DNA from: an uncultured Dehalococcoidales bacterium
GTDB lineage: Bacteria; Chloroflexota; Dehalococcoidia; GIF9; UBA5629
Assembly (NCBI GenBank): GCA_964582065.1
Contig: CAZOQG010000003.1
Location: 1-42,250 of the forward strand
Direction: 5' to 3'
Length of the DNA: 42,250 nucleotides
Part shown: positions 1 through 42,250 of the stretch, piece by piece
How positions within the stretch are numbered: the first letter of the stretch is position 1
Layout of the letters: each line of letters starts with the position of its first letter
The notes under the pieces: generated by a model
Told to the model about the DNA's origin: nothing
The model's input: the letters and a program-made list of their open reading frames with translations, nothing else
Databases searched by the model: none
Position numbers and translations under genes: made by a program

Positions 1-651
1 GCTCTCAAGCTATGTCATTCTGAAAGTGAGCTACCAGAGAAGGTCAGGATGCCAGTGCGTGACCTGGGATATCAGGTTACCCTGTGTCAGGCGGTTGGAC
101 TAGCAAGACGCTTCCGGTGGGTGCTGGCCGTCGGAAGTAGTGACCAGTGTTGTCTCGGCGGAGCCCTGGCAATGGGCTTCATTGCCAGACCACCTGAAGG
201 GTCAGTGTTTCAAGCCCAGCCCGAGAAGCAGCTTGAAGCTGGGAAATTTAGCCACTTGCTGATAGCACCCATCACGATAGCTGACTTCGAGCCGGACATG
301 GTCGTCATCTATTGCGACCCCGCCCAAGGGAATAGATTGGTGCAGGCAATGACCATGGGTGCTGGCCCGGGGGTTTCCGCCATTGCTCCTGGAGGCATGA
401 GCTGTGGTGACGTTGCAGGCCGGACAACTCTCAGTGACAAATGTCAGTTCATCCTGCCCGGCGGCGGTGATCGGGTCTTTGGCGGAACGCAAGACCACGA
501 GGTGGTACTCACCATACCGAAAAGCAAGCTGGAGGCAGTGCTCAAAGGTCTAGAGGATACGCATAAGCTCGGCTTCAGATATCCGGTAATGGCCGATTTG
601 AGGCATCAGCCGGCGCTTGCGCCCTTCCTGGAGATGCCGAAAGGCGCTTGA
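1..651 (+). CDS. DUF169-family protein, 5'-truncated by window edge
   Basis: Frame is open from base 1 (ALKLCHSESELPEKVRM...). Pattern CQA...C..G...PD.V.IYC.PAQ...CGD...GDR.F is typical of DUF169. Confidence 0.7.
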   Translation, partial: ALKLCHSESELPEKVRMPVRDLGYQVTLCQAVGLARRFRWVLAVGSSDQCCLGGALAMGFIARPPEGSVFQAQPEKQLEAGKFSHLLIAPITIADFEPDMVVIYCDPAQGNRLVQAMTMGAGPGVSAIAPGGMSCGDVAGRTTLSDKCQFILPGGGDRVFGGTQDHEVVLTIPKSKLEAVLKGLEDTHKLGFRYPVMADLRHQPALAPFLEMPKGA

Positions 652-712
652 GCCGCGACTATACCTCACTTGTCCAGCTTGTTATCGTCAACGCCACAGT
701 AGCTGACATTAA

Positions 713-745
713 CTAACCCACTCGCTCCAAGTACGAGTGGGTTAG
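713..745. repeat. Perfect 12-bp inverted repeat (hairpin)
   Basis: CTAACCCACTCG-N9-CGAGTGGGTTAG, with no following U-tract. Confidence 0.75.
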
Positions 746-767
746 GAGGCAAAGGAGATAGAAAGCG

Positions 768-1898
768 ATGTCACTAAGCGAGGATATAAAAGATTTCGGC
801 CTTGATTTGGGTTACAGCAAGGTAGGCATTACCCCAGCCGACAGCTTTCCCACCTACATTGCGGAACTCAAGTCCAGGTATGAGATGTATGCCTTTCACA
901 TTGAGGGCTCTTTCCAGCCCTTGAAAGGCGCTGACCCCAAGAGCATCATGCCGTCAGCCAAGTCCATTGTAGCGGTGGTCTATGATGGCTCCAAGGAGGC
1001 TTTCCCTGAGAAGCTCGTTGGCAAGATAGGCCGCCTCTACCAGGCAAGGTGTTACCTGACCCCCCGCGACCGCATCAACGGGGCTCGACGTCAATTGATG
1101 CGGCAATTCCTGGAGAAAAACGGGTGCGAAGTCGCCCAACGACTGGTTGTTCCCGAACGGCTATCGGCGGCGCGAGCTGGGATTGTCACCTACGGAAAGA
1201 ACACCTTTGCCTTCGCTGACGGCATAGGGTCGTTCATCCTCATGACCGCCTTCGTAGTCGACGTCGAGCTTGACTATGACGAGCCCACTATAAGAGAAGA
1301 CTGCCCGCCTAAATGCACCGCCTGCATCGATGCCTGCCCCACCGGTGCCTTATACGAGCCGTTGAAAATGGACCCGCGCCGCTGCATCGCCTACAACTGC
1401 TTCATGACCATTGACGGCTGGCCGGCCACCAGTAGCTACATTCCACCTGACATCAGAGACAAGATGGGCTCCTGGATTCACGGCTGCGATATCTGTCAGG
1501 AGATATGCCCCAGAAATCAGAAGCGGCTCAAGGCAAAACTGCCAGAAAACGAGTTTCTGGTGAAAGCAGCACAGGATTTCGAGCTAACCAAGCTTCTCAA
1601 TCTCACCGACGAGTTCTACGCCAAGACAGTCCAACCGCTGATGTACAACTACATCAGAGAGAAGAAATATTTCCAGAGAAATGCCGCAATTGCGCTGGGG
1701 AATACTGGCGATCCGGCTTTCATCCCTGACCTTGCCCAGGCAATGCAGGATTCGGAAGAGCTGGTGCGGGGCTACGCTGCCTGGGCGCTGGGAAAGATTG
1801 GGGGCAGCCAGGCCAAACAGGTACTGGAGGCCAGTCTGACACGTGAAACAACTGACTCGGCTAGAAAGGAAATCGAGGCGGCCCTGCTTGCCGCCTGA
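768..1898 (+). CDS. Epoxyqueuosine reductase (QueG)-like 2x[4Fe-4S] protein with C-terminal HEAT-like repeats, divergent
   Basis: CPPKCTACIDACP, DPRRCIAY and HGCDICQEICP; ERLSAARAG...GKN; RNAAIALGN and VRGYAAWALG HEAT tail; AAGGAG RBS. Confidence 0.8.
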   Translation: MSLSEDIKDFGLDLGYSKVGITPADSFPTYIAELKSRYEMYAFHIEGSFQPLKGADPKSIMPSAKSIVAVVYDGSKEAFPEKLVGKIGRLYQARCYLTPRDRINGARRQLMRQFLEKNGCEVAQRLVVPERLSAARAGIVTYGKNTFAFADGIGSFILMTAFVVDVELDYDEPTIREDCPPKCTACIDACPTGALYEPLKMDPRRCIAYNCFMTIDGWPATSSYIPPDIRDKMGSWIHGCDICQEICPRNQKRLKAKLPENEFLVKAAQDFELTKLLNLTDEFYAKTVQPLMYNYIREKKYFQRNAAIALGNTGDPAFIPDLAQAMQDSEELVRGYAAWALGKIGGSQAKQVLEASLTRETTDSARKEIEAALLAA

Positions 1899-1968
1899 GC
1901 TAGCCAGTTACCTTATGTCAAGAAGTACCCACATGTACTACCTGGAGACGGCATAAGAGAGGTGAACC

Positions 1969-2865
1969 ATGCCAGTTATCCGCACACCAGACGAACGTTT
2001 TGACAACCTGCCCGGTTATCCCTTCGCGCCACACTACGCTGAGGTCAACGGAATGCGCGTGCACTACGTGGACGAAGGCGAGGGAGAAATTATCCTCTGC
2101 CTGCACGGTGAACCGAGTTGGTCTTTCTTGTACCGCAAGATGATTCCACCCCTAGCGGCCAACCATCGTGTCATCGCCATGGATTTCATCGGCTTCGGTA
2201 AATCAGACAAGTTCACTGAGCGCGAAGCATATTCGTTCCAGATGCACCACGATACACTGGTGGGTTTCATAGAGGCGCTGGTGCTTGACCGCATCACACT
2301 CGTCGGGCAGGACTGGGGCGGAGAGATTGGTCTGCCGGTTGCAACCGAGATGCCACAGCGGTTTGCTAGGCTGGTCATCATGAATACCGGCCTGCCCACC
2401 GGCGATGAACCGATGGGCGAGGGATTTTTGAGGTGGCGACAGTTCGCCGAAACAACGCCTGACATGTCCATCGGGCGTGTCATACGCACCAGTGCCGTAC
2501 ATCCTGACAGCATTCCACCGGAAGTCATCGCCGCGTACGACGCCCCATTTCCCGATGCCTCTTACAAGGCCGGTGCTGCGGCGTGGCCTCTCCTTGTACC
2601 CATTCACCCTAACGACCCCGGTGCCGCTGAGATGCGGCAGGCTCGGCAGGTTCTGTCCAAATGTGACAAGCCAGTCCTGGTGATGTTCTCTGACGGCGAT
2701 CCTGTTACACGAGGCGGTGACAAATTCTTCCGTCGGCTCATACCTACGGCCAAAGACCAGCCTGAAATTGTGATTAAGGGTGCCGGTCACTTTCTCCAAG
2801 AGGAAAAGGGTGAGGAAATCGCCGGGCACATCTTGGACTTCATCGATCGAACCCCAATGGCCTAA
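1969..2865 (+). CDS. Haloalkane dehalogenase (HLD-I-like alpha/beta hydrolase)
   Basis: RTPDERF..LP.YPF N-terminus, [14 protein letters not shown], nucleophile QDWGG, FSDGDP acid, GAGHFLQEE base. Confidence 0.88.
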
Positions 2866-2934
2866 TCCTGCCCCAGTAGTCTCCCTCCATCCAATACGGG
2901 CCGCTCAGGATTTTTTGTGGCACTTCGACGGGGA

Positions 2935-2963
2935 TTGACGGCCAGCAGCCACAGAGGTACCAT
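2935..2963 (+). promoter_or_regulatory. Putative sigma70 promoter
   Basis: TTGACG-N17-TACCAT upstream of the CoA ligase. Confidence 0.5.
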
Positions 2964-3041
2964 TGGTCTCGAAAGCAATGATAGTGTTTGCCCATCGTCA
3001 TTACCGAGTGGAATCGGAGACGTCGGCTTCAAGGAGGGACT

Positions 3042-4640
3042 ATGAACATCGGCAGCCTTATCGAGGATAACGTTAAGAGGTTCGGCGAATACGAGTCCGT
3101 CCACTTCGAAGGGAAGTGGTACACGAATGCTGAAATCAATCGGAACGCCAACCGCCTGGGCAACGCACTGAAGGCCCTCGGCATTGGCAAGGGTGACCGA
3201 GTGGCGGTACAGATGCCCAACAGCCCGCCGGTGTTCTCAGCCTTCCCGGCCATATACAAGATAGGGGCTGTCGTTGTGCCACTGAATCCGCTGCTGCGGC
3301 CCGACCAGGCCGCCTACGTATATCGCGACTGCGGGGCAAAAGCCATCCTGACCAGCACAGATTACCTGGGCTGGATTCGAGAGGCACAGAGAGATGCCCC
3401 CGACCTGAAGCATATCATCTTGACAGATGGGGACGATGTTCCCGGCACCATCTCCTATCGGAAGCTGACGTCGGATAGCTCGGATGAACTGGTGCTGGAA
3501 GAGACCGATAACGATGACCTGGCGGCTCTCATATACACCGCAGGCACCACCGGTCAGCCCAAGGGGGTCATGCACACCCATTATTCCCTCTACATCAACG
3601 CCCTGGCATTCTACGAGTTCCTTCTGGTTCATCGCCCGGTGACCTTGCGCCTAAGCAGCCAGGCCATAGACGCCAAAACGCTTCAACCCATTGAGGTAGT
3701 GGAAGAGGTTACGGGTATCAGCCGGATTGGGGTCGGCCTGGGTGTGCTGCCTCTATCTCACTCGTATGGCATCGCGTTCATGAATTTAGGCTACCTTGTA
3801 GGAGGAAGGTCGGTCGTGCTCAAGTGGTGGAATGTTGAAGAGGCACTAAAGACCATAGAGACCTGTCGGGTTGCTCACATGGCCGCAGTCCCCACGATGT
3901 ATATCCAGATGTTGAATTACCCTGACCTGGACAAGTACGACCTGAGTTCACTGGAGAACTGTACCTCGGGTGCAGCACCACTCCCAGTAGAAGTTGCCCA
4001 AGCCTGGAAGCGGAGGACGGGGAGCGACATAAGAGAAGGCTGGGGCTTAACCGAGACGGGAGCTACTACTTCAGGAGCGCCGGCGGGGCTTCCACCGAAG
4101 TACGGCTCCATCGGTCAGTGCTTGTTGAAGTGCAACGCCATTAAGGTGTTCAACGAGAACGGTGGCGAGTTCCCGCAGGGCCAGGTGGGTGAGCTCGTAG
4201 TCAAAGGCCCCACACTGATGAAGGGCTACTGGAATCTCCCCGAAGAGACGGCCAAGACCATCAGGGACGGCTGGCTCTACACCGGCGACATAGGGTATGT
4301 GGATGCCGACGGCTACTTCTACATCACCGACCGCAAGAAGGATATCATCATCAGGGGCGGGGAGAATCTGTCACCAAGAGAGGTGGAGGAGGTTCTCCAC
4401 CAGCATCCCAAGGTAGCCGAAGCCGGAGTTATCGGCATCCCCGACGAAGTGTATGGCGAGGAGATAAAGGCCTTCGTGGCTCTCAAAGCCGGTAAGCAGG
4501 CTGGTGAAGAGGAGATAATTGCCTTTTGCAAGGAACGCCTGCCCACCTTCAAGACACCGAAGACTGTTCAGTTCATGGAGGCACTGCCAAAGAATCTTTT
4601 GGGCAAGGTACTGAGAGCAGAACTGCGCAAGCTGGGCTAG
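3042..4640 (+). CDS. Long-chain-fatty-acid--CoA ligase family (AMP-forming)
   Basis: ATG 3042 after AAGGAGG; motifs YTAGTTGQPKG, GWGLTE, TGDIG, DRKKDIIIRGGEN, LPKNLLGKV. Confidence 0.9.
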   Translation: MNIGSLIEDNVKRFGEYESVHFEGKWYTNAEINRNANRLGNALKALGIGKGDRVAVQMPNSPPVFSAFPAIYKIGAVVVPLNPLLRPDQAAYVYRDCGAKAILTSTDYLGWIREAQRDAPDLKHIILTDGDDVPGTISYRKLTSDSSDELVLEETDNDDLAALIYTAGTTGQPKGVMHTHYSLYINALAFYEFLLVHRPVTLRLSSQAIDAKTLQPIEVVEEVTGISRIGVGLGVLPLSHSYGIAFMNLGYLVGGRSVVLKWWNVEEALKTIETCRVAHMAAVPTMYIQMLNYPDLDKYDLSSLENCTSGAAPLPVEVAQAWKRRTGSDIREGWGLTETGATTSGAPAGLPPKYGSIGQCLLKCNAIKVFNENGGEFPQGQVGELVVKGPTLMKGYWNLPEETAKTIRDGWLYTGDIGYVDADGYFYITDRKKDIIIRGGENLSPREVEEVLHQHPKVAEAGVIGIPDEVYGEEIKAFVALKAGKQAGEEEIIAFCKERLPTFKTPKTVQFMEALPKNLLGKVLRAELRKLG

Positions 4641-4784
4641 TTACCACGAGCAAGGTCGGCCTGACTTCTTCTGAGTGACATACTTAGCCGCGGTTCCAAA
4701 TTGCGCGGTTGGCCGAGCTGTGCCGACAGGGCGGTTGCAAGCCGCTCGCAAGGGGATTTCTTCAACACCCGAGTGACAAACAAA

Positions 4785-4793
4785 TGGTATAAT
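4785..4793 (+). promoter_or_regulatory. Putative extended -10 promoter
   Basis: TGgTATAAT about 185 nt upstream of the 4979 start. Confidence 0.45.
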
Positions 4794-4978
4794 AATGGCC
4801 ACAATGGCGAGAACGCTCATAAGCGCTGCCCGTCCTTGTTTCAGTGGTGAACAGGGAAAGCGTGGAAAAGCGGCGAGATGTTGTATCCTCCTTCAATACA
4901 ATGTCTTCGAGCGAGACGATACTGTGAAGAACTCATCCAAAATAGACTGATGTAAAACAAAAGGAGGCAGGAAAAACA

Positions 4979-7627
4979 ATGAAAGATTATGATGTCGTGG
5001 TGGTGGGTGCTGGCCTGGGAGGTCTTTCCGCTGCGACCTTTCTCGCCAAGGCAGGGAAAAAAGTGTTAGTTCTGGAAAAAAATAACGTTCCTGGGGGATA
5101 TGCTTCGTCCTTCACCCGAGGACGCTTCGAGTTCGAGATCGCCCTGCACGAGCTTTCCGGGTTGGGAACCGAGGCCAATCAAGGGCCTGCTCGCAGGATA
5201 TTGAACCAATGTGGGGTGGCACAAAAGGTAGAGTTTATCCCCATCCCCGATTTCTATCGTGGCGTACTTCCCGACGTGGATATCATCATACCTTTAGGAC
5301 GTCAAAACTTCGAGGAGGTCCTGTGTAGTCAATTTCCTGCGGATGCCGAGGGGCTAAAGCGCTTCTGCTCCACCATGTTCAATTTTGCTGAGGAGGCATT
5401 GAAGGCAAATCGTGTGGGGATGAAGAGGGTTATGGAGGAGCCCTCTCAATTCCCTACTCTGCTGGCCAACTTTGGCCGTAGCCTGAGCGAAGTGCTCAAT
5501 CCGGAGGTATCTGACAAAAAAGCGCGCGCGGTGATTGGCCAGATTTGCGGCTACTACGGCCAACCTCCGTCGAAGCTCTCCTTTATGACCTACGCTTTGG
5601 GAACGATGAGTTATCTCAAGTTTGGGCCGGCACACATAAAGGGGAAGTCGCACGCGCTATCTCAAGCCTTCGTTGACACCATTGAGGAGTACGGCGGAGA
5701 GGTGTGGTTAAACAACGGAGCGGCACGCATTCTCACTTCCGGCGGCAAGTTGCGGGGCGTGGTGGCCGAGGACGGCACGGAGGTCATCAGCCCATACGTG
5801 GTATGCAACGCCAACCCTATGATAACCTGTCTTGACCTCATCGGAAGGGAAGAGGTCCCCGATTGGTATCTAAGGCGCCTGGGGGCATGGTCTGGAGGTG
5901 TATCCACCATAAACGTCTATCTCGGCCTCGACTGCCCCTACACAGATCTTGGTCTGAAGACACATGAAACTTTTGTCAACCTGGGATATGACCTGGATAG
6001 ACAGTATGAGTTGGCGAGAACTGACATCAGTCTTGCTCCTGATGGAGCAGGGGTAACAGCCTACAACGTGGTAGACGAGGGATTCTCTCCTCCGGGCACT
6101 TCAGTGGTGGTCCTGACTCTGATAGCCTACGCTGACCCCTGGCTGAAGCTTCCCCCCTCTCAATATATGGAAACGAAGAATCTGCTGGCAGACAAGGTCA
6201 TCGATCTTGCGGAAAGAGTGGCACCGGGTCTGAGAGACCACATTGAGGTATTGGAGGTCGCCACCCCTCTGACCAATATACGGTATACGGGAAACCTCGG
6301 AGGCAGCATCATCGGATTTGATGAAAACTACCAGGGAACGGGGCAGACGCATCTGCCCAACCGCGGACCACTGGAAGGACTATATTTTGCCAATGCCTGG
6401 GTGAATCTCGGTGGGGGATATGAGACATGTATGTTCTCCGGGCATCAGGCTTCAAAGGAAGTGCTGGAGGATATGGAGCGAGGCGGCAGGGACGTAGTCG
6501 TAATGGAGAAGTTAAAAAGTCGACTCGATGAGCAGGCCAAAGACGCGGATGAGGTGAAGGATATCCCATTCCGCCGGGCTAAAGAGACTATATCGAAATT
6601 GCACCCCGAACGCATCTCTCTGAAAGTAAAGGAGATAATCGAGGAGACTCCGACCACGAAGACCCTGAGGATGGTAGCAGAGAACGGAACACTGCCCTAT
6701 TTCAGAGCCGGCCAATACGTCAATTTGTTCGTCAACATCGATGGAGTCTTAACCTCCCGTCCTTACAGCATTTCATCCCCTCCTGGGAAGCCCTATTATG
6801 ATTTCACCGTGCGCCGAATGGAGGCAGGTTTCGTCTCACATTATCTTTTGGACCGTGTGAAGCCAGGCGATGCCTTCCAATCTACCGGGCCCAACGGGAG
6901 CTTTTACTATGAACCACTCATGGACTCTTCTGACCTGGTCTTTCTTGCTGGCGGAAGCGGCATAACTCCCGTCGCATCCATCATCAGGGAGGTGGCGGAG
7001 AAAGGACTGCCTTTGAATATTCACCTTCTCTACGGCAGCCGGAACCCGGCAGATATCATCTATGAAAAGGAACTAAAAGAGCTTGCGGCAAGGCATCAAA
7101 ACATAAGGGTGGACTTTGTCATCAGCGAGCCTCCAGAGGGATGGCAGGAACCTTGCGGCTTCCTGGACACAGCGATGATATCCTCGCTAGTAGGCTCAGT
7201 CAAGGGCAAGACCTTCTTGCTGTGTGGTCCTGAACAGATGTACATCTTGTGCGAGGAGGCACTCAAGACACTGGGCATACCTTTGAGGCGCACAAAGAAA
7301 GAGGTTTACGGGCCGCCAGCAGACGTCACCTCAGAACCCGGCTGGCCGGGAATCCCCCCTGATACAGAGTTCGAAGTCACCGAAGAGAGATCAGGGCGTA
7401 CCTTAAAGGCCAAGGCCGGAGAACCACTGATGATATCGCTTGAGCGTGCAGGGATAGTGGTCCCCGCTCTGTGCCGGTCGGGAGAGTGCACTACCTGCCG
7501 CACGCGGCTTGTTTCAGGCAAGGTGTTCGCTCCGGCTCGGGTACACCGGCGCTGGTCAGATGAGAAAGCAGGCTATATTCATCCGTGCATGAGCTACCCA
7601 TTGGAGAACCTGCGTATTCGGCTCTGA
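4979..7627 (+). CDS. Phytoene-dehydrogenase-like FAD oxidoreductase fused to FNR-type FAD/NAD(P) reductase and [2Fe-2S] ferredoxin domains
   Basis: N-terminal VVGAGLGGL...VLEK...PGGY and ATPLT..RYTGN; then RPYSISS, GGSGITP, LCGP; C-terminal CRSGECTTC...HPC; AAGGAGG RBS. Confidence 0.88.
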   Translation: MKDYDVVVVGAGLGGLSAATFLAKAGKKVLVLEKNNVPGGYASSFTRGRFEFEIALHELSGLGTEANQGPARRILNQCGVAQKVEFIPIPDFYRGVLPDVDIIIPLGRQNFEEVLCSQFPADAEGLKRFCSTMFNFAEEALKANRVGMKRVMEEPSQFPTLLANFGRSLSEVLNPEVSDKKARAVIGQICGYYGQPPSKLSFMTYALGTMSYLKFGPAHIKGKSHALSQAFVDTIEEYGGEVWLNNGAARILTSGGKLRGVVAEDGTEVISPYVVCNANPMITCLDLIGREEVPDWYLRRLGAWSGGVSTINVYLGLDCPYTDLGLKTHETFVNLGYDLDRQYELARTDISLAPDGAGVTAYNVVDEGFSPPGTSVVVLTLIAYADPWLKLPPSQYMETKNLLADKVIDLAERVAPGLRDHIEVLEVATPLTNIRYTGNLGGSIIGFDENYQGTGQTHLPNRGPLEGLYFANAWVNLGGGYETCMFSGHQASKEVLEDMERGGRDVVVMEKLKSRLDEQAKDADEVKDIPFRRAKETISKLHPERISLKVKEIIEETPTTKTLRMVAENGTLPYFRAGQYVNLFVNIDGVLTSRPYSISSPPGKPYYDFTVRRMEAGFVSHYLLDRVKPGDAFQSTGPNGSFYYEPLMDSSDLVFLAGGSGITPVASIIREVAEKGLPLNIHLLYGSRNPADIIYEKELKELAARHQNIRVDFVISEPPEGWQEPCGFLDTAMISSLVGSVKGKTFLLCGPEQMYILCEEALKTLGIPLRRTKKEVYGPPADVTSEPGWPGIPPDTEFEVTEERSGRTLKAKAGEPLMISLERAGIVVPALCRSGECTTCRTRLVSGKVFAPARVHRRWSDEKAGYIHPCMSYPLENLRIRL

Positions 7628-7715
7628 AGGAGTGGACACCGTTCTCCAAGACCCACTACAAATTCAAACACGTTTTCAGCAGTGTGACGGGAGTTGGATA
7701 TGGCAGAAATATTAC

Positions 7716-7792
7716 TGGCGACCCCGATCGGATTCGAACCGACGATCTCCACCGTGACAGGGTGGCATGTTAGACCGCTACACCACGGGGCC
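7716..7792 (-). tRNA. tRNA-Asp(GTC)
   Basis: Reverse complement GGCCCCGTGGTGTAGCGGTCTAACATGCCACCCT-GTC-ACGGTGGAGATCGTCGGTTCGAATCCGATCGGGGTCGCCA forms a full cloverleaf with encoded CCA. Confidence 0.97.
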
Positions 7793-7840
7793 GCACTTAC
7801 GAAAGGCCCAAACTTTTCTTGGGCAACCTGGACCTCCAAA

Positions 7841-7870
7841 AGTCTATCAATATGACCTCTATCGTGTCAA
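7841..7870 (-). promoter_or_regulatory. Putative tRNA-Asp promoter
   Basis: Minus strand TTGACA-N18-TAGACT with TG extension. Confidence 0.55.
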
Positions 7871-8082
7871 GCCGAGTAGCCCATCTATCAGGCAGCTCAT
7901 GACCAAATGCCAGTTCTCCTCATCAGAGGTCAGTATTGATTGATTTTCTGGCCCGATTACTATAAGCTACATGTGCAACACTAGCATGTCAAGAACAGCA
8001 ATTGCTTCGCACTCGCCTGAACCTTATTTTCAATGCGATTGATTAGTCTGGGCTTCGTTGCCAAGATGACAGGAGGACAAAG

Positions 8083-9720
8083 TTGATGCATATCAAAGCC
8101 TTATGCCCAGCCTTAGGTCTAAGTATTGTTCTCCTTCCATTGATACTTCTGGCGTTCCCCGTTCCCGTGCATGCTGCTGCTGGCATCACTCTGGATCCCA
8201 CCTCTGGCACAGTACATTCATCCGTACTAATCAGTGGCGAGGGCTTTGTCGGTCATCTGGCAACTATTTACTGGGATGGTCAGGTTATAGTTCAAGACGT
8301 GCCCATCACTGAAACAGGTGAGCTAACTTATAGTCTGGATATTCCTTCTGCGAGCAGAGGCGAACATATTATCGAAGTTACCGATGATAGTCATTGGACG
8401 GGCAGTTCAGCATCATCTACCTTCACAGTGCTCCCGCAGATAAGAGCTTTCCCGCGCATTGCCCGACCATATACACGAGTTACAATAAAGGGCGAGGGCT
8501 TCGCTGCTTTCGAGAGGGATATTAAGATAACCTGGGATGGTAACGCTATAACTGGTTCACCCATTGCTGCTGACAGCCTTGGCAAATGGAGCCTGAATTT
8601 TGACACTCCAGGAGCGACCAAAGGTGAGCACCTCATCGGTGCTTTCGGTAGCGTGACAGGCGCTGCTCAGGTTGCTGAGGTTATGTTTATCATTTCTCGT
8701 TGGGCAAAAGCAGAACCGCTTGTTGGACCGGTGGGCACGGAGATTACAATCGATGGGTTTGGCTTTCGTATTGGTGAAGACGGCATAACCATAAAATACA
8801 ATGGCGAGATAATAATGTGCAATATAGTAGGTGAGACTGATGGCAGCTTTAGCCGTACTCTGAAAATTCCGGCCAGCGTTCAAGGACACCACACAATCGT
8901 TGTCTACGGCAGCAGCTTCACGCCGATAGGCTCTGTGCCGAGCATTGATTTTCAAGTCATTCCACAAATAGAACTACAGCCTGCTTCAGGAAACAAAGAT
9001 ACTGAAGTGACGGTCAAAGGAACGGGCTTTGCCAAAGGCGAAGCAATAGTTATTAGCTTTGATGAAATGACACTAGATGCAGCGGTTGTCGCTGATGATA
9101 CAGGCAGCTTCAGTGCCATCATAGAAGCTCCCCAAAGCGAAGGCACAGAGCATACAGTAACTGCTCTGGGCAGTGACGATAACTCTGCTCAAGCTGGCTT
9201 TATCACGGAGAAGACCCCACCCGCAACCCCAAAATTACTATCCCCCGAACAAGAAGCTAAGCTGGAAATCTTTGGCTCGGTTGGCGACGTGATGGTCGGG
9301 ACTGCCAAATACCTAATCGAAATTGTTGGCCATTTGAGAGGTACCCGGTACGATACTCTCGGGGCACCCCTAGCTACTTTTCATTGGTCAGAGGCCGCCG
9401 ATTCTGACGCTGTGGGCTACGTCTTTCAGATTGCCGTTACTGATGCCTTTGCCTCACCTGTTTTGGAGAAGGAGGATTTGCCCAGCTCAGAGTATACTCT
9501 GTCACAAGAGAATGTTTTGGCTCCCGGGAGCTACAGTTGGAGGGTGAGGGCAATAGATGATGTCGGCAATGAAAGTAAGTGGTCAGAGACCCGGGAATTT
9601 GAAGTAATTCCGATGTCTACTCAAGTCTTCATTCTATCTCTAGCCATTCCGGTGGCACTAATAGCTGTCGTGCTGGTGTCTGTAGTACTAATCCGACGGG
9701 CAAACAGGCCAATTCTTTAA
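8083..9720 (+). CDS. Secreted, C-terminally anchored protein with four IPT/TIG-like Ig repeats and an FN3-like domain
   Basis: Signal peptide ending VPVHA; four P..G....V.I.G.GF repeats; YSWRVRAID..GN.S.WS; hydrophobic C-terminal helix followed by RRANR. Start is 8083 or 8086. Confidence 0.75.
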   Translation: MMHIKALCPALGLSIVLLPLILLAFPVPVHAAAGITLDPTSGTVHSSVLISGEGFVGHLATIYWDGQVIVQDVPITETGELTYSLDIPSASRGEHIIEVTDDSHWTGSSASSTFTVLPQIRAFPRIARPYTRVTIKGEGFAAFERDIKITWDGNAITGSPIAADSLGKWSLNFDTPGATKGEHLIGAFGSVTGAAQVAEVMFIISRWAKAEPLVGPVGTEITIDGFGFRIGEDGITIKYNGEIIMCNIVGETDGSFSRTLKIPASVQGHHTIVVYGSSFTPIGSVPSIDFQVIPQIELQPASGNKDTEVTVKGTGFAKGEAIVISFDEMTLDAAVVADDTGSFSAIIEAPQSEGTEHTVTALGSDDNSAQAGFITEKTPPATPKLLSPEQEAKLEIFGSVGDVMVGTAKYLIEIVGHLRGTRYDTLGAPLATFHWSEAADSDAVGYVFQIAVTDAFASPVLEKEDLPSSEYTLSQENVLAPGSYSWRVRAIDDVGNESKWSETREFEVIPMSTQVFILSLAIPVALIAVVLVSVVLIRRANRPIL

Positions 9721-9814
9721 GAAGCACTGCTTTTCTGAGCTTTACTTGCTGGTTTGTGCCGATATATGATATATTGATTGTGACATATTAGAAAGTTGAC
9801 AGAGATTTTAGTTA

Positions 9815-9914
9815 GCCGCTAGGGGTGCTCAGAATCTAGACGGAAGGCTGAGACTCCGCTGAGGCGGAGAACCCTTGGAACCTGACTTTGATAATTCAAG
9901 CGTAGGGAAGCGGT
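9815..9914 (+). ncRNA. TPP riboswitch
   Basis: GGGGTGC...GGCTGAGA...ACCCTTGGAACCTGA...ATAAT...AGCGTAGGGAAG; P1 GCCGCT/AGCGGT; directly upstream of thiC. Confidence 0.93.
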
Positions 9915-9917
9915 ATC

Positions 9918-9962
9918 AAACCAAGGGTCTAGTGGTTCTTAACTAGAGTTCTTGGTTTTTTT
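9918..9962 (+). terminator. Riboswitch-associated intrinsic terminator
   Basis: AAACCAAGGGTCTAGT...ACTAGAGTTCTTGGTTT hairpin ending in a T7 run. Confidence 0.8.
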
Positions 9963-9977
9963 ATTGTGGACAGAAGA

Positions 9978-11273
9978 ATGACTCAACTAGAGCTGGCAAA
10001 GCGAGGTGCTCTATCGCCTCAAATGAAACATGTAGCACAACAAGAAAGTGTGAGCGAGGAGACTATCCAGCAATATGTGGCTGAGGGCACAATTGTAATC
10101 CCGGCTAATGTTAACCATACTAGTCTCGTTCCCCGCGGCATAGGCAAGGGACTAACTGTTAAGGTCAACGCCAACATTGGCACCTCGTCTGATTATGGCT
10201 CAATAGATAGTGAACTGGAGAAACTACGCCTGACTATTCAGTTTGGTGCTGACGCAGTCATGGATCTGAGTACCGGGGGCGACATTTCATCCATCCGCCA
10301 GGCAATTGTGGCAGCTAGCACCTTACCTGTAGGTACTGTGCCCATATATCAAGCCGGCATCGAAGCCATCGAGCGGCATGGAGCAATAGTAAACATGTCT
10401 ATCGATGACCTGTTTGCTGCCATCGAGCAGCAAGCCGAAGAGGGTGTTGATTTCATGACTGTGCACTGTGGTGTTACCCAAGCAACCATTGCGCGGCTAA
10501 AACGTCAGCGGCGAGTGACCGATATCGTGTCCCGAGGTGGCGCTTTTCTTGTTGGTTGGATGTTACACAATGACCAAGAGAACCCTCTCTACGAGTATTA
10601 TGACCGCCTACTGGAACTGGCCCGCAGATTCGATATTACCTTGAGCCTGGGCGACGGTATGCGCCCGGGGAGCTTGGCTGATGCTACTGACCGAGCTCAA
10701 GTCGAGGAGCTCATTGTCCTCGGTGAACTAGTAGAACGAGCTCGGGAAGCTGGCGTCCAAGCAATGGTAGAGGGCCCTGGACACGTGCCGCTAGACCAGA
10801 TTACCACCAACGTCCAGCTGGAGAAAAGCCTTTGCCATGGAGCTCCGTTTTATGTCCTCGGGCCCTTGGTAACTGATATTGCTGCTGGCTACGACCATAT
10901 CACGGCCGCTATTGGTGGCGCCATCGCGGCTGCCTCAGGGGCAGACTTCCTATGCTATGTCACTCCAGCAGAACATCTCTCACTTCCCGATGCAGAGGAC
11001 GTAAAAATAGGAGTAATAGCTTCACGTATTGCCGCTCATGCCGCTGACATTGCTAGAGGCACCAAGAGAGCAGCCGAGTGGGATAGGAAGATGTCCGTTG
11101 CTAGGAAGAATCTCGACTGGGAATCCCAGGCTGCACTATCGTTAGACCCAGAAAAGGTCCGGCTAGTTCACAACAAATATGCTAGTGCCGGGCCAGCTTG
11201 CAGTATGTGCGGCGACTACTGCGCTATGGCATTGGTAGAAAAGTATCTTGGTATTTCAGCAACTAGCTGTTAG
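9978..11273 (+). CDS. thiC: Phosphomethylpyrimidine synthase
   Basis: [50 protein letters not shown]; TPP riboswitch upstream. Confidence 0.95.
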
Positions 11274-11294
11274 TGTTATGGATTATGGCACGGG

Positions 11295-12518
11295 ATGAAA
11301 GCAGAGATAATCTCTATTGGCACCGAACTTCTTCTGGGAGAGATAACTGACACAAACTCCGTTTACCTTGCCGGCCAACTGCCTTTGCTCGGGCTCGACA
11401 TCCACTTCATGTCTACGGTCGGTGATAATCAGCACAGGCTAGTCGACACCCTACGGCAAGCCTGGCAAAGGTCAGACATTATTATCGCCACCGGTGGTTT
11501 GGGTCCTACTCAGGATGACATTACTCGCGAGGCTATTGCTGAGCTACTCAATGAGGAAATTACGATTGACCCTGCCCTAGTCAAGAAATTTCAGGAGCTA
11601 TTTAGTTATTACAAGATAGAGATGCCACCAAGCAACATTAGGCAAGCCGGAGTTATTCCTTCGGCTCAAATAATCCCCAATCCCCGAGGCACAGCTCCCG
11701 GCTGGTGGATAGAACGGGATGAGCGAATAATTGTCACCATGCCCGGCCCGCCACGTGAGATGCAATTAATGTGGACGCAGGAAGTACTGCCTAAACTACA
11801 ACAAAGAACAGAAGGCACCGTCATCCTTTCCAAAACACTTAAGATTTTTGATTTGACTGAAGCCAAGGTGGATGAGCTAGTAAGTCCCTTTCTTTCAGCT
11901 ACAAATCCGACACTGGCCACATATGCCAAAGCTGATGGCATTCACTTGCGCATCACAGCCAAGGCTCGCGTCGCTAGTGAAGCACAACAGCTAATTGATC
12001 AGCGCGAAGCTGACATCCGGGCAATTCTAGATGATAATATCTGGGGCGTGGATTCTGAGAGTCTCGAGAGTATTGTTGGAGCTTTGTTTATGGCAAAGGG
12101 CCTTACTCTAGCCACCATGGAATCTTCCACTGGCGGTCTTCTGGCTAACGTCATTACCAACGTCCCGGGGAGCTCGAAGTATTTTAGAGGAGGCCTGGTC
12201 ACCTACGCTGACGAAGCCAAAGCAGCTTTTGGACTTGATGCACAACTCATTTCTCAATACGGTGCAGTTAGCGCCGAAGCGGCCAAGGCTATGGCAACAA
12301 CTGCTCGAGATAAGCTAGGAACGGCTATTGGTGTTGGCCTTACTGCGATTACAGGACCAATCGAGATCGAAGGTAAACCAGTTGGTACCATATTCGTTGG
12401 CATCGACGACGGGCAGCGCAAGAAAAGCTTGGCCAAGAACTACCCTGGTAATCGCTTGCAAGTGAAGCAGAGGGCAGTTACCTCAGCCCTCTTCGAGCTA
12501 AGGAGGATCTTGCTTTAG
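11295..12518 (+). CDS. cinA: Competence/damage-inducible protein A (MoCF-like + PncC NMN deamidase domain)
   Basis: IGTELLLG...DTNS, GGLGPTQDDIT, GTAPG, MPGPPREM, ESSTGG. Confidence 0.92.
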   Translation: MKAEIISIGTELLLGEITDTNSVYLAGQLPLLGLDIHFMSTVGDNQHRLVDTLRQAWQRSDIIIATGGLGPTQDDITREAIAELLNEEITIDPALVKKFQELFSYYKIEMPPSNIRQAGVIPSAQIIPNPRGTAPGWWIERDERIIVTMPGPPREMQLMWTQEVLPKLQQRTEGTVILSKTLKIFDLTEAKVDELVSPFLSATNPTLATYAKADGIHLRITAKARVASEAQQLIDQREADIRAILDDNIWGVDSESLESIVGALFMAKGLTLATMESSTGGLLANVITNVPGSSKYFRGGLVTYADEAKAAFGLDAQLISQYGAVSAEAAKAMATTARDKLGTAIGVGLTAITGPIEIEGKPVGTIFVGIDDGQRKKSLAKNYPGNRLQVKQRAVTSALFELRRILL

Positions 12519-12526
12519 GAGGGACT

Positions 12527-12922
12527 ATGCACCTGATTATTGACGGTTATGGAAGCAACTCTAAACTTCTACATGATGAGGAATACATCCGCCAAGTGCT
12601 AGACTCCTATCCTTCTCGAATTGGGATGACGAAGATTTCGGCTCCGACTGTTTTCAGATATGTCGGCTCCAAGCCTGAAGATTGGGGGGTTTCCGGACTT
12701 GTCTTCATCGCTGAAAGTCACATCAGCATTCATACCTTCGTTGAGCGCTGCTATGTGAATATCGATATTTTCTCATGCAAGGACTTCAATGCTGAGCAGG
12801 CCATTAGGGATTTTAGAGACGCATTTCAACTGACTAGATTTACGACTGGCCTAATTAACAGGGATTGGAACATAGCGGACCTTGCAGAAGTAAGTGAAGC
12901 GACTCAGCTCCACCTAGTATGA
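12527..12922 (+). CDS. speD: Pyruvoyl-dependent S-adenosylmethionine decarboxylase family proenzyme
   Basis: HLIID, GVSG..FIAESHISIHTF self-cleavage motif, DIFSC. Confidence 0.85.
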   Translation: MHLIIDGYGSNSKLLHDEEYIRQVLDSYPSRIGMTKISAPTVFRYVGSKPEDWGVSGLVFIAESHISIHTFVERCYVNIDIFSCKDFNAEQAIRDFRDAFQLTRFTTGLINRDWNIADLAEVSEATQLHLV

Positions 12923-12925
12923 AGT

Positions 12926-13807
12926 ATGCAAAATGTAGAAGAGTTATTTTCCCCACCACGGAACTTTGGTGCACTGCCATCCCCCTACACCGGCCTGGAA
13001 ACCGCCAAAGTAGTGATTCTGCCGGTGCCCTATGATAGCACTACCGAATGGCACAGTGGCACCCGTGAAGGACCGCAAGCTATTATCGGCGCTTCACAAT
13101 ATCTCGAGCTATATGACATAGAGCTTGATCAGGAGATCTACAAGCTGGGAATTCATACTGTATATGAAATCCAGCCCTTGTTGAGTGGCCCCGAGGAGAT
13201 GGTACAGCGAGCTTACCATGTAGCCAAGCAGCTCATACAACAGGCGAAATTCGTGGTAATACTGGGGGGAGAACACTCTCTGAGTCTTGGAATGGTTCGG
13301 GCTCTTAAGGGAAGGTATCAGGATTTCTGCGTGTTGCAACTGGATGCTCATGCCGACCTTCGCGATGAATATACGGGCACCAAATACAGTCATGCTTGCG
13401 TGATGCGTCGCGTACTTGAGCTCTGTCCCATTATTCAAGTTGGAATGCGAAGCCTGAGCCGTGAGGAGCAACAGTTCTTGAACCAAAACAAGATGCGGCC
13501 ATTCTACATTTCGACACCGACCCCAGATTTGGCTTGGCCACAGCAGATAGTAGCCTTACTGCATGACAACGTTTATGTATCTATTGATTTAGACGTCTTC
13601 GATCATTCAATTATGCCGGCAGTAGACACTGCTGAACCAGGTGGTATGCAGTGGCACGAAGCTCTCAATTTAGTGAGGTTAGTAACTCTGCGCAAACACG
13701 TCATTGGCTTTGACCTTGTGGAACTGTGTCCCAGGGAAGGCCCTACTTCCTGCGCTTTCCTGGCGGCCAAACTAGCCTATAAGCTTATCGGTTACGCTAT
13801 GTCATAA
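12926..13807 (+). CDS. speB: Agmatinase
   Basis: GTREGP, GGEHS, DAHADLRD, SIDLDVFD, EPGG, DLVEL. Confidence 0.9.
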   Translation: MQNVEELFSPPRNFGALPSPYTGLETAKVVILPVPYDSTTEWHSGTREGPQAIIGASQYLELYDIELDQEIYKLGIHTVYEIQPLLSGPEEMVQRAYHVAKQLIQQAKFVVILGGEHSLSLGMVRALKGRYQDFCVLQLDAHADLRDEYTGTKYSHACVMRRVLELCPIIQVGMRSLSREEQQFLNQNKMRPFYISTPTPDLAWPQQIVALLHDNVYVSIDLDVFDHSIMPAVDTAEPGGMQWHEALNLVRLVTLRKHVIGFDLVELCPREGPTSCAFLAAKLAYKLIGYAMS

Positions 13808-13816
13808 GAAACGGAA

Positions 13817-14935
13817 ATGAAGAGCAGTTTGCATCTAGGCAAGATTTTTGGCATTCCTCTGCGTCTGCATTATACCTGGTTCTTCATCTTTGTCTTGATG
13901 ACAGCCTCGTTGGTAGCCTATCTACCAACGTCAGAGCCTTACATTCTCTGGCAGCGGATAGTTCTTGGAGTAACTGCTAGCCTTCTCCTCTTTGTTTCCA
14001 TAATCGCCCACGAGCTAGCTCACAGCCTCGTCGCCGTCAAGAATGGTATTCCCGTAAAAGGCATTACCCTTTTTGTCTTCGGCGGTGTATCGCAGATAGC
14101 CAAAGAGGCAAGCCGCCCGAATACTGAAATGCTGATTGCTATAGTTGGTCCATTAGCTAGCGTAGCAATAGCCGGCATCTTTCTCGGAGCTTCCTTTTTG
14201 TTGAGTGAGCCTCTGGCTACTGTAGCCCAATGGCTAGCTTTTGTTAATGGATTGATGGCCATATTCAATCTTATCCCCGGTTTCCCTTTGGACGGTGGCA
14301 GAGTTTTGCGGTCCATCGTCTGGTTGAGAACCGGCAATTACATGCGGGGAACACGGATCGCCACTTCGTCGGGTCGAGTCATCGGCTACGTGTTTGTCGT
14401 GGGCGGTATCACATTCATGTTTATCACCGGTGAGTGGATTGGCGGCTTGTGGCTAGCTTTCATAGGCTGGTTCTTGGAAACCGCAGCCACGATTAGCTAC
14501 CGACAGGCGTCATTCCATGATGCCCTTCGTGGTTCCACAGTGCAAGACATAATGATTGAAGACCGTTACTTGCTCCTTGCAGTTGCACCACGTGAACTTA
14601 GTCTGGAGCGTTTGGCCCAAGATTACATCCTGCGCACTGGACGTCGGTCCTTTATGGTAGCTGCAGACGGCAATTTGGAGGGAATTATTACTTTGCACGA
14701 TGTAAAAAAGGTCTCACGAGACCGTTGGAGTGCTACCTCGGTGGGAGACATAATGATCCCGCGCGCTAAATTGAGAACGGCCCATCCCGACCAGGATGCT
14801 TTAGCCCTGCTCGAGGAGATGGATGAAGGGAACGTAAACGAAGTCCCTGTGATAAAGGGAGACAAGATTATCGGCATGGTAACCCGAGACAACTTGAACC
14901 ATCGCCTACGAATTCGGACTGAGCTGAAGATGTAG
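13817..14935 (+). CDS. M50 site-2 zinc metalloprotease with C-terminal CBS pair
   Basis: HELAH, FGGV, NLIPGFPLDGG, transmembrane helices and CBS motifs. Confidence 0.92.
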   Translation: MKSSLHLGKIFGIPLRLHYTWFFIFVLMTASLVAYLPTSEPYILWQRIVLGVTASLLLFVSIIAHELAHSLVAVKNGIPVKGITLFVFGGVSQIAKEASRPNTEMLIAIVGPLASVAIAGIFLGASFLLSEPLATVAQWLAFVNGLMAIFNLIPGFPLDGGRVLRSIVWLRTGNYMRGTRIATSSGRVIGYVFVVGGITFMFITGEWIGGLWLAFIGWFLETAATISYRQASFHDALRGSTVQDIMIEDRYLLLAVAPRELSLERLAQDYILRTGRRSFMVAADGNLEGIITLHDVKKVSRDRWSATSVGDIMIPRAKLRTAHPDQDALALLEEMDEGNVNEVPVIKGDKIIGMVTRDNLNHRLRIRTELKM

Positions 14936-14941
14936 AAATGT

Positions 14942-14971
14942 TTGACACCGAATGCCTTCCTGTTCTATCAT
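14942..14971 (+). promoter_or_regulatory. Putative greA promoter
   Basis: TTGACA-N18-TATCAT, favouring the ATG at 14994. Confidence 0.55.
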
Positions 14972-14993
14972 TAACCCAATTCAAAGCAGAAGA

Positions 14994-15821
14994 ATGAGCC
15001 CACGAAACACGCCTGATTCAGCCCCAGCTAGTTCCAGCCTAGCAGAGATCGCCACTCAGTTTGTTCTGAGACTCCCTTCAGAGGATAGACCAAGGGCCCA
15101 GCAAGAAGTATACAAATTTGTACGTTGGTACGGCGAAGACCGCCAGCTAAGTGGACTCACCATTCCTGAAGTGGCCAATTATGCCGAGCAAGTCACTTCG
15201 ACAACTACCGAGGCAGCAGAGAAGTTAGGGATAATCAAAACGTTTCTTGCCTATGGTTACAAGCAAGGCCTGACAAGAACAAATTTGGCTGCCCATATCA
15301 AGGTTAAGAAGACTTCACCCAAACCCGCCTCTCCGTCCAAACGACGGTCCAAAGGATCGGTTTTGCTGACTACTGAAGGCTATGCCGATTTAGAAGCTCA
15401 GCTTGCTCTCCTCAGAGACGAGCGACCCCGGATAGCTGAGGATCTCCGGAAGGCGGCAGCCGACAAGGATTTCCGCGAAAATGCTCCCCTGGATGCCGCC
15501 CGGGAATATCAAGGCCAGTTGGAGGCACGAATTAGAGAGCTGGAATCAACCCTGAAAATGGCAACACTAATGGATGAACAGCAGCCAGGTGGTGACGACG
15601 TAGATATAGGTGATACGGTAGTACTCCGAGACTTAGTCTCTGGCGAAGAATTATGCTACACGCTCCTTGATGCTAGTGAAGCCAACCCAATCGAAGGCAA
15701 ACTCTCTGTCACATCGCCGGTGGGTCAAGCATTATTGGGCCGGCAGAAAGGGAACAAAGTCGAGGTTAGAGCGCCAGGTGGCATCGCACATTACCAGATT
15801 GAAGACATCAAGCACCGTTAA
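14994..15821 (+). CDS. greA: Transcription elongation factor GreA with ~120-aa N-terminal extension
   Basis: LTTEGY..LEAQL, DFRENAPLDAARE, RIRELE, SVTSPVGQALLG, APGG. Confidence 0.9.
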   Translation: MSPRNTPDSAPASSSLAEIATQFVLRLPSEDRPRAQQEVYKFVRWYGEDRQLSGLTIPEVANYAEQVTSTTTEAAEKLGIIKTFLAYGYKQGLTRTNLAAHIKVKKTSPKPASPSKRRSKGSVLLTTEGYADLEAQLALLRDERPRIAEDLRKAAADKDFRENAPLDAAREYQGQLEARIRELESTLKMATLMDEQQPGGDDVDIGDTVVLRDLVSGEELCYTLLDASEANPIEGKLSVTSPVGQALLGRQKGNKVEVRAPGGIAHYQIEDIKHR

Positions 15822-15930
15822 GGTTGGGGGCGACTGGGAAAGTCGTAGGACATTCCGCGGACAATGGGTTAAGCTTCACAAATCAGCCAGAAGCCTTCAA
15901 CCCACCGTTCTCGGAGGGTCAGACAGGGGC

Positions 15931-15959
15931 TTCCCAAAACGAGAATTTTGTATTATAAT
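15931..15959 (+). promoter_or_regulatory. Putative sigma70 promoter for first ACAD pair
   Basis: TTCCCA-N17-TATAAT. Confidence 0.55.
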
Positions 15960-16176
15960 AACCAAGCCGCAAGAAAAGGGTTAGCCTGCGAGAGCTTTCC
16001 CCAATGAATTGGCCAAACTTGAAGCCCCGAATTCCGTATGAGAATCTACAGGCAACTTGAGGGAGGGCCGCGGCGAAGGCAGATAGAGGCCCCTGGGCTG
16101 GCACCTAAACCTTACCCCGGTGGCTGTCCAGCGGGCATCGCTGTGATAGGAGTTGAGACGTTTAAAGGAGGTACAT

Positions 16177-17361
16177 ATGGATTTCAAGTTTACAGATGAA
16201 CAAATGGCACGCAGAAAGGAGTTTGTTGAGGTCTGCAAGGACCTGGAGAAACGAAAGCCGCCAGAGTACATAGGATTCGAGAGTGCGTATTCCGATGAGA
16301 CATGTTGGGAGTACGACCGCCATTGCGCCAAGGAATTTGCCAAGAGGGGATGGCTCGCCCTCGATTGGCCTCCCGAATATGGAGGCTCAGGAACCATGAT
16401 GGACCGAGTTCTCTTTTCCGAAGCGAGAGGATACCATGGCGTTGCCGGGCTTGATGTCTTCGGAGTAGGAATGCTTGGGCCCACACTTCTTGCGGCAGCA
16501 AGTGATGAGATAAAGAGGGAATTCCTTCCCCCTATCGCCGCAGCGGAGGTGACATGGTGCGAGCTATGGAGCGAGCCTAATGCAGGGTCTGACCTGGCAT
16601 CCCTCACCTGCACTGCGATAAAGAAGGGCGATGAATACATCTTGAACGGCCAAAAGACCTGGACCACCGGTGCTCACAAGGCTGATTGGGGTTTTGGAGT
16701 ATTCAAGAGCGACCCCGAGGCCCGGAGCCACCATAATCTTTCGTTTCTGCTGCTGGACATGAAGACCCCTGGAATTACAGTACGACCCCTCCCGTACATG
16801 AACGGAGAAACAATCTATAACGAGGTTTACTTCGACGACGTGCGCATCCCTGCCAAGAACATCGTGGGGCAAGAAAACGAAGGCTGGGCGGTTGTTAACA
16901 CCCTCGCCGGCTTCGAGAGATCCAACATAGACCAGATTATGTCGATGGCACGGGGGCTGGAAGGCCTGGTGCAGTATTGTAACGAGACCAGGCGAAGCGG
17001 CCAGCTTTTGGCGAAGGACCCGCTCATCCGCAACCGGCTGGCGCAGACGGCTTGCGATATTGAGGCAGCCCGAACACTAGCCTACCGAGTGGCTGATTTG
17101 CAAAACAGGAACGAAATGTCTCTGATGGATGCTTCGGCGTTGAAGGTATTTGCCAGTGACCTCGGAGAGCGCCTTGCTTTTTTGGCAACGGACATTTTGG
17201 GCCCTTACGGCCAGGTCAAGTCTTCTCGCTGGGCGCCTATGAATGGCACGTGGGAGGCTTTGTATCACGACTGCTTCGTATTCACCATCTCCATGGGGAC
17301 AAACGAGATACAGAAGAACATCATTGCTTGGTACGGTCTGGGCTTGCCCCGGATGAAATAG
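16177..17361 (+). CDS. Acyl-CoA dehydrogenase (catalytic-type subunit)
   Basis: WPPEYGG, WSEPNAGSDL, NGQKTWTT, FER, GTNEIQKNII; AAGGAGG RBS. Confidence 0.93.
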   Translation: MDFKFTDEQMARRKEFVEVCKDLEKRKPPEYIGFESAYSDETCWEYDRHCAKEFAKRGWLALDWPPEYGGSGTMMDRVLFSEARGYHGVAGLDVFGVGMLGPTLLAAASDEIKREFLPPIAAAEVTWCELWSEPNAGSDLASLTCTAIKKGDEYILNGQKTWTTGAHKADWGFGVFKSDPEARSHHNLSFLLLDMKTPGITVRPLPYMNGETIYNEVYFDDVRIPAKNIVGQENEGWAVVNTLAGFERSNIDQIMSMARGLEGLVQYCNETRRSGQLLAKDPLIRNRLAQTACDIEAARTLAYRVADLQNRNEMSLMDASALKVFASDLGERLAFLATDILGPYGQVKSSRWAPMNGTWEALYHDCFVFTISMGTNEIQKNIIAWYGLGLPRMK

Positions 17362-17384
17362 GCTCAGTTTCAACAGGAGGAATC

Positions 17385-18518
17385 ATGGATCTAACATTCA
17401 GTGAAGCACAAGAGATACTAAGAAAGATGGCACGGGATTTCCTTTCCACGGAATGTCCCAAGACCTTGGTGAGGGAGCTCCAGGGCAGCGAGAAAGGATA
17501 CTCTCCCGAACTCTGGAAGAAGATGGCGGAGCTGGGATGGCTCGGGCTAATTGTTCCCGAGGAATATGAGGGCATGGGTTATACCTTCCAGGACCTGACC
17601 GTTCTCCTGGAGGAGACAGGCAGGAACATTCTCCCCGGACCATTAGTCCCCACTATAACAAGTACTTTCCCCATACTGGACGTGGGCTCTGAAGAACAAA
17701 AGAAAGAGCTTCTGCCAAAGATAGTTGCTGGAGAGCTAATTCTCACTACAGCCCTGCTTGAAGCCGAGGGCACGCTTGACCCGTCTGGAATTGCCGTCAA
17801 AGCGACGCCTAAAGGCGATGATTTCGTAATCAATGGCACGAAGCTTTTTGTGGAAATGGCTCATGTTGCCGACTACCTCATCTGTGCCGCTAGGACGAAA
17901 GACGGAACCTCACCCGAGGAGGGAATCACCCTGTTCATAGTTGACGCCAAGGCTACAGGAATCGCCTGCGAGGTAATGCCTACCATAGCCCTGGACAAGC
18001 TGTGTGAAGTACGGTTCAAGGATGTCCTGGTGCCTAAAAAAAACGTGTTGGGTGAGCTAGATAAAGGGTGGCCCGTTATACAGAAGATGCTTGAGAAAGG
18101 AGCTATTGCCAAATGCGCCGAGTCCATCGGCGGTATGCAAACCGCTGTTGAGATGACCGTGGTATATTCCAAGGAGAGAGTCCAGTACGGCAGGCCTATT
18201 GGAGCTTTCCAGGCAGTCCAGCATATGATAGCTGACATGTGGTCCTCGATGGAGACCAGTCGCTATCTGGTCTACGAGGCAGCATGGATGCAATCCGAGG
18301 GGTTCCCCTGTGCCAAGGAGGTCTCCATGGCAAAGGCATATGTCAACGAAGCCTATAAGTACGTGACCAAGTGGGCGATAAGGCTGCACGGCGGCATCGG
18401 CACCAGCAACGACCACGATATACCCCTTTATTACCAAAAGGCCAAGGCTGCAGATACTGCTTTTGGGGGCACCGACTTCCACAGGGAGCTAGTTGCGCAA
18501 CAAATTGGCCTCCTTTAG
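17385..18518 (+). CDS. Acyl-CoA dehydrogenase (partner-type subunit)
   Basis: LWKKMAELGW, LLEETGR, NGTKLFV, RVQYGRPIGAFQAVQH, HGGIG; AGGAGG RBS. Confidence 0.92.
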   Translation: MDLTFSEAQEILRKMARDFLSTECPKTLVRELQGSEKGYSPELWKKMAELGWLGLIVPEEYEGMGYTFQDLTVLLEETGRNILPGPLVPTITSTFPILDVGSEEQKKELLPKIVAGELILTTALLEAEGTLDPSGIAVKATPKGDDFVINGTKLFVEMAHVADYLICAARTKDGTSPEEGITLFIVDAKATGIACEVMPTIALDKLCEVRFKDVLVPKKNVLGELDKGWPVIQKMLEKGAIAKCAESIGGMQTAVEMTVVYSKERVQYGRPIGAFQAVQHMIADMWSSMETSRYLVYEAAWMQSEGFPCAKEVSMAKAYVNEAYKYVTKWAIRLHGGIGTSNDHDIPLYYQKAKAADTAFGGTDFHRELVAQQIGLL

Positions 18519-18552
18519 CGCTCTAGGGTCGTTTAGCAATTGAGAGTTGCCT

Positions 18553-18588
18553 AGCCCCTCTTTCCCGGAGGGGCTGAGTTCTTGTTTT
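18553..18588 (+). terminator. Putative intrinsic terminator
   Basis: AGCCCCTC-N7-GAGGGGCT followed by a T-rich tract. Confidence 0.6.
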
Positions 18589-18697
18589 CCCTCTGCCTTC
18601 AAGCACTGCTCATCTTGTCTAGTCTAGATACTCATCGCACCGTTCCCGGCCTCGCCTCCAGGGCTGACAAACCATCAGCATCTCCGTTACCTCTCCT

Positions 18698-18726
18698 TTG
18701 AACCCGCGGTTGCTATTTGCTACACT
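18698..18726 (+). promoter_or_regulatory. Putative promoter for second ACAD pair
   Basis: TTGAAC-N17-TACACT with TG extension. Confidence 0.5.
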
Positions 18727-18879
18727 AATACGGCATCCTTAGCATAAGGCCACATTGTAATTGAAGCCCAATTTAACCCCGTTGCAATAGGCAAATGATA
18801 ACGCCAACGTAAGAGCGATGGCTTAAAAGGATTTGACGCCGTCTCAAAGGACTCAGATATAACAATAAGGAGGCACAAT

Positions 18880-20079
18880 ATGGATTTTGGATTCACCCCA
18901 GAAGAAGAGAAGCTTAGACGCGAGGTTCGTGATTTTCTCCAGAAGGAGGTCACACCTGAAGTCATCGCCGAAGTGGCAGAGTACTGCGGAGGAGCTGGGC
19001 CAGTATTCGGCCGCAAGTTCATTCAGAAGATGGGAGCGCAGAGCTGGCTTTGTCCTACATGGCCAAAGGAATACGGCGGCCTAGATAGTACGGAAATGGT
19101 AGGCTTCATGATGCGTGATGAAATGACATACGCTGGAGCGCCGGTGTCCCTCATTGGCGCAAGTATGGCAGGCCCGACCATTTTGAGATGTGGCAGCGAC
19201 GAGATGAAGAAGGAGTTCTTGCCTCGCATCGCCAGAGGTGAAATAGAGATGGCCCTGGGCTACACAGAGCCTCAAGCAGGGTCTGACCTGGCAGCACTCG
19301 AGATCCGGGCCGAGGATAAGTCAGAGGTGGAGGCTGATGACAAGGGAGATTACTTCCTTCTGAACGGGCAGAAGATGTTCAATACCCATGCCCACTTTGC
19401 CGATTACCACTGGCTGGGAGCCAGGACTGAGACTGACCCGGCGGTTCGTAGGCACAGGGGAATCTCATTGATGGTCGTAGACCTGAAGAGTCCAGGCATC
19501 ACCATACGGAACATGTTAACCATAGCCGGCTGGAAAACAAATGAGGTGTTCTACGACAACGTGAAGGTCCCCAAGAAGAACCTGGTAGGGGAGATAAACC
19601 GCGGATTCTATTACATAATGACTGCTCTTGACTTCGAGAGGATGTTCCCTATCGGCGGGTTTCAGCGTCTATTTGATGAACTGGTGAAGTACACCAAGGA
19701 GACAAAACGCGACGGAAAACCCTTGAGCCAAGACCCAGTCATCCGGCAAAAGTTGGCCCAGACGGCAATCGAGCTGGAAGCAGCAAGTCTGCTCTATTAT
19801 CAGCTAGCCTATATACTAGACAAGGGTGAGGTACCCAATTACCAATCGTCTATGCAGAAGGTGTTCGCCACTGAGACAGCCCATCGCCTGGCTGATGTTG
19901 CTATGCAAATAATGGGGCCTCGCGGACAACTGCAGACGGGCTCCAAATGGGCCCCGCTTAATGGCGAAGCAGAACTCCACTATCGCTGGGGATTTATTGA
20001 GACTGTCTATGCCGGCACGTCCGAAATCATGAGAAACATTATCGCTCTCAGAGGACTAGGACTACCTTTGACGGGTTGA
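18880..20079 (+). CDS. Acyl-CoA dehydrogenase (catalytic-type, FadE26/FadE29-like)
   Basis: WPKEYGG, LGYTEPQAGSDL, NGQKMF, ALDFER, AGTSEIMRNII. Confidence 0.93.
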   Translation: MDFGFTPEEEKLRREVRDFLQKEVTPEVIAEVAEYCGGAGPVFGRKFIQKMGAQSWLCPTWPKEYGGLDSTEMVGFMMRDEMTYAGAPVSLIGASMAGPTILRCGSDEMKKEFLPRIARGEIEMALGYTEPQAGSDLAALEIRAEDKSEVEADDKGDYFLLNGQKMFNTHAHFADYHWLGARTETDPAVRRHRGISLMVVDLKSPGITIRNMLTIAGWKTNEVFYDNVKVPKKNLVGEINRGFYYIMTALDFERMFPIGGFQRLFDELVKYTKETKRDGKPLSQDPVIRQKLAQTAIELEAASLLYYQLAYILDKGEVPNYQSSMQKVFATETAHRLADVAMQIMGPRGQLQTGSKWAPLNGEAELHYRWGFIETVYAGTSEIMRNIIALRGLGLPLTG

Positions 20080-20132
20080 TCCAAGTTTCAAAATCTCGGC
20101 AAGGTGCGATTCAAAAAGGAGGAACAACCATT

Positions 20133-21248
20133 ATGGACTACGACCTTAGCGAACAACAAGAGATGCTCAAGAAAACATCTCACGACTTCCTCGCCACGGA
20201 ATGTCCCAAAAGCCTGGTAAGGCAGATGGTGAGCGACGAGAAGGGATATCCTCCGGAACTGTGGCACAGAATGGCAGAGCTGGGTTGGATGGGATTGCCA
20301 TTCCCCGAAGAGTATGGCGGCACTGGAGGGAGCTTCCTTGACCTGGCTGTTCTCCTTGAAGAAATGGGGCGTGTCTGCTTGCCGGCTCCGTTTTTATCTA
20401 CCGTGGTTCTAGCAGGTATGACCATCCTCGAGGCGGGCAACGAGACTCAGAAACAGGAGTTGCTGCCCAAGATTGCTGAAGGGAAATTGATTGTTGCTTT
20501 AGCCCTGACCGAACCTGGCGGAGGATACAGTGCTGATAAGGTAACTGTGGAGGCAGTCGCCGATGGAAATAACTATGTCATCAGCGGCACGAAGCTTTTT
20601 GTTCCCGATGCCCATGTTGCTGACTACATTATCTGTGTCGCAAAAACAACGGGCGGGGTCACCCTGTTCTTAATAGATAGTAAGACTTCGGGTATTAGTT
20701 ACACCATACTCAAGACCATTGTTGGTGACAAGCAATTCGAGGTAGTATTCGATAAGGTAAAAGTGCCCAAGGAAAACATCCTTGGAAAGGAAGGGCAGGG
20801 ACACATTCAACTGCAAGAGGTGTTACGTAAAGCGGCAGTGGCCAAGTGTGCTGAGATGGTCGGCGGTGCCCAGCAAGTCCTAGAAATGACCGTGGATTAT
20901 GTTAAAGACCGCAAGCAGTTTGGAGTCCCCGTAGGTACGTTTCAAGCTGTTCAACATCACTGCGCTAATATGGTTACTGACATCGATACATCAAGGTTTG
21001 TTACCTACCAGGCAGCATGGAAGATAAGCCAGGGGCTTCCTTATGCTAAAGACGCAGCCATGGCGAAAGCCTGGGTAAGCGATGCCTACAGGCGGGTTAC
21101 TAAACTGGGCCACCAAAGCATGGGAGGGGTGAGTCTAATGGAAGATCACGATATGCCCCTATATTCGAAACGTGCTAAGTCAGCCGAACTCACCTTCGGT
21201 GATGCTGATTTCCATCGAGAGGCATTAGCTCAGGCGTTAGGGCTGTAG
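20133..21248 (+). CDS. Acyl-CoA dehydrogenase (partner-type subunit)
   Basis: LWHRMAELGW, LLEEMGR, SGTKLFV, RKQFGVPVGTFQAVQH; AAGGAGG RBS. Confidence 0.92.
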   Translation: MDYDLSEQQEMLKKTSHDFLATECPKSLVRQMVSDEKGYPPELWHRMAELGWMGLPFPEEYGGTGGSFLDLAVLLEEMGRVCLPAPFLSTVVLAGMTILEAGNETQKQELLPKIAEGKLIVALALTEPGGGYSADKVTVEAVADGNNYVISGTKLFVPDAHVADYIICVAKTTGGVTLFLIDSKTSGISYTILKTIVGDKQFEVVFDKVKVPKENILGKEGQGHIQLQEVLRKAAVAKCAEMVGGAQQVLEMTVDYVKDRKQFGVPVGTFQAVQHHCANMVTDIDTSRFVTYQAAWKISQGLPYAKDAAMAKAWVSDAYRRVTKLGHQSMGGVSLMEDHDMPLYSKRAKSAELTFGDADFHREALAQALGL

Positions 21249-21508
21249 CTCTAAGCTGCGGCAGACTAAGAACAAAAAGCGGCACGACAATCGCTGCCTT
21301 ATCAAGAAATCATCACACCCTGCTGTTGTCTGGCCAAACCACGAGCTCGAACTAGTCTCTCGTGGTCGCCTGTCTTTGCTTGGCCGCCATACTGACCATT
21401 CACAGAACGTCCTGCCATTCTCACAACGGCCAACCAGCCTCCTGCCAAAAGCCTCTGAGCTACGCGGACCCAGTGCTTCCTACAGGGGACAGACTGCCTT
21501 TCCGGCAA

Positions 21509-21537
21509 TTGCCTCACCAGTCGGCTTATGATATACT
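21509..21537 (+). promoter_or_regulatory. Putative rpsB promoter
   Basis: TTGCCT-N17-TATACT with TG extension. Confidence 0.6.
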
Positions 21538-21585
21538 TATCAACACCTTTGATCAAGCAATGTCGTCTGAAACTAGGAGGTATAT

Positions 21586-22371
21586 TTGTCAGAGCCTATT
21601 TCAGTTAAACAGCTCCTAGAGGCTGGAGCTCATTTTGGACACCTGACTGCCCATTGGCACCCACGTATGAAAAGCTATATTTTCACCGAACGCAATGGTA
21701 TTCACATCATTGACCTGGACCAGACTGTAACCATGCTAGATAAGGCCTGCACCTACGTCAGAGATTTGGTCAGCAATGGGGAAAGCATTCTCTTTGTCGG
21801 CACCAAGAAACAAGCTCAGGAAATCATAGAAGAAGAAGCTAAACGGTGTGGCATGTATTATGTCAACCAGCGGTGGTTGGGGGGGATGCTAACTAATTTT
21901 GCCACAATCCAGGCCAGAATAGATTATCTAGTTCGCCTCGAGGATAGAAAAGAAAGAGGCGAGCTAGACTACATGTCAAAGAAAGAAAGACTGAAGGTTG
22001 ATAAAAAGGTATCGCGTCTGAACAAGCTACTAGGTGGCTTCAAGGAAATGACTATTCTCCCTGGAGCTATGTTTATCGTGGACCCAACCAAAGAGAGGAT
22101 AGCTCTGGCCGAAGCAAAAAAGGTCGGGGTACCGGTAGTGGCTATAGTAGACACGAATTGCAATCCCACTGGCATCGATCACCTCATTCCTGCCAACGAT
22201 GATGCCATAAAGGCAATCAAACTCATATGCGGTAGGATAGCCGATGCCGTTCTTGAAGGCAAAATGATTAAGGAGACCGGCGAAGTCGGGATCGCTGAAC
22301 CAGCCCCCGCAGAGACGGAATCTGCTGAATTATTGGAATCCTATACTTTTGCACCTGACGAAATCGAATAG
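21586..22371 (+). CDS. rpsB: 30S ribosomal protein S2
   Basis: LLEAGAHFGH, RWLGGMLTN, PANDDA; TTG start after AGGAGG. Confidence 0.98.
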   Translation: MSEPISVKQLLEAGAHFGHLTAHWHPRMKSYIFTERNGIHIIDLDQTVTMLDKACTYVRDLVSNGESILFVGTKKQAQEIIEEEAKRCGMYYVNQRWLGGMLTNFATIQARIDYLVRLEDRKERGELDYMSKKERLKVDKKVSRLNKLLGGFKEMTILPGAMFIVDPTKERIALAEAKKVGVPVVAIVDTNCNPTGIDHLIPANDDAIKAIKLICGRIADAVLEGKMIKETGEVGIAEPAPAETESAELLESYTFAPDEIE

Positions 22372-22411
22372 GCGACGCGTTGACGCCTTCTTCACAGAGA
22401 AGGAGACAAAA

Positions 22412-24209
<1,798 letters not shown>

Positions 24210-24294
24210 GGACTCAGAAAACCACAGCCTACGATTTTGCAGAGAAGTCAATAGCCACTGACAGAGAATCAAAGCATAAGCATGCCAATAACGG

Positions 24295-24342
24295 GAAGCC
24301 TTGCTAATGCCTACGGACCATTGTCGCCGCCGCTTTGGAGAA
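24295..24342 (+). pseudogene. uppS: Probable C-terminal remnant of uppS (undecaprenyl diphosphate synthase)
   Basis: Sits at the syntenic frr-[uppS]-cdsA position; encodes EALL..(A-Y)-DHCRRRFG, resembling the UppS terminal YxxRxRRFG motif; in-frame TAA just upstream. Confidence 0.6.
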
Positions 24343-24362
24343 CCAGAGCCTGAGGAACAAGC

Positions 24363-25157
24363 ATGCTCAGGCAGAGACTATTCACTGCTATCATCGGCCT
24401 ACCGCTCCTCATTGCCGCAATCTGGTTTGGCGAACCTTGGTTTACGTTCCTGATAGCTGCTGCAGCCATAGTTGGTAGCCTCGAGTTCTACCGAATGGCC
24501 AGCCAGTCTAGAATACAGCCACTTACCTATTTGGGCGCAGCTTGGGTATTATTACTTGTCCTCAGCCCCCACTGTCCATACGCTGGCACGACGCCTTTCC
24601 TCATCACTTCAGCCATAGTCATCTCTCTAATCTGGCTGCTATTTAGGTCTCCAAGAGAACAGGCTTTCAACAACTGGGCGTGGACGATAGCAGGAATCCT
24701 CTATGTTGGCTGGATGCTTAGCTACTGGGTTGACCTCAGGAACCTGGAAGCTGGCAAGGCGTGGGTGTTCTGGGCTATAATCACTACTTTGGCCAGTGAT
24801 ACCTGTGCCTTTTTTGTCGGCAGAGCTTGGGGTAAACACCCCCTGGCTCCAGCCTTAAGTCCCGGCAAGACCTGGGAGGGAGCCATAGGTGGGCTACTGG
24901 CTAGCGTCATAGTCTCTCCAATTCTCGGTATGATCTTGTCACTGCCGTTCAATTACTGGCAGGCGGCGCTTCTGGGGGGTGTCATCAGCATATTCGCTCA
25001 GCTCGGCGATTTAGTTGAGTCATTACTTAAGCGTAACACAGGCGCCAAGGACTCAGGGAGCTTACTACCCGGACATGGAGGTATCCTCGACCGTATTGAC
25101 AGCCACATACTCACCGGGGCTATAGCATACTACTGTGCAGAATTCGCTGCATTATGA
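24363..25157 (+). CDS. cdsA: Phosphatidate cytidylyltransferase
   Basis: SPGKTWEG, GDLVESLLKR, KDSG.LLPGHGGILDRIDS. Confidence 0.97.
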   Translation: MLRQRLFTAIIGLPLLIAAIWFGEPWFTFLIAAAAIVGSLEFYRMASQSRIQPLTYLGAAWVLLLVLSPHCPYAGTTPFLITSAIVISLIWLLFRSPREQAFNNWAWTIAGILYVGWMLSYWVDLRNLEAGKAWVFWAIITTLASDTCAFFVGRAWGKHPLAPALSPGKTWEGAIGGLLASVIVSPILGMILSLPFNYWQAALLGGVISIFAQLGDLVESLLKRNTGAKDSGSLLPGHGGILDRIDSHILTGAIAYYCAEFAAL

Positions 25158-26293
25158 GCAACACCGTGAAAAGATTGGCTATCCTAGGTTCGACGGGCTC
25201 AATAGGGCAGCAGACTCTCGATATAGTGAGAACCTTCCCCAACAAATTCAGGGTCATAGGACTGGCTGGGAGGGAAAACAGCGGTCTACTAGTTAAACAA
25301 GTCAGTGAATTCCAGCCCCAACTGGTCTATTCAGCACTTAAGCTTGACCTACCCGGTAAGGCAGAGTTTTCATCAATGGAAGAGATAGCCAGCCACCCTG
25401 ATGTCGACCTTGTCGTCATAGCCACCACAGGCAAAACGGGACTGACCCCGGCTCTAGCAAGTATAAGAGCCAGCAAGAAGATAGCCCTTGCCAACAAAGA
25501 GATACTGGTCATGGCAGGCGAAATCATCACCGCAGAAGCCAAACAACACCGAGCACAGATACTACCTATCGATAGTGAGCATAGCGCCATATGGCAGTGC
25601 CTCCGTGGAGAGAAAGGCGAGGTGGCTCGACTCATCCTGACAGCCTCAGGGGGGCCCTTCTACCGCTACTCTCCGTCGCAATTGGCCAAGGTCACCATTG
25701 AAGAAGCTCTCCAGCACCCTACCTGGAAAATGGGAAGGAAAGTCACTATTGATTCGGCAACCCTTATGAACAAGGGGCTGGAAGCAATCGAAGCTCACTG
25801 GCTTTTTTCCATCCCCTTCAGCAAAATCGAAATTGTCATCCACCCACAGAGTATTGTTCATTCTCTAGTAGAATTCATGGATGGCTCGCTAAAAGCGCAA
25901 CTCAGCTTCCCCGATATGCATCTGCCCATACAATATGCGTTGTCCTATCCCAGACGGCTGCCTAACTCTGAGTTGCCACGCCTTGACTTAGTCCAAGTGA
26001 AGACACTAAACTTTGAGCCGGTGACTTATCACAATTTCCCTTGCCTAAGACTAGCTCTCGAGGCCGCTAAAAATGGGGGGACTTACCCCGCCGTCCTCTG
26101 TGCCGCCGATGAAATAGCTACCCATCTCTTTCTGGCCGGGCAGACGAGTTTTCCTGGCATCCCTGAAATAGTAGCCAGGACTATCGACCTACACCGAGGC
26201 ATTGCCAACCCTACTCTGGACGAGATTCTAGCCGCTGATACCTGGGCCAGAGAAACTGCGCTCAATGTTGCCACAAAGGAAAGCCTATGTTAG
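25154..26293 (+). CDS. dxr: 1-deoxy-D-xylulose-5-phosphate reductoisomerase
   Basis: LGSTGSIG, LANKE, PIDSEH, TASGGPF, HPTWKMG.K.TIDSAT. Confidence 0.97.
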   Translation: MSNTVKRLAILGSTGSIGQQTLDIVRTFPNKFRVIGLAGRENSGLLVKQVSEFQPQLVYSALKLDLPGKAEFSSMEEIASHPDVDLVVIATTGKTGLTPALASIRASKKIALANKEILVMAGEIITAEAKQHRAQILPIDSEHSAIWQCLRGEKGEVARLILTASGGPFYRYSPSQLAKVTIEEALQHPTWKMGRKVTIDSATLMNKGLEAIEAHWLFSIPFSKIEIVIHPQSIVHSLVEFMDGSLKAQLSFPDMHLPIQYALSYPRRLPNSELPRLDLVQVKTLNFEPVTYHNFPCLRLALEAAKNGGTYPAVLCAADEIATHLFLAGQTSFPGIPEIVARTIDLHRGIANPTLDEILAADTWARETALNVATKESLC

Positions 26294-27357
26294 AAACAAT
26301 AGCACTGACAGCGGCCAGCTTTGTCGGTGTATTACTAGTACTTGTCTTTGCCCATGAACTTGGGCATTTCGTCACAGCCAAGCTTTCGGGAGTAAAAGTA
26401 GAGGAGTTTGGCATTGGTTTTCCCCCTCGGCTCCTGAGTTTCAAGCGGGGCGAGACAGTATACTCGCTAAACGCTATACTGCTCGGCGGTTTCACCAAGC
26501 TGCTAGGAGAGGAAGACCCAACATTTCCGGGCAGCCTAGCTAGCAAAAGCATCGCCACCAGATTTTTGGTCCTTGGCGCCGGTTCAATGATGAATATCTT
26601 GCTTCCCATATTGCTTTTCTCAATCGCCTTTATGGTGCCTCACGACATGCTACTAGAAAAAGTGGTGGTCGAGGAAGTAGCCCCAAGCTCGCCGGCTCAA
26701 AGCGCTGGGATTGAACCCGGGGACACGATACTAGAAATAAACGGCCGCACAATTGAGAACCGTGGTACTGTCGGCTACCTCATCCAGCTGAATCTTGGCT
26801 CAGAAGTAAACATCTTGTTTCAGAAGCCTGACCTCAGCCAAAATGAAGTCAATGTGAAGCCAAGGTGGAATCCACCGCAGGGGCAAGGGGCCATCGGCGT
26901 CACCATTACCGGGGCAGACAGCACTGTAGTCCGCGAGTCCTATCCTATTTGGAAAGCAGTCCCCTCTAGCGTAACTCACTGCTGGGAGATCCTTATCCTG
27001 TTTCGAAATGAAGTAGCAAGCTGGTTCATCAGAGGAACAGCACCTGAACTAGCCGGCCCGATAGGCATTGCCAAACTGACCGGCCAGATGGCCAAAGCTG
27101 GTCTAAGTCCGTTGCTTGAATTCGCTGCTCTAATCAGTATCAATTTGGCCATAATCAACCTATTTCCTTTCCCAGGTCTAGATGGAGGCAGGCTTGTCTT
27201 TGTAGCTTTGGAATGGGTTCGGCGGGGCAAGAGGATATCTGCCAAAAAAGAGGGACTTGTCCACCTTGTTGGCCTGATAGTATTGCTAGTGCTGATTGCC
27301 GCTATAAGCTATTATGACATTACACGTATTATCCAAGGGGAGAGCCTGCTGCCTTGA
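26287..27357 (+). CDS. rseP: RIP metalloprotease RseP (M50, PDZ)
   Basis: HELGH, PDZ segment SPAQSAGIEPGD, NLFPFPGLDGG; synteny. Confidence 0.93.
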   Translation: MLETIALTAASFVGVLLVLVFAHELGHFVTAKLSGVKVEEFGIGFPPRLLSFKRGETVYSLNAILLGGFTKLLGEEDPTFPGSLASKSIATRFLVLGAGSMMNILLPILLFSIAFMVPHDMLLEKVVVEEVAPSSPAQSAGIEPGDTILEINGRTIENRGTVGYLIQLNLGSEVNILFQKPDLSQNEVNVKPRWNPPQGQGAIGVTITGADSTVVRESYPIWKAVPSSVTHCWEILILFRNEVASWFIRGTAPELAGPIGIAKLTGQMAKAGLSPLLEFAALISINLAIINLFPFPGLDGGRLVFVALEWVRRGKRISAKKEGLVHLVGLIVLLVLIAAISYYDITRIIQGESLLP

Positions 27358-28412
27358 TAGTTCGTCGCTCATCTAAGCCTATCAGAGTTGGCACAATAAC
27401 CGTGGGGGGTGATGCTCCCATTGTAATTCAGTCTATGACCAAAACCGATACCAGGAACGTACCAGCTACCGTAGCTCAGATTAAGGAGCTCGCTGATTGC
27501 GGTTGTGAGATAGTCAGAGTAGCCGTGCCCGATGCGCAAGCTGCGCAGGCTATTTCAACCATTAAGCAAAATACTTCCATTCCCATCATTGCCGACATTC
27601 ATTTCGATTATCGGCTTGCCCTGGCGGCAATGGCAGCCGGCGCTGATGGGCTTCGCCTGAACCCTGGGAATATTCGTGACCCAGAGCAAATTGCCAAAGT
27701 AGTCCAGGCGGCTAAGGAAAGGCAGACACCCATTCGTATCGGCATCAACGCTGGAAGCCTACCACCCGCCTCAAGACAACACTCATCTATACCTGAGCAC
27801 ATGGTCAGCGCAGCGCTGGAGCAAATCAACCTACTGGAAAGCCTGGATTTTGATTTGATTAAGGTTTCCCTTAAAGCCTTCGACGTGCTTACCACAATCG
27901 AGGCCTACAGAACAATATCCCCAAGAATATCCTACCCTTTGCATCTAGGTATAACCGAGGCAGGTCTTCCTCGAGCAGGTGCTGTTCGCAGCGCAGTCGG
28001 CATTGGTATACTTCTTCACGAGGGTATCGGCGACACTATCCGTGTCTCCCTTAGCGCCCATCCTTGCGAGGAGGTAAATGCCGCTCATGAGATTCTAAGA
28101 AGCCTCGACCTCCGCCAACACGGCCCTACCTTGATAAGTTGCCCTGGCTGCGGTCGGGCTGAGGTGGATATCATTGGTTTGGCTGAGTCCGTAGACAGAA
28201 GGCTAAGCGAGATAAGTAAACCCATCAAGGTTGCCGTCATGGGCTGTGTTGTCAACGGTCCAGGTGAGGCAAAAGACGCCGATGTCGGCATTGCCTGCGG
28301 CAAAGGCAAAGGTGCCATCTTCAGAAAAGGCAAAGCGGTAAGCACTGTAGACGAGACACGATTCCTGCAAGCCTTAATGGCGGAGGTGGAAAATCTTTGC
28401 GCACTAGACTGA
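27354..28412 (+). CDS. ispG: HMBPP synthase
   Basis: QSMT, ADIHF, RLNPGN, HLGITEAG, GDTIRVSL, CPGCGR, MGCVVNGPGE. Confidence 0.97.
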   Translation: MIVRRSSKPIRVGTITVGGDAPIVIQSMTKTDTRNVPATVAQIKELADCGCEIVRVAVPDAQAAQAISTIKQNTSIPIIADIHFDYRLALAAMAAGADGLRLNPGNIRDPEQIAKVVQAAKERQTPIRIGINAGSLPPASRQHSSIPEHMVSAALEQINLLESLDFDLIKVSLKAFDVLTTIEAYRTISPRISYPLHLGITEAGLPRAGAVRSAVGIGILLHEGIGDTIRVSLSAHPCEEVNAAHEILRSLDLRQHGPTLISCPGCGRAEVDIIGLAESVDRRLSEISKPIKVAVMGCVVNGPGEAKDADVGIACGKGKGAIFRKGKAVSTVDETRFLQALMAEVENLCALD

Positions 28413-28551
28413 GTTACTTCGACATGATTTGATGTTGCAGGGTTCTCAGACTAATTCGCCCGCTCATAGGGGAGAAAGCGGGTAGCGACGCAAGCTATGG
28501 TTTTTCAGAATCGAGGAGTCTCAAGGAGGCCAGATTGATAAGGAGAACAAA

Positions 28552-28833
28552 ATGGAATATCCGATAACCATCGGTTTCCGTCATCAAGAAGGACTCTCAC
28601 GGCTGACTACTTTTTTCAGACTGCCTATGGTTGTGCCCCACTGGATTGTCCTGTGGGGTATCGGCATAGCCGTCAGCGTTGTCAGGTTTATTGCCTGGTG
28701 GGCTATTTTGTTCACTGGCAAATATCCTGAATGGGCTTTCAATTTCGTCGCCGGTTACGTTCGCTGGTACACTAGAGTAATGGCTTATTACTGTCTGCTA
28801 ACTGACAGATACCCGCCCTTCAGCATAGAATAG
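28552..28833 (+). CDS. DUF4389-like small membrane protein
   Basis: AILFTGKYP...GYVRW..RV.AY..LLTDRYPPF; AAGGAG RBS. Confidence 0.8.
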   Translation: MEYPITIGFRHQEGLSRLTTFFRLPMVVPHWIVLWGIGIAVSVVRFIAWWAILFTGKYPEWAFNFVAGYVRWYTRVMAYYCLLTDRYPPFSIE

Positions 28834-28892
28834 TCATCTGGCAACAGCCTTCTCAACAGCGAATTGAGAATTCTATTTAGAGGCCAACGAAT

Positions 28893-30602
28893 ATGCGCCT
28901 TTCAAGGCTTTTTGGCAAGACATTAAAAGAGACACCGGCAGAAGCTGACACCCTGAGTCATCAACTGTTGCTTAGGGCCGGAATGATTCAGCAGGTAGCC
29001 GCCGGTATCTATTCCTATCTACCTCTAGGCTGGCGAGTGCTCAGGAAAATTGAGCACATAATCCGGGAGGAAATGGACAAAGCTGGTGGGCAAGAGCTAA
29101 TGCTACCTGCGCTTCAGCCCTTTGAACTTTGGGAACAATCAGGTAGATACCCTTCCTTCGGCAAGACTCTTTTCACCGTTATTGACCGCAAGGAACACAG
29201 GTTAGCCTTGGGCCCCACCCACGAAGAGGTTATCACCGAGCTTGTCCGCCGCTATGTGCAGAGCTACCGCGACCTGCCCCTTCTCCTTTACCAGATACAG
29301 AACAAGTTCCGCGATGAACCCCGTCCCCGAGGCGGCCTATTACGTGTCCGCGAGTTCATTATGAAAGACCTTTACAGTTTTGATGTTGATGAGGCAGGCT
29401 TAGACAACAGCTACCAAGAAATGATTCAAGCCTACAAGAACATCTATTCTCGCTGCGGCTTACCGGCAGTGGTTGTAGAAGCTGACAGCGGCGCCATAGG
29501 CGGCAAAGAGTCTCAGGAGTTTATGCTAATCGCTGATAGTGGTGAAGATGAAATTATGTATTGCTCCAGTTGCGGTTATGCTGCCAACACAGAAAAAGCC
29601 CAATTCGCCAAGCCAAAGCTGGAAATCAAATCTCCTTTGCCCATGGAAGAGATATCAACCCCAAACATCAAAACAATCGAGGAAGTGGCCGATTTTGTCG
29701 GTGTGCCCACAAGCCATACCCTGAAGGCGGTCTTTTATTCAGCCGATGGCGAGCTTGTTTTTGTGGTCACTAGAGGAGACCTGGAGGTTAACGAGACAAA
29801 ATTCAGAAACTTGCTAAAATGCTCGGAGTTGCGTCTGGCCACAGAAACCGAAGTGAAGGCAGCCGGGTTAGTGGCCGGCTCAGCCTCACCGATAGGCATA
29901 GAGGGAATCAAGATTGTAGCCGACGACTCGATAACCTTGGGTTCCAATTTCATTGCCGGAGCCAACAAGGTGGACACTCACCTCAAGAATGTGAACTACC
30001 CCCGCGATTTCGAGGTTGACACTATTGCCGACATCGCTGTAGCACGTTCAGGTGATAGCTGCCCTAAATGCGAAGGCAAACTCCTTTCCACGCAGGGCAT
30101 TGAGGTTGGTCATGTCTTCAAGCTAGGCACCTTCCTCAGTGAGAAGCTAGGTGCTTTTTTCCTCGACCGAAATGGCGTATTATGCCCAATCATTATGGGC
30201 TGCTACGGCATTGGACTGGGAAGACTATTGGCAGCCGCAATAGAACAGAATCACGATGACAAAGGTATTATCTGGCCGCTAGCTATCGCCCCCTACCACA
30301 TCCACTTATGCCCTCTCCACCTAGGAGATTCTGAGATTTCCCAAACAGCTGAAAAACTATACGAGGACCTAACCAGGAAAAACTTGGAGACGCTTTTCGA
30401 TGACCGCGACGAATCCCCAGGATTTAAATTCAATGACGCCGATCTTCTGGGAATACCTCTCCGTTTAACTTTGAGCCCACGCACCTTGCAGAGTCAGAGT
30501 GTAGAGGTAAAATGGCGCAAGGAGAAGCAAGCTCAACTTCTACCCCTGGAAGGAATAACTGTCAGAATAAAGGAATTGCTACAAGAACCTGACCGAAGCT
30601 AG
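28893..30602 (+). CDS. proS: Proline--tRNA ligase (with editing domain)
   Basis: SHQLLLRAG, LGPTHEE, KFRDEPRPR, IEVGHVFKLG, MGCYGIG. Confidence 0.98.
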   Translation: MRLSRLFGKTLKETPAEADTLSHQLLLRAGMIQQVAAGIYSYLPLGWRVLRKIEHIIREEMDKAGGQELMLPALQPFELWEQSGRYPSFGKTLFTVIDRKEHRLALGPTHEEVITELVRRYVQSYRDLPLLLYQIQNKFRDEPRPRGGLLRVREFIMKDLYSFDVDEAGLDNSYQEMIQAYKNIYSRCGLPAVVVEADSGAIGGKESQEFMLIADSGEDEIMYCSSCGYAANTEKAQFAKPKLEIKSPLPMEEISTPNIKTIEEVADFVGVPTSHTLKAVFYSADGELVFVVTRGDLEVNETKFRNLLKCSELRLATETEVKAAGLVAGSASPIGIEGIKIVADDSITLGSNFIAGANKVDTHLKNVNYPRDFEVDTIADIAVARSGDSCPKCEGKLLSTQGIEVGHVFKLGTFLSEKLGAFFLDRNGVLCPIIMGCYGIGLGRLLAAAIEQNHDDKGIIWPLAIAPYHIHLCPLHLGDSEISQTAEKLYEDLTRKNLETLFDDRDESPGFKFNDADLLGIPLRLTLSPRTLQSQSVEVKWRKEKQAQLLPLEGITVRIKELLQEPDRS

Positions 30603-30787
30603 GGCCAGACTAGCTTGACACACTCCTCAGCCCAAGCAGCGGCAAGCACAGGCACAATACAGCCAAACCTTTCGCTTTTCACCTCCTCTAGTGAAGTCCG
30701 CAAGCTTGCCGCGTCTCGTTTTTGTGATGAAAGCACAATACGACCTGTAACTTTGTGCGACTATGGGCCTCAGAAGATACAATCTCA

Positions 30788-30824
30788 TGACTAAAGTACT
30801 AGTCAAACCGTGACCAATTGGTCA
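30788..30824. promoter_or_regulatory. Two adjacent TGAC...GTCA inverted repeats (candidate operators)
   Basis: TGACTA-AAGTAC-TAGTCA (30788-30805) and the perfect palindrome TGACCAATTGGTCA (30811-30824). Confidence 0.55.
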
Positions 30825-30901
30825 TTCCATAAATGTCATTCTGGACTATACTATATGCTATAAACTCTCTCCAAAAGGGGGGTCAATATGGGAGAAGGAA
30901 G

Positions 30902-31516
30902 ATGTTTGACAAATTCATGAGAGCCCTCAGAAGGGGGCATCGAAATGAGAAGGGCATCACCGGCCTGGAGACGGCGATTATCCTGATTGCTTTTGTCACC
31001 GTAGCTGCAGTGTTTGGCTATGCCGTGCTCTCCGCTGGTATCTTCTCGGCTGAGAAGGGTAAAGAGACTGTCTATCTCGGCCTCCAGGAAGCCAAGAGCA
31101 CCATGGAGCTCACGGGAAGCGTTGTCGCTTTCGGCGAGAACGCGACAGATACGGTAAGCTCGATTAAATTCACCGTGCGCAATGCTCTAGGTGGAGAGGC
31201 CATAGACCTGACGATACCGCCCAACAACAAATCCATCCTCACCTACATTGATTCTCAACAGTATCACAACGACGCGAAGTTTGCTTTAACATGGGTAGGC
31301 ATGAGCGACAACGATAGCCTGCTGGAGGTAGGTGAGAAGGCGCAGATCACATTTGACTGCACCGACATTGACATAGCTACGGCAAGCACGCCCCTCCTCC
31401 CAACCCTGGGATGTTACACGAAGTTTACCCTCGAGTTCAAGCCACCTGCCGGGTCCGTAGTTACAGTCGAAAGGATCACGCCTGGCGACATGGATCCGGT
31501 CATGAATCTACACTAA
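30902..31516 (+). CDS. Archaellin (archaeal-type flagellin, ArlB/FlaB family)
   Basis: Class III signal peptide ...RNEKG/ITGLETAIILIAFVTVAAVFG; DNDSLLEVGE motif; likely ATG 30902 after a purine-rich RBS. Confidence 0.9.
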   Translation: MFDKFMRALRRGHRNEKGITGLETAIILIAFVTVAAVFGYAVLSAGIFSAEKGKETVYLGLQEAKSTMELTGSVVAFGENATDTVSSIKFTVRNALGGEAIDLTIPPNNKSILTYIDSQQYHNDAKFALTWVGMSDNDSLLEVGEKAQITFDCTDIDIATASTPLLPTLGCYTKFTLEFKPPAGSVVTVERITPGDMDPVMNLH

Positions 31517-31715
31517 TGCTACCGGCAGCCCGGCTTTTGTTCGTAGACTAGTCGTTAGGTAGCCGCTCATTGTTGCCAGAGGGTCAGTAGGCTGATTAAA
31601 GAACAAAGTGACCGAACACGCCCACTCAGGGCAAACTCCGTGAACGCACAGGGGCAGTGACCGATTCTTTAGCGAGATTACCCTGGGTTGGACAACCAAA
31701 TGTAGCCAGCCCTCG

Positions 31716-33119
31716 CTAAGCAGCCCTTTCTTGTATCATTTTATACTTGTAGACAACAGACAGTGCTCTGATAGCTCTTGTCACCGACGGGTATACAGGT
31801 ACACCGTTCAACTCCAACTCTTCGACTACTGCATGCAGTGAATCGGTCATCGCATGCGGCCACACAACAACCGGTTTGCCTTTTTCTTTTCCCAACAAGA
31901 AAGGCCTGAGAGCCTTGTCTGTGCCAAGCGAAGGGAAAAACGGCGGCAACCCGACTATCAGGCAATCCACGTTCTCATCGCCGACCATAGACTCCAAGAA
32001 GACGCTGTAGACCTCATCGGTCGGGTGAAACTGAGTGCAAACCCCTATGTCAAAGGGATTCAACGGAATCTCCCAGGGGGGAAAGAAAGGCTTGAGCTTG
32101 CCAAAGGTTCGCCCGTTCGGCCTTGCCATTGAGAAACCGTTTTGCTCGCATGTATCCGTAGCTATTACGCCTTCCCCCCCAGCCAAACTGGCGACGACTA
32201 TCCTGTTGCCACTTGGTGGAGTCAAAAGCCCGAAGGCTTTGGCAAAATCAAAGAAATCATCCAGCGTCTGCGCCCCAACGACCCGTGACTGTCTCAATAC
32301 AGCGTCAAACACAACATTGCTCTCTTTCGCCATAGAACCTGTGTGTGAAGCAGCAGCCTTAGCCCCGGCAGTGCTTCGTCCAGACTTAAGAACCACAATC
32401 GGCTTGGCCTTCGAAGTATTGTCGAGGAGTTGCATGAACTTCTTGCCGCCGCCCTTCAGCGTTTCCAGGTGCATAGCTATAACTTTCGTATCCAGGTCCT
32501 GGGCCAGGTACTCCAAAGCATCAACCTCGTTTATGTCCATCTTGTTACCCAGATCAATAAGCTTACTAATACCAAGGTGAAAATCTGAAAGAATCCAGTT
32601 GAGTTTGGGGTCATATAGACCAGATTGAAAAACGAAGGATACGCCTCCCCGGGTTAGTCTTTCAACCGGCAAAAAACTAACTACAAGATTGTTCGCAGTG
32701 TTGATCGGGCTGAGGGCATTCGGTCCAATCGCCCTAATCCCAGCTTGCTTCAAGAGATGAGCAATTTCATCCTGCACCCTGCGCCCTCGCTCATTGGCCT
32801 CCGAGAAACCTCCGGCTACAAGCACAACCCCTTTGACCCTTTTCTCGGCACATTGCTTAACGATGTCCAGGGTCATGTGGGCAGGGACAGCAGAAACGAC
32901 CAGGTCTATCTCGCTGTCGATATCTTTCAATCTAGCGTAAGCTTTTGTCCCAAGAATCTCATCAGCGTTGGGGTTCACTGGATAGATTTCGCCCCTGAAC
33001 CCCAGTTTGACTAGATTCCTAACCAGGTTATAGTTGAGAGTTAGTGGACTTCTGGAAGCCCCCACTATGGCCACACTGCTGGGATAAAAGAATGAATCCA
33101 GGAAATGCCGTTTTGCCAT
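31716..33119 (-). CDS. CoA-binding protein, NDP-forming acyl-CoA synthetase alpha-subunit-like
   Basis: VAIVGAS, YPVNP, GGFSE, IGPN, QSG, GNKMD, phospho-His motif SHTGS; no ATP-grasp domain. Confidence 0.88.
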   Translation of the reverse strand: MAKRHFLDSFFYPSSVAIVGASRSPLTLNYNLVRNLVKLGFRGEIYPVNPNADEILGTKAYARLKDIDSEIDLVVSAVPAHMTLDIVKQCAEKRVKGVVLVAGGFSEANERGRRVQDEIAHLLKQAGIRAIGPNALSPINTANNLVVSFLPVERLTRGGVSFVFQSGLYDPKLNWILSDFHLGISKLIDLGNKMDINEVDALEYLAQDLDTKVIAMHLETLKGGGKKFMQLLDNTSKAKPIVVLKSGRSTAGAKAAASHTGSMAKESNVVFDAVLRQSRVVGAQTLDDFFDFAKAFGLLTPPSGNRIVVASLAGGEGVIATDTCEQNGFSMARPNGRTFGKLKPFFPPWEIPLNPFDIGVCTQFHPTDEVYSVFLESMVGDENVDCLIVGLPPFFPSLGTDKALRPFLLGKEKGKPVVVWPHAMTDSLHAVVEELELNGVPVYPSVTRAIRALSVVYKYKMIQERAA

Positions 33120-33184
33120 GAGTATGCCAGCTCTATCTGACTATTTTGTCTTTTTGGGAGCTTTCCAGCAACACCTGAGATACG

Positions 33185-35590
33185 TTAAGCTCGCAAACTA
33201 GCTCCTAGCTCCCGCGCTAACTTATCGAGAATCTGCTGCTGGACCTTGTCGACTTCTTCATCAGTCAAGGTATGCGTGGATGACTGATAGATGACCCTGA
33301 AAGCGAAGGACTTCTTGCCCACCGGCACTTGCTCTCCGCTGTAAAGGTCGAAAAGAGACACCTGATCCACCAAAGAAAAGCCCTTGACAATATCATAAAC
33401 CTGTTCATGGGTTATCGCTTCATCCACTAATAGCGCAATATCTCTACTCGTACTCGGATATCGGGAAATTGGCTGATACTTCTTAGGGCCACCTATAGAA
33501 GATTCCAGTTTATCTAGATCAATTTCGATGAGATAGGCAGGCCCAGAGAGTTCAAAAGCTTCCGATACCTTGGGATGTAGTTCGCCTATAACGCCCACCT
33601 TGTCATTGCCAACAGTTATGTCAGCGCTTCTCCCAGGTATTAAGCCTTCATCCTCACCTGCCTCAAAGCTCGCAGCCAATTCCAGCCGAGACAAAAATGT
33701 CTCGACCACCCCCTTGGCAATAAAGAAGTCAACAGGCTCGACTTCACCCCGCCAGGATAACCCACCCTGAGAGCTACTGAGCACAGCGCAGACCATCTCT
33801 TTTTCTTGCGGCAAATCTTTCTCCTGCGGCAAGAACACCTTTCCAATCTCGAAAAGTCTGATGCCATTCTCCTGGTATTTCTGATTGCGAGCCAGAACTG
33901 ACAGGAGACCGGTTCGCAAACTGGTGCGAAGATACTCGTGGTCCCTGCTCATAGGATTAGCTACCTTTACCGGGACTGCGCCCTTCAGCCGAAGCTCAGG
34001 TGATAGCCTGCTCATCACCTCGAGACTGGTCAGCGAATAGGTAAGCACCTCCTGGAAACCACAGCTAACCAGGATGCTCCGTAGCTTTCGTCTAAGAGCC
34101 AGCATTGGCATTGACTCATGCTCTGGCAGAGGCGCACCAAGCATAGTAGTCGGAATATTGTCATAACCAATAATACGAACCACCTCTTCCACTAAGTCAG
34201 CGGTGCAACTGATATCAGTACGCCACCACGGAACGTTGACCCGAACTGATGAGGGCAACTCAGTTTGTTCACAACCGAAACCCAAGAGCTCCAACGTCCT
34301 TACTATTTCACTAATCCCCACCTCCATACCAAGAAGCCGCTTAACCTCAGCAGCGGACAACAATATAGGTTCGACCTGCCGCTTGCCGGGGTAAACATCA
34401 ATCACCCCCTTAGCCACCTTGCCGCCAGTCAATTCCAGCATCAATTCAGTCGCCCTCTTGAGTGCCACCACTGGCAAGTCTCGACTGAGCCCTTTCTCAA
34501 AACGCAGCGAGGCTTCACTGCTCAGTCGGAGGTTCACGCTCCCCCGATGAATAGCTGCTTGATTGAAATTTGCCGATTCTATCAGAACACTGGTAGTATT
34601 GGCTGTTACCTCAGTATCCAAACCTCCCATAATGCCGGCAATGGCAATCGCCCATTCCTTGTCGGCAATGACCAGCATGTCCTGGCCGAGAGTCCGCTCG
34701 ACTCCATCCAAAGCAGTCATAGTCTCGCCTTTCTCTGCCCGGCGTACTATGATCTGCTTTCCGTGGATTCTGTCGTAATCGAAGGCATGGAGGGGCTGCC
34801 CATATTCCAGCATCACATAGTTGGTAATATCGACAATATTACTGATAGGCCGCATGCCACAAGCCAACAAACGCTGTTGTAGCCACTGAGGTGATGAACC
34901 TACCTTGACCCCAGTAAGCAAGCTGGCACAGTATCTAGGACATAGGTCTGGGTCAGCAATTTCCACCGAGACAAAGGAGTCTATTGCGTTCTCCAATTCT
35001 TCGTAGTGGATTTCAGGAATACTGAGCCTACTCCCGGTAACAGCTACTATTTCCCGGGCAACACCAATCACCGACAAGCAATCAGGACGGTTCGGTGTTA
35101 TGTCCAGGTCTAGGATTGTATCCCCAAGATGTTCAGACAAAGGAGTACCAACAGGCGCCTCCGGGGGAAGAATCATAATCCCCTTGTGACTGTCAGAGAT
35201 TCCCAGCTCCTTTTCAGAGCAAACCATGCCTTCAGAAACAACGCCACGAATCCTGGCTGGCGTTAGCTGAATAACCTCGCCACTATGACCGTCGATGAGC
35301 TGAGCCCCCACATGGGCAAAAGCCACATTATCCCCAATTGTGAGATTCGGGGCACCACAGACAACAGTAGATTGCCGCTTCCCCAACTCAACGGTCACTA
35401 GCCTCAAGCGGTCGGCATTTGGATGGGTATCAACACCAACGATTTTGCCAACTACGATATTATTCCAGCCTGCGCCGATAACCTGCATTCCCCCAACTTC
35501 CAATCCAGCCATAGTCAACCTTTCAGTCACCTCTTCGAGTGGTGCAGAAATATCAACATAGTCGCTGAGCCATCTAAAAGAAACTTTCAT
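33185..35590 (-). CDS. pheT: Phenylalanine--tRNA ligase beta subunit
   Basis: HPNADRL, VCGAPN, TPNRPDCLS, GQPLHAFD, RFEKG, C-terminal FDX-ACB domain. Confidence 0.98.
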   Translation of the reverse strand: MKVSFRWLSDYVDISAPLEEVTERLTMAGLEVGGMQVIGAGWNNIVVGKIVGVDTHPNADRLRLVTVELGKRQSTVVCGAPNLTIGDNVAFAHVGAQLIDGHSGEVIQLTPARIRGVVSEGMVCSEKELGISDSHKGIMILPPEAPVGTPLSEHLGDTILDLDITPNRPDCLSVIGVAREIVAVTGSRLSIPEIHYEELENAIDSFVSVEIADPDLCPRYCASLLTGVKVGSSPQWLQQRLLACGMRPISNIVDITNYVMLEYGQPLHAFDYDRIHGKQIIVRRAEKGETMTALDGVERTLGQDMLVIADKEWAIAIAGIMGGLDTEVTANTTSVLIESANFNQAAIHRGSVNLRLSSEASLRFEKGLSRDLPVVALKRATELMLELTGGKVAKGVIDVYPGKRQVEPILLSAAEVKRLLGMEVGISEIVRTLELLGFGCEQTELPSSVRVNVPWWRTDISCTADLVEEVVRIIGYDNIPTTMLGAPLPEHESMPMLALRRKLRSILVSCGFQEVLTYSLTSLEVMSRLSPELRLKGAVPVKVANPMSRDHEYLRTSLRTGLLSVLARNQKYQENGIRLFEIGKVFLPQEKDLPQEKEMVCAVLSSSQGGLSWRGEVEPVDFFIAKGVVETFLSRLELAASFEAGEDEGLIPGRSADITVGNDKVGVIGELHPKVSEAFELSGPAYLIEIDLDKLESSIGGPKKYQPISRYPSTSRDIALLVDEAITHEQVYDIVKGFSLVDQVSLFDLYSGEQVPVGKKSFAFRVIYQSSTHTLTDEEVDKVQQQILDKLARELGASLRA

Positions 35591-35624
35591 TCACAAGCTC
35601 CTGGGGCCAGAATTCCAACCAGAT

Positions 35625-36665
35625 TTAGAATTGCCTTAAGAACCTGACGTCGTTACTATAGAAGAGGCGAATATCATCTATCCCATAACGAAGTATAGGA
35701 ATACGCTCCACACCCATGCCAAAGGCAAAGCCAGAATAAACCTCAGGGTCAATGCCAACACGCCGAAGAACCTCGGGGTGCACCATTCCAGCGCCTATGA
35801 TTTCAATCCAGCCGCTATTGCCGCACAGCCGGCAACCAGTCCCTCCACACACAAAACAATCAATAGATACTTCGACACCAGGCTCGACGAAAGGGAAGTA
35901 ATCGCAACGAAAACGACATTTTCTCTCCTTGCCAAAAAGACGGCGAGCGAACTCAAAGAGAGTGCCCTTCAAGTCGGCTAAGGTGATATTCCTATCTACC
36001 GCTAGTCCTTCCACCTGATAAAACATCCATTCATGCGTGGCATCGGTTGCTTCATACCTGTAGACTCGCCCGGGCGCTATCATCCTTATCGGTGGAGGCG
36101 ACTTCTCCATAACTCTTATCTGGACTGGAGAGGTATGAGTCCGCAAAAGCATAGGTCTATCGCCAGCCTCTGTCTCAAAGTCAATCCACAAAGTAGCGAA
36201 CATATCCCGAGCTGGATGTTCTGCTGGCATGTTAAGAGCTTCAAAATTGTAATACTCCCATTCCACCTCTGGCCCCTCGACAACCTGAAAACCCATGTCC
36301 CCAAAAATATCACAGATTTCGTCAAGTATTTGAGTTGTCGGGTGGAGACGACCCAGAAGAACCCGTTCTCCAGGCAAAGTGACGTCGAGGCTTTCACGCT
36401 GCAAAGAAAGAGTTGCGGCTAGGTCTAAGCTCGTCTTCTTCTCTGCTAATCTGGCTTCGAAAGATTCCTTGGCCTCATTGGCTCGAGCCCCAGCAACACG
36501 CCTATCCTCTAATGGCAAAGTTGCTAGCAAACGCAACATCTGTATTAAGCTGCTTTTCCTGCCTAAATATCGAATCCGCCAAGCCTCAAGTTCTTCGAGA
36601 TTGGTGACTTTGCCTAACTCATCAAAAGCTCTTGAGGTAAGTTCTTCAAGTTGATTTAGCACCAT
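35625..36665 (-). CDS. pheS: Phenylalanine--tRNA ligase alpha subunit
   Basis: [35 protein letters not shown]. Confidence 0.98.
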
Positions 36666-36682
36666 TCCTGCAATGCCAGGTA

Positions 36683-37042
36683 CTAGCTCTTAAGTTCGTC
36701 TGAGGCCAAGGTCAATAGCTTGGAAAAACTGGAGGGATCATTTACTGCCATCTCAGCCAATGTTTTGCGGTTAATTGCCACATTGGCTTTCCTCAGACCG
36801 TCGGTAAACTGGCTGTAAGAAAGCCCACCGGCCCGGGCTGCAGCATTTATCCGGATAATCCACAACCGTCTCATGTCACCCTTACGCTCTCGGCGATGGC
36901 AGTAGGCATAATGCAAGGCATGAAGCATGGACTCATGAGCTCGCCGATACAGGGCATGCCTGGTAGCCTTATGCCCCTTGGTCAGCTCCAGCACCTTCTT
37001 ATGTCGTCGATGGGTAACTACTCCACCTCTAGCTCGCGGCAA
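36683..37042 (-). CDS. rplT: 50S ribosomal protein L20
   Basis: [23 protein letters not shown]. Confidence 0.97.
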
Positions 37043-37057
37043 TCGCTTCCTCCTGGT

Positions 37058-37261
37058 TCATTTCACACCGTAAGGCAACAGTCTCTTTATCCTTGCCCTA
37101 TCCTGGGGTTGAACAGGAATTGTCTCATCATAAAGACGCTTCGTCCTGGCTGACTTCTTGCGCCTTAGATGGCTCTTACCACCTTTGACACGCATAATTT
37201 TGCCGCTGCCAGTTATATGGAAGCGGCTCTTAGCTCCCTTATGAGTCTTAAGCTTTGGCAT
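37058..37261 (-). CDS. rpmI: 50S ribosomal protein L35
   Basis: [19 protein letters not shown]. Confidence 0.97.
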
Positions 37262-37810
37262 CTAGACTTTTTCCTCGACTTTCGTTTCCTTGACCTGTTT
37301 AACCGAAATCGGGGAAAGCACCAAGCTCATAATGCGCCCCTCCAAAGATGGTGAACCCTCTAGAGCAGCTACGTCCCTCAAATCATCGGCTATTTTCTGC
37401 AGAACCCTCACACCTAGCTCAGGGTGAGTGATCTCGCGTCCGCGGAAAACCACAAACGCCCTTACCTTGTCTCCATCCTCTAATAGCTTCCTCGCCACCT
37501 TAATCTTAGTCTCGACGTCGTGGTCCTTGACCCTAGGTCTAACGCGGATTTCCTTGAGCACGCCAGCTCTCTGGCTCTTCCGTGCTTTCCGTTCTTTTCT
37601 GGTCTGCTCATACCTATATTTTCCATAGTCGAGAAGGCGACAGACAGGAGGTACCGAGGTGGGTGCTACCTCCACCAAATCAAAATTACGCTCATCGGCA
37701 ATCTGCAACGCTCGCTCAAGAGAAAGCACTCCCAATTGCTCCCCCGCTTCCCCTATAAGCCGAACCTCCCTAGCTCGAATCTGCCGGTTAACGCGTACTC
37801 TCTTGACTAT
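37262..37810 (-). CDS. infC: Translation initiation factor IF-3, probable ATA start
   Basis: VNRQIRAREVRLI, DLVEVAP, DYGKY, FRGRE; GGAGGTGGGGAG precedes ATA at 37810. Confidence 0.93.
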   Translation of the reverse strand: MVKRVRVNRQIRAREVRLIGEAGEQLGVLSLERALQIADERNFDLVEVAPTSVPPVCRLLDYGKYRYEQTRKERKARKSQRAGVLKEIRVRPRVKDHDVETKIKVARKLLEDGDKVRAFVVFRGREITHPELGVRVLQKIADDLRDVAALEGSPSLEGRIMSLVLSPISVKQVKETKVEEKV

Positions 37811-37853
37811 GTCTCTCCCCACCTCCTTACCATAAAACAGGCCATTGGACAGA

Positions 37854-37882
37854 AATATATCACATTCACGACAAGAAATCAA
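37854..37882 (-). promoter_or_regulatory. Putative infC-operon promoter overlapping the thrS stop
   Basis: Minus strand TTGATT-N17-TATATT with TG extension. Confidence 0.5.
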
Positions 37883-39621
37883 AGCTTGTCTGGAACTCTA
37901 GCTTCAATAACTGATTTTACCCTACTCATGAACTCGGAAGCACTCAGTGAGCCCAGGTCCTCCCCATTTCTCAATCGAAGAGAAACCGTAGAAGTATCCA
38001 GCTCCTTGTCACCAATAACAAGCATATAAGGAACCTTCCCTAGCTGAGCCTCTCTTATTTTCAGGTTCATCCTCTCCGAGCGGTCATCAACTTGAACACG
38101 CATGCCGCCCTCCCTAAGCTCACCAGCCAAGTGACGAGCATAGTCCAGATGACGGTCGGCTATAGGAATTATGACTGCTTGAACCGGAGATAGCCACACC
38201 GGGAAGGCACCAGCATAATGCTCGATGAGACACGCCATAAATCGCTCCATGCTCCCCAGCACCGTGCGATGCACCATTACCACCTGATGTTCCGAACCGT
38301 CGTCGCCAATATAGTTAGCATCAAAGCGCTGCGGCAGGTTGAAATCAACCTGAATAGTTGGTCCTTGCCACAACCGCCCCAGAGCGTCCCTAAGCTTGAT
38401 ATCAATCTTGGGTCCATAAAACACACCCTCCCCCGGGTCTATCGTGTAACCAAGCTCAAGGCGCTGCAAGACCTTTCTCAAAGCCTCTGTGGCCTCCTCC
38501 CAGACCTGGATAGTGCCAGCATATTTCTCAGGCCGAGTAGACAGAAGTAACTCATAGTCATGGAAACCGAACGTGTCCAGCATGAAACAGGCCAATTGCA
38601 CCACCTGCGTTACCTCAGCCTCAAGCTGGTCAGGCCGACAGAAGATATGAGCATCATCCTGAGTAAAGCCGCGAACTCGCGCCAGACCGTGCAACACACC
38701 CGACCGCTCGTAACGATACACTGTGCCCAGTTCAGCCCAACGCAGCGGTAAATTGCGGTAGCTACGCAACTGAGTCTTATACATCAAAATGTGCCCCAGA
38801 CAGTTCATTGGTTTGATAATGTACTCCTGCCCCTCGATCTCCATCGGCGGATATAGATTCTCCCGATAGAAATCCCAATGGCCGCTAGTCTTCCACAAGT
38901 CTACCTTGGCAATATGTGGAGTATAGACAATGTCGTAACCTCGCTTCCTGTGCTCTTCCTTCCAAAAGTCCTCGATGACCTCGCGTACCAAAGCGCCTTT
39001 AGGATGCCAGTGAACCAACCCTGGGCCAGCCTCATCATGAAGGCTAAAGAGGTCGAGCTCCTTACCCAACTTCCTGTGGTCTCGCTTGCTTGCTTCAGCC
39101 AACCGAGCTAAGTGACCTTCAAGCTCAGCCTGTGTATCAAAAGCGACACCGTAAATTCTTTGCAGCATGGGACGCTTTTCGTCGCCTCGCCAGTAAGCTC
39201 CAGCAATACTGGTAAGTTTGAAGGCTTCAATATTACCAGTTGAATTCACGTGGGGGCCACGGCATAAGTCAACAAAAGAGCCTTGTCGATAGATAATCAC
39301 TGTTTCATCAGGAAGTTCCTCGATAAGCTCCAACTTGTAAGGTTGACTCGAAAAGAATTGCAGGGCCTTCGCTTTATCCATCTCTTCTCTAACAAAAACG
39401 GAATCGGCAGCAATTATTTCCTTCATCTTGGCTTCAATTATCGGTATGTCGTCAGGAACTAGAGCGCGAGGTAGCTCAAAATCGTAATAAAAGCCATCCT
39501 CTATAGCCGGACCGATGCCAAATTTCGTTCCCGGGAAAAGTGACTGGACAGCCTCAGCCATCACATGGGCGGCCGAATGCCGCATCTTTTCCAACCTCGC
39601 TTCTTTTTCCTCTGCGGCCAT
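37879..39621 (-). CDS. thrS: Threonine--tRNA ligase (no N-terminal TGS domain)
   Basis: RHSAAHVMA, DLCRGPH, RDHRKLG, KPMNC, RVRGFTQDDAH, FYGPKID. Confidence 0.98.
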   Translation of the reverse strand: MAAEEKEARLEKMRHSAAHVMAEAVQSLFPGTKFGIGPAIEDGFYYDFELPRALVPDDIPIIEAKMKEIIAADSVFVREEMDKAKALQFFSSQPYKLELIEELPDETVIIYRQGSFVDLCRGPHVNSTGNIEAFKLTSIAGAYWRGDEKRPMLQRIYGVAFDTQAELEGHLARLAEASKRDHRKLGKELDLFSLHDEAGPGLVHWHPKGALVREVIEDFWKEEHRKRGYDIVYTPHIAKVDLWKTSGHWDFYRENLYPPMEIEGQEYIIKPMNCLGHILMYKTQLRSYRNLPLRWAELGTVYRYERSGVLHGLARVRGFTQDDAHIFCRPDQLEAEVTQVVQLACFMLDTFGFHDYELLLSTRPEKYAGTIQVWEEATEALRKVLQRLELGYTIDPGEGVFYGPKIDIKLRDALGRLWQGPTIQVDFNLPQRFDANYIGDDGSEHQVVMVHRTVLGSMERFMACLIEHYAGAFPVWLSPVQAVIIPIADRHLDYARHLAGELREGGMRVQVDDRSERMNLKIREAQLGKVPYMLVIGDKELDTSTVSLRLRNGEDLGSLSASEFMSRVKSVIEARVPDKL

Positions 39622-39643
39622 TTTTGAATTCCTACACTAAACT

Positions 39644-39678
39644 AAACAAAGACCCCACGTTATTATAAGCGAGAGGTC
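39644..39678 (-). terminator. Terminator-like hairpin upstream of thrS (loop contains TATAAT)
   Basis: Minus strand GACCTCTCG-CTTATAATAA-CGTGGGGTC-TTTGTTT. Confidence 0.45.
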
Positions 39679-39816
39679 AATTCCAAGCCAACTTTGCTCA
39701 GAGCTTAACAAGAACAACTAACAAAACAATAAAGAAATAACTTCCGCCGAATCTGTACCAATAATGTGCTTGAGTCTGCAATAGACAAAACTTCTAGCAT
39801 CACTCTCAACTCAGTC

Positions 39817-40035
39817 TCATAATAGTTTAAGGAATTCATCCCGCGTTAGGCCAGCATCCTTAATCAAGGCCCTCAGTAAGCCTCGGCCCAGCTCTCCATG
39901 TCTTGGTACTGAAAGTCTGCCCTTAGATGGATGAAGCAAGATCATATGGCTACCTTCCGTATGATCCCAAATATATCCGATCTTACCCATTGCCTTAACA
40001 AAATCGTCTCCTGATATTACAGGAAGACGTGCCAC
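39817..40035 (-). CDS. hicA: HicA-family toxin (dsRBD-fold RNase)
   Basis: 72 aa; LPVISG, GSH catalytic His, VPRH.ELGRGLLRALIK.AGL. Confidence 0.92.
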   Translation of the reverse strand: MARLPVISGDDFVKAMGKIGYIWDHTEGSHMILLHPSKGRLSVPRHGELGRGLLRALIKDAGLTRDEFLKLL

Positions 40036-40566
40036 TTAGACCACTACCTCCACCTCTTCAACCTCAGTTGTGGGTATTGGTTCCCCGTGCTTACGCATGC
40101 TAACCACGTATCCCTGAACAGCTTCGCTGATATTAGCAATTGCCTCTTTCTTAGTTCGACCCTGCGAGTGACATCCAGGCAGAGCAGGACAACTGGCTAC
40201 GATGAAGCCATCTTCGTCTGCTTCAAGGGTTACAGCAAATTTTGCCACCCGCTCCTTGTCTCTCACTGGTGAGGTGCCGGAATATACACTAGCCTGCCGT
40301 TTGTATTCATCCCTTACTTCTGGATCTACCTCGTCGACTAACCGCCATACGCTTTCCGTTCTGTCTTTAGCATATCGGTTGAGCCATGCTTGTATTGCCC
40401 GACCTATATCCCCAAGGCCCAAGTTTCCTAAACGTGGTCGGTAATCATCGATAATCTCTTTGAGCCCGCCTTTGAATCCAGATTCGCTGGTCCGCGCCAA
40501 GAGAGTATCTGAACATAGCTTATGAACAGCCTTCGCTAGTGGCCCGCTTTTTACTCTTCTAGTCAT
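40036..40566 (-). CDS. hicB: HicB-family antitoxin with in-frame ~106-aa N-terminal extension (alternative GTG start at 40248)
   Basis: C-terminal DEDGFIVASCPALPGCHSQG.T..EA..N..EA...Y......GEPIP; stop codon abuts the hicA start. Confidence 0.85.
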   Translation of the reverse strand: MTRRVKSGPLAKAVHKLCSDTLLARTSESGFKGGLKEIIDDYRPRLGNLGLGDIGRAIQAWLNRYAKDRTESVWRLVDEVDPEVRDEYKRQASVYSGTSPVRDKERVAKFAVTLEADEDGFIVASCPALPGCHSQGRTKKEAIANISEAVQGYVVSMRKHGEPIPTTEVEEVEVVV

Positions 40567-40590
40567 GTCGAGTCACGTCACTAAACTTAA

Positions 40591-40663
40591 TGGGCGGTAG
40601 TGGACTCGAACCACTGACCCCTTCGTCGTCACCACAGTGCTCCAACTATCGAGCTCACCACCC
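40591..40663 (-). pseudogene. Degenerate tRNA-Val(GAC)-like gene
   Basis: Reverse complement GGGTGGT GA GCTC GATAGTTG GAGC A CTGTG GT-GAC-GA CGAAG GGGTC AGTGG TTCGAGT CCACT ACCGCCC A. Acceptor, D and T stems pair; U8, A14, D-loop GG and the anticodon stem deviate; no CCA. Confidence 0.8.
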
Positions 40664-40674
40664 TTCGCTGTCGC

Positions 40675-40703
40675 ATTTTATCAGTGCCCCCATAGATAGT
40701 CAA
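40675..40703 (-). promoter_or_regulatory. Near-consensus sigma70 promoter upstream of the degenerate tRNA
   Basis: Minus strand TTGACT-N17-TAAAAT with TG extension, 11 nt before the tRNA 5' end. Confidence 0.7.
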
Positions 40704-40841
40704 GCGGTTGTACTGGTTCAGCTTCTTGAATTGCATGAGTTCCAAATTACGTCTATACTATATTGTCCTATCAGTGGTTGAACCTTTTCTGGCGGTTTAA
40801 CCACATTTTGATTGAAGACGTACGAAAATTGGAGGGTCAAG

Positions 40842-42250
40842 TTGAAATCGGAAAAGCTAAAGGAATTTGAATATATTTTCAATCCGAAGGCTGTGGCTGT
40901 CATAGGAGCGTCCCAAACTGACGACTTCACAAATTCCCTAATAAGAACAAAGATGAGGGAGAATTTGTTCTTGGTTAATCCAAAGCGTAAAGAGCTCCTT
41001 GGCAAGAAGTGTTATCCTACGATTTTGGATATCGAACATCGAATTGACTACGCTGTCATAGCAGTGCCAGCACTGTTAGTTCCGAAGGTGCTAAGTGAGT
41101 GTATAGAGAAAGGCGTCAAGGCAGCTCATATTTTTTCCGCAGGTTTCAGTGAAACTGGGCTAGAAGAAAGGAAAAGACTAGAGAACGAGGTGAAAGAGGT
41201 AGCGAAAGGCAGGATTAGACTGATTGGACCCAACTGCATGGGAATCTATTGTCCCAAATCCGGTCTGTCTTTTGTTCCGGATGCTCCGACTGAGGAAGGG
41301 TCAGTTGGAGTTATTTCACAAAGTGGAACCTTTGCCGAGCAATTCTCAACCATTGGAAAGATAAGGAACATAAGGTTCAGCAAGATAATCAGCTACGGAA
41401 ATGCCATAGACCTGGATTGCCCAGACTTCCTGGAATACCTGGCAGATGACCCCGAAACAAAAGTTATAGCATTATACATGGAGGGTGCAAAAGATGGGAA
41501 GCGCCTCAAATCAGAACTAGGCAAAGCCGCGAGGAGAAAGCCGGTAGTAACACTAAAGGGGGGAGTGACAAAACATGGCAGCAGGGCAGCATCTTCTCAT
41601 ACCGGGGCCCTCGCCGGATCACCGGAAACCTGGAGATCACTATTTAAGCAGGCTGGTGTGGTTCAAGTAGACAACTTCGATGAATTGCTGGATGCCACTC
41701 TGGCGCTTAGCTGCTCGCCCCTTCCTTCCGGAAAGGGAGTCTCCATTATTACCAACTCTGGCGGTTTCAGCGTGATTGAAACCGACTCATGCGTAAAGGC
41801 AGGCCTGGAAGTTCCTGAATTTGGTGAAGGAACGATGAGGGAATTAAGAAAGATAGTGCCAACAGCAGGAACAAGCATCGGAAACCCCTTAGATGCATGG
41901 CCTATCTATTACAATACACGCGGCATGTCAGGGACTATTTCTGATGCCACCAAGCTTGTAGCTCTCGATAAGAACATACATTCGCTAGTGGTGCACTTTG
42001 ATGAATTGAGATATCTGAGTCGCGTGTTCGGTGAAACACTTGAAGGTCGCCTGAAGGAACTTGTCGACCTCATGCTCAATGGGTGCGAATATGTTCGCGA
42101 CGAAATTGGGAAGCCTGTGATGATCTGCGTTTCACTTGAGGCCTATTCGGAAGACGAGGAAGACAGAAGGTATCACCTAATGGTTAAGAAGGCCTTTGAG
42201 AGCAAACGATTCCCAGTATACTCCTCGCTTAACGCATCAATCAAGGCCCT
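40842..42250 (+). CDS. CoA-binding protein, NDP-forming acyl-CoA synthetase alpha-subunit-like, 3'-truncated
   Basis: Not in the ORF track (no stop in window). TTG after GGAGG; FNPKAVAVIGAS, AGFSE, IGPNCMG and SSHTGALAG in frame; ends FPVYSSLNASIKA. Confidence 0.88.
   Translation, partial: MKSEKLKEFEYIFNPKAVAVIGASQTDDFTNSLIRTKMRENLFLVNPKRKELLGKKCYPTILDIEHRIDYAVIAVPALLVPKVLSECIEKGVKAAHIFSAGFSETGLEERKRLENEVKEVAKGRIRLIGPNCMGIYCPKSGLSFVPDAPTEEGSVGVISQSGTFAEQFSTIGKIRNIRFSKIISYGNAIDLDCPDFLEYLADDPETKVIALYMEGAKDGKRLKSELGKAARRKPVVTLKGGVTKHGSRAASSHTGALAGSPETWRSLFKQAGVVQVDNFDELLDATLALSCSPLPSGKGVSIITNSGGFSVIETDSCVKAGLEVPEFGEGTMRELRKIVPTAGTSIGNPLDAWPIYYNTRGMSGTISDATKLVALDKNIHSLVVHFDELRYLSRVFGETLEGRLKELVDLMLNGCEYVRDEIGKPVMICVSLEAYSEDEEDRRYHLMVKKAFESKRFPVYSSLNASIKA

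Follow-up and report, generated by a model that had tools for sequence, protein, structure and literature searches.

Gene Organisation of the Locus

The stretch of DNA analysed here (the window; 42,250 nt from an uncultured Dehalococcoidales bacterium) carries near its start a gene for a QueG-like protein, hereafter the variant, within a GC-rich island. The genes and features of this end of the window are listed below.

1–651, forward strand: DUF169 (PF02596) gene, truncated at its 5′ end where the contig begins (Pfam E 2.1e-29)
715–743, no strand: perfect 10-bp inverted repeat with arms at 715–724 and 734–743, read from the sequence in the spacer between the DUF169 and QueG-like genes
768–1898, forward strand: QueG-like gene with an ATG start, 376 amino acids (Pfam, TIGR00276, 5d08, hhalign)
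1969–2865, forward strand: HLD-I type haloalkane dehalogenase homologue (NF002043, 384 bits, cut-off 265; 4mj3, E 1.5e-91)
2988–4640, forward strand: AMP-forming acyl-CoA ligase (Pfam AMP-binding, E 6.3e-88; NF004837, 470 bits, cut-off 476)
4979–7627, forward strand: 882-aa fusion protein joining a CrtI/amine-oxidase-like flavoprotein to an FNR-type reductase and a 2Fe-2S ferredoxin domain
7716–7792, reverse strand: tRNA-Asp(GUC), closing the GC-rich island (1–7800) on its downstream side

An AAGGAG-type ribosome-binding site lies 7–13 nt 5′ of the QueG-like open reading frame. Judging from its sequence, the inverted repeat upstream could act as an operator or fold into an RNA hairpin; a terminator scan did not call it, and the promoter/terminator scan yielded nothing useful. 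No cobalamin riboswitch was detected before the gene or elsewhere in the window. A metagenome contig (L134) that is 99.95% identical overlaps positions 1–2081 and reaches 1462 bp further upstream, where it reveals that the DUF169 gene is the second of two in tandem; a literature search returned no description of the function of DUF169 (COG2043). Downstream, the haloalkane dehalogenase proposed in a first-pass annotation of this DNA was confirmed by the family score listed above, and the QDWGG, GHF and SDGDP regions are conserved relative to 4mj3. The acyl-CoA ligase probably starts at an ATG 17 codons inside the listed reading frame, and the 882-aa fusion gene was found at this locus only among the loci compared.

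The island has a GC content of 0.549, compared with 0.5065 for the genome, a value reached by none of 233 8-kb windows. Of 14 genome loci, 4 have a tRNA gene adjoining the variant or its island. These neighbouring tRNA genes are for Asp, Thr and Val and show no link to GUN tRNAs.

Across 53 loci, the neighbours of the variant included a Cys-rich polyferredoxin-like ORF (19 loci, adjacent in 13), a MarR regulator (15), DUF169 (10), an HLD-type hydrolase (8, adjacent in 7), a nitroreductase (6) and an acyl-CoA ligase (3), and genes for an enoyl-CoA hydratase and a CoA transferase lay near it in other loci. A MarR gene directly upstream was also found in a subclade of 57–60% identity (L160, L161). 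As the loci with common neighbours belong mostly to kin of 75–91% identity and include near-duplicates (L151/L152, L138/L139, L149/L150 and L135/L129), these counts overstate the independent support. A tendency of the polyferredoxin-like protein and the variant to occur in the same genomes was not supported: with four candidates per genome scored, close homologues occurred in 3 of 401 genomes of the class, one of which carried a close variant.

In four lake-water metatranscriptome runs, contigs matching at ≥ 99% cover parts of positions 768–1898 and span both gene junctions (549–1048 and 1878–2029). Such contigs lack the power to show transcription or strand, and thus give at most a hint that the QueG-like gene is expressed.

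Domain Architecture of the QueG-Like Protein

The predicted protein is divided into three domains, all encoded on the forward strand.

768–1292, forward strand: N-terminal domain, residues 1–175 (whole-length alignment to 5d08 and the canonical QueG profile)
1302–1508, forward strand: ferredoxin domain with eight cluster ligands (Pfam Fer4_16)
1524–1895, forward strand: C-terminal HEAT-repeat domain, residues 253–376, whose QueG counterpart binds tRNA (Pfam HEAT_2/HEAT_PBS)

The three-domain architecture and the length are those of QueG from Bacillus subtilis (5D08/5T8Y) and S. thermophilus (5D6S). The QueG model TIGR00276 matches the protein from end to end (residues 7–343 on model positions 1–336 of 337; 175.9 bits, E 1.1e-51), with a score below the curated NCBIfam cut-off of 200; the copies in relatives scored 143–178 bits. 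Among solved structures, B. subtilis QueG (5d08) is the nearest, at E 2e-41 for the single sequence and 1.8e-63 for a profile of the clade, and hhalign against a profile of 45 canonical QueG sequences gave a probability of 100 (E 2.5e-86, 367 columns). Residues 1–175, with limits taken from Dowling 2016, are homologous, according to both 5d08 and the canonical profile, to the nitroreductase-type domain with which QueG binds cobalamin. Pfam recognised Fer4_16 at residues 182–250 (E 3.7e-14) and HEAT_2 at 298–373 (E 7.5e-15), and did not match the N-terminal QueG family PF08331 (QueG_DUF1730) at E ≤ 0.01. PF08331 is likewise carried by 0 of 120 listed close relatives, and the Atlas clusters without it rank first among those nearest to the protein. 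A search for longer fused forms found none at E ≤ 1e-20, which is weak evidence.

Eight cysteines (C179, C183, C186, C190, C206, C240, C243 and C247) are positioned to hold two [4Fe-4S] clusters, and their columns are invariant or nearly so across 101 sequences. The first motif, C-x3-C-x2-C-x3-C-P, is one residue longer than in QueG (Cx3C vs. Cx2C), and 91% of the clade has the extra residue, P180. The ferredoxin-domain insert is also longer than that of QueG, by 8 residues. Together with the HEAT tail and the end-to-end TIGR00276 match, these cysteines uphold the initial assignment to the QueG/RdhA superfamily of Fe-S proteins. The conserved ER..A.RAG..GKN motif recorded at that stage is present as PERLSAARAGIVTYGKN, with the correction that four residues, not two, separate RAG from GKN.

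As also stated in the first-pass annotation, neither a Tat signal nor rdhB was found in the sequence and flanking ORFs. Residues 1–60 contain no RR and the first 45 residues no Tat-like motif, and hydrophobicity along the protein peaks at a KD19 of 1.75, so that it has no hydrophobic segment. The gaps flanking 768–1898 are too short for an rdhB-like ORF, and no small ORF adjoins it. By its sequence, then, the protein is cytoplasmic. A single-sequence AlphaFold model had a pLDDT of 40.5 and was unusable.

Loss of QueG Catalytic Residues

Three short sites stand out in the active-site region.

1047–1058, forward strand: R94-C95-Y96-L97, the site of QueG x-D-Y-H (MAFFT, hhalign)
1137–1142, forward strand: Q124-R125, the deletion site of the Asp134 loop, VDTG (five-residue gap in phmmer; gap under Asp in hhalign)
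1158–1160, forward strand: R131, the equivalent of B. subtilis Arg141 (alignment; invariant in the clade)

The proposal that the QueG catalytic motifs are missing held in phmmer, MAFFT and hhalign alignments, which place the Asp and His of DYH and the Asp134 loop among the losses. D, Y, H and the catalytic Asp134 are invariant in the 45 canonical QueG sequences. In the variant, C95-Y96-L97 falls under D-Y-H in the MAFFT and hhalign alignments, so that Asp104 is replaced by Cys and His106 by Leu while the Tyr is kept. Thus, RLYQARCY does stand in place of GRDYH (within GRLYQARCY, residues 88–96) with the Asp and His lost, but the Tyr, overlooked earlier, is probably retained. The ungapped HMMER alignment moves the DYH equivalence by four residues, which makes this placement provisional. 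EVAQRLVVPER in place of VDTG was located at residues 121–131 as described, with Asp134 falling in the gap between Q124 and R125. All 12 readable copies among the homologues in genomes of the class and its relatives are non-DYH. Tyr96 itself varies: G064 has Ser in its place, and G037, G039, G166 and G182 lack it. In RdhA, an active-site Tyr with an Arg or Lys partner above the cobalt forms a proton relay; in the variant, the variable Y96 lines up with the shared Tyr, and R94 is conserved in 82% of the clade.

The surroundings of the active site differ from QueG as well. The equivalents of QueG Gln220, Lys222, Tyr238, Trp294 and Arg295, with which QueG holds oQ and reads U35, are A220, S222, H238, I296 and R297, an alignment that is less certain in the inserts. 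The frequency of K/R falls from 0.76 in canonical QueG to 0.06 in the clade at the Lys222 column, and from 0.69 to 0.03 at the Trp294/Arg295 column. Compared with QueG, therefore, the variant is without Asp104, His106, the Asp134 loop and the basic residues that read anticodon U35, whereas it retains the RAG...GKN motif, the arginine corresponding to Arg141 and residues of the HEAT domain. Arg141 of B. subtilis QueG sits beneath the corrin ring (Dowling 2016). The eight cysteines and R131, R136, G138, G143 and N145 are common to both clades, as are R304, N305, G311, N312, R334 and W339 in the HEAT domain. The net charge of the HEAT domain did not separate the clades (+1.4 ± 4.5 vs. −0.3 ± 6.4), and the last HEAT repeat is missing in some subclades. 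Conserved specifically in the clade of the variant are R37, Y41, Y91, R94, F147 and R249.

Phylogenetic Position and Relationship to Queuosine Synthesis

In a tree of 103 rows, the 45 DYH sequences formed one clade (SH-aLRT 94) and the variant fell in a different clade of 42 rows (91). On this sequence evidence, the protein belongs to a separate and widespread clade adjoining canonical QueG, whose relatives among the matches listed come from Dehalococcoidia, Desulfobacterales, Bacillota including gut Lachnospiraceae, Sandaracinaceae and Armatimonadota. A literature search found no description of this clade. Within the class, 10 of 401 genomes, from seven families, had a close copy. In 41 relatives, the variant was found in 6 and canonical QueG above the cut-off in none. 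A plasmid collection contained canonical queG only, at ≤ 32% identity to the variant, and a scan of genome contigs with the clade alignment returned mostly canonical QueG, the best among the matches listed being 46% identical.

The presence of other queuosine genes in the carriers bears directly on function. In the family to which the source genome belongs, QueH occurs in 18 of 24 members, and queA and tgt in 22 of 24 each. Eleven genomes with a close copy of the variant were examined; six of these also have QueH (G005, G064, G226, G073, G399 and G149), two lack tgt, queA and QueH, and three are incomplete. The two without the pathway (G037 and G039) are 95% complete, and their family has queA and QueH in 0 of 10 genomes and tgt in 1 of 10. 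The three incomplete genomes, in which no other oQ reductase was found, are G000 (84% complete), G004 (67%) and G006 (87%); all three have tgt, and G006 has queA. Five genomes with distant clade members, named MAGs reached by the clade-alignment scan of genome contigs, carry canonical QueG in three cases (234–284 bits) and QueH in two. In total, QueH or canonical QueG accompanies the variant in 11 of 16 genomes, and tgt and queA are absent in two more. Because most of the carriers either have a recognised reductase already or lack tgt, queA and QueH altogether, the QueG-like protein is very probably not the epoxyqueuosine reductase, although in the three incomplete genomes it may still serve as one. 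The search for a separate queG or queH thus points to the non-queuosine role suggested at the outset.

Proposed Function and Alternatives

We lean, with somewhat more belief than doubt, towards regarding the protein as cytoplasmic and as part of a distinct, widespread clade, sister to QueG, in which the class III cobalamin redox scaffold has been kept and the active site changed. It probably carries out a different reduction from that of QueG. A base-off corrinoid and two [4Fe-4S] clusters would be bound; binding of the corrinoid, and hence B12 dependence, is inferred from homology and from the retained R131, R136, G138, G143 and N145. Low-potential electrons might come from a ferredoxin, perhaps the co-encoded Cys-rich polyferredoxin-like protein, and would pass through the distal and then the proximal cluster to generate Co(I), which could attack an electrophilic carbon of a non-tRNA substrate, with elimination or protonation as the next step. 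The GC-rich island, the MarR genes and the recurrence of hydrolases, nitroreductase and CoA-ester enzymes nearby favour an inducible reduction of small molecules (xenobiotic, organohalide or acyl-CoA) over a housekeeping role.

With reductive dehalogenases (RdhA; PceA 4UQU/8Q4H and the NpRdhA type) the variant would share the redox chain of the superfamily, a corrinoid domain with two [4Fe-4S] clusters, and it resembles the catabolic NpRdhA type in being apparently cytoplasmic, without Tat signal or RdhB. Its gene also shares an accessory cluster, headed by MarR, with a dehalogenase-type hydrolase, and MarR regulators are typical of rdhA operons in Dehalococcoides. One could suppose a cobalamin-dependent reductive dehalogenase, or a small-molecule epoxide reductase, working with the neighbouring haloalkane dehalogenase. 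That neighbour is a well-conserved HLD-I enzyme, and an HLD-type hydrolase follows the gene, in most cases immediately, at the eight loci counted above, including that of G149 from another family. An enzyme of this kind might turn a vicinal dihalide into a halohydrin, which could in turn give a QueG-like β-hydroxyalkyl-cobalt intermediate. Such an intermediate is part of the QueG mechanism (Payne 2015; Dowling 2016). However, 45 of the 53 loci have no such hydrolase, and those that have one are mostly kin. The sequence likeness is also far weaker than that to QueG: PceA-type chains were reached with the clade profile at E 1.7e-09 and 2.1e-3, against 1.8e-63 for QueG, and at E 0.22 with the single sequence, and these matches span the ferredoxin region and part of the N-terminal domain. 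The dehalogenase model TIGR02486 did not match at E ≤ 0.01, the source genome has no RdhA above the cut-off, and the lack of Tat signal and RdhB also speaks against an ordinary RdhA. The HEAT domain of the variant is, moreover, absent from RdhA. The analysis produced nothing in support of dehalogenase or epoxide-reductase chemistry specifically, as the first-pass annotation had proposed, and we consider this function unlikely.

A second alternative takes the retained scaffold as the clue. The N-terminal domain of QueG resembles CblC and binds base-off cobalamin as CblC does (Dowling 2016; Payne 2015). By analogy with the cobalamin-processing enzyme CblC/MMACHC, a protein whose substrate residues are gone but whose cofactor site persists might act on the cofactor, as a CblC-like dealkylase or reductase or a chaperone; alternatively, it might be an Fe-S electron-transfer or sensor protein that binds no cobalamin. 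The loss of the catalytic acid residues, the variability of the remaining Tyr and the other Fe-S proteins encoded alongside would suit such roles, and the G064 copy has as neighbours a btuFCD-like transporter under riboswitch control and a CobB/CobQ-type amidase. Nevertheless, this B12-transport neighbourhood occurs in 1 of 53 loci and is divergently transcribed, its cobalamin riboswitch lying on the other strand and serving the btuFCD-like operon. The patchy spread (10 of 401 genomes) would be odd for cofactor housekeeping, and the clade-specific R37, Y41, Y91, R94, F147 and R249 suggest a remodelled pocket under selection rather than decay. CblC has neither a ferredoxin nor a HEAT domain, and it gave no sequence match in the PDB searches with the variant. 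A corrinoid-handling or purely electron-transferring protein therefore appears doubtful.

The HEAT domain offers a third starting point. It is kept across the clade with the same six residues as in canonical QueG, and the small paralogues of the source genome (C33, C35 and C42) are described as lacking it. It might hold a nucleic acid or nucleotide-bearing substrate, such as a modified RNA or DNA base or a CoA-ester handle, and the recurrence of CoA-ester enzymes nearby (acyl-CoA ligase in three loci, enoyl-CoA hydratase and CoA transferase elsewhere) is compatible with the last of these. On the other hand, the basic positions around the QueG active-site entrance have been lost, RNA-modification genes do not recur in the neighbourhood, and some subclades have dispensed with the last repeat. 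We judge a substrate of this type to be improbable.

Least credible, and in our view very improbable, is a divergent enzyme that still reduces epoxyqueuosine as QueG does, with other residues donating the protons: the full QueG architecture including HEAT, Tyr96 under Tyr105, the JGI label 'epoxyqueuosine reductase' on relatives, and the failure to find QueH or canonical QueG in G000, G004 and G006, which have tgt and in one case queA, would fit it, but the score lies below the curated cut-off with no PF08331 match, the catalytic and U35-reading residues are gone, QueH is present in six carriers and canonical QueG or QueH in all five distant ones, two 95%-complete genomes carry the variant without tgt and queA, the three favourable genomes are 67–87% complete, and four other QueH-less members of the family also lack the variant.

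Implications for Class III Enzymes and Genome Annotation

To our knowledge, only reductive dehalogenation and the final step in making queuosine have been assigned to the B12/iron-sulfur class III enzymes. A whole QueG body with a rebuilt pocket, found outside the queuosine pathway, makes the sister clade a concrete and expressible candidate for a third reaction. In its most specific form, which we put forward as a speculation with the chances clearly against it, this third class III cobalamin/[4Fe-4S] activity would be a MarR-induced, ferredoxin-driven Co(I) deoxygenation or dehalogenation of small β-substituted carbon compounds, proceeding by QueG-type β-hydroxyalkyl-cobalt elimination with the HEAT domain re-used. 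Substrates could then be, for example, halohydrins or epoxides that the adjacent HLD hydrolase produces, or CoA esters of these compounds, and the HEAT domain might bind a handle carrying a nucleotide or dock a partner protein, for instance DUF169 or the Cys-rich polyferredoxin.

The preferred reading of the clade as a non-queuosine sister group of QueG also has a practical consequence. Its proteins are named 'epoxyqueuosine reductase', 'PBS lyase' or 'HEAT repeat protein' in databases, and counting them as QueG would lead to B12-dependent queuosine synthesis being wrongly inferred in pathway reconstructions. A simple filter could set them apart: no DYH, no VDTG loop and a TIGR00276 score of < 200 bits.

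Affiliation of the QueG-Like Protein

The QueG-like gene belongs to a five-gene island at the start of the window (1-7800), delimited by a tRNA gene. In order, the features are as follows:
DUF169 gene
768-1898, +, QueG-like gene: uninterrupted reading frame of 376 codons, starting with ATG and preceded by a good ribosome site
1969-2865, +, haloalkane dehalogenase (HLD)
acyl-CoA ligase gene
4979-7627, +, 882-aa fusion protein: CrtI/amine-oxidase-like flavoprotein, FNR-type FAD/NAD module, 2Fe-2S ferredoxin domain
7716-7792, -, tRNA-Asp, end of the island

Every sequence string quoted for this protein in the first-pass annotation, which had described a QueG/RdhA-superfamily enzyme, was found in it. 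A Pfam search located a Fer4_16 double-cluster domain at residues 182-250 and HEAT repeats at 298-373, with no match to PF08331, the QueG N-terminal family. Eight Cys residues ligate the clusters: C179, C183, C186, C190, C206, C240, C243 and C247. The match to TIGR00276 (NCBIfam QueG equivalog) was full-length but, at 175.9 bits, fell below the 200-bit cut-off. The nearest solved protein was Bacillus subtilis QueG (5d08), found at E = 2e-41 by the sequence alone and at 1.8e-63 by a profile of its clade, whereas PceA-type reductive dehalogenases matched the clade profile only at E = 1.7e-09 and 2.1e-3. The protein differs from RdhA in having no RdhA model match, and no RdhA above the cut-off was found in its own genome. 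The earlier statement that a Tat signal and rdhB are missing agrees with an N-terminus containing neither a twin-arginine motif nor a hydrophobic segment and with no small ORF flanking the gene on either side.

A word-index search (8000 scored candidates) returned 1942 relatives at E ≤ 1e-5. The best 120 of these were 73-93% identical to the query and nearly all 377 aa long; none of the 120 contained PF08331, and those with a name were annotated as either 'epoxyqueuosine reductase' or 'HEAT repeat domain-containing protein'. An exhaustive search yielded 421 representatives at E ≤ 1e-30, and the nearest Atlas clusters were PF08331-less clusters of the 'epoxyqueuosine reductase family' from Thermodesulfobacteriota and Bacillota. 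Of 151 sequences, 92 full-length ones (330-445 aa) were aligned with MAFFT. In a quick phylogeny (LG+G4, 103 rows), two small HEAT-less QueG/RdhA-like paralogues from the same genome, both scoring below all cut-offs, served as the root:
contig C33, 14826-15716 (L003 1129-2019), +, 296 aa
contig C35, L004 190-1137, -, 315 aa

The 45 DYH rows formed a single clade (SH-aLRT 94), and the QueG-like protein belonged to another, with 42 rows (SH-aLRT 91); a few other non-DYH groups branched beside canonical QueG. Source names in the clade included '4Fe-4S double cluster binding domain-containing protein [Dehalococcoidia]', 'PBS lyase [Lachnospiraceae]' and 'epoxyqueuosine reductase [Solirubrobacterales]', and a literature search found no published description of it. 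The 'DYH' label of one member, P0128, was rejected as a regex false positive.

Catalytic and Substrate-Contact Residues

Work on B. subtilis QueG describes Asp134 as lying 3 Å from the substrate ring with His106 hydrogen-bonded to it, Arg141 beneath the corrin, the Q base enclosed by Gln220, Phe49, Thr135, Trp294 and Tyr238, and U35 read by Lys222 and Arg295; Q formation was lost in Ala variants of Asp134, His106 and Arg141 (Dowling 2016, PMC5175355). For Streptococcus thermophilus QueG, D100-Y101-H102 and D130 are termed strictly conserved (Payne 2015, PMC4646009). The D, Y, H and loop Asp were invariant in our reference profile of 45 canonical QueG sequences. In the hhalign alignment, D-Y-H corresponded to C95-Y96-L97 of the QueG-like protein (MAFFT agreed), the loop Asp to a gap between Q124 and R125, and Arg141 to R131. 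Because the ungapped HMMER alignment displaced the first motif by four residues, Y96 is a probable, not certain, equivalent of the Tyr in DYH. The earlier claim that the QueG catalytic motifs are lacking therefore holds for the Asp and His of DYH and for the Asp134 loop, but the Tyr is probably kept.

At the positions of Gln220, Lys222, Tyr238 and Trp294, the QueG-like protein carries Ala, Ser, His and Ile, respectively. From canonical QueG to the clade, the frequency of a basic residue fell from 0.76 to 0.06 at the Lys222 column and from 0.69 to 0.03 at the Trp294/Arg295 column, and further basic positions (q84, the residue preceding VDT, q285 and q299) were lost across the clade, which gained R37, R94 and R249. 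All Cys, R131, R136, G138, G143 and N145 were conserved in both, and so were the HEAT-domain residues R304, N305, R334 and W339.

Co-Occurrence With the Queuosine Pathway

The genome carrying the window (1.57 Mb, 84% complete) contains tgt at a contig end; queA, QueH and canonical QueG were not found in it. QueG above the cut-off occurred in none of 41 relatives' genomes, six of which carried the variant. Within its own family, queA (22/24), tgt (22/24) and QueH (18/24) were widespread, so queuosine in this lineage is completed by QueH. The six QueH-less genomes were all < 90% complete, and four of them lacked the variant too. In a sister family, queA (0/10) and QueH (0/10) were absent and tgt occurred in 1/10, yet two of its genomes (G037 and G039, 95% complete) carry the variant. 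Five more carriers from a 401-genome class sample all had queA, tgt and QueH, and none had canonical QueG. Among 11 carriers (G166 and G182 left out), QueH was thus also present in six and the pathway absent in two; the remaining three (the genome of the window, G000, and its relatives G004 and G006) are incomplete and assignable to neither group. Distant non-DYH clade members in five genomes (Bacillota, Sandaracinaceae, two Desulfobacterales-type MAGs and Armatimonadota) were in every case accompanied by a second bona fide enzyme, canonical QueG (234-284 bits) in three and QueH in two.

The separate queG/queH that the first-pass annotation had proposed to look for was present in 11 of the 16 genomes examined. 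We regard this distribution as strong evidence for a paralogous clade whose role differs from that of QueG; the main evidence against this reading comes from the three incomplete genomes. The protein is of the same family as QueG by homology, but departs from it in the features that define the family: its score, the DYH motif, the loop with Asp134, the residues contacting the substrate and its occurrence relative to the pathway.

Gene Neighbourhood

We compared 53 loci (the window, 13 genome loci and 39 metagenome contigs of at least 46% identity). Left flanks of at least 900 bp were available at 36 loci and right flanks of that length at 41. Some loci were near-duplicates and most were kin, so the neighbour counts are inflated by relatedness.

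Table. Neighbours of the variant among 53 loci (loci with the gene; directly adjacent), counts inflated by relatedness
~395-aa polyferredoxin-like protein: 19; 13
MarR regulator: 15; 3
DUF169: 10; 8
HLD-type alpha/beta hydrolase: 8; 7
Nitroreductase: 6; 2
Acyl-CoA ligase: 3; 0

A typical order was MarR, polyferredoxin-like gene (1-4 copies), DUF169, variant, and hydrolase or nitroreductase. The ~395-aa protein combines a Cys-rich N-domain (motifs of type TCPC...C...CNCCxCCC), without a Pfam, NCBIfam or PDB match, with a 2x[4Fe-4S] ferredoxin domain, and is often found in 2-4 tandem copies or divided into two ORFs. Examples are:
locus L129, 5686-6870
locus L143, 390-1631
contig C42 of the window's own genome, 1-528, -

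The end of C42 carries a MarR gene, a small QueG/RdhA-like gene without a HEAT domain and, truncated to its 5' half, the polyferredoxin-like gene; via a relative's contig, this end maps ~4.4 kb upstream of the window start in the same direction. The genome thus seems to have the same cluster head (MarR, polyferredoxin-like) as other loci. At genome level, the polyferredoxin-like protein (3/401 genomes) did not track the variant, and the neighbours in other carriers were unrelated; therefore, the context suggests a regulated small-molecule function without defining one. No cobalamin riboswitch was found preceding the QueG-like gene. At locus L122 (2636-7387, genome G064), genes for a btuFCD-like ABC transporter and for a CobB/CobQ-type amidotransferase lie next to the variant in divergent orientation, and a cobalamin riboswitch (7249-7387, -) controls these genes.

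Proposed Chemistry

A non-tRNA, B12-dependent small-molecule reductase beside an HLD had been proposed. In such an enzyme, Co(I) would attack the carbon bearing the leaving group, and protons would come from residues other than the Asp/His pair of QueG, candidates being the variable Y96, the better conserved Y91, and also R94, R37 and R249. The link to the HLD is chemically attractive because a halohydrin would yield the same beta-hydroxyalkyl-cobalt species proposed for elimination by QueG, but it is based on 8 of the 53 loci. Given that the HEAT domain is retained, the enzyme may also act on a nucleotide-bearing substrate or work with a protein partner.

Island and Additional Observations

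The window is chromosomal, with the core genes rpsB, tsf, pyrH, frr, dxr, ispG, proS, pheST, infC and thrS. The island has a GC content of 0.549 (genome: 0.5065), as high as in none of 233 8-kb windows, and is compositionally foreign in this respect. Close copies of the QueG-like gene occurred in 10 of 401 class genomes, spanning seven families. The relative G004 lacks both the ligase and the 882-aa fusion between the hydrolase and the same tRNA, and among the compared loci the fusion was found only here. Self-sufficient catabolic dehalogenases are reported to carry a fused reductase module of this kind (PMC10463259).

Metatranscriptome evidence consisted of contigs only. Library contigs from three runs matched the window from 762/768 on (762-768), with two differing sequences upstream; synteny between co-occurring strains therefore breaks at the start of the gene. 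A perfect inverted repeat (715-743; 10-bp arms, 9-nt spacer) just 5' of the ribosome site of the QueG-like gene may be an operator for the MarR of the cluster or an RNA hairpin. Elsewhere in the window, a TPP riboswitch (9811-9925, +) precedes thiC, as in G004, and an ORF at 30833-31516 (+) matches Pfam Arch_flagellin (PF01917, E = 1.3e-23) in this bacterial, Dehalococcoidia-type genome.

The small HEAT-less gene on C42 (locus L002/L204, ~631-1416, -), behind the MarR gene, contains a single in-frame TGA, which coincides exactly with the third Cys position of its C-x3-C-x2-C-x3-C-P cluster motif; beyond it, the reading frame stays intact and the second Fe-S motif is preserved. The TGA may encode a selenocysteine cluster ligand or be a nonsense mutation. 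The genome has tRNA-SeC(tca) and a partial SelB (full in relatives), and a homologue in G030 (38% identical) has Cys at the TGA position.

Follow-up and report, generated by a model that had tools for sequence, protein, structure and literature searches.

Archaella were shown to be real and functional in bacteria only in 2025, in one cultured species, Litorilinea aerophila, whose bacterial archaellum is represented by the structures 9SIE and 9SII (PMC12488501), and on that point the locus described here adds nothing. According to the accessible text of that paper, the L. aerophila archaellin ArlB is cleaved before Ile29, its metal site consists of D121, D127, E131 and E134, T66 is one of two putative O-glycan sites, and the non-SAR202 Chloroflexota use the prepilin peptidase PilD; bacterial archaella are described as O-glycosylated, and AglB goes unmentioned in that text. 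The archaellum of some Chloroflexota was acquired from Euryarchaeota. In Haloarcula marismortui, flaB lies beside the fla accessory genes and flaA2 on the plasmid pNG100, and the available part of PMC6528647 speaks of 'ecoparalogs'.

The window analyzed here is a stretch of 42,250 nucleotides that makes up the entire contig C3 of a 1.57-Mb bin from an uncultured member of the Dehalococcoidales (genome G000; 108 contigs, with completeness estimated at 84% and contamination at 1.15%). An uninterrupted open reading frame on its forward strand, 30902-31516, encodes 204 amino acids plus a stop codon. This gene, its surroundings and the elements recognized within it are as follows.

28893..30602, plus strand: proS (prolyl-tRNA synthetase), the upstream neighbour, outside the archaellum system (Pfam tRNA-synt_2b, tRNA_edit, HGTP_anticodon)
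30786..30862, plus strand: putative conserved archaellin promoter element (nhmmer profile)
30847..30852, plus strand: putative -10 hexamer TATACT, 50 nt before the start codon (register in homologous copies)
30891..30894, plus strand: Shine-Dalgarno GGAG, 7 nt before the ATG (read from the sequence)
30902..31516, plus strand: arlB paralogue encoding an archaellin precursor of 204 aa (reading frame with Pfam, NCBIfam and PDB matches)
30902..30955, plus strand: class III signal peptide M1-G18, cleaved before I19, with E23 at +5 (alignment to the mature L. aerophila subunit)
30956..31111, plus strand: N-terminal hydrophobic helix and adjoining conserved segment, I19 to about L70, the filament core (paralogue identity and dN/dS)
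31139..31147, plus strand: sequon N80-A-T82, conserved in the family (alignment column counts)
31307..31336, plus strand: putative metal-binding loop D136-N-D138-S-L-L-E142-V-G-E145 (alignment to the solved subunit)
31716..33119, minus strand: ADP-forming acyl-CoA synthetase-like (acs) gene, the convergent downstream neighbour, outside the archaellum system (Pfam CoA_binding_2, Succ_CoA_lig)

Comparison with known families and solved structures confirms that the product of this frame is a genuine archaellin, a subunit of the archaea-type swimming filament. The Pfam family Arch_flagellin (PF01917) matches residues 18-190 over profile positions 1-161 of 162, with an E-value of 8.8e-24 and 85.1 bits against a cut-off of 29.5, which bears out the earlier note's reading of an archaeal-type flagellin in a bacterial region; the score for NCBIfam TIGR02537, the archaellin/type IV pilin N-terminal domain, lies just above its cut-off (21.2 bits versus 20). 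The PDB was compared by sequence and profile searches, the fold being read from the alignment to solved archaellins. All nine matches of the sequence search (E-values up to 1) are named flagellin or archaellin, and the closest, 9i5h/9sie/9sii (E 1.5e-42), pairs query residues I19 to L203 with chain residues 1-182, so the predicted mature protein aligns across the entire globular domain of 9i5h. A search with a profile of 27 homologues, at E-values up to 10, returned thirteen structures, twelve of them archaellum subunits and the thirteenth a 'Pilin_N domain-containing protein' (E 1.7); no bacterial type IV pilin was recognized among these thirteen, and no N_methyl or prepilin family of Pfam or NCBIfam matched the protein at E-values up to 1.

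A longer frame of 227 aa can be read from an ATG at 30833; we took 30902 as the start because the two paralogues described below begin (MFDKF/MFSKF) at the equivalent position and because the putative -10 box lies downstream of 30833. Cleavage was placed after G18 because the solved mature subunit of L. aerophila begins at the residue aligned with I19; together with the TIGR02537 match, this upholds the class III cleavage site and archaellin N-terminus that had been noticed in the letters alone. The motif DNDSLLEVGE, likened at that time to the archaellin metal site, also withstands comparison with the solved subunit: D136, D138, E142 and E145 each have their counterpart in L. aerophila ArlB (D121, D127, E131 and E134, in that order), so all four ligand residues are kept.

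The gene had further been described as a solitary, orphan archaellin, a description that has to be given up, since it is one of three archaellin genes in the 84%-complete genome, the others lying at C16:2207-2827 and C67:6930-7547. These two are closer to each other than to the window copy, which is 71-72% identical to them overall and 60% identical (80 of 132-133 residues) in the globular part. Within the first 70 residues, 64-66 are identical to the two paralogues. After the C67 gene come a 322-aa arlCDE-like gene, arlG (157 aa) and arlF, which the contig end cuts off after 50 codons; this order, arlB-arlCDE-arlG-arlF, is identical to that of the complete operon of a relative (L010), which continues with arlF, arlH, arlI, arlJ and two further genes. 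In our judgement the window archaellin is very probably a functional additional ArlB that serves this distant arl locus by way of PilD and the arl machinery and is co-regulated with its paralogues.

Archaellin genes were found in 11 of 41 related genomes (G000 included), all within the window's own family, where 10 of the 24 other genomes carry them. Around 29 archaellin loci from these 10 relatives we examined stretches of up to 8-10 kb on each side, less at contig ends. Eight loci, one per genome, carry an arl operon, and the remaining 21 show no match to arlCDE, arlG, arlF, arlH, arlI or arlJ in the surrounding stretch, so dispersed archaellin genes are the rule in this family; one relative has seven dispersed loci. 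Four loci of G013 (L067, L069, L070, L071) encode longer paralogues (352-482 aa), extended at the C-terminus well past the typical length of about 200 aa, and one genome carries at least 11 archaellin matches. The position next to proS is itself occupied by an archaellin in G000 and G006 only. Among 12 relatives examined downstream of proS, the gene abuts the acs gene or pheT in five (G007, G002, G015, G005, G010) and other genes in five (G008, G003, G014, G025, G013); in the remaining two (G001, G011) the contig stops inside proS or soon after it. Across the family, the convergent junction of proS with pheT-acs (30603-30785 in the window) varies in gene content.

For a tree of 37 archaellins, one 40-aa fragment was left out and long forms were trimmed to 215 residues; in it the copies tend to group by genome. 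The C16 and C67 copies form the sister group of the window copy (support 87/73, not starred); the proS-adjacent copy of G006 falls elsewhere, on a long branch, so that the two proS-adjacent copies are not joined in the free tree. Joining them is not rejected by the AU test (p 0.203), for which the group was defined with the tree already in view. The gene may have been inserted once in an ancestor and then partially homogenized, or inserted twice separately.

The pattern of substitutions bears on whether this divergent copy is still in use. Compared with its paralogues over the full length, the window copy has a dN/dS of 0.31; the value falls to 0.04-0.06 for the first 70 codons and rises to 0.50-0.52 for the globular part. 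Of the 64-66 identical residues among those first 70, only 41-43 share the same codon, which indicates that the N-terminal identity is kept by selection and not by recent gene conversion. Homologues of the window archaellin with 79-94% identity occur in other samples. A lake-water RNA library contains contigs that lie on the window copy at 30997-31192, with one differing letter, and at 31422-31580, with none, the latter extending 64 nt beyond the stop codon; as the DNA of the paralogues is only about 70-86% identical, these matches are specific to the window copy. They hint at its expression, the contigs carrying neither strand nor level and possibly stemming from DNA. No listed contig of RNA library X17 lies on arlB, and none of library X18 on proS or the acs gene, uncovered parts being uninformative.

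That the gene is a redundant duplicate, lacking a role of its own and in decay, therefore appears improbable. Such a history would agree with its divergence, greater than that of either other copy (71-72% identity overall, 60% in the globular part), and with the dN/dS of 0.50-0.52 in that part, but the frame is intact, the Shine-Dalgarno sequence and promoter element have been retained together with all four metal-site residues, and the core helix is strongly constrained (dN/dS 0.04-0.06). The close homologues in other samples, the archaellin in the same position in a second genus (G006) and the RNA-library contigs specific to this copy likewise speak against decay.

The machinery that would assemble the subunit can be followed from the C67 operon head. 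When the L010 operon proteins were searched against the window genome with tblastn, all those up to the truncated arlF were found on C67; arlH, arlI and arlJ were not found in the 84%-complete assembly by tblastn or family searches, and L010 ArlI matched only PilB, at 27%. A scan of metagenome data with ArlG recovered a contig (L090) with 98.2% identity to C67:7338-9296 over 1,959 nt, reaching as far as the end of C67; from there L090 continues through arlF (FlaF_Ig-like), arlH (a KaiC-type ATPase) and arlI. The last of these extends to the end of L090, and the best solved relative of its product is FlaI 4ii7 (E 1.2e-127). This continuation shows the motor genes to be missing from the assembly through an assembly gap, not through loss; arlJ was not seen for the window species in the genome assembly or on L090, which ends in arlI. 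From the synteny in relatives and the near-identical metagenome contig we infer that the window species has a complete archaellum machinery. The search for arlF, arlG, arlH, arlI and arlJ suggested by the earlier note was therefore answered in part, by arlG and the start of arlF on C67 and by arlF, arlH and arlI on L090, with arlJ left out; and its proposal of a subunit made for a distant archaellum locus agrees with this operon head and its arlF-arlH-arlI continuation in a 98%-identical contig. The same note had held that a standard arl operon elsewhere would lower the novelty of the locus, and the operon head on C67 does so.

For class III processing, a search for arlK or pilD turned up a prepilin peptidase of bacterial type on C29, a PilD of 264 aa with A24_N_bact and Peptidase_A24 domains, in agreement with what PMC12488501, in its accessible text, states for non-SAR202 Chloroflexota. 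Divergent from the C67 arl operon (C67:1754-6098, minus strand) lie genes for a PilB-like ATPase with an MshEN domain, a stand-alone receiver and a histidine kinase; the same genes stand upstream of the arl operon at L010:5030-9531, at L060:4726-9018 and on L093. This neighbourhood, conserved in G000, G006 and G008 and on a metagenome contig, is a candidate control module. The metagenome arl operon on L093 has two tandem arlI genes (L093:11751-13466 and 13790-15505), 72% and 69% identical to L010 ArlI.

The same genome has a type IVa pilus cluster (PilB/PilC/PilT, on C35), and the other role that the earlier note had allowed for the protein, a filament subunit repurposed on Tad or type IV pilus machinery, has lost its footing. 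We consider it very improbable that the window archaellin is assembled as a borrowed pilin by that type IVa system or by a Tad system. The presence of the cluster would permit it, as would a bacterial-type PilD able to cut both kinds of precursor, a G|I...E site with the glutamate at +5 that also fits bacterial prepilins, and the absence of arlI and arlJ from the assembly. Yet the C35 cluster has pilins of its own, with G|FTLIE or G|MTLIE N-termini; neither a CpaF/TadA-type ATPase nor a second platform protein was found in the assembled 84% of the genome; and the protein has kept its archaellin globular domain complete, metal site included. It matches no bacterial pilin family (E up to 1), and no bacterial pilin was recognized among its solved matches (E up to 10). 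The arl operon head, continued by arlH and arlI in the 98%-identical contig, would offer the additional ArlB an assembly machinery of its own kind.

The immediate neighbours of the archaellin are bacterial housekeeping genes. Upstream lie rpsB, tsf, pyrH, frr, cdsA, dxr, rseP, ispG, a DUF4389 gene and proS, and downstream, on the opposite strand, the acs gene, pheT, pheS, rplT, infC and thrS; a Pfam scan of 34 window ORFs gave no match to an arl gene or a prepilin peptidase, so that the setting first described, between proS and an acyl-CoA synthetase gene with no arl gene or peptidase nearby, is accurate. No tRNA gene was found in 28000-34000, no flanking repeats pointed to a mobile element, and a simple scan found no terminator-like site in 30400-31900. 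The stretch 28800-33200 is tiled by Logan contigs from a lake-water run. An independent run, from marine sediment, has a single contig covering 31045-32097, from arlB into the acs gene, and two overlapping contigs that bridge the end of proS into arlB. In G006, which belongs to another genus of the same family, the series rpsB...ispG-DUF4389-proS-arlB lies on one contig and the arl operon on another. A chimeric contig, which the earlier note had named as fatal to its reading, is made very unlikely by these contigs across the junctions and by the synteny in G006. That chimeric assembly or archaeal contamination placed the gene on C3 can in practice be dismissed: archaellins are typically archaeal and the genome is a metagenome bin of 108 contigs, but GC content across 28000-34000 (0.47-0.53) does not deviate from that of the genome (0.507), independent-run contigs connect arlB with the acs gene on one side and, through overlaps, with proS on the other, the independent genome of another genus has proS-arlB on a single contig, the nearest archaellin homologues all come from Dehalococcoidales or Chloroflexota bins, and estimated contamination is 1.15%.

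Two other regions of the window may be recorded here. A 545-aa IPT/TIG-domain protein encoded at 8083-9720 (plus strand) is 27% identical to the product of a TIG-domain gene, 'ds2', that comes after arlJ in the arl operons of L010, L066, L075, L077, L079, L081, L083 and the metagenome contig L093; proteins of this type may form a conserved, archaellum-associated surface family. At 16153-21248 (plus strand) lie four consecutive acyl-CoA dehydrogenase paralogues.

A conserved element of about 75 nt is found upstream of all three archaellin genes of G000 and both copies of G006. In the window it holds the imperfect inverted repeat GACTAAAGTAC, TGACC and GGTCA sites, a weak -35 box (TTCCAT) and a -10 box, the boxes being a reading of aligned hits; in some copies the inverted repeat is perfect, AGGACT-AA-AGTCCT. 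The weak -35 is separated by a 16-nt spacer from TATACT, which stands in the same register in the C16 and C67 copies and in the operon copy of G006 and is replaced by TATAAT or TACAAT in other relatives. An nhmmer profile built from five archaellin upstream regions recovers the window copy with an E-value of 8.1e-18 and the paralogues with 2.4e-19 and 3.5e-19; a fourth genomic site, C1:3801-3854, has an E-value of 1.2e-5, and no further site falls below 0.01. With an iterated profile, 18 of 38 family archaellin genes prove to be preceded by the element, which in more distant genera is found mainly before dispersed archaellins and not before operon copies. A simple sigma-70 scan of 30400-31900 gave no promoter-like site on the plus strand, so the promoter reading rests on the conserved element, from which we infer that the archaellin genes share an activator-dependent sigma-70 promoter. 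The earlier description of the gene as separately regulated is accordingly half right: it has an upstream region and putative promoter of its own, but shares the conserved element in that promoter with the two other copies.

The distance from the end of the element to the ATG is 48 nt in the window copy, and in C16 and C67 the element lies about 240-250 nt upstream. The latter two genes thus have leaders of about 240 nt (C16:1954-2206, C67:6690-6929), which the window copy lacks. Over about the final 150 nt these leaders are nearly identical, and GGA motifs are frequent in them; when the three archaellin loci, leaders included, were searched against Rfam (E up to 1), only a chance microRNA match came up. 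The element at C1:3801-3854 precedes an ORF at about 3878-4444 (L089:879-1445) for a Cys-rich protein of 188 aa, which has a lipoprotein-like signal (…TWTGC) and no Pfam family above cut-off, and which may be co-regulated with the archaellins.

The globular domain contains the three N-x-S/T sequons that had been read from the translation (N80-A-T, N109-K-S and N137-D-S). By a rough estimate, three in 186 mature residues is within chance, one or two being expected. The N80 sequon stands in the identical column in 22 of 37 family archaellins and at most two columns away in 28 of 37, and its T82 aligns with T66 of L. aerophila ArlB. The oligosaccharyltransferase genes that the earlier note proposed looking for are present, as two STT3-family genes in G000. 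The complete one (C103:475-2775, locus L062) encodes 766 aa with STT3 and AglB_core domains and a WWDYG motif, and the best solved relative of its product is Archaeoglobus fulgidus AglB 3waj (E 6.2e-68); a UDP-glucose/GDP-mannose dehydrogenase gene comes after it. A second archaeal-type AglB gene is located at C45:1-1533 (minus strand; locus L063). Both predicted prerequisites of N-glycosylation, sequons in the surface domain and an AglB-type oligosaccharyltransferase, are therefore encoded in the genome.

STT3 genes occur in 29 of the 41 Dehalococcoidales genomes searched (G000 included), with no association with archaellins across the relatives: 9 of 11 genomes with an archaellin have one and 20 of 30 without. 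Their presence in these 20 archaellin-free genomes indicates that the AglB-type transferase is not dedicated to the archaellum. A literature search for AglB or oligosaccharyltransferases in Chloroflexi, or for N-glycosylation in Dehalococcoidia, retrieved no relevant paper. The transferases and the conserved sequon hint at N-glycosylation of the archaellin, a testable idea rather than a finding. We tentatively extend it to the proposition, doubtful as it stands, that the archaellum of this family is archaeal beyond its motor, with scattered archaellins under one activator-type promoter element and subunits N-glycosylated at N80 by an AglB-type transferase. If this is true, the family would have a small archaellin regulon and N-glycans, as against the putative O-glycans of L. 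aerophila, one of which lies in the very same loop.

The preferred reading, an additional ArlB for the distant arl locus, has direct support in family membership, paralogy, the operon elsewhere, purifying selection and the common upstream element. Beyond these, we extrapolate that PilD processes the precursor, that the arl machinery assembles it, that the copies are co-regulated and that this one acts as a surface variant; these steps would combine as follows. The window copy would be transcribed from its own promoter, the three paralogues probably being switched on together by one regulator, as the same conserved upstream element implies. The precursor would enter the membrane, where the bacterial-type PilD encoded on C29 would cut it after G18, and the ArlH/ArlI/ArlJ motor-assembly complex, encoded by the operon that starts on C67, would add the subunit at the base of the filament. 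The invariant N-terminal helix would then pack into the filament core, with the variable beta-sandwich domain and the metal site facing outward. As to its role, the window copy most likely either stands in for the other subunits or supplements them, giving the filament a different surface.

Comparison with the described systems sets the scale of these observations. The nearest counterpart is L. aerophila ArlB (PDB 9SIE/9SII/9I5H; Sivabalasarma et al. 2025, PMC12488501), to which the window archaellin aligns from end to end (E 1.5e-42); the two proteins share the cleavage context G|IT.LETAIILIAFV and all four metal-site residues and, to the extent of the text available for L. aerophila, both systems have a bacterial host, a bacterial-type PilD and an arl2-type operon with arlG before arlF. 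Roughly half of the residues differ between the two archaellins, L. aerophila ArlB has no sequons at the places aligned with those of the window protein, and the window gene, unlike that of L. aerophila as described there, is one of three dispersed copies and lies away from the arl operon. Bacterial type IV and Tad pilins resemble the window archaellin in their class III signal peptide, cleavage by a prepilin peptidase, hydrophobic helix and glutamate at +5; they differ from it in that it has an archaellin globular domain and no N_methyl or prepilin match (E up to 1). A 2026 preprint on F1 chemosensory coupling contains no mention of arlB, Dehalococcoid, orphan or copies.

In the arrangement of its genes the window genome is closer to Haloarcula marismortui, which also has archaellins at separate loci, one by the motor genes and another far off, and in which, according to the portion of PMC6528647 available, each archaellin can build a filament and the globular domains differ around a common core. 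That organism is an archaeon in which archaellin use is tied to salinity, whereas the window genome is bacterial and its common promoter element suggests co-expression rather than a switch. That several paralogues may enter one filament is likewise seen in the heteropolymeric archaellum of Methanocaldococcus villosus, with two alternating archaellins; as far as the accessible text of PMC8821640 goes, the paralogues there lie in the same operon, whereas those of the window genome are dispersed.

Measured against these systems, the window locus is an ordinary member of the bacterial archaellum system published in 2025. The scattered archaellins, the common promoter element and the combination of AglB with a sequon are modest additions to it, as set against the available text of PMC12488501. 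In this uncultured Dehalococcoidales family the filament gene has been multiplied and scattered into housekeeping regions with a common promoter element kept, which provides a handle on how a transferred archaeal machine is wired into bacterial regulation, and the AglB-type transferases with the conserved sequon raise the testable question of whether some bacterial archaella are N-glycosylated like archaeal ones.
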